The notes under the pieces were generated by a model. It made no database searches, had not been told where the DNA came from, and saw nothing but the letters and a program-made list of their open reading frames with translations. From contig JAAOMT010000284.1 of assembly GCA_016748015.1 (NCBI GenBank), forward strand, positions 1 through 48,989: DNA of 48,989 bases. Direction: 5' to 3'. Below are positions 1 to 48,989 of this stretch, piece after piece (the stretch's first letter is position 1; each line of letters starts with the position of its first letter). Position numbers and translations under genes: made by a program. The stretch is from Geosiphon pyriformis uo1. Its lineage: Eukaryota; Fungi; Glomeromycota.

Positions 1-2687
1 TGGCTTGTGATTTGGTGATAGGTTTCAACCTCATCTTCATAGTTGAATCCAGCAATTTCAAAAGTGTATGCAATGTATTCAGCTTCCTTCATTTGGTGGA
101 CATCTTCTTGTGTGGCTCCATTGATTAAAGCCATTGCTAGATCAAAGATCATTTCAGCATCATGAGGGTAGTGATAGAGCTTGTTGAGAGCACTGTTGTA
201 TGCTGCATCGAATGGAGTTCCTCTTCTGACTTTTTCCGAAATTGATAGGGCATATTGGCAGGTTTGGTCGCATACTCCCCCTCTCATGGATACATCGATC
301 CACTGGCATTCCTCTGGTAATAATTCTCCACAAGTGAGGCAAGGAGTGTTGTCCCATTTTCCACTTCGTTTTAGGCGGCCAAATTTTTCATTGTAACACG
401 CTTTACAGTAGTAATGGGTATGTTCTCCATATGGTTCTTCTGGGTGAATGCAAGCTCCCATGGATGAAAGCTTTTTGTTGCAATCCTTACATTTGAGTGG
501 GATGTGAGCTCTTCTTNNNNNNNNNNNNNNNNNNNNNNNNNNNNNNNNNNNNNNNNNNNNNNNNNNNNNNNNNNNNNNNNNNNNNNNNNNNNNNNNNNNN
601 NNNNNNNNNNNNNNNNNNNNNNNNNNNNNNNNNNNNNNNNNNNNNNNNNNNNNNNNNNNNNNNNNNNNNNNNNNNNNNNNNNNNNNNNNNNNNNNNNNNN
701 NNNNNNNNNNNNNNNNNNNNNNNNNNNNNNNNNNNNNNNNNNNNNNNNNNNNNNNNNNNNNNNNNNNNNNNNNNNNNNNNNNNNNNNNNNNNNNNNNNNN
801 NNNNNNNNNNNNNNNNNNNNNNNNNNNNNNNNNNNNNNNNNNNNNNNNNNNNNNNNNNNNNNNNNNNNNNNNNNNNNNNNNNNNNNNNNNNNNNNNNNNN
901 NNNNNNNNNNNNNNNNNNNNNNNNNNNNNNNNNNNNNNNNNNNNNNNNNNNNNNNNNNNNNNNNNNNNNNNNNNNNNNNNNNNNNNNNNNNNNNNNNNNN
1001 NNNNNNNNNNNNNNNNNNNNNNNNNNNNNNNNNNNNNNNNNNNNNNNNNNNNNNNNNNNNNNNNNNNNNNNNNNNNNNNNNNNNNNNNNNNNNNNNNNNN
1101 NNNNNNNNNNNNNNNNNNNNNNNNNNNNNNNNNNNNNNNNNNNNNNNNNNNNNNNNNNNNNNNNNNNNNNNNNNNNNNNNNNNNNNNNNNNNNNNNNNNN
1201 NNNNNNNNCCTACAATCTCGTTTCCAATGTCCTGGGATTCCACAATAGTGGCAATTCTGGGGTTGACCAATGGGTGCTGATGAGAAGTTTCCTTGGTTCC
1301 GTCGTTGGGGTGGTTGATATCTTTGCGGTTGTTGCTGCGGTTGTTGTTGATTGGTGAAGTAGTTTTCAACTTTCTTGGTAAGCTGGTCAATTTTCTCTTC
1401 AGCTGCTGAGCTGGTTTCACCAATGGCAAGGTTAACAAGCTTTGTGCGGTTAGCTTCTTCCATAGCCATTTCGTAATTTTTCGCATGGCGAATGGCAGTA
1501 GCTAAATCTTCTGGGTTGTGTGGGCGAACTTTCTTGATCAGTTTGTCCTTTAGTCCAGCAATAAATTGATCCAAAATCTGAGCGTTGGAGTAATATTCAT
1601 CAGTTTCCAATTGGCGAATTCTTCTGAGTAGTTTGTTGAACTTTCCAAGGTAGGTCATGACTAATTCTGATGGATCTTGCTTAATGTTTCGGAATCGGTT
1701 TCGGAGTGTGATAGAGGTGTTGTTGTCGGTGAACTGTTGAAGAAAAGCATCTTTGAATGCTTGCCAGTTTTCAAATGGTCCTTCCAAATTTTTGAACCAT
1801 TCTCCGGCCGTTCCTTGGAGAAAGTAAGGAATTGCTTTGAGCATTCTGGCTGCATTCCATCCATTCGCATCTCCTGCTTTCGAAACTTTGTCAAGCCATT
1901 CTTGAGGACTGGTATCGCTATCTTCACCAGTAAATTCGGGAATTTTTGCAATATAAGCGGTTGCCATTTCTTCGTTTTCAAGGTCTTCTGGTTCTTCCTG
2001 TTCTGATTCAGTTCTTTCGCTTTCTAGGTTCTCAGAATGATTACTTTGATTCTCTTGTAAGTAATCAAGAAGGTTGGTGCTAGTTGATATTGGTTCCTGC
2101 TGTTGAGTAGGATTCTTTGGTGACTGAAAATCTTCTATTCTTGAGAACCGGACAAGTGGTGAATCTGGTGTCTGTGGTTGAGCAAGTGAAGCAGGAAATG
2201 GTGTAAGGGATAGTGGTAGTTTGATATTGGTTCTTTGCTCTGGTGTTTGTAGATGTTTGGCAGTTATCTTTGGAGTTTTTGGAGTATTGGGGGTGGTGCT
2301 GAAAAGTTGTTTCTGTTTCTGTTTGCCTTTATTGCTTGTTTCTGTCTCTGATTCGAAACCTAGAGAAAATTGTTGTGGGACTGGGTATTTTTCTTCACAG
2401 TATTGGATGATATTGAAATCAAGTTCTTGAAAGTAGGTGGCAATTGTTTTACTGTTGAGCTCCTCAGTATTTAGACGAGAATAGTGTAGTAAGTTGTTGT
2501 AGAGATTGCTTTTGACTTCAGTAATGTTGTAGTCTCCAAATAGGTAGTTGTTGAATCGGTTTTCGATGTATTGGTATAATGATTTCTTAAATGCCTCAAT
2601 TCCGTCTTGGATGTTGAATCTTTGCTTGCAGTGAGTGTAAATCAACTGGTAGTACTCTAGAGTTGTTATGTCTGAAGCAGACGCCAC
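1..2687 (-). CDS. gag-pol: Gag-Pol polyprotein of element A (partial; spans the assembly gap; runs off the window)
   Basis: Manual translation of 2687->1209 has no stop: VASASDITTLEYYQLIYTHCKQRF..., capsid from ATG 1967 (MATAYIAKIPEFTGE...WNAARMLKAIPYFLQG...LDQFIAGL), knuckle CHYCGIPGHWKRDC. Bases 516->1 encode the Cys-rich domain (MGACIHPEE...CLTCGELL...CDQTCQYAL). It is probably missing from the ORF track because no stop occurs inside the window. Confidence 0.85.
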   Translation of the reverse strand, partial: MASASDITTLEYYQLIYTHCKQRFNIQDGIEAFKKSLYQYIENRFNNYLFGDYNITEVKSNLYNNLLHYSRLNTEELNSKTIATYFQELDFNIIQYCEEKYPVPQQFSLGFESETETSNKGKQKQKQLFSTTPNTPKTPKITAKHLQTPEQRTNIKLPLSLTPFPASLAQPQTPDSPLVRFSRIEDFQSPKNPTQQQEPISTSTNLLDYLQENQSNHSENLESERTESEQEEPEDLENEEMATAYIAKIPEFTGEDSDTSPQEWLDKVSKAGDANGWNAARMLKAIPYFLQGTAGEWFKNLEGPFENWQAFKDAFLQQFTDNNTSITLRNRFRNIKQDPSELVMTYLGKFNKLLRRIRQLETDEYYSNAQILDQFIAGLKDKLIKKVRPHNPEDLATAIRHAKNYEMAMEEANRTKLVNLAIGETSSAAEEKIDQLTKKVENYFTNQQQPQQQPQRYQPPQRRNQGNFSSAPIGQPQNCHYCGIPGHWKRDCRXXXXXXXXXXXXXXXXXXXXXXXXXXXXXXXXXXXXXXXXXXXXXXXXXXXXXXXXXXXXXXXXXXXXXXXXXXXXXXXXXXXXXXXXXXXXXXXXXXXXXXXXXXXXXXXXXXXXXXXXXXXXXXXXXXXXXXXXXXXXXXXXXXXXXXXXXXXXXXXXXXXXXXXXXXXXXXXXXXXXXXXXXXXXXXXXXXXXXXXXXXXXXXXXXXXXXXXXXXXXXXXXXXXXXXXRRAHIPLKCKDCNKKLSSMGACIHPEEPYGEHTHYYCKACYNEKFGRLKRSGKWDNTPCLTCGELLPEECQWIDVSMRGGVCDQTCQYALSISEKVRRGTPFDAAYNSALNKLYHYPHDAEMIFDLAMALINGATQEDVHQMKEAEYIAYTFEIAGFNYEDEVETYHQITS
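517..1208. other. Assembly gap (692 N)
   Basis: Run of N. The equivalent interval in D (~41820-42985) is ~1.15 kb, so the gap is probably under-sized and hides the protease. Confidence 0.97.
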
Positions 2688-2712
2688 TTTGAAGTTGTTG
2701 TTGCTGTGTTGT

Positions 2713-2730
2713 TTCCGTGGGGGAGCACCA
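2713..2730 (-). promoter_or_regulatory. Primer-binding site of A (TGGTGCTCCCCCACGGAA)
   Basis: Begins with TGG 2 nt after the LTR end; complementary to a tRNA 3' end ...GAGCACCA; conserved in B and D. Confidence 0.85.
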
Positions 2731-3342
2731 AATGTTACCGGAGGTTTTTGGTCTCTTTTCTTGAAGGTTTTGATGTTGTTTTGCTGTTTTATTCACGACT
2801 AGAGGAAGTAGTTGAACCTTCGATAACTGAATTTATCTTCAAATTATCTCCTTGATTTGAACCGCTGGGCTTATAAGTGGAATGGCCAATTCCGTGCCAG
2901 TTACTTTATGTAGTTACGTTGTAGTAAACGTCAACTCTTTCCCAGGAATTGCTCGTCTGGAAGCTCACTAAAAATGTGTAGTTACTTTGCTGTGAAAGTC
3001 AACTCTTCTACAGGAATCTCGTCTGTAGGCTACCCAAATGATTATGATAAGAAAAGAAAGAGGAAAAATAACAGAAACGTAAAGAAATAGAATTTTGTCA
3101 AGGAAACGTTTTCTATCCAGGCCTGGAGTCACTAACAGATTACTGAAATTGGTAGCTAATCAATTTCAAAATGTTAGTTGTGTTGAGAGAATTTCAAGTG
3201 TAATAATCAAAGGATTTGGTTTTCGAATATTTAATTTTTATTTGAGATATGTAAAAAGTGATTTGTTCTAATTAAGATACCTAAAGTAAGATACTATGGT
3301 AAGATATTAGAAGATACATTTTCTTGAAGAGAGAAGCTCTTC

Positions 3343-3349
3343 TTTTATA
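3343..3349 (-). promoter_or_regulatory. Putative LTR TATA box (TATAAAA)
   Basis: TATAAAAGAAGAG is conserved in all four LTRs of this family, downstream of the U3 repeats and upstream of an AATAAA (~3240). Confidence 0.6.
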
Positions 3350-3394
3350 CAACTTGTTGTAGTACTAGTCTTTGAACTTGCATTTTTTCTCTTT

Positions 3395-3500
3395 TCTAGA
3401 ATTTCGGTGAACTAAAGATACATTTCGGCGAACTACAAGTTATTTCGCTGAACTATGAATTATTTCGGCCAATTTTCATTAATTTCGGCGAATTTTGGCT
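3395..3500. repeat. U3 tandem repeats (ATTTCGGCGAA core, ~20-21 bp period, ~5 copies)
   Basis: ATTTCGGTGAA, ATTTCGGCGAA, ATTTCGCTGAA, ATTTCGGCCAA and ATTTCGGCGAA in series; degraded versions occur in the B and D LTRs. Confidence 0.75.
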
Positions 3501-3797
3501 ATGTTATATGGTTCAGGGTATTGTGTAAATTGATCATCTCAATTTCTATGGTCCAAATCGGGTTATTGATTAAATGATGATAATTGCTAATTTGATTAAA
3601 TAATAAGTGAAATTCGAAATGATAATAATATATGCTAATTAATGATAGGAATTATAAAGGAAATTTCATGCTAATTAATAGCTAAAATTCTACTGGTAAC
3701 AATGGGTTTTTAAGTTATTTTTGTTTTTTTTTTTTTGTTTTTTTTTTTTTGTGAGATTGTTTCTAAATTATAAGAAGATAACTATAATAAATTTAAA

Positions 3798-5183
3798 TTA
3801 AGTGTTCAAGTTAGGAGGTTGTTCAATGACAACTATTGGTTCTAAATTCCAGGAAATATCTTCGGGATTGATTAAAGGGGAATGTGTGCCAATTTGTGGA
3901 ATTAATGGTTCAGAATTGTTTCTGGAATTATAGTGTTTCAAAAGATTTCCATATGCAACTTTTGCTAGAATTTTGTCATTAAGTCTTAGCTTGTATGATC
4001 CGTTGCCTAGAATTTCATGGATAAAGAATGATCTATCCCATTTATTTTCAAATTTTCCACTCCATTGTTTTTCAGCTTTAGTTCTGTGTAAGAGAACTTT
4101 ATTTCCAACTTTAAATTTGTTGGTAATAGGTGGTAATTTGTTGTTATGTCTTTTTTTTTGTTAAGCTTGAGAATATTCAATATGAGTTGCTGCTATTTAT
4201 TGTTTTTCTTCCAATGTGCTAAGCAGAGTGTAGATTTTTCATTGTAGTGTTTCCTGAAAATTGTTTTTATCAATTGGTTGTGCTGGATATGTTTCCACTG
4301 TGAAACTAATTGGTAATATTGCTGTCCTTCCATAAGTTAAATCAAATGGTGTGTGTTTTGTGGTATCTTGTTTTAGTGTTCTATATGCTAGTAACACTAA
4401 TAGAATAAAGATATTCCACTCTTGCTCAAAATTGGTTGAGACTTTGGCTAATAACTCACACAATGTTCTGTTAAAATGTTCCACAAGTCTGTTTGTTTGT
4501 GGATGGTAAGACAAAGACAGAGGTCTTTTGACATTGAATCGTTCACAAATTTTTTGTATCAGGTTGTTCACAAAGTGTGTTTCCTGATCGGATAAAAGTT
4601 CAATTGGACATCTATGTCTATAAATGATGTCTTTATAGATGAAATTTGCTACTGATTTTGTATCTGCTTGTTGAATGGCTCTGGCTTCGGGCCATTTAGT
4701 AAGATAGTCTACAGCTACTGCAATATAATGGTTTCCTTAAGTGGTAATAGATAGTGGTCTGACTAAATTGATACCAACTCAGTCAAAGAGTTGTCCAACT
4801 TTGATTGGATTTAATGGTTCAGTAGGACGTGTTCCTCCTCTTTTTTGACAACTATCACAAGATTTGACATATTTGTGAATGTTTTTTCTCATTCAAGGCC
4901 AAAAGTAGTATTTTAGTGTTCTTTGGGTGGTGCTGTCTTTTCCGGAGTGTGCTGATAAAAGATCTGAGTGCATGTTGTATAATATAGTTTCTTTTTCTTG
5001 TTCTTGTATTAATCTGAGTGGTTTGTCTGGGTTTTTGAAATTTCAATGATAAATAATGTTGTTGTGTAGAAAATATTGTTTGGCTTGTTGTTGTAGTCAA
5101 TGTTTTTTATCTGGAGACCAATCTGTTGGGATTGTTAATGTTTCCAAATATTGTTTGAGATTGTTGTAGTTTTTCAAATTCAT
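3798..5183 (-). pseudogene. Integrase of B (separate ORF; zinc-binding, DDE core and GPY/F regions)
   Basis: ATG at 5183 (MNLKNYNNLKQYLET...), H...H/CDSC zinc motif, DYLTKWPEA, YHPQTNRLVEHFN; stop at 3798; several stops and frameshifts. Confidence 0.88.
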
Positions 5184-5234
5184 TGTTTGTTGGCTGTTTT
5201 GGTTGGTTAAGTTGAGTGTTGGTTTTTGTGTTTT

Positions 5235-8200
5235 CTAATCTTGTTTCATTCTGGAGAGACAGTCAACATTGGTGTGAAGTTTTTCTGGTTTGTGATGTAC
5301 TATGTATCAATAGTTTGCTAGAAATCCTGTCCATCAGGTTTGTTTTGCATTCAGCTGAGTATTTTTGTTCTGAAGCCATTTGAGTCCAATATTATCAGTG
5401 ATAATATTGAATTCCTTTGGCCAGAGATAAAGGTTGAAATGATATAGAGCCCAAATTACAGCTGCTGTTTTCAATTCAGTGGCAGGATAATTTTTTTCAG
5501 CTGGTTTTAATGTTCTACTAGCATAGACAATTACTTGCTCATTTCTATTGTCATCCAATTGTGATAGGATAGCACCAAAGACAGTATAAGAAGCATTTTT
5601 TGCTAATCAGAATTGGTTGCTGAAATCTGGGTAGGCGAGAATTAGAACTGTCGTTAGTTTTTCTTTGAGGATTTTAAATGCATTTTGGCATTCAGCAGTC
5701 CATTTGTATTCGACGTTTTTGGTGGTAAGCTGGTTGAGAGGTTTTGCAATTTCTGAAAATCCTTTGATAAACTTTTGATAGTAGAAAGCTAACCCTATAA
5801 ATCCTCTTAGTTCTGTAGTGTTTCGAGAAATTTTGAAATTTTTGACAGCACTGATTTTTCCAGAGTCCAGTTTGATTCTATTTTTACTAACAATATGACC
5901 AAAGAAAGCCAAGCTTGTTTTTCCAAAGTAGCATTTTTTGATGTTGAGTTTTAGTTCTGCTTTTTGTAATCATTGAAAAACTTCTCGCAGGTGTTTTAAG
6001 TGTAATTTGAACAATAGAGAATAAACATCAGTATCGTCAAGATAAATGACTATTGACTTCCAAAGAAGTTCTTGGTACACAACATCCATTAATCTCTGAA
6101 ACATTGCTGGTGCATTGCATAATCCAAAAGGCATTACATTGAACTCGTAATTTTCGCCTTGGGTGGTGAATGCTGTTTTGGAGTGATCTTTGGGATCCAT
6201 AGCAACTTGCCAGTAACCACTTTCTAAATCTAGTGTTGAAAAGTATTTGGATTTTTCAAGGGCATCTAACATGTCATCAATTCGGGGAAGGGAGTAGGCA
6301 TCTCCCATTATAATGCTGTTGAGTTGTCAATAGTTAACAAAAAATTGTATCTTTCCATTTTTCTTTTTAACTAGCATTACAGGTAAAGCCCAAGGACTCA
6401 TGAAGGGTTGGATGAGCCTGTTGTTAAGCATTCATTGTATCTCTTCTTGGATAAATTGGTGGCTTTCTGGAGCAACTTGATATGCTTGTTGTCTTCTTGG
6501 TTTGGCATCTCCTGTATAAATTTGGTGTTGGACCAAATTGGTTCTTTCTAAGTCATTGTTGTTTTCAGCAAAGATATTGGTAAATTCTGCAATTAGCTCT
6601 TTGAGCTGGCTCCATTGTTGTGGTTCAAGTTGTCCCATGTTGATTCGAAATAATTTTTCCATAATAACATGGTAGTTTTCAGAGCTAGGGTTTGGGTTGA
6701 TTTTTGGTAGTGAATGTCCAATGATTTCCGAGAAATTGGGAACTGTTTGTGGTAATTCTTGTTGAAATATATTACTGTGAATAACTCCAATTTCTAAATT
6801 ATTTAATAAAACTATGGGGTAATTGTTGGGATTGTAAAAAGTAACTCAAACTTTCTTTGTTCCTTCTGGAATATAAATGTTTGGGATCGAAATATTATGT
6901 TCCAAGCAGACTTGTTTATTGGATTCAAAAATTTGTTGTGTGGTTGTTGGCTTTGGGCAGGTGTAGATTTCCAGATGTTCTCCAAAGAGTGAGATGGTAA
7001 TTGGTTGTGGAAGTCTGAGAATCTGGTGGGATTTGTTCTGTGTGTTAAGAGCTATATTAACTGGAACTGTGAATTGTCTAGTTGAACCAAAACCTTGGGT
7101 TCCTCTATCACTTTTTCCTAATTGTTCTCTTTGATTGACTAGTTGCAAACCCGAAATGTTGATTAGGGGTAGGTAAATAGCTTGGGCAATTTTTTCAGCA
7201 TGTTCAATCTTGAATGATTTGTCAGTTTCATTTTGAAGCATTACTGTAATGTCTCCAGTATATCCAGCATCAATTATTCCTCCTCTGACATTGATTCCTT
7301 TGCTTGCCAGAGAGGACCGGGAGGCAATTTGAACCATTGCTCCTGGCAAGATTTTGAGTGCAATTTTGAGGTTGATTTTTGTGAGAGATTTGGGTTTGAG
7401 AACAAGAGTATTCTTGTCTGGATATCTTAGGTCATATCCAGCATTAATTTCGTGTGCTTTTTTGGGTTTTATTCCTTGTCTGTTGTTGTTGAAGTATTTG
7501 AGTTGTAAGACAGACTGATTTTTGATAAGGTAGATGGGTGTTGTTTTAATTTCTTCTGTTGCTTTAGGTTCTCCAAATTCAATTTCGTTCTCATCATTTT
7601 CACTGGACAGGGGAATGTTAATAGCATAGTATTCAGGGCACCATTGCTCATCGCAGGGCATTATGCATTCTTCACACAATTTAACATTCATTTGCTCTAG
7701 CCATTGAGCTTGAGCTTCTTTGGTCGGGTAAGTGTGACTGGCAATTTGGTGATATACTTCTACTTCATCTTCATAGTTGTATCCAGCGATTTCAAAGATG
7801 TATGCAATGTATTCTGATTCTTTCATTTGACAAACATTTTTTTGAGTGGTTCCGCTGATTAAAGCCATTGCTAAGTTAAAAATCATTTCGGCATCATGAG
7901 GATAATGGTACAGTTTGTTGAGAGCACTGTTGTATGCTGCATTAAAGGGTGTTTCTCTTTTTACTTTTTCTGAAATTGATAAAGCATATTGGCAAGTCTG
8001 ATCGCAGACTCCTCTTCTCATTGCTACATCAATCCAATTGCATTCTTTCAATAGCATATTTCCACAAGTCAAACAAGAAGTGTTGTCCTATTTTCTGCTT
8101 CTTTTTATTAGATAGCCCCATCATTCTCTATGGCAAGCCTTGCAGTAATAACAAGTATGATTTTCATATTCTTCTTCAGGTGAAATGCAGGCTTCCATTG

Positions 8201-10841
8201 AGGAGAGTTTCTTGTGGCAGTCCTTGCATTTGAGTGGAATGTAGGGGCATTGTTTTTATGGTTCTGGTTTTGAATAGGGGACATTCCATCCGATTGTTAC
8301 TGGTTCTTTTGTTTCAAGAGAATCATTTGTTGAAAAGTATTGTTGTTCAGTTTCATCAGCCCAATTGGAGATTGATCCAAGTGCCATAAACGTTTCAATG
8401 ATGGGTTTTTTCTCTTCTGGTTTGAATTCAAAAGCTGGGGCTTTTTCAGAGCGTTTGTTGAATGTACCACAAGTAGTGGGTACTCGGGTATATTGTCTTT
8501 GATAGGAGAGTTGTAATTCTTGAGTTTTTCAGTCTAATTTTGCATTGGCTTTTTGGAGCCAATTATTTCCAACAAGGGCTTAATACTGAGGTGCATCTAT
8601 TACAAGAACTTTGACTGGAATGGTGATTTCATCCAGAGTAAATGAAAAATTGTCAATTTTTCTTACTGGGTTCATTTTTATGCTATTGGCAGTAATGATT
8701 ACTGTTTGAGCTGGTTGGTCGACATTTCTCTTCAACTGTTGCATTAACTGGTAAGTGATAATGCTTCTGGTAGATCCACTGTCTAGGATCAAGCGAATTG
8801 TCTTTCTTTCAACTTCTGCTTTAGTGTACATAGCTATGATTGCTTTTTGTTTGTTGGCGGCTATATTGCTAAGCAGGAATGGTGACTCATTTGCTTTGAA
8901 CTCAAAAGGAAATATATCTGAAAGGTTGGCATTTTCAGTAATTCTGGCTGGTGGAATTGTGGTAGGAGTATAGGAAAGGTTTTGTTGTTGTACTGCAGCT
9001 CTACCTTCTGAGAGTGCAGTATGGTGAAAATCCTGTTCTTCTGGCATTGTTAGATAACTGGGTTGAGTGTGATAGTGGTTGGATCTTGGTTGAGTGGAAT
9101 TTTGGGGAACCAATTGGTTATTTGAACTGATTCTGTTGTTGTTTACTTGGTATTGGTTTTGTGGTGTGAATTGATTTTGTGTAATCAGTCTTCAAGCAGG
9201 TACTTGATAATGTTGTGTGGGTGGTTGTTGGTATTGCTGTTGGATTGGCTGTGGAGCAGGCTGATAATAGTTATTTTGGTATTAGGGTCTTGGTGGATAG
9301 TAAGCTGGTAGTGGTGGTTGATAATAAGATTGCTGTGGTAGAGGGTAATATTGATTACTCCTATTTTGTTGGTCTTGTTGTAGCTTTCTGCAATCTCTTT
9401 TTCAGTGGCCAGAGATTCTACAGTAATGGCAATTCTGAGGCTGGTTATTAGAAAGTGGTGTAAAGTTATTTTGATTTCGTCTTTGGGGTGGTTGATATTT
9501 TTGGGGTTGCTGTTGTTGTTGATTAGTGAAATAGTTTTCAACCTTCTTTGTGAGTTGGTCAATTTTTTTCTCAGCTGCTGAGCTGGTTTTTTCAATTGCC
9601 AAATTTACAAGTTTTGTGCAATTGGCCTCTTCCATGGCCATTTCATATCTTTTTGCATGCTGTATGGCAGAGTTTAAATCTTCTGGCACATGTGGGCAAA
9701 CCTTTTTAATTAGTTTATTTTTTAGACTAGCAATAAATTGATCCAAGATTTAAGCATCAGAATAATAATCATTTGTTTCGAGTTGGTAAATTTGTCTGAG
9801 AAGTTTGTTGAATTTCCCAATATAAGTCATAACAGATTCGGAGGATTCTTATTTAATATTGTGAAACCGATTTCGAAAGGTGATGGAGGTATTATTGTCA
9901 GTGAACTGTTCAAAGAAGGCTGCTTTAAAAACATCCCAATTATTGAATAGAGTGGCCAAGTTTTCAAACCATTCTCCTGCTGTTTCTTTAAAAAAGTAGA
10001 GAATTGTTCTTAACATTCTGGCAGCATTCTATCCATTTGCATCTTCAGCTTTAGTAACTTGGTCAAGCCATTCTTGAGGACTGGTCTTAATGTCTTCTCT
10101 ATTAAATTCAGGGATTTTTGTAATGTATGCTGTCATTTCATTTTCTTTAGTTATTTCAGAGTCATTTTCTTTGTTTGCTGCTGTCTCAGAGTGTTCATTT
10201 TGATTTTCAGCTAGAAAATCAAGAAAATTGGAACTAGTTTGAAAAGGTTCTTGCTGTCTAGTGGGACTTCTGAGTGATGTAAAATCTTCTGGTCTTGCAA
10301 ATTGATTCAAGGGTGAATTAGGTGTTTGTGTTTGTACAAGTAAAGCTGGAAAAGGTGTGATAGTGAGTGGAAGTTTTGAACTGGTTCTTTGTTCAGGTGT
10401 TTGTAAGTGTTTGGCAGTTGTTTTTGGTAGTATTGGGGTATTTGGGGTGGTTTTTGAGTATTGCTTCAATTTTTGTTTGTCTTTGTTGCTTGTTTCTGTC
10501 TCTAATTCAAAATCAATGGAGTATTGAGACTGCACTAGATATGTTTTTTCACAGTACTTGATAATGTTAAAATTTAGTTCTTGAAAGTAAGTGGCAAGTG
10601 TTTTACTGTTAAGGTCTTCAGTTTTCAACTGTGAATAGTGTGCTAAATTGTTGTAAAAATTGCTTCTAACTTCTGAAATATTGTAATTTCTAAAAAAATA
10701 ATTGTTGATACAGTTTTCAATGTATTGGTATACTGATTTCTTGACAACTTCAATTCCATCTGAAATGTTGAATCTTTGCTTGCAGTGGGTGTAAATTGAT
10801 TGGTAATACTTTAGAGTTGTTGCGTCTAGTGTGGTCGCCAC
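5235..10841 (-). pseudogene. gag-pol: gag-pol of B (extension, CA, CCHC, PR, Cys-rich, dUTPase, RT, RNase H)
   Basis: ORF fragments 10029-10841, 9402-9746, 8580-9113, 6846-8072, 5970-6308, 5607-5912 and 5334-5558 carry the expected motifs; ends HTNVDCLSRMKQD*. Confidence 0.9.
7080..7500 (-). CDS. dut: dUTPase domain of B (within the 6846-8072 open frame)
   Basis: All five trimeric dUTPase motifs: AGYDL, QIASRSSLASKG, GGIIDAGYTG, EKIAQAI, RGTQGFGST. Confidence 0.92.
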
Positions 10842-10866
10842 TTTGAAATCGTTTTTGCTGTGTTGT

Positions 10867-10884
10867 TTCTGTGGGAGAGCACCA
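10867..10884 (-). promoter_or_regulatory. PBS of B (TGGTGCTCTCCCACAGAA)
   Basis: Same position and near-identical sequence to the PBS of A. Confidence 0.8.
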
Positions 10885-10886
10885 AA

Positions 10887-11875
10887 TGTTACTAGAGGTT
10901 TTTGGTCTCTTTTCTTAATTGTTGTTGATGTCTGTTTGCTGTGGATTCACGTTTTCTGGATGTGGTTGAACCTCCAGTAACTGAATTTATTTTCAAATTA
11001 TCTTCTATAATTTGAACTGTTGGGCTTATAAGTGGAATGGCCAATTCCATGCCAGTTACTTTGTATAGTTACTTTGCAGTAAACGTCAACTCTTTCCCAG
11101 GAATTGCTCGTCTGGAAGCTCATTAAAAAATATATAGTTACTTTGCTGTGAAAGTCAACTCTTCTACAGGAATTCTCATCTGTAGGCTACCCAAATGATT
11201 TATAATAAGAAAAAAAAGAGAATAAAAGAAATGTAAAAGAAAAAGTAAAACTGATGATTTATGGAAGTCATTTCGGATCCAGGCCTGGAAGTGTTTTAAC
11301 AGTCTACTGAAATTGGTAGCTAATCAATTTCAAACTGTTAGTAAGAATTGGTTAATTTCAAGGGAAATAATTAAGAATTTGGCTTTTTAAATTATTTAAT
11401 ATTTATTTGTCTTTTGGGTGTAGAGGATTATTCTAATTGTTTTTAAATCTGAAGTAAGATACATTTTCTTAAAGAAAGAAGCTCTTCTTTTATACAACTT
11501 GTTGTAACACTATTCTATGAACTTGAACTTTGCTATTTTCTATAATTTCGCTAAACTAAAGATACATTTTGGCGAACTACAAGTTATTTCTGTGAACTAT
11601 TAGATATTTCGGTAAACTATCAATTATTTCAGTGAATTTCTACAAATTTTGGTGAACTTTTTGAATGTTACATAGTTCGGGGTATTGCATGATTGATTAT
11701 CGCAATTAGGTTATATTTGTGTCATATACAAATTGGGTTATTAATTAAATGATAATTTCAGACATTTTGCTAATGTAATAAGTGATAATTTGAAATGATA
11801 ATATATGTTAATTAATGATGGAAATTATAACAATAATTTCATGCTAAATAATATCTCTAATTTCGTCTGGTAACA
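10887..11875 (-). repeat. 5' LTR of element B (989 bp)
   Basis: TGTTAC...GGTAACA termini; homologous to the A and D LTRs. Confidence 0.9.
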
Positions 11876-13236
11876 ACAGCCTACACAACTTATTACTTTG
11901 ATCAAGCTTATTTTGAAGACAACTTAAAAAGAAAAAACAACAGTATTAATCAGCTTTTATACTCCACAATCTTTGAACAACAGCCCTTTAATTTTGAATA
12001 TCTGAATCATCAAATTCACACTTGGATTGCTGCTCATCAAGCAACTGAAACTCCCTTTGAAACAGAAGAAAAAAGCTACTAAACTGCTTCTGTTATTGAT
12101 CTTTTATCAAATAAATCAAATTCATCTATACAAACAGTTACTCCTGAACCAATGATTATTAACTCTATACAACAAAACATCCTAATTGCCCTCTAAGGCA
12201 TACAAACTGCTTTAGGGTAAAGAAACAATACCCCACTACCATTATTTAGAGATGATGCACAAGATTTAATTGAATGATTGGATGACTTTGAAAGAGCTGC
12301 CACAGCCAACCAATATGATAATAAATACAAATTTCAAATCATTGGTGACTACCTCTAAGGCTCTCCTGCCACTTGGTTCTTACAAAAAACTGATGCTGGT
12401 GCTTACCAAAAAATTATTAAATAGGCACCAACAAATGCTAAAAAAGAAAACACTTCTTTCACAACCCAGTTTAAAACTAAATTTAGAACTTTTATCTTAA
12501 TATTTAAATGGCATATGGAATTAAAAAAAAGAACCCAAGGCTTTAGTGAAGTTGTAACTGAGTATGCCAAAGCAATCAAAAAATTAATCAAGTGAGTAGA
12601 TTCTAGAAGAAATTAAACAAAAGAGCAAAAGATTTATTCTTTTACAAAAAAATTAAAAACTGATCTTTTCTATGCTTTTTGGCCCCTTTTGGCACTAAAA
12701 GACAATTCCACAATAGATATGGCCATTGAACTTGCCCAGAAATAGAAGACAATCAAAAAATGTACCTAAAATCCACATTTTCAGTTTTTGCTCTTGCTCC
12801 TGTTATGGCTCCTGCTTCCCAAATGGCTGCTATCTCTTTTGCTGTTTAAACTCCAGATCCCAATGAACAATTAATAGATAGATTCACAGCCAATCTTGCC
12901 TGGTTATTAGAACCTTTAACTCAAGCAGTCAAAGTAAATTAACAAACTCAAAGATCCAGATTTGAACCTTGTTTTAATCAGTCTCAGCAACCCCCTTATC
13001 AAAGACAACAGAATCATGGCCCACCTGTATGTTATTGCTGTAGATTAACTGGACATTTCTCCAGAGATTGCAACAATTCTCCTCCACTTCCTCCAGCTTT
13101 TAGAAACAATAACAATCAAAATAACAAAACCATCAACAACAATGTCCTTAACCAAAGACTCAATCATGCCAACATCAATTTCTTTGAAGAGAATCTCTTA
13201 GTTGAAGCCACTGTTTATCAGTTTTTAAACTGGTAG
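11876..13236 (+). pseudogene. gag: gag of X (5' part displaced by B)
   Basis: Capsid-like motifs (LDDFERAATANQY, GSPATW), knuckle CYCCRLTGHFSRDC at 13030-13071, stop TAG at 13234. Confidence 0.85.
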
Positions 13237-15906
13237 GTGTATTTCTAAAGGATGAGAGTACAAGCCAACCAGAAGAAAACTTCTTTTATGCTTTTAACTT
13301 AACTAATAATAATCATGATATGGAAGAACTAGCAATCAACACTTCTGAATTAACAAGAAAGAAGAAGAAAGCCAAGGTTGATTTTATTATAGATCCAAAG
13401 AAAGCCTCCATATTAACTGCTGATAACAATAAACTCCCAAAGACTAAAGTTTTTAAAAATCTTCCAAAGTTAGAACCCCCAAAAATAGTACAAAAATTTG
13501 GCCTCTATTCTGTTGTTAAAGATCTCATGGAAACCCCAATACACATTACATTTGGCCAACTAATGACCCATCTACAGTTCAGAAAAAATTTTCACAAATT
13601 ATTAATACCAAAGAAAAAAACACCAAAGACCAACAAACAACCTCACCAAGCTGAATTCGCTGATAACAGCAATGTTACCTCTTTGATTTGTAAAGCTCAA
13701 GTGGCTGGTTACTTCATTGATCTGATCATAACAGTGGATTATCTGTTAGTGTAATTGCCAAATACTTTCTTGAAGCAATTGGCAGAAAAATTGATGAGCT
13801 TTCCACTCAACCAATAACCAATGTACATAGTAACAAGAAGAAAGGCCTGAGCATAGCAAAAGCTATTTCTGTTTACATCAATGGTATCAGCATTGAAACT
13901 GATATGGAAGTATCTGAAGTAAAAGAGTATACCATAATTGTTGGCAATGAGTGACTTAAGAAAGTTAAAGCACTACTTGATTATGAACTTTGTGAACTAA
14001 CCATCAGATGTAGTGAAAAACCCATTGTGGTTAAATGTCACTATTGAACAACTCCTCTAATACCCAAGCAAAACCAAGAAGAAGAACAATCAGATAAATC
14101 AAATGATGATAAGAGTGATAAAAAAAAAGACCAAAAAGAACAAAAAGAAACTGCTGAACTTGTCTATATTATTTTCACCAGCAATGGCAAGCCACTAAAC
14201 AATGTTAAAGCTAACAAAGAAAGAATCATGGTAAATGGCAAGCTGATCTGCTGGCCCTACTATGATATCCTCAGAAAAACTTTTGATAGAAAACCTGGCA
14301 AAAAAGCAAAATACAGTTATTAGTGGCATGGTCCTTGTGCCAGATGCTGGTGCAATAAACCTTTGTATTCCCCTAGTGATGAATGCAAGTCCTGCCTAAT
14401 CTATTACAAAGATTGGGAGCCAATTAAATTAATACCCTGAGAAGAACTAAAAAAAGTACAGAAGTTCTTTGAGAGTGAATCACCTGAAATTTAATCATTA
14501 GTTGTAGAACAAAAAGAACTTTTCCCTGAAAAAAGAAAAATGGATATTGAAAATCAGTTGGTTAGGAATAGCCCAGTTATTTCAAAAGAAGGTAATACCC
14601 CTGAATGAACTCATGTGATACAACACACTATCACCACAAAAGAAACTTGTCTCATCTATTTGAAGCCTTATCAATCCAATTAACACAATGATAAGTTTAA
14701 AAAAAAAGATATAAACCAGATAAAAGATCTTGGATTCATACAAGAAACCAAAAGTGAATGGGCTTTTCCAGTTGTAGTGGTATCCAAGAAAAGTGGAACT
14801 CTATGCTTCTATGTTGACTATTGTCAATTAAATGCCATCATTATAAGAGACATATACCCACTTCCCAAAATTGATGCAATGCTAGATAAATTCAACGATG
14901 CTGCTTTCTTTTCAACCATTGACTTAACTGCTAAATTCTGGCAAGTAGAGATGGATCCAGAAAGCAAAAAAAAACTGCTTTTACTATCAAGTATGGTATC
15001 TATAAATTCACAGTCATGCTTTTTGGTCTCATCAATGTCTCTTCCACCTTTTAATGCCTAATGGATAAAGTATTTGAATCAGTAAAAAAAACTTTGTTTG
15101 GTCTACTTAGATGACATAATGGTCTACTCAAAAACCTGGGATGAACATCTTGAATATTTACAAAAGGTTTTTGACCTGTTCAGAAATGCTGGCCTTAAGA
15201 TCAACCCAATCAAATTTTTCTTTGAATGTCAATCCACCCAGTTTTTTGGCCATCTTATTACAAAAGATAGAATCTTCTTTAACCTAGCTAAAGTTAAAAA
15301 AGTTCAAAACATTAAACAACCAATGAATGTTCTTGAACTATGCTCTTTTCTTGGTTTGGTCTCTTACTATTGCAAATTTATCAAGGATTTTTCCAAAATC
15401 GTCTTTCTTCTCAATCAGCTATTCAGGGAAAATGTCAATTATTACTGAGATACTCATCAACAAAAAGCTTTTGAAATTCTGAAAGAAAAACTTGTTACTA
15501 AACCAATTTTTAAGCAACCTAATCTGAACTAACTTTTTATCTTCCATATTGATGCATCTGACTATGAACTTGGTGCTGTTCTTTTACAGAAAAATGAAAA
15601 TAGCAGAAAACATGCCATAGTATATGCCAGTAGATTTCTCATACCAGCAGAAAAGAACTATTCAATTACTGAACAAGAATATTTAGTAGTAGTTTGGGCT
15701 ATTAATTACTAAGATCAATATTTTTTTGGTGCAAAATTCTTAATAGTAATAGATCATCAAGCCTTGGTTTGGCTGCACAATAAAAAAAAGCTGGAACACA
15801 AATAAATAACTTGCTAAATACTCTATCTGGATGAATTTGACTATGATATTTAATACTGTAAAGGAGCAAATCATCAAAACGCTGATGCTTTCTCTAGACT
15901 TACCAT
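13224..15906 (+). pseudogene. pol: pol of X (PR, RT, RNase H) in the -1 frame relative to gag
   Basis: Degenerate protease near 13720 (LII[D]SGLSVSVI), RT motifs (LCFYVDYCQLN, YPLPKID, VYLDDIMVYS) and RH motifs (DASDYELGAV, NADAFSRL). Confidence 0.88.
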
Positions 15907-16771
15907 TGTTACTCATAAAAAGAAAACAGATATAAAAAACAGCAGACCAATAAGAGAATAGTATTTAGCACATGAGCACATTGCTTAGCAATGTGGAGCA
16001 ATATCAGAAATTATAACACATTGCTCAGCAATATAGAGCAATGTCAGAAAACATGGCACATTGTTCAGCAATATGGAGTGATGTTAAAAAATTAGAGCAC
16101 ATTACTCAGCAATGTGAGCATTGCTTAAAAAATCATAGCACATCACTCAAAAATGTGAGCAATCTCATAGAACATTAATTATGTATATATAGCAGTAGCT
16201 TTAGAAGTAGAAAAAGCAGAATTTTTTAGTTAAAAATCTCTCATTCACAAATATTGAATAAATAAATTATTTACCATCCAAATCCACTCTTCACTATCAA
16301 CACTCCATGTTGATAGCAATTAATATTTAACTACACTGAAACAATAGCTCTTGATTATGGCTATTGATGGATACTAACTTGCACATTGCCTTGGCTTATT
16401 TCTTTATATCATTTCTTTTATTTTCTTGTCTTAATTGTTGTTATTACTAACTTTATTAAGAATTAACACATGGGATACTGACATCAGAATATAGCACTGG
16501 TAAAAGACCCAGAAATAAGAGTAGGACACTTGATTGAAGTTAGCTTACCAAAAAAAACACTGGCCATTACACTGAGAAAAAAATTGACAAAACTGCAGTT
16601 TCAGGAAGTTACAGATAAAACTATTACCACTGAATCTCTGTCCATTATACAAAAGACTCAACCAAAACCTTCAGATAAACACACTTTCAGATTGCCATCA
16701 TCGACAATAGTCTTGAGCACCAAGTTATGGGTTTGTTATTTACTCCAACAATCAAGTAAACACCTGTAACA
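15907..16771 (+). repeat. 5' LTR of C (865 bp)
   Basis: TGTTAC...GTAACA; direct repeat of 25183-26086. Confidence 0.93.
15978..16165. repeat. ~40-bp tandem array in U3 of the C 5' LTR (5 units)
   Basis: Consensus CACATTGCTCAGCAATGTGGAGCAATGTCAGAAAACATGG. Confidence 0.85.
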
Positions 16772-16773
16772 TT

Positions 16774-16790
16774 TAGTGCTCTCTGTAAGA
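16774..16790 (+). promoter_or_regulatory. Degenerate PBS of C (T[A]GTGCTCTCTGTAAGA)
   Basis: Starts 2 nt after the LTR; TGG has become TAG by a G>A change. Confidence 0.7.
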
Positions 16791-16831
16791 TATAATTTTA
16801 CAGAGAACCAGCACCAACAAATAAATCAACA

Positions 16832-19800
16832 GTGGCAGAATCAAAAAGTATAAGAGCAAACCATTTAGGATTTGTAAAATTCTTATTTCAACACTACTGT
16901 CAACACTTGAGATTGAACTACAATCAGATATTAGCAGAATCAGCCTTCAATTTCTATGTCAACAAAAGAATTGCCTATTTGTTAGGAACACCAATAAACA
17001 TTGAATCAGCAAGAGAAACTTTTTACCACAAATTAATCCAAAACACCAGTTTACCAACAAATTATAACTTCACATCCATCATCACTGAGATTAATAAGGA
17101 AATTGAACATCACACACAACAAAGGTATCCAATCACTTATGCAAGTAAAGGCAAAGAAAAATTACAAACACTGGCAGTAACACCTCAACGGATCCAACCA
17201 CCCACTTGGAAGAAACACAGAATTAAATCATCTACAAATCCATCATATTATTATACTCCTGGAAGCACCATCAATATTGCATCAGCAAATGTGTCTACAT
17301 TAAACATAACATCAACATTTGGACAATTTCCATTCCAAAGTAAACAAAGAAAAGAAAATCTATTAGGACCATATAGCACATACTTCAAGGAATTTAAATT
17401 GAGATCACCAACACCATCAGGAGTTTGATCACCACCACTCCAACCAGATTTCGGAATTACTGATCCATGGGAACCAACTGAATCAGAAAAAAAACAAGAA
17501 GAAGAAAAGGAAGAAGAATCTGAAGATCAAGAATTTACTTACCAGAACCTGATTACTGAGAACCTGGATATTGAGACCACAAATTTTTAGACTCAACAAG
17601 ATCAAAATCTAGAAAATCCAGAAATCAAAACTCCACCAAATCAGAATGACTGAAATCCTGACTTAATTAATTAACACAATTTACCTCCAAATATTGTCAT
17701 CAATTAGCTACCAATTGAACCAATTATTAAACCGATTTAATAACAGCAAATACTCCTTCAACAGCCACCACTATAGCAACTGGTTTAGCAACTGCAATAA
17801 CAGCTTCAACCATCAATACAACAATAGCAATTGATCGTGCCAATGGCTTTTGCACCAATCACAAAACTTGAGAAGTTCACTGGCAAAAAGAATGACACCC
17901 AGGCATGAATCAATAACATTGCCAAAGCCATTACTACAAATAATTGGAATAACACAAAAACTATACAAGTTATTCCATATTTCTTAAAGAATATTACCAA
18001 CTCATGATATCATAGCTTGGTCCAGAAACCCCAAAATTTTAATGCATTTAAAACAGAATTTCTAAAATATTTTAGTAATAATAACAGCATCAACCACCTG
18101 ACAAGTACTTTTACCACCCTAAAACAAGGGGACACAGAAGCAGTCACCACCTACTTAGGACACTTCCACAGAAATCTGCACCAAATCCAAGCTATCTAAG
18201 CTGATTACTTTACAGCACCACAAATCTTAAATCAGTTTATTAGAGGCTTACATAGCAGCATTCTCCAATGAGTATGTCCAATGCATCTAGTAGACCTTCT
18301 TACCACAGTCACTTATGCTAGAGATTTTGAAGCTGCTGAATTAGAAGCCAACCATGCCCAAGCTGTGAATTTAGTAATGAATGGATCATCTGACTTGGAT
18401 TCTAAACTGAACCAATTTAGTGATTCCATTAATCAAAAATTAAAGAAATACTTAGCTGACAATCACCCAATTTATCAGTCTCCTCAATGATGTAATAATT
18501 AGGAAAATGTAAATCATTTCCAAAATCAGTCGTGTCCATCATTATCAACAAATTAACTGTTGCAACAAAAAACATGAATTTGCCATAACTGTGATAAACA
18601 AAATCACTTTAGAGCCAATTGCTGTACTTATAGTAACTCATGATTAGGAAATCAATATCGGAATCCTGATCGCTGGTTTCTAACTCCGAATTATTACTTG
18701 AATCAAAATCAATATCAATTTATTTATCTGCTAATAACGCCACTGCCAATCTATCAAACACTGGTATATCAACCTCAAATATATCAATCGCAGCCACCCA
18801 TAATATATCAACTGCAGTCATAAATAGTCTATCAACCACAACAAACAATTCAAACACCACTACAAAACCCAGCTACGATAACATCTGGAAACCCCAGATC
18901 CAGAGTAATCCAAAACTGGAGATCGGCAATGGTGGTTTACCAACTGATCCCCAGTTCAACAAATCAACCATCAGGATTATGCCAGCAAAGTTTAAAAACT
19001 GGGTATAACCAAAATCTGAATTCTCAGAACTATTTAAGTCTTCTAGTTACCCCAGAAGATATGGCATCTAGCAAACAGAAAACCAATCAGAAGCCACTTA
19101 TCCACAACATTCTACCAGCCACCAGCACCAAAGATGAATCACTTGCTACCATATTCCCATTTAAACTTGAGGAAATTATGTCAGTTCTATTGTTCAGTAG
19201 AGCTGCTCTGGACATCAAACCAATAACCACAATATATACTGATGCCAAAGTCAATGGTCAGTATATCAAACTGATCCTGAATAGTAGATCAGCTGACAGC
19301 ATCATCACCAAACAACTCATGAATCAATTAGGTCACCGAGTTGACTGAGCTGCCAGCGCAAGGATCATTACAGCTGATAGAGCAACCAAAACTCCTATTG
19401 ACAAGATTGACGACTTCTCTTTTGAAGTCAATGGCATCATAATTCCTATCAAAGTTTTGGTAATGGAAGCCACTCAATACCAAGCACTAGTTGGTAATAA
19501 CTGGCTCACTAAAACAAACACCATACTGAATTGGACAATGCAAAAGCTTCAACTTAGCCAAAATAGTCAACATACACATGTACTAGTCACATGCAGCCAC
19601 TTCAAGACCATTAACACATCAGCACCACTCATTGAGTTTGAGAAAGAAGAGAAAAAACCTACCTAAGAAGCCTATCAAGTCTTGTGGACTGATGACAATC
19701 ATAATGAACTGTTGCCAATACTCTCATGGGATAACAACACCAAAGGAAAGCAAAGAGAGAAACTTACCTGGGAAACTGATAACCTGAACTAGACCAACAA

Positions 19801-22800
19801 TGATGAGAGTGAACCAACACCAAGCTGGAAATGAGAAAAGAACAGCAAAGGAAAAGGAAAAGCAAAGAAAAAAAAGTTACTATCAACTGACAATTATACT
19901 CCTCATAAATATACACTACTACAACTCTCTAACTATCATTGACCAAAGCTTATATGCGTCGATTGTGATAAGAAATTGTCATCAATGGGTGCATGCTGTG
20001 GTGACAATGAAGAATATTCAACAGCAACCAAATTTTACTGCCAAATGTGTATTCTAAAATGTTTTGAACAACCAAAACGAGTGGAAAAATGGGATAATAC
20101 CCCATGTTTAGCTTGTGGAGAGACCCTTCTGGATGAAGGAATGTGAAACAACATTTCTGGGCATAGAGGAACGTGTAATAAAACCTGTCAGTATATGATC
20201 CTAATCAATGACTGGGTATGTAAGAGAACACCAATCAATGATGCCTGGAAACAAGCATTGCGACAATTAGAAGGATATCCACATAATAAGCATGAACTCT
20301 GGAGAATGGCAAATGCAAAAGCAGAAGGTGCAACAATCAATAAACTACTGGAAATAAAGAACAACTCTTTGTTGCTACCTGAACCTGAGTATGTCCAAAT
20401 ATTTGATGTCTTTGGCAACATTGAGGATGATCCCGAGAAATTCCATAAGCACTACTAGAGATTAGCACTGACAAAAGAGGAACAGAAGCAGCAGCTAGCA
20501 TAGCTAAACACTCAACTATGTGACTACTGTTTAATTCTATGTGACTTCCAATATTGTAATGAGTGTAATCTTATTTACAACCCACCAATCCGCATGATCT
20601 ACACGATCTCAGAAGAAAAAGAACCAATTAACAGCTGCACATCAAAATCGGAATCAATTTTCAATCCCAATTCAAACTCTGACAACAACAATAATGAAAA
20701 CACCGGTTCCAGCTCCATTCAATATGGCAACGAAGATAACAGTGATTTGGATTCAGATCCAAACTCTAAAACATTTATAGCACTTCCTGATCTTACCAAG
20801 GAGCAAGAGCTAAAGTGGTTCAACAACAATAATGAAGGTATCATGTCAGAGCATGTGCATGATACTAATGTAGGGTTTGATCTGAGATATCCTGGAAAAG
20901 ATGTCATCAAATTAGAATCACATTTGCACACTTGTATTGATCTGAAAATAGCACTGAAAATTCTAGTAATCACAATAATTCAACTAGCATCTAGGAGTAG
21001 TCTAGCAAAAAGAAAAATCAACATCAGAGGAGAAATAATTGACACAGGATATGTGGAAAATATTATTGCTATGCTATAAAACAATTCAGAAAAGACCTAT
21101 ATAATAGAGCCAAATGAAAAAATAGCACAGGCAATATTTCTGTCTCTGGTTAAAATAGCTCAGTTAGTGTCAGTAGAAAACAGAGAAGAATTAGAGATCA
21201 CAGCTAGAGGGATACAGGGATTTGAATCAACAGATAGAGTAGATATACCAGTTAATATGGTAAAAGAAGAGATTATTGACAAGGGAGAAATTATCTCTAC
21301 CAGTCAACCAATTTCTATTCCACCATATAACCAGTATATAGTAGTCATAAAAAAGAAAGTGAAGAATCAGAACCAGATTTTTGAAGCAGAAGTAGCACAT
21401 TGTGAATCAAGAGAAATTGGACTCATCAATCTCTATATACCAGCCAAAAACTATAACTGCATCAAAATTCCTATTTACAACAATATTGGAAAGATTATAG
21501 AGATATCAGAAGGAACCATCATAGGACATTTAACTACTAAAATAGAGGACCAACTACCAAACCCTATTCCAGACTTTCCACAGCTTTGTAGATATATTGA
21601 CATCATATCACAAACAATATATAGATGAAATAAATGTTATTTGCTCCAACCAGAACAATTGGAACAAATAAACATGGGGAATTTAAACTCACTCCAATGC
21701 ATGCAGCTGAAGATGTTGCTCAACAAGTTCAATGACATTTTCACCAGCGAAAATGAATTCAGCAGAACTGACATTATCCAGCACCAGATTAAAACTGGAG
21801 ATGCTATGTCAATAAAACAACAAGTATACAGAGTACCATCCGCCAGCCATAAGATCATTTGTTAAAAAATCAACTGGATGCTCAACAATGGGTTAATTTA
21901 GCCATCAATAAGCCTATGGTTATCGGAAAAAAAATGGGAAAATCCACTTTTGTATAGACTACAAAAAGCTTAATAGAGTCATGTATGGAGACAGCTATCC
22001 AACTCCATGAATTCAGGAATTATTCAATGCTTTTGGTGGAAACAAATGGTTCTCAACATTGAATTTAGATAGTGGTTACTGACAAGTAGCCATGAATCCA
22101 GTGGACAAAGAAAAAACTGTATTTACAATACAGGAGTAAAATTTTGAATTTGAAGTGATGTCATTCAGCTTAACAAATGCTCCAGCCACATTCCAGCAGC
22201 TAATGAAAATAGTATATACTGGCTTATTGTGGAAATCAATAGTCATTTATTTAGATAATACCAATGTATTCTCCAAAACATTCAATGATCATTTATATCA
22301 TCTACAACAAGTGTTCAAAAAACTACAACAAGCAGGGCTAAAGTTAAACACCAATAAGTGCTTCTTTGGCAAGACAGAATTAAACTTTTTAGGGCACATA
22401 GTAAGCAAAGACAGCATCAAAATGAATCCAGAAAAGATAGAGATAGTCAAAAACTTTTCAGTACCAACCAATATAATAGAGTTAAAATTATTCTTGAGAT
22501 TTGCAGGCTATTATTGATGCTTCATCAAAAACTTTTTCAAGATAACTCAACCACTCAATCATCTCCAAACCAAAAATGTAAAATATAAATGGACAGAAGC
22601 ACAACAAGAAGCTTTTGATATTCTGAGAAGAAAGCTTATACAAGCTTCAGTACTGATCTATCCAGATTACAACAAACTATTCATCATTACTACTAATGCA
22701 TCAGGCCAAACATTGGAAGCAGTATTATTACAGAAAGAACCAGATGGAAAAGAACATTCAGTCACATATGCCAGCCGAGGTTTAACTCCAGCTAAAAGAA

Positions 22801-23037
22801 ATTATAGAACACTTAGCAATTTATTGGGCAGTTATGAAATGGAGTGAATACTTGAGCCAGAAGTTTGATGTATACACAGACCACAAAGGATTAACAGCAC
22901 TTCATAAACAGGAATTTGGAAATAGAAGACAATCAAAATAGAAAATGGCACTATTACCATATACTTACACTATACATTATAAAAAGGGAAAAGACAATGG
23001 AAATGCTGACAGTTTGTTGTGAATAAGACAAATCTAA
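16832..23037 (+). pseudogene. gag-pol: gag-pol of C (extension, CA, knuckle, PR, Cys-rich, dUTPase, RT, RNase H)
   Basis: GTG at 16832; capsid from ATG 17843 (MAFAPITKLEKFTG); CHNCDKQNHFRANC; PR LILNSRS; dUTPase VGFDL/QLASRSSLA/IIDTGY/EKIAQAI/RGIQGFEST (~20870-21230); RT YLDNT; ends NADSLL*IRQI*. Confidence 0.9.
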
Positions 23038-23098
23038 AAACATCTCAACATAAAAATATAACAAAACCAGAACAAACCCAACAAAAATATAACAAAAG

Positions 23099-24479
23099 AT
23101 GAACATACAAAAATATCAACAACTACAACATTATATAAATACTCAACAGTTCAAGGAAAAATTATCTCAAAATAAGTGAAATAATATCAAACAACAATCA
23201 AAATATTTTATTAATTATAAAAATATACTTTACTAGAAAAACAGAAGAAATTCAGATCAACTAATAAGAGTCATCACAGAATTAGAGAAAGAGACAATAT
23301 TATTCAACATGTATTTAGATCTAACAGCAGGACATTTTTATAAAGAAGCAACCATGAAAAGAACCAGAAAAAGATACTATTGGCCATTAATGTATCCAGA
23401 TATCATTCAATATGTTTAGAATTGTAATGCTTGTTAGAGAAGAGATGGAACAAAACCCAGTGAACCATTAAGACCAATCAAAGTAGGACAACCATTCAAC
23501 CGTATTGGAATTGACTTAGTCGGACTATTAACAATCACTAGCAGAGGCAACAGATACATTGCAGTAATCATAAACTATCTTACAAAATGGCCAGAAGCAA
23601 AAGCCATTTAAAGAGCAGATGTAGAATTCATTGCCAAATTCGTCATCAAGATTTAATTTGTCGACATAGATGTCCAAAAAAACTATTATCAGATTAGAGA
23701 ACTCACTTTGTAAACAGAACATTAGCAAAATTAAGCCAAAGATTTGGAATAAAAAGACTATTATCATCACTATATCATCCACAAATAAATGGCTTAGTTG
23801 AAAGATTTAATAGAACACTGTGTGAAACAATTGCCAAAATCAGCCAAAAAAATCAGGATGAATGGGATTTGTTTATACCATCAGTATTATTTGCTTATCA
23901 GACAATGAAGCAAGATACCACACAAACAATACTATTTGAATTGGTATACAGTAGAACAGCAACATTACAGTTGAGATAGAGATCAATACATATCTAGCTG
24001 AACCAATAACAGAAGATAATTTCCAAGAAACATTGTTGAAAAGAACATATAACTTAATGGAAACACTAGAAAACAAATAATGGAAAGCAGCTGATAATAT
24101 CCAAAAGGCACAAGAAAAGCAAAAAAAACAACATGATAACCAACTAACAAATAAACCAATGGAATTCAAGATTAGAAACAAAGTACTATTACATCGTACC
24201 AAAGCAGAAAAACAATGGAGTGGAAAATTTGACCCCAAATGGGACAAACCATTTCACATAGAAGAAATTCTAGGAAATAGAGCTTATAAATTAAGATGAG
24301 ACAACAAAATCTTAGCCAAAGCAGCATATGGTGATCAACTAAAACCATATTACCAAATAGCATCATCATCTACCAATACTATTCCACAGTTGGGAGTACA
24401 AAGAATAATAGTTCAACCAGATAAGATTCCACGAGATCTGGAACCAATCATAGTTATTGAACTAAACACATTGAATTGA
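23099..24479 (+). pseudogene. Integrase of C (separate ORF)
   Basis: ATG at 23099 (MNIQKYQQLQHYINTQ), RIGIDLVGL, YLTKWPEA, YHPQINGLVERFN, KFDPKWD, LEPIIVIE. Confidence 0.88.
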
Positions 24480-24510
24480 ACAACCAAAAGAGTATATAAA
24501 GACACAGTAC

Positions 24511-25168
24511 ATGCGACAAAAGCAACCAAGAAAAATGGAAATACCAGATTACATTCACACCATAACTCAACAACTGTCCCAAACACTAAGTCAACAACAG
24601 TTAGACATAGAAATTGTCATCAACAACCAAACAATTTGCTATCAAAACAAAAAAAAAAGACAAAGAATATACCATATTAGCAGCTACCAAAGAATAATAA
24701 AAACTGAACAGATAACTTAATAGAAAAAGTGAAGAACACTTTTGGGAAAATACCTATTATGGCATTAACAGAAGAGCTTACAAAAGAAAATTGGAAACAA
24801 TAAATAGAACAACTTCCAATATTATATTGCTACTACCAATTAAGTCGAAAGTTGAATATTCAGGAGTTGTATATTAACAAATCCAAGAAAATATTCAACC
24901 AAGACATGATACAACAAATTGAAGAATTTATTGGAAAGAAAACTAATTCAACACTACATGTTAAAACAATGTACTAACTACACAACATATTTTAGAACTA
25001 TCCAGAAATACTGTTACACTCTGACATGGAAACCATAACCATTAACCAATGGGGAAGAATAAACAATACACAAGTAAAAGACGTAAAAAACAGAGTCAAA
25101 CAAACAATACTTGAAAAAGAAATATTAGAATTAATTCAAAACAAAAATTTTGATAGAGCTCAATATTA
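24511..25168 (+). pseudogene. ORF3 of C (unknown function; between IN and PPT)
   Basis: MEIPDYIHTITQQL...IEIVINNQTI...LYCYYQLSRKL...NFDRAQY* with internal stops; aligns by eye with ORF3 of D. Confidence 0.7.
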
Positions 25169-25182
25169 AAAAGAGGAGATAA
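25167..25182 (+). promoter_or_regulatory. Polypurine tract of C
   Basis: AAAAAGAGGAGATAA immediately precedes the 3' LTR. Confidence 0.8.
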
Positions 25183-26086
25183 TGTTACTCATAAAAAAAA
25201 AACAGATATAGAAAATAGCAGACCAATGAGAGAATAATATTTAGTACGTGAACACATTGCTCAGCAATGTGGAGCAATATCAGAAATCATGGCACATTGC
25301 TCAGCAATATGGAGCAATGTCAGAAAACATGGCACATTGCTCAACAATGTGGAACAATGTCAGAAAACATGGCACATTGCTCAGCAATGTGGAGCAATGT
25401 TAAAAAATTAGAGCACATCACTCAGCAATGTGAGCATTGCTCAAGAAATCATAGCACATTGCTCGGAAATGTGAGCAATTTTGTAAAACATCAATTATGT
25501 ATATATAGTGGTAGCATTAGAAGTAAAAAAAACAGAATCATTAGTTAGAAATCTCCTATTCACAAATATTGAATAAATAAATTATTTATCATCCAAATCC
25601 ACTCTTCACTATTAACACTCCATGTTGATAGCAATTGATACTTAACCACACTGGAATAATAGCTCTTGATTATGGCTATTGACAGATACTAACTTGTGCA
25701 TTGCCTTGGCTTATTTTTTTATGTCATTTCTTTTATTTTCTTGTCATAATTGTTGTTATTACTAACTCTATTGAAGATTAATGTGCGGGGTACTGACGTC
25801 AAGATATACTACTGGTAAAAGACTCAGAAATAAAGGTAGGACACTTGATTAAGATTAGCTTACCAGGAGAAACATTGGCCATCACACTAAGAAAGAAATT
25901 GAGAAAACTGTGGTTTTGGAAAGCTATGGATAAAACTATTACCACTGAATCTCTGTTCATTATACAAAGGACTCAACCAAAACTTTCAGATAAACACACC
26001 TTCAGATTGCCATCATTGACAACAGTCTTGAGCACCAAGTTATGGGTTTGTTATTTACTCCAATAATCAAGTAAACACCTATAACA
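25183..26086 (+). repeat. 3' LTR of C (904 bp; 6 units of the 40-bp array)
   Basis: Direct repeat of 15907-16771 with one extra array unit. Confidence 0.93.
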
Positions 26087-26161
26087 TCATTCAGTAATAA
26101 TACAACCTTTCAAACCAAACCAACTTAATTATTAGTAACTCTTTTACAAACAAACACAATA

Positions 26162-28005
26162 ATGGACTTGGACAACTACTCTGCCTTAATGGAATTTTTG
26201 GGTAAAGAACAATACCCATTAGAATACACTCAACAGCAAAGAAAACATTTATGTAAACAATCAAATTTCTATTTGATCCACCAAAACCAATTATATAAAA
26301 GAAACAAAAAAGATTCTGACTGCCTCCAAAGAGTTATCAGATTTGAAGAAAGAGAAATTGTAATATACAACATGCATACTGACCCATTAGCTAAACACTT
26401 TAGAAAAACAAAACCAATTTAGAAAACTTTAGCTTACTATTATTGGCCTATCTTAGGAAAGGACATTGCTAAATACATTAAAATCTGTGACATCTGTTAA
26501 AGAAGAGGCAAATCCAATCACAAAAAAGATATCCATTCAATTTCTGTTGGTCAACCATTTAACAGAATTGGTATAGATGTTGTTAGACCTTTAACAATAA
26601 CTTCTAATGGCAACAAATACATTATTACAGCTACTGACTATCTTACAAAGTAAGTAGAAGCAAGAGCCACTTCAGACCAAACAGCAGTCTTAATAGCCAA
26701 TTTTGTTTATGAAGATATCATCTGCCATCATGGCTGTCCAAAAAACTTTTATCTGATAGAGAAATAGTTTTTCTCAGTATACTGGTTAAAAAACTTTGTA
26801 GAAAAATGGGAATACATCATAAACTTTCTTCTCCTTACTACTCTCAAATAAATGGCTTAGTAGAACGTTTTAATAAAACACTATGTGAAACTCTAGCCAA
26901 AACCAGTGAAGAAACAAACTTATAGGACAAAGTACTGCCTTCAGCTTTGTTTGCTTATAAAACAGTGAATCATGACATAACAAGTTATGAACTTTTTTAT
27001 CTACTCTATGGATATATGGCAACACTACCAATAGAAATTAACATTAAAACAATACTCTTTGAAGAAATCACAATAAGAAATTATAAAAACATTTTGCAAA
27101 GAAGACTTGATAGCATTCTTGACTTCTTGATAGAAGCTTTTGAAAAGATAAAACAGTTCCAAAAAAAGCTTAAGAAAAAGAAAACCTATAAAACACTTTG
27201 GTGATTTGGTATTGGAATACTATTCTAACAGAGACAATGTTTATAGTGATAAATTCTTTAGCTGGTAAAAAGAACCCTTTTTAGTCAACAAAGTTTTGAA
27301 CAATAGTTTTTATATTCTTCAAGATCAATCTAAAACAATCTTCAATGATTGTCTTGTTTTTTTTTTTTGTTAATGTGTAGCCATATTGGTCTTTTTTTAA
27401 TTTAGCCATATTGGTCTTTTATTAGTTTAGTCACACTTAAAAAGCATGGCTTTTTCATAAAGCCAACTCACTCAGTACTCTAAAATACAAGATATGGCTA
27501 ACCACTAAGTAATTATGCCTAACTACATGCTAGTATAACCAGAAAACTTAAGGGGTATTACATTATTACATAAAGTAATTCTACTACTTAATACATTAAT
27601 CAATATTTTATTACAATGTGTGAATCTATTGCTTATTTTAATATTGGATTTGCCACTACCTTTATTACTATTCCTTGGCTTTTTGTGTATGCTGGCCAAT
27701 TGTAATAAATTTCTCTTAACTTTATTATCAATTTTCACTGATTTTTTCTATTCAGCTTGTAATTTGCAAAGTTTTCTCCATAATCTATTCCTCACTTGAG
27801 TCACTGCTCATTTACACACCTTAATTAAAACATTATTATTAGTCTTTTGATCAATATTAGCAAAAGCATTGATTCTTTCGAATTGCTCATTGATTAATCT
27901 GATTATCCTGTTGATGATATATAACTCAAAAAATATCATAAACAATCTGATTAGTTGTCTGTTGTGGTAATACCAACTCAAATGATTAGCAAAAATCAAG
28001 TATAA
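26162..28005 (+). pseudogene. Integrase of X (separate ORF), interrupted by a truncated LINE
   Basis: ATG at 26162 (MDLDNYSALMEFL...), RIGIDVV, DYLTK*VEA, INGLVERFN; the C-terminus resumes after 27900 (LKKYH...VVVIP). Confidence 0.85.
27359..27899 (-). mobile_element. 5'-truncated LINE (ORF2 C-terminus, 3' UTR, poly(A))
   Basis: Homologous to ~32454-32955 (LINEQF.RINAFANIDQ...GYTSM*); poly(T) on the + strand; imperfect 13-bp TSD TGATTGTCTTGTT (27346-27358) / TGATTATCCTGTT (27900-27912). Confidence 0.82.
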
Positions 28006-28009
28006 ATAA

Positions 28010-28620
28010 ATGCACTATTCCCAAAACAGAGGTATTTTAAATCAACATAAACAATTATTTTCTGGATCAAAACATTCAAAATGCTTTTTATACTCTCCAT
28101 AAGTATTGGATCTGACCATTGGAAAACAAACTATCATAACTGATAACAGTAGAATACATACTGTTATTAGACCAAAGAAAATTACTACCAGAAGAGAAAA
28201 AATTGGTAGCAAAATAGATAAATATCTATTGGAAAGTATAACAGCAGCTATACTCCCATCTTCCAGCACAATTGAAAAACCATTTCAAGAAATCTTATTC
28301 ATAGATAAAAACTTGTCATATAAAAGACAATTAGAATTCTATGGTTGCCTTGGAAAAATTATAGAAAATATAAAACTCATAAAAAAAACAACTTCAGAGA
28401 TACAGGCAGAAATTTTGGTTAGATGTTTCAAGAATTTTAACTATTGCTAAAAGAGCCAAAACTCTAATACAAAGATTTAGTTTCTTAGATACAAAATTCA
28501 TTTTTTCTCAAATATTATACATCTTATCTACCAAAGACTTCAATAAACTAGTTAGCTTTGAATTAAACAAAACTCTTCAAATAGATTATCCCATAAATAG
28601 CTTGATTTTGCTAAAGCTTA
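28010..28620 (+). pseudogene. ORF3 of X (unknown function)
   Basis: ATG 28010 is in frame with ORF 28106-28450 across one TAA. Blocks LDLTIGKQTI, LEFYGCLGKIIE, ILTIAKRAKTL and a degenerate DFA(G)A(Q) end precede the PPT. Confidence 0.6.
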
Positions 28621-28639
28621 ATCTTTTTGAAAAGAATGA

Positions 28640-29274
28640 TATTATGGTTAAAACCCATACTTTTTATTAGTTATCACATGTATTAGCTACTAATATCATA
28701 TAATTAGCCACCCTATTTTTAGATAGTAATTATTGACCTAATCATTGACCTGATTATTGATTACTTTTGATAGCTATATAAGCAATAAATCTTTTAGCTA
28801 TAGAAAAACATGTCAGAAATCAAAAAAATCAAATAAAAAAATAACAACTTTTATCTTAATCTTTTTCTTATTGCTAATTTCTCTTTTTCTATTTTTAAGT
28901 ATTCGAATATCTTAGGATAAAAGATTACTTTTTGGTTATTCCTTATCTTTTTCTGAAAACGTGTAATTGTAGTATTTAAAGATTATTGAATAAAATGTAA
29001 CTGAAGAATACATCTAATACCTAATATTGAATTCTAAGAGCACTAATGTGAAGCATAAAATTATACCAGTATGTAATTATTTATTGACAGTATGAACTAT
29101 TCCTCTATCTTCAGATTCTCTGGTTATCCTTGAAAAATATAGTGACTAAGATATTTTATGAGACTGATCTTGCACATTGAATCTATACTTATTCAATTCA
29201 CTCTTTGAAGTTAAACTCTCTTTGATTCTTTTCATTACCCTACAATTTTGTTTTCTCTTGCTATTAGTTAGCTT
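28640..29274 (+). repeat. 3' LTR of X (terminal ~16-20 bp missing at the insertion of an ORF1-only element)
   Basis: Starts T[A]TTATGGTTAAAACCCATA; homologous to 33820-34450 and 47415-48128; preceded by purine-rich GAAAAGAATGA. Confidence 0.85.
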
Positions 29275-31673
29275 TTTTTTGTTTTTTTTTTGTTAATATG
29301 TAGCCACGTTGATTGTTTATTAATTATGTTCACAGTAATATGGCACTTTTATAAAACCAGCTTACCCAATAATACAAAATCACAAAATGCAACTAATTAC
29401 AAATGGAAAGCCTTAACTACATGCTAGTACTATCTTTGCTATTTAATATATCAAACATATCTAATTTATACATCTTACCCATAATGCTAACAAGCTCATA
29501 ACTATTTTTAACCATACTACTTATCCACTTAGCAGTCTGATTAGGACTGAATTTAATACTGGAAGGCTGATTTTTCCAAAAATATATCATAACATTAAAG
29601 GTGTTATCATAAACTGAAAAATCTTTAACATTATTGTCATCATCATCAACCATGTCATCATTATCAGATGCATTCTCTAAGCAGACCCACTCACATTTTT
29701 TCTCAAAGTGTGTTATTTTTTTTTGCATCATGAAAGCAACAGCAGCCAAGTCTTTATTTTGCTTAGCCAACTCAGCCACACATTTTTTAACTAATGCATT
29801 CACAGCAGATAGAGTAAACAGCAATTTGGTAACCAACACAACCAGAGCACCAACAGATTCAACTAAGAATTTTATCAACACAGACAGTTTACTAAGATGG
29901 AATTCCAGAGAAGCCAACCTAAATTCAACAGCAATATTGAAAGCAAAAGAGACAACAGGCAACATAGGTGTTGTAGTTTTGGGGAGACCACCAAGATCCA
30001 AGTTCATTTCAGCAGCAGCAACAACAAAAAAAACCACAAAGGCAGCAGCTTTGGCATAAAATTTTGATCCAGCAAATGAAGGTTTGAAAACTCTGGAGCC
30101 ACCAGAAGTGTTAAAAGATAGTTTGGGTGGGAGAAAAGGTGATCTCTTATAGTCTATAGCCAAATAAGTCAAGTCTTGACACTTGTAGCAGTGGCAACAT
30201 TCAGAAGTTTTCCACCAAATGCAGCAACCACACAAAATACCAGTTTTTGAAACAACAGTATTCAAAGATTTCAAAGAATCAAAGATAATTACAGCAAAGC
30301 ATTAACATTGGTAAAATTCAGGAGAGTAAGGAATGAAACATGTATGGCCACCAATTTGAGAGACCAAATCACTTATCTCAAAGACAATACAGCCAAAGGA
30401 AAGATTAACCAACTTAGCCTTAAAAGTGTCTCTTGAAGAAATAACATTATTTTGGTTGACAACAAGGAGAATTTTAACACTGTCTTTTCTAACCAGCACA
30501 GACCAGTGAGTAAGAGCAGCAACAGCAAAAGAAGTGTTTTTGAAATGAACCACAGCATATTGCCATAAGCCAGCAGGCTTTAACTTAACAGAAATAACAA
30601 CACCAAAAATGCCAAGAGCAGATTTGATGTCATCAGAGAAGATACCCAAAGGTACATTATAAAGTACAACTGACAAAGGAAGAGAAGAAACAGAGGCCAT
30701 ATTAGAAAACCATGCAATCTTATGAGTAGTCAAAAAAATTTTATTACCAATGGCCACTTTGGTGGCACCATTTAGACTCTTCTAAAATGCAAATTTCACA
30801 CAGAACAACTTGACAGCATCTTGTGAAACAAACTTAATCCCAATACAACCAGGCAGCAACTGAAACAAGAAACTGAGCAAGGCCATCTTGATCTTAAATG
30901 TAGCACCAGATACAAGATTGAAGGCCACTCAACCAAAGAACTTTTGACAACCATTCACATTTTTCCAAGCATTACCATCAGCAGCACCAGAGATTAAGGG
31001 AGGAGTAGTTGATTCCATTTTCATCTAATCAGCCCAATCTTTGAGATTATCTGAAATAATAGGTTGTTTTACTACTGAGATTGGTGATAATCTACTAAAG
31101 AGTATCACATTAGACAACACAGCCAGTAGTTGATCTTGGCCCATCTTGGGAGATGTGCTGCTGTTGTTGTCATCCATATCAGGAAAAGGGCTGGCTGCTG
31201 CTGTGGAGATCTTACCAAAGATCTCATCTGGAACTACAAAGGAGTTTGGTGTAACCATAGCAGTTGTAACTGCCTGCTGCTGTTTTTTGGAATTTTTTGC
31301 TTTCACAGTCATTTGTGAAGCAGTAGAAATAGTAGTAGTAGTAGTAGAAGTGGTGAGAGTGGAAAAGACCAGTTTGTTAACTGGTCTGTTATTAAAAATC
31401 TTTGGGCTCTTAGAAGTAGTAGAGACAACACTGAGACTAACCCAAGTGTGTCTTTTGGAAGAAACTTTGACTGGAAAAGAACTACCAGCCAAAGGTAAAG
31501 CACTAATATTTTTTAAAAGAAATATAGCCAGAATGTTTTGTCTAGCTGTTTCAATAATTAAGAGACCCTCTTGTGTTGAAACTTTATTAGTTACTATAAG
31601 AAAAATAACATTTGCAACTTTTTTACTCTTAGCTCTAGTCATGGTCATAAAATTTAGAAGAGAAAAAGTTTTT
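29273..31673 (-). mobile_element. ORF1-only non-LTR element, copy 1 (~2.4 kb, HAL1-like)
   Basis: Poly(A) tail, LINE-type 3' UTR, one degraded ORF, no endonuclease or RT; possible short TSD TTAGCTT. Confidence 0.8.
29417..31648 (-). pseudogene. LINE ORF1-like nucleic-acid-binding protein (~740 codons)
   Basis: S/T-rich N-terminus; RRM-like blocks (SVVLYNVPLG...IKSALGIFGVVISVKL...QYAVVHF; FKAKLVNL); degenerate knuckle CYKCQDLTYLAID; coiled-coil and acidic tail; ends DSTSM*. Confidence 0.78.
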
Positions 31674-31680
31674 TTAGCTT

Positions 31681-32453
31681 ACAGCTTTTGATATTCTTGC
31701 AGTTAAAATCTTTGTTAAGATTTTTCTAGTGCTTTCAATAAGTGTGATTGGTCTGGTAATATCAATATTGCCATCCCATTCTTTTGGCTTTGGAATCAAT
31801 ATGATCTATGCTATTTTTTACTTTTCAGATATGTTTGCTGCTTCTATGTAAACATTAAGCAATATTCTCAGTTTAGACTTGGTATTAGGCCCAGACTTCC
31901 TTCAAAGTTCAGCTTATATGTCTGATGGGCCAGAAACTTTGTTATAAAGTGTGTAGCTCAATATGTGTTTGAATTCTTCATTTGTTATTTCAGTCATCAC
32001 ATTATCAAAGGCATCTGGAATGCTCTCAATTGGCTTAAACCTGTGTTCCCAACTTTTCCAAAGTTCAGGTTCAAAAATTCTTGTTCTAGTCTACCCTTGA
32101 GCTTTTTTGTTTACTAGATTTTTGATTTCATCAAGATCATCATGAAATTTGCCTTCTTTTATAACATGATTCAGCACTATTCTTTGTTTTTTTCTGTTCA
32201 GAATGCTTTTGATCATTGCTCTTTTGCTTAGCTTAAAGTTTTATTGTCTTTTAATGATATTGTTCACTATCTGTTTTTGCTGTTGTAGCCTGATCCTAGC
32301 ATGCAGTGTAGATTTGTATTCTTTTTTAATGCCTAGTAATTCTACAATAAGCTTATCTTTTGGGAGAGTTATCAAATATGCACTATTTGTTTCAGGTTTC
32401 AATTGTTTCTATTTGGCCAAGAGCTGCATAATATTATTATCATGCATATTTGC
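31681..32453 (-). pseudogene. LINE ORF2 fragment L-a (linker plus RT N-terminus); host of X and of LINE L-b
   Basis: KVSGPSDI..., LIPKPKEWDGNIDITRPITLIESTRKILTKILTARISK matches non-LTR RT domains 0-2. Confidence 0.88.
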
Positions 32454-33819
32454 TTTTTTTTTTTGTTAACATGTAGCCATACTGGTTTTTTATTAGTTTA
32501 GCCACACTCAAAAAGCATGACTTTTTTATAAAGCCAACTCACCCAATAATTTAAATTACAAGATGTGACTAACCACTAAGTGGCTATGCCCAACTACATA
32601 CTAGTATAACCAGAAAATCTATAGGGTATTCCACTATTATATAAAGTACTTTTACTACCCAAAACATTAGTCAATATCTTATTACAACATTGAAATCTAT
32701 TACTAATTTTAATATTGAAATTAACATTACCATTATCACTATTTCTTATGCTGATCACTCATGATGGGTTTTTCTTAACTTTGTTATCAATACCCATCAA
32801 TTTTTCTCACTCAGTTTGTAACTTACAACATTCTTTTCATAATCTATTCCTTGCTTGAGTCACTGACTATTTACATACCTTAATTAAGATATTATTATTA
32901 GCTCTCTGATCAATGTTAGCAAAAGCATTGATTCTTCCAAATTGCTCATTGATCAGTTTTTTGCATAGCAGATTTATGTTGGATGTTGATCTAATGTACT
33001 CATTAGACAGAACAATCCTCTTACCAGGGTCCAAGATTTTATGTTTCCCTCTTACAGTCTTTGATAAGTACAACATCTACTTATTCCATATATCATCTAT
33101 CAGCATTTTGCCCTTTTGAGTATTCAGGGGACATTTCCAAAAGTGTTAGTTGGTTTCTACTTCTGTGTGGCATACTTTACACAGATTGTTCATATATACT
33201 AAAGGGCATCTGTTGTATAGCATCTCTGCTGTTGGCAGCATATTGTGAAATGATTTCATAATAAATGTACACATTGCAGAAGAACCAGCTGAGGTGAATT
33301 CTGATGACATTTTACCATCCCAGTTCTACACTTTGGTTGTGCACTTTCAGTCTACCCTCTAGTCCAAAGACTTTATTGTCTCTTGTACTTTGTTATTGCC
33401 AATCTAATTCAAAGCTCCTTGAATTCCAGTTTGTTGGTTTAGAAAATGTCTAATGTTCAGATCCAATTCAACTCCTCTGCAAGAGGGAATGTAACTGATA
33501 TTCTTAGCATTGTAGGCCCACCCCACTGTGTCAAAAGCAGTAGCTTTTTTGGCTAGTTTGTCAGCCATCTCATTTTCGGATATACCAGTGTGTGTAGCCA
33601 CTTTGTTTATTTTTTATTTTATTTTTTGTTAATGTGTAGCCATGCTAGTTATTTATTAGTTAAGTCCACAGTAATGTGGCAGTTTCATAAAGCCAGTTCA
33701 CCCAATAATACAAAAATCACAAGATGCAGCTAATCACAAGTGGAAAGCTTTAACTACATGCTAGTACTATCTTTGCTATCTAATGTATTAAACATATCTA
33801 ATTCATATATCTTACCCAT

Positions 33820-34450
33820 TGTTATAGTTAAAACTTATACTTTTTATTAATTATTATATGTATTAGCCACTGATGTCATATAAATTAGCCACTTTATTTT
33901 TAGAAAGTGATCATTGACCACTTTTGATAGCTATATAAGCAATGAATCTCTTAGCTGTAAAAAAGCATGTAAAAATCAAGAAAATCAAATAAATAAAATA
34001 ACAACTTTCATCTCAATCATTCTCTTATTACTAATTTTCTTTTCCTTATTTTCAAGTATCCAAACATCTTAGAATAAAAGATCACTTGTTGGTTATTTCC
34101 TACCCTTTTTCCTGAAACGTGTAATTGCAGCATTTAAAAATTATTGAATAAAACGTGACTGAAGAGTACATCTGATACATGATATTGAATTCTAAGAGCA
34201 CTGACATAAGACATAGAATTATATCAGACATGATCATTTGTTGACAGTATGGACTATCCCTCTATCTTCAGATTCCCTGGTTATCTTTGAAAAATATAAT
34301 GACTAAAATATTTTATGAAACTAATCTCGCACATTGAATCTATACTTATTCAATTTGCTCTTTGAAGTTGAATTCTCTTTGATTCCTTTCATCACCCTAC
34401 AAATCTGTTCTCCCTTGCTATCCATTAGCTTGTTACTCCAACCTGTAACA
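33820..34450 (+). repeat. Solo LTR of the X family (631 bp)
   Basis: TGTTAT...GTAACA flanked by a perfect 4-bp TSD CCAT (33816-33819; 34451-34454). Confidence 0.93.
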
Positions 34451-35573
34451 CCATAATGCATACAAGTTCATAACTACTCTTAACAAGACCACTCATCTAT
34501 TTAGTAGTCTAATCTGGATCAGATTTGATATTAGAGAATTGAACTTCTCATAATTCCATCATCACATTAAATGTGTCATCATAGACTGAAAAATCTTTAA
34601 CATCATTATCATTATCTTTTTTTTCATCATCTATGTCTTCATCATCAGATATGTCAAAGTGGATCTTTCCACTCCTTAACTTAATGGCCCACACTTCCTT
34701 TTGCAGCACAAAAGCCACAGCATGAACAGCATTAATTTGGTTTTCCAATCCAATCACACTTTTCTTCATTGCCTCTGCCATAACAGGTGGAGTAGACAAT
34801 AATTTAGTAACCAACACAACCAAAAAACCCACAGGCTCAACTATAGATTTGATTAACAAAGACAGTTCACTAAGTTAGATTTTCAGAGAAGCCAACTTAG
34901 CATTAACAGCAACATCTGAACCAGAAGAGACAACAGGCAACAAAGGCACAACACCTTTGGAGGGGGCACCAAAAGCCAAATCTGTATTAGCAGCAGCAGC
35001 AACAGAAGGAACCACAAAGGTGACAGCTTTGGCATAAGATTTAGCTCCAACAAAGAATGACTTGAAGATATTAGAACTACTAACAGAATTAAAAAAAAGT
35101 TTGGGAGAAAGAAGTAGTAACACCTTGCAGTCCACAGCCAAATGATCCAAACTTTGACATCTGTAATAGCGACAGCATCTAGAAGTTTCTTACCAGATGT
35201 GACAGCTATGTAAGGTACCAGTTTTTGAAACAGCAGCATTCAAAAATTCCAAGGAATTAAAGGTCACCACAGCAAAGCATTGACATTGATAGAAATTAGG
35301 GGAGCAGAGAATGAAACATGTACAGCCATTAACTTGGGAGACCAGATTACTTATTTCAAATACAGTGCAGCCAAATTAAAGATTGACCAGCTTAGCTTTA
35401 AAAATGTCTCTTAAGAAGATAACCTCCTTTTGGTTGGCAATGAAGAGAATTCTAACACTGTTTTTTCTGACCAAAACAGACCAGTAAAAGAAAACAGTAG
35501 CAGCAGAAGAAGTGTTCTTAAAATTAACCACAGCATATTGCTATAAGTCAGCAGACTTTAACTTAACAGACGT

Positions 35574-36545
35574 TGTTACTGGAGGTTTTTAGTCTTTTTT
35601 CTGTAATGTTGTTGGTATCTGTTTGTTATGAATTCACATTTTCTGGATGTGGTTGAACTTTTAATAACTGAATTTTCTCTTCAAATTATCTTCTATAATT
35701 TGAACTGCTGGGCTTATAAGTGGAATGGCCAATTTCTTGCCAATTACTTTATGTAGTTACATTGTAATAAATGTCAACTCTTTCTCAGGAATTGCTCGTT
35801 TGAAAGCTCATTAAAAATGTGTAGTTACTTTGCTGTGAAAGTCAACTCTTCTACAGGAATTTTATCTGTAGGCTATTCTAATGATTGTAATAAAAAAAGA
35901 GAAGAAAAATAAAAGAAATGTAAAAGAAATAGAATTTTATCAAGGAAAACGTTTTCTATTTAGGCCTGGAGTCACTAACAGTTTATTGAAATTGGTAGCT
36001 AATCAATTTCAAAACATTAGTTGGGTTTTGAGAATTTTTCAAGTGCAATAATTAAAGAATTTGGTTTTTCAAATTATTTGATATTTATTTCTTTTTGTGT
36101 GTATGGGAATGGTTCTAAGTGACAAATCTAAAGTAAGATACATTTTCTTGAAGAGAAAAACTCTTCTTTTATACAACTTGTTGTAGTACTAGTCTATGAA
36201 CTTGCACTTTTTCTTTTTGCTCAAATTTTGGTGAATTAAAGATACATTTTGATGAACTACAAGTTATTTTGCTAAACTATTGATTAATTTGGGTGAACTA
36301 TTCATAATTTCGGCGAATTTCTGTAAATTTCGGCGAATTTTAGAATATTACAAAGTTTAGGGTATTGTGTAATTTGATCATCCTACTTTTTGTTATACTA
36401 ATTAGATTCTTTTAATTGAATTGTAATATGTGATAATTGATTAAATAATAAATAATAATTTGAAATGATATTAATATACTAATTAATTATAGGAATTATA
36501 AGGATAATTTCATGCTAATTAATAGCTAAAATTCTACTGGTAACA
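35574..36545 (-). repeat. 3' LTR of D
   Basis: Direct repeat of 44506-45477. Confidence 0.94.
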
Positions 36546-36558
36546 TAATCTCCTCCTC
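36546..36558 (-). promoter_or_regulatory. Polypurine tract of D (GAGGAGGAGATTA)
   Basis: Abuts the 3' LTR. Confidence 0.85.
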
Positions 36559-36645
36559 AAAACTGAGCTCTGTCAAAGTCCAAGCACTATTTGTAATATT
36601 GAGATAGTGATCCAAAATAATTGAAGTAATCTGGTCTAAAAATTG

Positions 36646-37233
36646 TTAAAATTTCAGTTCTGTGAGTTTGCCAATATATTGGATTTTTATTGGTTGCAAT
36701 ATTAGATTTTGTAGAACATTTTCACAAGTATTAAACAAATCATAGAGTCTAAAAGCTGCTCTAAGTTTGTAGTGAGTGTTTGTTGGTCCAGCTGCTGTTT
36801 TGAATTCATTGTGGATTTGTTTTTGTATAGCTTCAGGAGTGAGATTTGTTGCTTTAAGTTCCAGTTTTCGTTCATAAAGTGTTTTTCCAATGTAAAAGTA
36901 TTTATAGATAGAGGTGTGTTCATTGTTCTGTTTATTGAGAAGTAGTAAAAGTTTTTGTTGCATTGTAGCATTTGGTGGAATGTCAATAGGGGCAATTAAA
37001 AGATTTTCTTCTAGTGCTTGCTTCAAAAGTCTTGGTAACCTATTTTCAGAGTGACTTCTTGTTTTTCTTTTATAGAGGTGATAGTTCTGTGAATGATTTG
37101 CTATTGGGGCTGTGGTTTCTTTTTGAATGTAATTAATTTGACTTCCATTAATTGTTATGGATAAGTCAGGAAGTGTTTTTAAGGCTAACATTAACTTTTG
37201 GGATATTTGTTGAATATTTCGGGGAATAATCAT
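36646..37233 (-). CDS. ORF3 of D (195 aa open; probably extended to ~36557 originally); unknown function
   Basis: Sense ORF between IN and PPT with its own ATG; homologs at the same position in C and X; no signal peptide or TM segment is evident. Confidence 0.8.
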   Translation of the reverse strand: MIIPRNIQQISQKLMLALKTLPDLSITINGSQINYIQKETTAPIANHSQNYHLYKRKTRSHSENRLPRLLKQALEENLLIAPIDIPPNATMQQKLLLLLNKQNNEHTSIYKYFYIGKTLYERKLELKATNLTPEAIQKQIHNEFKTAAGPTNTHYKLRAAFRLYDLFNTCENVLQNLILQPIKIQYIGKLTELKF

Positions 37234-37380
37234 GATAAAATTGACTAATTATGAAAAGAGAAAATAAGGAAAATTATTTTTGGGGTATGGGGTTTTTATT
37301 TGTTTTTGGGTTTGGGTGTTTTTGTAATTTATTTACTATTTTTTTCTCTTTGTGTTTTTATTGGGGAATTATTGTAAAAT

Positions 37381-38766
37381 TTAAGTGTTCAAGTTTGGTT
37401 ATTGTTCTATTATAATTATTGGTTCTAAATTTCAGGGAATATCTTCAGGATTAATTAAAGGGGAATGTGTACCAATTTGCGGAATTAATGGTTCGGGATT
37501 GTTTCTGGAATGATAGTGTTTCAATCTGTCTTTATGTGCAATTTTTGCTAGTATTTTGTCATCAAGTCTTAACTTGTATAATCCATTGTCTAGAATTTCG
37601 TGAATATAAAATGGTCCATTCCATTTGTTTTCAAATTTCCCACTCTATTGTTTTTCAGCCTTAGTTCTGTGTAAGAGAACTTTATTTCCAACTTTAAATT
37701 CGTTGGTAATAGGTGGTAATTTGTTGTCATGTCTTTTTTTTTGTTGAGCTTGGGAATGTTCAATATGAGTTGCTGCTATTCTTTTTTTTCCTTCCAGTAT
37801 ACTAAGAAGGGTGTAAGCTCTTCTTTGGAGTGTTTCTTAAAAGTTTTCTTCATTAATTGGTTGCACTGAATATGTTTCTACTGTGAAATTAATTGGTAAT
37901 ATTGCTGTTCTTCTATAAGTAAGATCAAATGGTGTGTGTTTCATAGTATCTTGTTTTAGTGTTCTGTATGCTAATAACACTGATGGAATAAAGATATCCT
38001 ATTCCTGCTCAAAGTCTGTTGAGACTTTGGCTAGAGATTAACACAATGTTCTATTGAAACATTCTACAAGTCCATTTGTTTGAGGGTGATAAGGTGATGA
38101 TAGAGGTCTTTTGACATTGAACCATTCACAAATTTCTTGTATCAAGTTGTTCACAAAATGTGTTTCTTGATCAGATAAGAGTTCAATTAGGCATCCATGT
38201 CTACAGATAATGTTTTCATAGATGAAATTTGCTACTGATTTTGCATCTGCTCTTTGGATGGCTCTAGCTTCAGACCATTTGGTAAGATAATCTACTGCAA
38301 CTGCAATATAATGATTTTCTTGGGTTGTGATAGGTAATGGTCCGACTAAATCAATTCCAACTCTGTCAAAAGGTTGTCCAACTTTGATTGGATTTAAAGG
38401 TTCTGTGGGGCGAGTTCCTTCTCTTTTTTGACAACTATCACAAGATTCTACATATTGTCAAATATTTTTTTGCATGTAAGGCCAAAAATAATGTTCAAAA
38501 GTTTTTTGAATTATTCCATCTCTTCCCAAGTGTGCTGAAGAAGGATCTGTGTGCATGTTGTATAGAATTGTTTTTTTTTCATTTTTTTGTATTAATCTGA
38601 GTGGTTGGTCTGGGTTTTTACAATTTTTGTAATATATTTTGTTATGGTGTATAAAATATTGTTTGGATTGATGTTGTAATCGATGTTTTTCACTTGGAGA
38701 CCAATTTTCTGGTATAGTGAGAGTTTCCAAATAGTTTTTGATGTTGTTGTAATTTTCTGGATCCAT
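37381..38766 (-). pseudogene. Integrase of D (separate ORF)
   Basis: ATG at 38766 (MDPENYNNIKNYLETL), RVGIDLVGPL, DYLTKWSEA, SPYHPQTNGLVECFN, WNGPFYI; same 1386-bp span as the IN of B. Confidence 0.9.
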
Positions 38767-38834
38767 TGTTGGTAATCTTGTTGTTTTGTTCTGCTGTTAA
38801 GTTTGTTGGTGTTTTGTTGGTGTTGATGTTAGTA

Positions 38835-41800
38835 TTAATATTGTCTCATTCTTGAGAGGCTATCAACATTGGTGTATAGTTTTCTTGATTTGTGATGTAC
38901 AATCTATTGGTAATCTGCTAGGAAGTCATTCTATTGAGACTGTTTGGCACTTTGTTCAGTTTTTTTTTTATTAAGCCATTTGAGACCAATATTGTCAGTT
39001 ATTATGTCAAATTTTTTTCTATTCTTTAGATATTGTTGAAAGTATTTGAAAACCCAGATGACTGCAGCAGCTTCCAGTTCAGTTGAGCCATATTTGAGTT
39101 CTGTTGGCTTGAGTGTTCTACTGGCATAGGCAATAACTTGTTCCTGGCTATTTTAATCCAATTGTGATAAGATGACACCAAATGCTATGTGTAAAGCATC
39201 AGTGGCTAATTGAAATTGTTTGTTGAAGTCTGAGTAGACAAGAACTAGGGCTGTTGTCAATTTTGTTTTGAGAGTTTCAAAAGCTTTTTGTTGTTCTTCA
39301 GTCCATTTGTATGGTATGTTTTTGTTGGTAAGATAATTGAATAATTTAGCAATTTCTGAGAATTTTTTTATGAAATTTTTGATAGTAAGAGGCTAATCCT
39401 ATAAATCCTTTTAGTTCTGTAGTATTTTTGGAAGTTTGAAAGTTTTTGACAGCACTGATTGTTCTTGAATTTGGTTTGACTCTATCTTTACTAACTATGT
39501 ATCCAAGAAAGATCAAGCTTGTTTTTCTAAAGTGACATTTCTCAATGTTTAACTTTAATCCTGCTTTTCATAATCATTGAAAAACTTCTTGCAGGTAAAT
39601 GAGATGAGTCTCAAAGCTTGGTGAGTATACATCAGTGTCATCAAGATAGACAACTACTGATTGCCACAAGAGTCTTTCATATACAACATCCATAAGTCAC
39701 TGGAATGTTGCTGGTGCATTGCAGAGTCCAAAAAGCATAACATTGAACTCATAGTTTCCTCTTTGGGTGGTAAATGCTGTTTTGGGTCAATCTTTTGGGT
39801 CTATTTTGACTTGCCAGTATTCGCTTTCCAAGTCTAAAGTTGAAAAGAACTTGGCTTTTCCTAGAGCATCTAGCATGTCATTAATTCTTGGAAAAGGGTA
39901 GGCATCTCCAATTGTAACACTATTCAGTTGTCTATAATCAACACAGAATCTGATTTTTCCGTTTTTCTTTTTAACTAAAACTACTGGTGAGGCCCAAGGA
40001 CTTTTTGATGATTGAATCAATCCGTTATTGAGCATTCTTTGGACCTTTTCTCTTATGAATTGGTGGCTGGCAGGTGGTACTTAATAAGCTTGTTGACATT
40101 TTGGTGGAGCATCTTCTGTATGGATCTAATGTTGAACAATATCCGTTTTTCCCAAGTCATTGTTGTCTTTTACAAATATATCTGCAAATTCAGCTATCAA
40201 TTGTTTCAATTGTCTTTGTTGTTGAGGTTCTAAGGGACCCATGTTGATTTGAGAGAGTTTTTCCTCCAAAAAGTGGTAGTTTTCAGTAGTGAGAATGATA
40301 TTTGGATTTGGGAGTAGAGTGTGCCTTACAATTTCGATAAAATTAGAAACAATTTAAGGGTTTTTATCTTGAAAAATATTGCTGTGTATGATTCTAATCT
40401 CTAGTTTGTTTAATAAGACAATAGGGTAATTATTAAGGTTGTAGAATGTAACTCAAATTTTTTTCATTCTTTTGGAAATATAAATGTTTGGAATTGAGAT
40501 TTCATGCTTTAAACAGATTTGTTTATTGGATTTAAAGATTTGTTGTGTAGTGGTGGGTTTTGAGCAAGTGTAAATTTCGTGATGTTCTCCAAAAGGTGAA
40601 ATGGTAATTGGCTGGGGAAGTTGAAGAATCTGGTGAGATTCATTTTGTGTATTAAGAGCTATGTTTACTGGAACTGTAAATTGTCCAGTTGAACCAAAAC
40701 CTTGAGTTCCTCTTTCACTTTTTCCCAATTGTTTTCTGTTGTTTATTGATTGTAAACCCGAAATGTTGATTAAGAGTAAGTAGATTGCTTGAGCAATTTT
40801 TTCAGCATGTTCAATTTTGAATGGTTTGTCTGTCTCATTCTGCAACATGATGGTAATGTCTTTAGTGTATCCTGCATCTATAACTCCTTCTCTAATATTG
40901 ATTCCTTTGCTTGCCAATGATGATCTGGAGGCAATTTGAACCATTGCTCCTGGTAGAATTTCAAGAGCAATTTTGAGATTGATTTTTGTCAAGGACTTTG
41001 GTTAAAGAACCAAAGTATCTTTTCCTGGATATCTTAAGTCATATCCAGCATCAATTTCGTGTGCTTTTTCTGGTCTGATTCCTTGGCCATGGTTGTTAAA
41101 ATATTTAAGTTGTAGAGGTGGTTGCTTTTCAAGAAGATAGATGGAAATGGTTGGTAGTTTTTCTCTTAGTTTAGCTATTCCCAATTCGATTTCATTTTCA
41201 TCATTCTCATCTGGCAGAGGAATGCTAAGAGCATAACATTCTAAACACCATTGGTCGTCAAAAGGCATAATACATTCTTCACACAATTGAATGTTTATTT
41301 GCTCTAATTGTTAAATTTGAGCTTCTTTGGTCGAATATGTAAGGCTTGTAATTTGGTGGTAGATTTCTACTTCATCTTTATAATCAAATCCAGCTAATTC
41401 TATGATATACTCAATATATTCAGCTTCTTTCATTTGGTGGACATCTTCTTGGGTGGCTCTATTGATCAATGCCATTGCTAGGTCAAAAATTATTTCAGCA
41501 TCATAAGGGTAGTGGTAAAATTTATTGAGAGCACTGTTGTATGTTGCATCAAATAGTGTTCCTCTTCTGACTTTTTCCGAAATTGATAGAGCATATTGAC
41601 AGGTTTGATCACATACTTCTCCTCTCATTGCTATATTAATCCAATTGTATTCTTTTGGTAGCATTTCTCCACATGTAAGGCAAGGAGTTTTGTCCCATTT
41701 TTCACTTCTCTTTGGGGATCCAAATCGTTCTCTATGGCATGCCTTGCAGAAGTAACAAGTACAAGTTTCATATTCCTCTTCTGGGGAGATACAGGCTCCC

Positions 41801-44460
41801 ATAGATGAAAGCTTCTTTTTGCAATCTTTGCATTTTAGTGGAATGTATGGTGGTTTTTTTCATGGTTCTGGTGTGAAATATCTAACTTTCTTCCATCCTC
41901 TTGATTCTTCAAAAATCTCTTGTTCTGTTTCCTCAGCCCAATTAGATGGTAATCCAAGAGCTATGTAGGTTTCAATGAGTGGCATTTCCTTCTCTTTTTC
42001 AAATTCAAATACTGGAGCTTTTTCTGATTATTTGTTAAAGGTACCACAGGTTGCAGGTATGATGGTATATTGTCCTTGGTATGAGATTTTAAGTTCTTGA
42101 GTTTCCCAGTTTAGGTTTGCATTGGCCTTAAGAAGCCAATCATTTCCGACTAGAGCTTGATATTGGGGTGCATCTATGACAAGAACTTTAACTGAAATGG
42201 TGATTCCATCAATTGTAAAGGGGAAATTATCAATTTCTCCTACTGAAGTCTTCTTCATACCATCAGCTATAACAATAACTGTTTGAGCTGGTCTATCTAC
42301 GTTTCGTTTGAGTTGTTGCATCAGCTGGTAAGTAATGATACTTCCAGCCAATCCACTATTTAAGATTAAGCAAATGGGTTTTCCTTCTACTGTAGCTTCT
42401 GTATACATAGCAGTAATTGCTTTCTGTTCATTGACTGCTGCATTACTAAGCAGAAATGATGATTTATTTGCTTCAAATTCAAATGGAAATATATCTAACA
42501 GATTGGCATTTTGGGCAATTTGAGCTGGTGGAATGGTATGGTTGGAAGAGTTTGATCTTAGTGCTGCAACTTCATCTTCAGAAAGTGCAGTTTGTTGAAA
42601 ATCCGATTCCTCTGGTATTGTAAGATAACTGAATTGAGTGTGATAGTGATTGGGTCTTTGCTGACCAGGATTTCGGGAAACCAATTGGTTATTTAAATTA
42701 ATTCTGTTGTGGTTACTCTGCAATTGATTTTGGGGTGTAAATTGGTTATGTTGAACCAATCTTCTTGCTGGTACTTGATATTGTTAAGTGAGTGGTGTCT
42801 GATATGGCTGAATTGGTAAAGGTTGCTGATATTGTTGCTGCATTGGTTGTGGAGCTGGTGGATAGTAACTGTTTTGATTTTGTGGTCTTGGTGAATAATA
42901 GATTGGTGGTGGAGATTGGTAATAAGATTGTTGTGGTGAAGAGTAACATTGATTACTCCTGTTTTGTTGGTCTCTTTGTAATTTCCTACAATCTCGTTTC
43001 CAGTGTCTTGGAATTCCACAATAATGACAATTTTAAGGTTGGTTGTTGGATGGTGATCCAAAATTGTTTTGATTGCAGCATTGTGGGGGTTGATATCTTT
43101 GTGGTTGTTGTTGCTGTTGTTGTTGGTTTGTGAAGTAGCTTTCAACTTTTTTTGTGAGTTGGTCTATCTTTTCTTCAGCTGCTAAGCTGGTTTCTTCAAT
43201 TGCAAGGTTTACAAGCTTGGTGTGATTTGCTTCTTCTATTGCTATTTTATAGCTCTTTACATGTCTAATAGCAGTTGCTAAGTCTGCTGAAGCTTGTGGA
43301 CAAACTTTCTTAATCAGTTTGTCTTTTAACCCTGCTATAAACTAATCCAGAATTTGAGCATCAGAATAGTAGTTATTGGTTTCCAATTGTCAGATTCATC
43401 TGAGAAGTTTGTTAAATCTTCCAAAATAGGTCATAACAGTTTCAGATGTTTTTTGTTTAATATTGCGAAAGCAGTTTCTGAAAGTGATAGAGGTATTGTT
43501 GTCAGTGAATTGTTGTAGAAAAGCATCTTTGAATGCTTGCCAGTTTTCAAATGGTTCTTCTAAATTTTCAAACCATTCTTCTGCTGTTCCTTGGAGAAAG
43601 TAGGGAATTGCTTTAAGCATTCTTGCTGCAATTCAACCATTTGCATCTCCTGCTTTTTGAACTTTGTCAAGCCATTTTTGAGAACTAGTATTATTGTCTT
43701 CGCCAGTAAATTCTGGGATTTTTGCAATGTAAGCAGTTGCCATTTCTTCTTCATTTTCTGTAATTTCTTCTGGTTCTGATTCAGTTTCTTCACTTTCTAA
43801 GCTTTCTGAATGATTACTTTCGTTTTCCTGTAAGTAATCAATAATATTGGCACTTGTTGATATTGGTTCCTGCTGTTGAGTAGGGTTTCTAGGTGACTGA
43901 AAATTTTCTAGTCTGGAGAAGCAGTTGAGTGATGAATTTGGTGTTTGTGGTTGAACAAGTGAAATTGAAAATGGTGTAATAGAAAGTGGTAATTTGACAT
44001 TGGTTTTTTGTTCAGGTGTTCACAAGTGTTTGGCAGTTGTTTTTTGTAATGTTGGAGTGTTTAAAGTGGTTCTTGAGTATTGTTTTACTTTTTGTTTGCC
44101 TTTGTTGCTTGTCTCTGTTTCTGATTCAAAGTTAAAAGAGTATTTGGACTGTACTGGGTATTTTTCTTCACAGTACTCAATAATATTAAAATTAAGTTCT
44201 TGGAAGTAGGTAGCAAGTGTTTTACTGTTCAGTTCTTCTGTTCCTAATTGTGAATAGTGCACTAAATTATTGTAGAGGTTGCTTTTAACTTCTAAAATGT
44301 TGTAGTTTCCAAAAAAATAATTGTTGATGCAGTTTTCAATGTATTGGTATACTGATTTCTTTACAACTTCAATTCCGTCTGGAATGTTAAATCTTTGTTT
44401 GCAGTGAGTGTAAATTGACTGGTAATACTCTAGAATTGCTGTGTTTGGTGTGGTCGCCAC
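38835..44460 (-). pseudogene. gag-pol: gag-pol of D (gag and PR in the same frame; dUTPase ~40685-41100)
   Basis: Fragments carry CA, knuckle, PR (LILNSG), Cys-rich domain, dUTPase (AGYDL, IASRSSLA, VIDAGYT, KIAQA, RGTQGFGSTG), RT (SPWASPVVLV, YLDD) and RH ending HTNVDSLSRMRQY*. Confidence 0.92.
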
Positions 44461-44485
44461 TTTGAATTTGTTGTTGCTGTGTTAT

Positions 44486-44503
44486 TTCCGTAAGAGAGCA
44501 CCA
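44486..44503 (-). promoter_or_regulatory. PBS of D (TGGTGCTCTCTTACGGAA)
   Basis: Starts 2 nt after the 5' LTR. Confidence 0.82.
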
Positions 44504-44505
44504 AA

Positions 44506-45477
44506 TGTTACCAGAGGTTTTTGGTCTCTTTTTTTGAATGTTGTAACTGTCTGTTGGTTGCAAATTCACGTTTTCTGGATGTGGTTAAACCTTCAGTAAC
44601 TGAATTTTTTCTTCAAATTATCTCTTATAATTTGAACTGCTGGGCTTATAAGTGAAATGGCCAATTTCTTGCCAGTTACTTTATGTAGTTACATTGTAGT
44701 AAATGTCAACTTTTTTCCAGGAATTGCTCATCTGAAAGCTCACTAAAAATGTGTAGTTACTTTGCTGTGAAAATTAACTCTTCTACAGGAATCTTGTCTG
44801 TAGGCTACTCTAATGATTGTAATAAGAAAAGAGAAGAAAAATAAAAGAAATGTAAAAGAAATAGAATTTTATCAAGGAAAACGTTTTCTATTCAGGCCTG
44901 GAGTTACTAACAGTTTACTGAAATTGGTAGCTAATCAATTTCAAAACGTTAGTTGGGTTTTAAGGATTTTTCAAGTGCAATAATTAAAGAATTTGGTTTT
45001 TCAAATTATTTGATATTTATTTTTTTTTGTGTATATGAGAATAGTTCTAAGTAACAAATCTAAAGTAAGATACATTTTCTTGAAGAGAAAAACTCTTCTT
45101 TTATATAACTTGTTGTAGTACTAGTCTATGAACTTGCACTTTTTCTTTTTGCTTAAATTTTGGCAAACTAAAGATATATTTTGATAAACTACAAGTTATT
45201 TCGCTGAACTATTGATTAATTTGGGTGAACTATTTATAATTTCAGCGAATTTCTGTAAATTTCGGCAAATTTTAGAATGTTACAAAGTTTAGGGTATTGT
45301 GTAATTTGATCATCCTACTTTCTGTTATACTAATTAGATTCTTTTAATTGAATCGTGATATGTGATAATTGATTAAATAATAAATAATAATTTGAAATGA
45401 TATTAATATACTAATTAATTATAGAAATTATAAGAGTAATTTCATGCTAATTAATAGCTAAAATTCTATTGGTAACA
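44506..45477 (-). repeat. 5' LTR of D
   Basis: TGTTACC...GGTAACA, 972 bp. Confidence 0.94.
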
Positions 45478-47414
45478 ATGTGACAACACCAAAAATACCA
45501 AGAGCAGATTTGATGTCATTGGAAGAGGTATCCAAAGGTATATTGTGCCAGAAAAAGAGAAAAAACAGAGGCCACACCAGAAGATTGTGCAATCTTAAGA
45601 GTGGTCAAAAAAACCTCACCACCAATAGCCACTTTGGTAGCACCAATTAGACTTTCCTGAGATGTAAATTTCATACAGAACAACTTAACAACATCTTGTG
45701 AAACTGACTTAAACCAAATACAACCAGACAGCAGCTGAAACAAGAAACTAAGAAGGGCCATTTTGATCTTGAATGTGTCACTAGGCATAAGAGTGGAGGC
45801 CACTCATCCAGAGAACCTTTGTTGACCATTTACATTTATCTAAGCACCATTATCAACAACACCAGAAACTGGAGAAGAAGTAGATGATTCCATTTTCATC
45901 TGATTAGCCCAATCTTTGAGATTATCTGAAATGATGGACTGTTTTGCTTCCATGGCAGGAGATGATCTGCTGGAGATTACCACATTAGGCAACACAGCTA
46001 GTGGTTGATCTTGCTCCATATTAGGAGTTGAGTCATTGCTATTGCCATTCATATTAGGAAGAGGGCTGGCTGCTGCTATGGAGATCTTACCCAAGATCTC
46101 ATCTGAAACCACCAAGGGATTTAGTGTGACCATAGCAGTTGTGACTATTTGCTGCTGTTTTTTGGAATTTTTGGTCTTTGTGGCCATTTGTGAAACAGAG
46201 GTAGTAGAAGTAGTGGAAGTGGTGAGAGCAGGAAAGACCATTTTGTTGACCAGTTTGTTATTAAAAATCTTTGGGCTTTTTGAAGTAGTAGAGACAATAT
46301 TGGAATTGACCCAAGTGTGCCTTTTTGAAAGAACTTTGACTGGAGAAAAACTACCAGCCAAAGGAGAGAAAAATGAACCAGAAGCTGCTAAAGGCAGCTT
46401 TTCACTAATGTTTTTCAAAGGAAATGTAACCAGAACGTTTTGTCTAGCTGCTTCAATAACAGAGAGACCCTCTTGTGTTGAAACTTTATTAGTTACTATA
46501 GGAAAAGTACTGTTTGCAACTTTTTTACTCTTAGCTCTAGTCGTGGTCATGAATTTTAAGAGAGAAAGAGTTTTTTTTCCAGCCACTTTGTTTATGCTGA
46601 AATCAATTCTTTTATCCTCTATTACTGCTTTAATAGCATTCTATGTGTACCAGTTAAGAGTTTTGAGCTGATTCCTTTGAGCTGTTGATACTACTGCATA
46701 ACTATCAGTGTTCAATATCAGTTTGTATTTGTAAAGTACTGTTCCAAAGCCAATAATACAGCTTTTGCCTTAGTTTTTGTTGATGATAATGTTCCATCAA
46801 CTACTATACCAAAGTTGGCTTCTATCTTATGTATTACAAAAGTGGCTGTTTTTTTAGCATCCTCAGTACCAGCTTTTACTAGTAAGCCATCTGTTGATAT
46901 TTCTATTTCCTTTCTGAGCCTCAATTTATCTTACACATTCCTCTATTGTGGTAATAGAGCATCAGGAATTTGGATGTAAATAGGTCATCTGATATTTGGT
47001 TATCTATTTTGTGTAACTCCATTGTTTCACATTGGATTACATTAATGTTTCTGTGTTCATTCATAATAATTGTAGACTCTAAAATCTTAAACCATTTGGG
47101 AATTTTACTACTGTTGCTTTGTTTGTACTTCTTTGTGAAGTCCATCCATGTCATTAACAAACCATCCTTGTTCTGAATCTGATGTAAATACAAAATGTTT
47201 TCCTTCCTCAGTAAACTTCTGACCTTAGTGTAGACTTCACCTGAAGTTATGACTGTCTTAATTAAATGTGCTTGTGGTCTTGAAGATTTAGGTACCCCAT
47301 ATATGTTACCAGAGCTTTTAAATGAGATGCCTCTTTCTTTTATTATTTGCATAATGTTTGCTATAAGATTAACTCTTGGCTTAGATCATTCATTAGTGGA
47401 ATACTTAAGTATAT

Positions 47415-48128
47415 TGTTATGGTTAAAACCCATAGTTTTTATTAGTTATTACATATATTAGTCACTGATGTAATATAATTAGCCACCCTATTTTTAGATA
47501 GTGATCATTGACCTGATCAATGACCTGACTGTTGACTTGATCATTGACCTGATCATTGACTTGATCAATGACCTGATCATTGACCTGATCATTGGCCTGA
47601 TTGTTGACCACTTTAGATAGCTATATAAGCGATGATTCCCTTAGCTGTAGAAAGACATGATCAAAGTAACAAAATAAACAATATCAATTACTTCCTCTCA
47701 TAATCGCTTATTCCTCTTTCCTTACCTTCAAGTATCTACTTGTTGGCATTCACATATCTTATCTTTTCCCCTTCTTGATTTGTATTTGTTAGAATTAGCC
47801 TAAGAAGCAATTGGCTTGCTCTTGTAATTTATTGAATAAAGAAACGATTGAAAAGTACAATGATACTTGTTATTGATTCTAAGAATTGCCGAGTTGAGGC
47901 ATAGAATAATAGCAGCGGTGTTATCTTCTTAACAATCACAGACTATTCCTCTACCTTCAGATTTAAGAAAAGATTAGCAACTGTGATTTTTATGAGACTG
48001 ATCATGCACATTGAATTCCTACTTATTTAATTCACTCCCTTATTGTAATTCTTTCTTTGTTTATTTCCATTACCATACAATACTGTTCTCCCTTACTATC
48101 TGTTAGCTTGTTACTCCAACCCATAACA
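47415..48128 (+). repeat. 5' LTR of X2 (714 bp)
   Basis: 8-bp terminal inverted repeats TGTTATGG...CCATAACA. Confidence 0.92.
47502..47609. repeat. 12-bp tandem repeat (TGATCATTGACC) x9 in U3
   Basis: Nine consecutive units counted directly, just upstream of CTATATAAG. Confidence 0.92.
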
Positions 48129-48134
48129 TAAAAG

Positions 48135-48151
48135 TGGTGCTTCCTGTAAGG
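48135..48151 (+). promoter_or_regulatory. PBS of X2 (TGGTGCTTCCTGTAAGG)
   Basis: TGG start 6 nt after the LTR end. Confidence 0.8.
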
Positions 48152-48180
48152 TTGTCAAAGTTTACTTATTCTCTTATTGT

Positions 48181-48989
48181 ATGGGTGATTACTCATATCT
48201 GTCACAACAATCAGAAAAACACTTTGCAGCACACAACAAAAACAATCTAAATTTCATTGGACTTAATCCTCTGCTCTTCTGCTTGATCTGTTTCCCCCTT
48301 GAAGAACAATCCAGTAGACAATTCCAAGACTTTTGGAACTGGTTTCTGAACGAGCATTCAGTTGAAACCTACACAGCTTATATGACCTATTACTTTGACC
48401 AAGCTTATTTTGAAAATGACTTTGAAGAAAGAAACAACAGTATCAATCAACTCTTATATTCTGCAATCTTTGAACAACAGCCTCTTGATTTCGAATATCT
48501 GAATTATCAAATCCACATTTGGATTGCTGCCCATCAAGCAACTGAAACTCTCTTTAAAACAGAAGAAAAAAGTTACCAAACTGCCTCTGTTTTTGATCTT
48601 TTATCAAGTGAATTAGACTCGTCTACACAAACAGTTATCCCTGAACCAATGGCTAATGACCCCATGCAAGCAAACATTCTGGCCGCCCTCCAAGATATAC
48701 AAACTGCTTTAGGAAGAAGAAACAATACCCCACTACTATTATTTAGAGGTAATGCACAAGATCCAATTGAATGATTGGATGATTTTGAGAGAGCTGTTAC
48801 AGCCAACCAGTATGATGAAGAATACAAGTTCTAAATCATTGGTGACTACCTCCAAGGCTCTCCTGCTACCTGGTTTTTACAAAAAACAGATGCCAATGCT
48901 CAACACAGAATAATCAGATGGACACCAATCAATGCTGGAGAAGAAAATACCTCTTTTACTACCCAATTTGAGGCCAAGTTCAGAACCCC
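48181..48989 (+). pseudogene. gag: gag of X2 (partial; premature stops)
   Basis: ATG at 48181; FRGNAQDPIE*LDDFERAVTANQY...YLQGSPATWF are capsid-like motifs. Confidence 0.85.

Follow-up and report, generated by a model that had tools for sequence, protein, structure and literature searches.

A decayed Ty3/Gypsy element in Geosiphon pyriformis belongs to a group that carries integrase and a small third protein as separate genes

Introduction

LTR elements make up 41.2% of the Geosiphon genome (PMC11952901), and in fungal Ty3/Gypsy elements the pol gene usually ends with the integrase (PMC3248453). In a 48,989-nt stretch of G. pyriformis DNA (contig JAAOMT010000284.1; hereafter, the window), an earlier note had pointed to elements whose polyprotein ends at RNase H and is followed by an integrase open reading frame (ORF) and a third ORF, each with its own ATG. 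The questions raised by this locus are whether such a split is genuine or a product of decay, and how an integrase lying outside the pol frame could be made. Here, we report that the most complete copy, D, is a dead, decayed Ty3/Gypsy element from a group in which integrase and a small third protein are separate genes, and that this split-integrase group is a widespread, large lineage.

Results

All parts of D lie on the reverse strand. Its 5′ LTR (44506..45477; 972 bp, TGTTAC...GTAACA) and 3′ LTR (35574..36545) are 92.9% identical, with 905 identities, 63 transitions and 3 transversions. The primer-binding site (PBS; 44489..44503, TGGTGCTC...) and the polypurine tract (PPT; 36546..36558) were assigned from the sequence, and the 4-bp target duplication reads ACGT at 35570..35573 (forward strand) and ATGT on the other side, at 45478-45481. 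A single frame from 44481 to 39376, with 19 stops, encodes Gag with a CCHC knuckle, protease (PR), a Cys-rich stretch, dUTPase and reverse transcriptase (RT); RNase H (RH) follows after one frameshift near 39376 and terminates at TAA 38837-38835. From first ATG to stop this polyprotein occupies 38835..43743, and it matched the Pfam families Retrotrans_gag (1e-13), Asp_protease_2 (2e-6), dUTPase (2e-19), RVT_1 (2e-31) and RT_RNaseH_2 (2e-32). A GTG-led, Met-free extension of 239 codons (43744..44460) precedes it in frame with Gag. The same GTG heads this extension in elements A, B and D, C has a GTG at a like place, and comparison of A with D gave a third-position bias of 49/32/81; translation of the D extension likely starts at a non-AUG codon. 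Beyond the RNase H stop, a 68-nt A/C-rich spacer (38767..38834), predicted to be unstructured (0 kcal/mol), leads to the ATG at 38766 of the integrase ORF (37399..38766; 455 codons, 6 stops), which comprises an H2C2 motif, a DDE core and an SH3-like end. ORF3 (36526..37233; 235 codons, 1 stop), encoding a protein of an unnamed all-helical family, begins with ATG at 37233 and reads through the PPT, six codons into the 3′ LTR. The D family is present in very high copy, as contigs of one DNA sequencing run matched positions 36000-40000 of the window in 33,524 pieces.

The direct LTRs with TG...CA ends, the PBS, the PPT and the order of PR, RT, RNase H and integrase (IN) behind Gag are common to D and canonical Ty3/Gypsy elements (Metaviridae), and the target duplication is a further Ty3/Gypsy feature. 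The integrase is of the Gypsy type (H2C2, DDE), its profile found Ty3 Gag-Pol as the best solved relative (E 6e-51), and the RT grouped among Gypsy polyproteins in a tree without a Copia or BEL outgroup. In canonical elements, however, integrase lies inside the pol frame and is released by the protease, whereas in the D lineage it lies outside that frame. We file the lineage as a variant of Ty3/Gypsy and not as a canonical member. No chromo family, as in chromoviruses, was found in the D or B integrase or in the Pfam annotation of 120 integrase matches, and ORF3 was not of the Env type expected of an errantivirus-like element.

The other elements of the window show the same junction. Element A (1..3701, reverse strand), of the D family, retains only the 5′ part, with 930 codons free of stops across an N gap. 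Element B (3702..11875, reverse strand), also of the D family, has its RNase H stop at 5237-5235 and, 51 nt on and in frame, an integrase ATG at 5183; the insertion of A cuts it about 100 nt past the integrase stop, before ORF3, so that B displays the first two parts of the layout, as had been claimed. In C (15907..26086, forward strand) the RNase H stop at 23035-23037 is separated by 61 nt from the integrase ATG at 23099, and a third ORF runs from ATG 24535 to 25169 with one frameshift. Element X (11876..29277, forward strand), interrupted by C, has a stop at 26095-26097, an integrase ATG at 26162 (64 nt, with the C insertion set aside) and a third-ORF remnant at 28103-28646, preceded by sequence that fragments of other repeats interrupt. 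In agreement with the claim that their LTRs are unrelated, blastn gave no match among those of D, C and X, and an RNase H end followed by an integrase ORF with its own ATG was confirmed in all three elements. A third ORF with its own ATG that reaches the PPT was borne out in D, and C has the ATG; that of X was not confirmed. Likewise, the Cys-rich and dUTPase layout applies to D and fails for X, in which neither was found; dUTPase is patchy, occurring in D, B, C and the relative L021.

Every window copy has many stops and some frameshifts, which would suit a decay artefact of an ordinary single Pol frame. The position of the split is, however, identical in four copies of three families, and clade relatives whose RT-RNase H and integrase frames are long and open are split in the same way. 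Among 80 loci inspected, RNase H preceded integrase in 32: 10 clade loci were split, 14 loci were fused, and 8 were scored as split but lacked an ATG at the conserved column, and we read these as decayed or mispaired. All 10 clade loci with both domains show a stop and then a separate ATG, and a Met at the same alignment column begins 101 of 120 integrase homologues vs 2 of 64 fused polyproteins; together, these data indicate that the split is not decay. That explanation is refuted for the clade, and we give it almost no credence. The proposal of an old, conserved expression strategy was upheld by intact relatives, since these show the stop and separate integrase ATG and ORF3 forms a conserved family; a Pol uninterrupted through IN with no conserved ORF3 was not what they displayed. 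Conservation across the clade extends to the split in 10/10 loci and stops short of ORF3, which is missing in some sublineages, and two clade members are fused.

Stop-to-ATG distances in the relatives were 89, 62, 74, 63, 30, 727, −8, 110, 521 and −4 nt; 8 of the 10 junctions fall within 110 nt, and L013 has the 727-nt spacing. Stop and start overlap at the integrase ATG in L014, L021, L011 and L017, the stop in the latter two belonging to an intervening ORF; of the 10 direct junctions, only two overlap. L004 has such an overlap at its ORF3 ATG. An A at −3 was present at 16 of 21 integrase starts vs 25 of 91 internal ATGs, and in L005 an ATG in another frame lies 16 nt 5′ of the integrase ATG. 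Programmed readthrough or frameshifting, which would fuse integrase to Pol and make the Met incidental, is compatible with the B junction (in frame, one stop) and with the fused clade members. The four window spacers (68, 51, 61 and 64 nt), however, represent three reading phases, the lengths in relatives vary widely, and the Met does not vary in alignments A1 and A6; we regard this explanation as improbable.

A covarying hairpin whose 3′ end lies within about 20 nt of the integrase ATG was found in six loci, and the model matched a seventh, L019 (E 1e-13). The compensatory pairs indicate a folded RNA, not a splice signal alone. In five loci the hairpin terminates in CAG 5–8 nt upstream of the ATG. 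None of the window copies carries it, the viral and genome contig sets yielded no match to the model, and an Rfam search of 10 loci (E up to 1) found none. A search of the viral contig set also gave no integrase relative.

P0254 and P0255 fall within the RT clade and have a fused integrase; one of these two fusions continues through ORF3. Placement of P0254 as basal, which would make fusion ancestral, was favoured by FastTree (96/90) and left without resolution by IQ-TREE. P0251, P0252 and P0253, in which the RNase H end or integrase start is missing, and P0257, with about 100 extra residues there, are in our reading spliced gene models and not true fusions; they were excluded from two analyses, the IQ-TREE tree among them.

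The ORF3 family is non-Env and comprises 458 clusters. D ORF3 belongs to it (iE 4e-8; 0/488 shuffles score as high), and weak homology links the third ORF of C (3/499 shuffles as high) and the pieces in X (42/481 and 36/484). A hydropathy window of 19 residues exceeded 1.6 in 0 of 127 sequences, giving no sign of a membrane glycoprotein, and Pfam found no Env family among 121 members. Foldseek against PDB and BFVD returned no match at E 0.001; the best VIA Z was 5.1 over 69 residues, and a new fold is not thereby shown. A putative likeness to closterovirus coat protein (Atlas scores of 0.94 and 0.92) came from just 150 and 143 shared features; Pfam gave ORF3 no match to that protein, which was also absent among the fold matches listed. 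All 120 ORF3 matches listed were from Geosiphon. Five relatives have the split and no ORF3, indicating that ORF3 is not required for it; in one clade relative ORF3 is the last polyprotein domain.

Discussion

Our literature search, with Repbase and GyDB entries outside its scope, found no description of a split-integrase layout. The fungal Gypsy elements Tmt1 (Tuber) and those of Postia and Phanerochaete carry dUTPase between PR and RT, the same position as in D; they differ in that their integrase is part of Pol, within a total of one or two ORFs, and a separate integrase goes unmentioned in the available part of that account (PMC2864245). Bdelloid rotifer LTR elements combine a small non-Env third ORF with a dUTPase in pol, as here, but ORF3 there encodes GDSL, DEDDy, coiled-coil or membrane proteins, and integrase is treated within pol in the relevant part of the source (PMC5408684). 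The DNA transposon Ginger1 resembles the group in its stand-alone Gypsy-type integrase, YPYY-like N-terminal start and TGTNR ends, and its 4-bp target is CCGG or CCGT/ACGG (PMC2836005); we infer that six insertions in the window match a decayed NCGT target resembling it. Ginger1 has terminal inverted repeats and no RT, whereas the window elements have direct LTRs and RT. An integrase-OTU protein ranked sixth among the longer matches listed. The three Ginger1-like proteins group together on a separate branch (100/97) outside the split-integrase group, so descent is shown in neither direction; nesting of Ginger1 within the clade was not found in the trees.

With integrase and ORF3 separate from pol, a subgenomic RNA or reinitiation is needed, as the earlier note anticipated. 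On balance, the sequence leads us to favour a Gag-Pol that ends at RNase H, with integrase and ORF3 as own-start genes probably translated from full-length RNA. Because the two lie in separate genes, ribosomes likely must restart on the same RNA, or enter internally, just past the upstream stop, and each RNA would yield little integrase. The A/C-rich spacer of the window copies, the stop-start overlap of some relatives and the hairpin of others may be three solutions to one step. In human LINE-1, ORF2 is produced by reinitiation past a spacer of about 60 nt that separates the two ORFs. Against restart stand the overlap in only 2 of 10 direct junctions, the spacing in L013, the out-of-frame ATG in L005, the window copies lacking the hairpin and the fused P0254 and P0255; in eukaryotes, moreover, it is unusual for ribosomes to restart efficiently behind a very long ORF.

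The same layout could instead be expressed from shorter mRNAs for integrase and ORF3, made by an internal promoter or splicing like those of Env and other third ORFs. This has a substantial, though smaller, share of our confidence. Variable stop-to-ATG distances, up to 727 nt, and good start context agree with it; the D spacer, with 5% G in its last 60 nt, contains a branch-point-like TACTAAC and a CAG which, like the CAG ending the hairpin, are compatible with a splice acceptor, and third ORFs typically come from spliced messages (PMC5408684). In L005 and L007, however, the 87 nt and 114 nt, respectively, that precede the integrase ATG contain no AG, excluding a common acceptor nearby in those loci. 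The recurring overlaps also speak against shorter mRNAs, and the compensatory pairs of the hairpin point to a folded RNA and not to a splice signal alone.

LINE-1 ORF2, SART1, the victorivirus stop-restart and foamy virus Pol all involve a replication enzyme that is translated from a downstream cistron or made separately from Gag. To our knowledge, none of these is an LTR retrotransposon in which only the integrase is separate. SART1 is named in e1-7557806. An integrase that is not carried into the particle within Gag-Pol needs another recruitment route, and ORF3 is a tentative candidate for the helper that might bring it there. A broader scenario, which we consider unlikely, starts from an RT-RH-IN-ORF3 polyprotein that an old Gypsy lineage, found in Glomeromycota and metagenome hosts, would have divided into three cistrons, all translated from a single RNA by restart. 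In this scenario a new RNA element would serve the integrase start, Gag would have paired GUG and AUG starts, and a new-fold ORF3 would take free integrase into the particle; the stand-alone integrase would be the kind of intermediate that could yield Ginger1.

Integrase delivery inside Gag-Pol has been treated as general for LTR retrotransposons, and the split lineage departs from this. A lineage making integrase apart has two problems to solve, how to translate a downstream cistron and how to package a free enzyme, and the question is testable in the culturable Rhizophagus irregularis, which has integrase genes that look intact. In addition, a large set of Geosiphon "hypothetical proteins" is explained as transposon ORF3s, which bears on gene counts in these fungi.

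Structure of the elements in the window

The AT-rich window consists of nested LTR elements and fragments of other repeats. Elements A, B and D form a single family (75–80% DNA identity), and C and X represent two further families. D (35574–45477, minus strand), the model copy, is flanked by LTRs that are 92.9% identical and differ nearly always by transitions, and it encodes Gag, protease (PR), a Cys-rich stretch, dUTPase and reverse transcriptase (RT) in one frame. This polyprotein ends at a stop codon after RNase H (38837–38835, minus strand); the integrase starts at its own ATG (38766, minus strand), and a third ORF, ORF3, starts at an ATG at 37233 (minus strand) and extends into the 3′ LTR. 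The spacer between the RNase H stop and the integrase ATG is 68 nt in D, 51 nt in B, 61 nt in C and 64 nt in X, and relatives share the split, which bears out the separate ATG-initiated integrase proposed for these four elements in the earlier note.

The Cys-rich domain lies between protease and dUTPase in D (41871–41182), B (8267–7575), A (515–3) and C (19949–20584); it had no Pfam match and was not found in the 80 metagenome loci. Upstream of Gag, all of A, B, C and D carry an in-frame extension of approximately 240 Met-free codons led by a GTG, which has an A at −3 and a G at +4 (D, 44460–43744; B, 10841–10137; A, 2687–1968, minus strand; C, from 16832, plus strand). Across the 766 nt after its LTR, A contains no ATG in any frame, where approximately six are expected; D has two, and B and C four each. 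These sequence features suggest a GUG start with leaky scanning to the ATG, which would yield two forms of Gag.

The window also holds an X-family solo LTR with a perfect CCAT duplication (33820–34450) and another 5′ LTR of the X family together with the beginning of gag (47415–48128). The insertion site of C (15903–15906/26087–26090) is exactly the RNase H end of X, a few bases from the stop. Repeated fragments at 27392–35570 and 45483–46577, several with terminal T-runs (plus strand), resemble pieces of non-LTR retrotransposons.

The separate integrase in relatives

Because the window copies are all decayed, relatives were examined for the split. Among the best 120 integrase homologues, the first residue was a Met at the same column as that of D in 101; the rest had a later Met start (16), a short extension (2) or no Met (1). 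This search was limited to 250–797 residues, so that fused forms could not appear. In a search of longer proteins, 3 of 120 matches reached at least 45% identity, all gene models without the junction, and 2 of 64 fused polyproteins had a Met at the equivalent position. RNase H was upstream of integrase in 32 of 80 metagenome loci: all 10 that grouped with the window copies were split (stop-to-ATG distance, −8 to 727 nt), the 14 that were fused were more distantly related, and 8 further loci were provisionally classed as split despite lacking the conserved ATG. The shared Met start and the split in every grouping locus argue for a lineage trait, as had been proposed, rather than decay of individual copies.

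An RT–RNase H tree of 143 rows placed the 13 split elements in one branch of 17 (SH 98), together with the longer relatives P0254 and P0255 and two spliced models; the same branch was recovered by IQ-TREE with 32 rows (support 90/96). Judging from these trees, the split is the mark of a lineage in which no fewer than two members, P0254 and P0255, are fused. The split layout is real and lineage-wide.

ORF3

The earlier note had assigned an ATG-initiated third ORF to D, C and X; among the window elements it is secure in D only. ORF3 of D matched Geosiphon pyriformis proteins at up to 91% identity, and all 120 of the matches listed came from this species, a glomeromycotan fungus and hence the most probable host. 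The third ORF of C resembled the ORF3 family weakly (3 of 499 shuffles scored as high), and the pieces in X did not score above shuffles, nor was a start codon found there. With a profile built from nine sequences, the family comprised 458 clusters at 50% identity, with a core of approximately 140 residues in which R52, L56, G63 and F97 are nearly invariant. No hydrophobic segment was found in the family, and no Pfam family was common to more than one of 121 members. The predicted model is all-helical and confident (pLDDT 95.5); a structure search with it gave no convincing match. ORF3 was downstream of integrase in L001, L002, L003, L004, L007, L013 and L021, some of which contributed to seeding the profile, and was absent in L010, L011, L014, L017 and L020, where the polypurine tract directly follows the integrase. 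In P0254, a metagenome gene call, RT, RNase H, integrase and ORF3 (E = 3e-28) share one 1023-residue frame, and this one predicted protein ties ORF3 to the Pol machinery. Either fission of a fused frame or a fusion giving P0254 may have occurred; this single prediction and its place in the trees fit both.

Comparison with known elements

By its structure and integrase sequence, D is assigned to Ty3/Gypsy; a chromovirus or Env-bearing identity was rejected. A dUTPase between PR and RT is already known from fungal elements (PMC2864245, PMC6431247), and DGLT-A has a single ORF (PMC5006619). Ginger1 transposases, from DNA transposons with a stand-alone Gypsy-type integrase, share an N-terminal motif, termini and a 4-bp CG-centred target with the window elements (PMC2836005). 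Ginger1-like proteins were rejected as members of the group, being outside it in both integrase trees. Six window insertions are flanked by ACGT/ATGT, CCAT/TCAT, CCAT/CCAT, CCAT, CTGT and ATAT (the last three on one side only). Because CG sites are methylated in Rhizophagus transposons (10.1101/2021.03.30.436303), we infer that these flanks fit a decayed NCGT target. No description of a Gypsy lineage whose integrase has a gene of its own was found in the accessible literature on the layout or the host, including PMC3248453, PMC5408684, PMC11952901, PMC12863088, PMC5941688 and PMC3383448; most subscription papers, Repbase and GyDB are outside that scope, and for novelty Additional file 1 of PMC2864245, a structure table, may also be relevant. 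The lineage is apparently undescribed so far.

Junction types and translation of the integrase

A was present at −3 in 16 of 21 integrase starts versus 25 of 91 internal ATGs. Three types of junction were observed: a G-poor, A/C-rich spacer with little or no predicted folding (window copies and L015), a stop–start overlap (L014, L021, L011 and L017) and a hairpin with a CANNGUGA loop (L003, L004, L006, L009, L012 and L016). The 5-bp stem of the hairpin is paired in all sequences, with both-side changes at four of five pairs, although controls are lenient because the structure was drawn from the same sequences. A model built from the six loci also matched L019, which had not been used in building it, at the equivalent position. 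The covarying motif is directly 5′ of the integrase ATG (L003:4452–4506, L004:174–228, L006:13–72, L009:164–221, L012:1–51, L016:481–538 and L019:8–72); an Rfam search gave no match, and the model search found none in the window. At L011:521–1237, a restriction-endonuclease-like ORF (Pfam Mrr_cat_2, E = 5e-9) just precedes the integrase, with ATGA overlaps on both sides. Post-RNase H tails of 314 residues (L003:3497–4438) and 586 residues (L013:4945–6702) precede the stop, with no Pfam match above the cut-off.

The integrase could, more doubtfully, be carried by a subgenomic mRNA, as splice-like signals in D and at the end of the hairpin would allow, but in L005 and L007 such signals are not near the ATG. 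We lean modestly towards translation of the genomic RNA itself, on which ribosomes would restart or enter internally and produce the integrase from its own ATG.

What the first reader, a model, noticed from the sequence alone, without database searches (positions are those of the whole stretch)
36557..37280. Conserved non-Env ORF3 in the env position of three LTR families
Seen: ORF3 of D (195 aa still open), C (24511-25168) and X (28010-28620) share ordered blocks. These are LSITINGSQI / IEIVINNQTI / LDLTIGKQTI; IYKYFYIGKTL / LYCYYQLSRKL / LEFYGCLGKII; KLRAAFRLYDLF / VKTMY*LHNIF / LTIAKRAKTL; IQYIGKL / INQWGRI. A terminal DFDRAQF* / NFDRAQY* / DFAKA* motif sits just before the PPT, reached in D only via a frameshift. 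The protein is basic and looks helical, with no signal peptide or TM segment. Upstream of the D ATG is a polypyrimidine tract plus TAG (37245-37280, acceptor-like); upstream of the C ORF is TATATAAA (24493-24500). Inference: this is an accessory protein, possibly for nucleic-acid binding, anti-silencing, transactivation or nucleus-to-nucleus movement in a coenocytic host.
Basis: partly seen in the sequence, partly recalled or inferred. Interest (0 to 1): 0.8.

Follow-up and report, generated by a model that had tools for sequence, protein, structure and literature searches.

The report
Fungal retrotransposons carry an extra gene
Several jumping-gene families in a soil fungus carry an extra, conserved, non-envelope gene just before their right end, which likely makes a nuclear protein that would bind the element's own control region and keep it switched on; that job is untested.

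Summary
The extra ORF is real. D and C are decayed ~10-kb Ty3/gypsy elements and X is a truncated one; each has an ORF3 between integrase and the polypurine tract (PPT). Each ORF3 has 11-207 relatives, and those with listed names are Geosiphon pyriformis hypothetical proteins.

D-C homology is significant and bridged by further lineages at 18-36% identity, including two unnamed metagenome proteins. The helical core is under purifying selection. X's homology is NOT shown: it rests on position, size and helix order.

The 'terminal motif' is a nucleotide element: it is read in three different frames and is non-coding in three ORF3-less relatives. The protein is not basic overall.

It is soluble, not Env and not a chromodomain. 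TATA boxes lie 42 and 46 nt before the C and X starts, suggesting an internal promoter.

Best guess (40%): a nuclear DNA-binding activator or anti-silencing factor acting on family-specific LTR repeat arrays, working like foamy-virus Tas or plant VANC. Extra ORF3s are known in plant and rotifer LTR elements; I found none described for this fungal lineage.

The parts
35574..45477 (-). Element D: full-length decayed Ty3/gypsy (gag, PR, dUTPase, RT/RH, INT, ORF3), LTRs 92.9% identical, 4-bp target duplication with one transition
36526..37233 (-). ORF3 of D in the family frame (235 codons, runs through the PPT into U3); premature stop at 36648-36646 in this copy
37245..37280 (-). Pyrimidine tract ending in AG upstream of D ORF3; possible splice acceptor (inferred, untested)
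36564..36577 (-). Conserved pre-PPT nucleotide motif of D (phase 2 in the ORF3 frame)
36546..36558 (-). PPT of D
35574..36545 (-). 3' LTR of D with U3 repeats and a TATA box at 36173-36166
15907..26086 (+). Element C: decayed full-length Ty3/gypsy, LTRs 88.7% identical
24493..24500 (+). TATA-like octamer 42 nt before the C-family start codon; candidate internal promoter
24535..25169 (+). ORF3 of C (family protein 211 aa; this copy has a frameshift and several stops), ends before the PPT
25149..25162 (+). Pre-PPT nucleotide motif of C (phase 0)
25183..26086 (+). 3' LTR of C with a 40-bp palindromic U3 repeat array (about 25250-25490) and a TATA box at 25500
28001..28008 (+). TATA-like octamer 46 nt before the X-family start position
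28047..28670 (+). ORF3 of X (family protein 218 aa; start codon mutated and two frameshifts in this copy), runs through the PPT into U3; homology to D and C not shown
28607..28620 (+). Pre-PPT nucleotide motif of X (phase 2)
28640..29277 (+). 3' LTR of X with 12-bp U3 repeats and a TATA box at 28775

Best explanation
ORF3 is a conserved, soluble, non-envelope accessory gene of a fungal Ty3/gypsy lineage, and it likely encodes a nuclear DNA-binding regulator that would bind the element's own LTR repeats to activate it or shield it from silencing. SHOWN: the gene sits between integrase and PPT; it is homologous across D, C and further lineages; its helical core is under purifying selection; it has no TM segment. 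PREDICTED: an N-terminal helix plus beta-hairpin, a disordered basic linker, a compact helical core with a helix-turn-helix-like Gly/turn/basic helix (residues 133-167), and an acidic tail. INFERRED: expression apart from gag-pol, from an internal TATA promoter in C and X and possibly by splicing in D; nuclear import through the basic linker; sequence-specific binding to the family-specific U3 arrays. The gene being real and selected is about 95% likely; the confidence given is for the DNA-binding regulator mechanism.
For: Gene and selection: hundreds of copies (207, 11 and 100 hits). Collinear homology at 18-36% identity among lineage representatives. Fixed differences between the two D subfamilies: 5 in 93 core residues against 14 in 27 linker residues, p 2e-7; they are more conservative than rare within-family changes, p 0.012. 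Own promoter: TATAWAWR lies 42 nt (C) and 46 nt (X) before the family start. The same octamer class is in 9 window LTR copies, and chance is about 0.4% per 10-nt window. Locus L003 also has one 46-48 nt before an ATG. Anatomy: linker 39-65 has net +3 to +5 and helix 151-168 net +2 to +4 in 8 of 8 representatives; the tail has net -2 to -7 in 7 of 8. A Pro-Tyr pair is kept in the linker in 6 of 8 (the likeness to a PY-type import signal is recalled). The AF2 core is confident. Candidate targets: U3 repeat arrays of 20 bp (A/D), 40 bp palindromic (C), 12 bp (X) and 9-mer repeats (L003), unrelated between families. ORF3 diverges faster than integrase (D-C about 20% against 52%). Host pressure: CpG o/e is 0.15-0.17 and LTR mismatches are 64 of 69 and 93 of 98 transitions.
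Against: No sequence or profile link to any DNA-binding family. DUF3102 and DUF1016_N gave z of 1.1 or less, while those two families match each other at z 8.3. The region upstream of ORF3 shares no motif with its own U3 in 4 of 4 elements, as Tas-type autoregulation might predict. D has no upstream TATA. The ATG after the L003 TATA opens only 25 codons with no significant match to either profile (52 and 127 of 300 shuffles score as well). The X TATA overlaps the presumed integrase stop region. ORF3-less L004 and L006 also have short 2-3-copy U3 repeats. The Pro-Tyr pattern is missing in one C-type lineage (0 of 6) and in X (0 of 5), and is found in only 13 of 39 D1 copies. The acidic tail of D and X may be a by-product of reading the PPT. 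The protein is not basic overall.
Confidence: 0.4

Rival explanations
1. ORF3 binds RNA rather than DNA: it suppresses small-RNA silencing or coats the element's genomic RNA. In the strong form it is a captured coat protein of a filamentous plant-type virus.
For: The closterovirus coat cluster (PF01785) was the top hit by language-model features for two members only about 28% identical: 0.93 with 154 of 256 features shared and 0.91 with 138. Phage translation-repressor clusters follow at 0.87-0.89. Gypsy elements are a main source of small RNAs in Rhizophagus irregularis (bioRxiv 10.1101/2021.03.30.436303, passages).
Against: Both feature counts are below the 170 that 9 in 10 true family hits share, and the second query had low recognition (2119). 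No Closter_coat match at E up to 2 in 32 of 32 members. No coat protein among the PDB sequence hits at E up to 10. Gag with nucleocapsid-type function is already encoded by these elements.
Confidence: 0.22
2. ORF3 is a protein-interaction adaptor that counters a host restriction factor or tethers integrase to chromatin, working like Bet or Vif, or as a stand-in for a chromodomain.
For: Near-neutral overall charge. Conserved positions are mostly hydrophobic or aromatic. The elements have no chromodomain after integrase and carry dUTPase. C-to-T changes occur in all contexts with a 5'-T bias (0.30 after T against 0.06 after G), compatible with a deaminase-like pressure.
Against: No partner is identified. 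The conserved basic helix after a turn and the family-specific U3 arrays are not explained. The mutation pattern affects both strands after insertion and could be methylation-driven.
Confidence: 0.22
3. ORF3 moves element particles or cDNA between nuclei in the shared cytoplasm, an Env substitute for a coenocytic host.
For: Env position only; the coenocytic host is established knowledge (recalled).
Against: No TM segment. A shared cytoplasm needs no entry protein (inference). Related elements without ORF3 have intact gag and pol (L004, L006).
Confidence: 0.08
4. The ORF3s are not one family: X (and L003) captured unrelated helical genes in the same slot. This rival concerns homology, not function.
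For: No significant similarity of X or L003 to D and C. Rotifer LTR elements captured several unrelated ORF3 types (PMC5408684, passages).
Against: Same size, slot and TATA spacing; same predicted order of helix, hairpin and helices (the X model has pLDDT 40 only). The wide HMM ranks X and L003 above 96-99 of 100 shuffles. The L003 ORF is the top hit among 26 locus ORFs, E 0.015.
Confidence: 0.3

Closest known systems
Ty3/gypsy (Metaviridae) LTR retrotransposons with non-Env ORF3: bdelloid rotifer Juno/Vesta elements (PMC5408684) and plant 3' additional ORFs (PMC11728184)
   Same: An extra ORF between pol and the 3' LTR; family-specific and missing from some branches; several rotifer lineages also carry dUTPase; some plant additional-ORF proteins have predicted nuclear signals and unknown function.
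   Different: Those ORF3s are GDSL esterase, DEDDy nuclease, TM/Env-like or plant-domain proteins and are described as expressed from spliced messages. This one matches no Pfam family at cut-off, has no TM, occurs in a fungus, and has a TATA box in front in C and X.
Foamy-virus Tas/Bet locus (PMC12789967, passages)
   Same: Works-like analogy: an accessory gene near the 3' LTR with an internal promoter. The same review notes that nef and sag overlap U3, as D and X ORF3 do.
   Different: No sequence relation was tested or seen; there is no env gene; no element shared between the internal promoter region and own U3; transactivation is untested.
VANC anti-silencing proteins of Arabidopsis VANDAL transposons (PMC5735166, abstract)
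   Same: Works-like analogy: a TE-encoded, fast-diverging protein; family-specific tandem repeats in non-coding DNA; a methylating host lineage.
   Different: VANC belongs to DNA transposons of plants. No homology was tested, and DNA binding and demethylation are untested here.
DUF3102 / DUF1016_N helical domains
   Same: Similar order of helices by eye and a short shared aromatic-x-x-Ile-Gly-x-x-Leu stretch; weak listings.
   Different: Profile-profile tests are not significant.

Membership tests
Ty3/gypsy LTR retrotransposon (host elements) | LTRs TG...CA, PBS, PPT, target duplication, PR-RT-RH-INT order | tested here: met
Env / Env-like ORF3 | Located between pol and 3' LTR | tested here: met
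Env / Env-like ORF3 | Transmembrane anchor or signal-peptide-like hydrophobic stretch | tested here: not met
   max 19-residue Kyte-Doolittle mean 0.44-1.32 in 10 of 10 proteins; no dedicated signal-peptide predictor was available
Env / Env-like ORF3 | Match to a fusion-glycoprotein family | tested here: not met
   no Env family among listed Pfam matches; one isolated herpesvirus UL37 glycoprotein hit at E 0.015 in 1 of 32 members
Chromodomain (chromovirus) | Chromo PF00385 fused to integrase | tested here: not met
   no match in ORF3s; positive control L002 matches at E 8.7e-8
Closterovirus coat protein PF01785 | Sequence match to the family | tested here: not met
   not among the families listed for 32 members at E up to 2 (first 25 of 37 shown); not
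Closterovirus coat protein PF01785 | Flexuous-virus coat fold | tested here: inconclusive
   language-model lead
DUF3102 / DUF1016_N | Significant profile-profile similarity | tested here: not met
   z of 1.1 or less against control z 8.3; local hhalign prob up to 4%
Helix-turn-helix DNA-binding proteins | HTH geometry matching a solved domain | tested here: inconclusive
   a 57-residue SigmaF fragment aligns whole to model residues 103-166 at rmsd 2.4, Z 4.6, tied with unrelated rows
Foamy-virus Tas-like transactivator (works-like) | Internal promoter before the accessory gene | tested here: inconclusive
   TATA at -42 (C), -46 (X), -46/-48 (L003, weaker); none in D; no transcript data
Foamy-virus Tas-like transactivator (works-like) | Response element shared by internal promoter and LTR | tested here: not met
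   0 of 4 own-family comparisons exceed shuffles; decayed copies limit power
Foamy-virus Tas-like transactivator (works-like) | Binds and activates the LTR | not testable with these tools
   needs EMSA and a reporter assay
VANC-like anti-silencing (works-like) | Family-specific tandem target repeats in non-coding DNA | tested here: inconclusive
   arrays in A/D, C, X and L003 LTRs, but short repeats also in ORF3-less L004 and L006
VANC-like anti-silencing (works-like) | Sequence-specific loss of DNA methylation | not testable with these tools
   needs a methylome with and without ORF3

The most novel reading that the evidence does not exclude
A fungal LTR-retrotransposon lineage has evolved a complex-retrovirus-like regulatory circuit. 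An internally promoted accessory protein with an undescribed helical DNA-binding domain co-evolves with family-specific U3 repeat arrays, switches on or demethylates its own family, and helped drive the LTR burst of Geosiphon. A bolder but less likely form (about 7%) is that the gene is a captured filamentous-virus coat protein.
Probability: 0.25. Interest if true: 0.8.

Novelty: new variant of a known kind. Interest (0 to 1): 0.45.

Why it matters
Geosiphonaceae and Ambisporaceae underwent striking LTR expansions (PMC11952901, passages), in a lineage where a relative methylates TEs and makes small RNAs from them (bioRxiv 10.1101/2021.03.30.436303, passages). A selected accessory gene kept across many element lineages is a concrete, testable candidate for how these elements escaped silencing. 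It would give fungi a counterpart of Tas or VANC and possibly a new sequence-specific DNA-binding domain. Practically, it re-annotates several hundred 'hypothetical' G. pyriformis genes as transposon ORF3 copies. It also exposes a pre-PPT nucleotide element shared with distant chromoviruses.

Tried and rejected
Genome and expression: no whole genome is held, so there was no DNA-level dN/dS and no genome-wide count; selection was tested at protein level instead. The run search returned no RNA holder listed, which is no evidence either way.

Folds: the D model (pLDDT 75) gave no Foldseek match at E up to 0.001 in viral or PDB libraries. The best VIA Z was 5.2 (wide) and 6.1 (second look, a designed protein). 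No flexuous plant-virus coat appears among the top 50 rows of each list; a filamentous archaeal-virus capsid chain appears at Z 4.4, tied with unrelated rows. This shows neither a new fold nor exclusion. The N-terminal module was barely tested. The X model (pLDDT 40) was too poor to search. The homodimer prediction gave no verdict (score 0.01).

Families: Pfam, PHROGs, NCBIfam and PDB sequences gave nothing at a curated cut-off. The most frequent weak hit was phrog_23683 of unknown function, in 12 of 32 members, all D-type, best E 4e-4. DUF3102 and DUF1016_N were rejected as proven relatives; DUF6192 was not tested.

Other scans: viral contigs gave no relatives or motif (could not run). The pre-PPT motif has no special RNA stability (z -1.25 to +1.78 in 8 of 8) and no Rfam family. 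A weak HMM hit at 32645-32761 lies in an AT-rich LINE-end repeat and was rejected. The idea that element A lost ORF3 was rejected: a nested LTR interrupts A at 3701 and its ORF3 would lie off the window. Earlier scan findings: none returned.

Literature: searches found no description of this ORF. The G. pyriformis genome paper was not in the results and was not read; no supplements were read, and TE libraries there could bear on novelty.

Full report
SETTING. The window is a nest of decayed retroelements. No genome is held. All 120 listed hits to the D ORF (207 of 324 candidates passed), 11 of 11 hits to C and 100 of 100 hits to X are named Geosiphon pyriformis hypothetical proteins. The source is therefore most likely that fungus or a close relative (inference). 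D (35574-45477, minus) and C (15907-26086) are full-length Ty3/gypsy elements with TG...CA LTRs, PBS, PPT, 4-bp target duplications and PR-dUTPase-RT/RH-INT. X is a 5'-truncated integrase-ORF3-LTR piece. Element A, a D relative, is interrupted at 3701 by a nested LTR, so its ORF3 is off the window.

THE OBSERVATION. Family members fix the true extents: D 235-239 aa from ATG 37233 (the window copy has a premature stop), C 211 aa from 24535, X 218 aa from 28047. D-C homology is significant (BLASTP E 7e-6; hhalign 72%, E 3.4e-5). A D+C profile found 72 proteins among 1.84 billion representatives. I looked up 19 of the 72: 17 are G. pyriformis and 2 (P0159, P0163) are unnamed full-length metagenome proteins. 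A D-only HMM scores four of these lineages at 33-73 bits and intact C at 14, against shuffle maxima of 4-8; one C-type lineage (P0182) scored -3.5. The tree shows about eight lineages, with the metagenome proteins closer to D than C is. X is not significantly similar to D or C and is borderline against the wide HMM. Its case rests on slot, size, TATA spacing and a low-confidence helix order.

TWO CORRECTIONS. (1) The terminal motif is nucleotide, not peptide. 66 of 66 full-length D-family proteins read through the PPT into U3, and 0 of 66 and 0 of 18 218-aa X proteins end in the motif. It ends the protein in C-type families; I picked 14 such proteins by eye, so that count is not a test. A scan of metagenome contigs for motif plus PPT plus LTR start gave 6 loci. 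In L001, L004 and L006, related gypsy elements with no ORF3, the motif is non-coding, 20-47 nt after the start of the integrase stop. In chromovirus L002 it is read in a third frame; L005 shares that 3' end. In L003 it ends an ORF3-like frame. (2) The protein is not basic overall: net -2 and 0 for subfamily majority residues, pI 5.4-5.9 in metagenome members, against 9.8 for the truncated window copy. The excess in decayed copies probably comes from loss of the acidic tail and from G-to-A changes (inference).

SELECTION. DNA of other copies was unavailable, so I tested proteins: 82 of the 120 listed D-family proteins (200-245 aa), 39 D1 and 43 D2. Of 174 well-defined columns 42 are fixed differences: 5 in the 93-residue core against 14 in the 27-residue linker (p 2e-7). 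They are more conservative than 267 rare within-family changes (BLOSUM 0.21 against -0.34, p 0.012). Collinear open frames at 18-36% identity cannot persist neutrally (inference). ORF3 diverges with, but faster than, pol. For D1-D2 it is 64% against 76% for integrase and 69% for RT/RH; for D-C about 20% against 52% and 50%. On an 8-sequence integrase tree the four window elements group apart from the ORF3-less loci (support 100), but decay and small sampling could drive this. ORF3 is thus optional in the wider lineage.

ANATOMY. The AF2 model (pLDDT 75, pTM 0.62) shows an N-terminal helix and beta-hairpin, a disordered linker (40-63), a confident helical core (about 89-190) and a long C-terminal helix. 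No member has a TM segment. The linker and helix 151-168 are basic in 8 of 8 representatives and the tail is acidic in 7 of 8. Helix 133-148, a turn with Gly in most lineages and an invariant Asn, and basic helix 153-167 look helix-turn-helix-like (interpretation). Language-model leads were closterovirus coat (0.93, 0.91) and, below 0.9, DUF6192, DUF3102 and DUF1016_N. I fetched 42 DUF3102 and 78 DUF1016_N sequences and found no significant profile link, while those two families match each other at z 8.3. Fold and complex results are given under Tried and rejected.

EXPRESSION AND TARGET CLUES. TATAWAWR lies 42 nt (C) and 46 nt (X) before the family start. It is not enriched in the window as a whole (41 against 36 expected), a 10-nt window holds one about 0.4% of the time, and it marks 9 LTR copies. 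L003 has one 46-48 nt before an ATG, but that ATG needs a frameshift and its 25 codons match no profile. D has none and has an acceptor-like tract instead. U3 regions carry family-specific arrays: 20 bp (A/D), palindromic 40 bp (C), 12 bp (X) and 9-mer repeats (L003). ORF3-less L004 and L006 have shorter 2-3-copy repeats too, and no motif is shared between the ORF3 upstream region and its own U3 in 4 of 4. The elements are heavily CpG-depleted and hit by transitions.

MECHANISM. I commit to a nuclear, sequence-specific DNA-binding activator or anti-silencing factor made from its own transcript (0.40). The gene, its selection and its solubility are shown; the fold is predicted; promoter use, nuclear import, DNA binding and effect are inferred. 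Rivals are an RNA-binding silencing suppressor or coat (0.22, of which captured viral coat about 0.07), a protein adaptor (0.22) and a movement factor (0.08). Separately, there is a 0.3 chance that X and L003 are unrelated captures.

KNOWN SYSTEMS AND NOVELTY. Non-Env ORF3s are known in rotifer (PMC5408684, passages) and plant LTR elements (PMC11728184, passages). Works-like analogues are foamy-virus Tas (PMC12789967, passages) and VANC (PMC5735166, abstract and outline); it is not shown to be a member of either family. Passages of a fungal LTR survey (PMC3248453), an AMF TE survey (PMC11952901) and an R. irregularis TE study (bioRxiv 10.1101/2021.03.30.436303) mention no such ORF. Eight searches found no description. 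The G. pyriformis genome paper and all supplements were not seen. Verdict: a real, apparently undescribed accessory gene family in a known slot, with function untested; new variant of a known kind, interest 0.45.

Noticed in passing
window 36577-36564, 25149-25162, 28607-28620; L001:1239, L002:365, L003:713, L004:1436, L005:1133, L006:5056: A nucleotide motif (pattern TTCGMNGGAGCTYA) just upstream of the PPT. All 6 of 6 metagenome matches of motif plus PPT plus LTR start sit at apparent LTR-element 3' ends, including chromovirus-type L002/L005. It is read in three frames or non-coding, so it is likely a cis element for plus-strand priming or 3'-end processing.
   Followed up: partly
window 45477/35574, 15907/26086, 33820/34450, 3701, 47415: 4-bp target duplications. 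5 of 6 LTR starts examined are preceded by a 4-mer ending in AT (CCAT three times, ACAT, ATAT), suggesting a target-site preference.
   Followed up: partly
LTR pairs of D and C: Mismatches are 93-95% transitions in all contexts (CpG 0.62, CpA 0.19, CpC 0.17, CpT 0.20) with a 5'-T bias. This is not the CpA preference of classical RIP (recalled).
   Followed up: partly
window 40453-41001 (D), 20504-21628 (C): dUTPase between protease and RT in ORF3-bearing elements. The ORF3-less L006 pol has no dUTPase match, so the two gains may co-occur, as in rotifer lineages.
   Followed up: partly
window 44020-44481, 48127-48774; L006:5971-6700; L003:1269-1928: A long N-terminal region before the Gag core, with a Cys-pair and Trp-rich motif in L003 and L006 and no Pfam match at cut-off; possibly a second accessory domain.
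   Followed up: no
window 29417-35570, 45483-47385: Nested LINE-like elements with poly(A) ends, split by D and by X-family solo LTRs.
   Followed up: no
L003 and L006: Contigs run 3' end, LTR, PBS, gag: circularly permuted or tandem, compatible with collapsed LTRs or 1-LTR circles.
   Followed up: no
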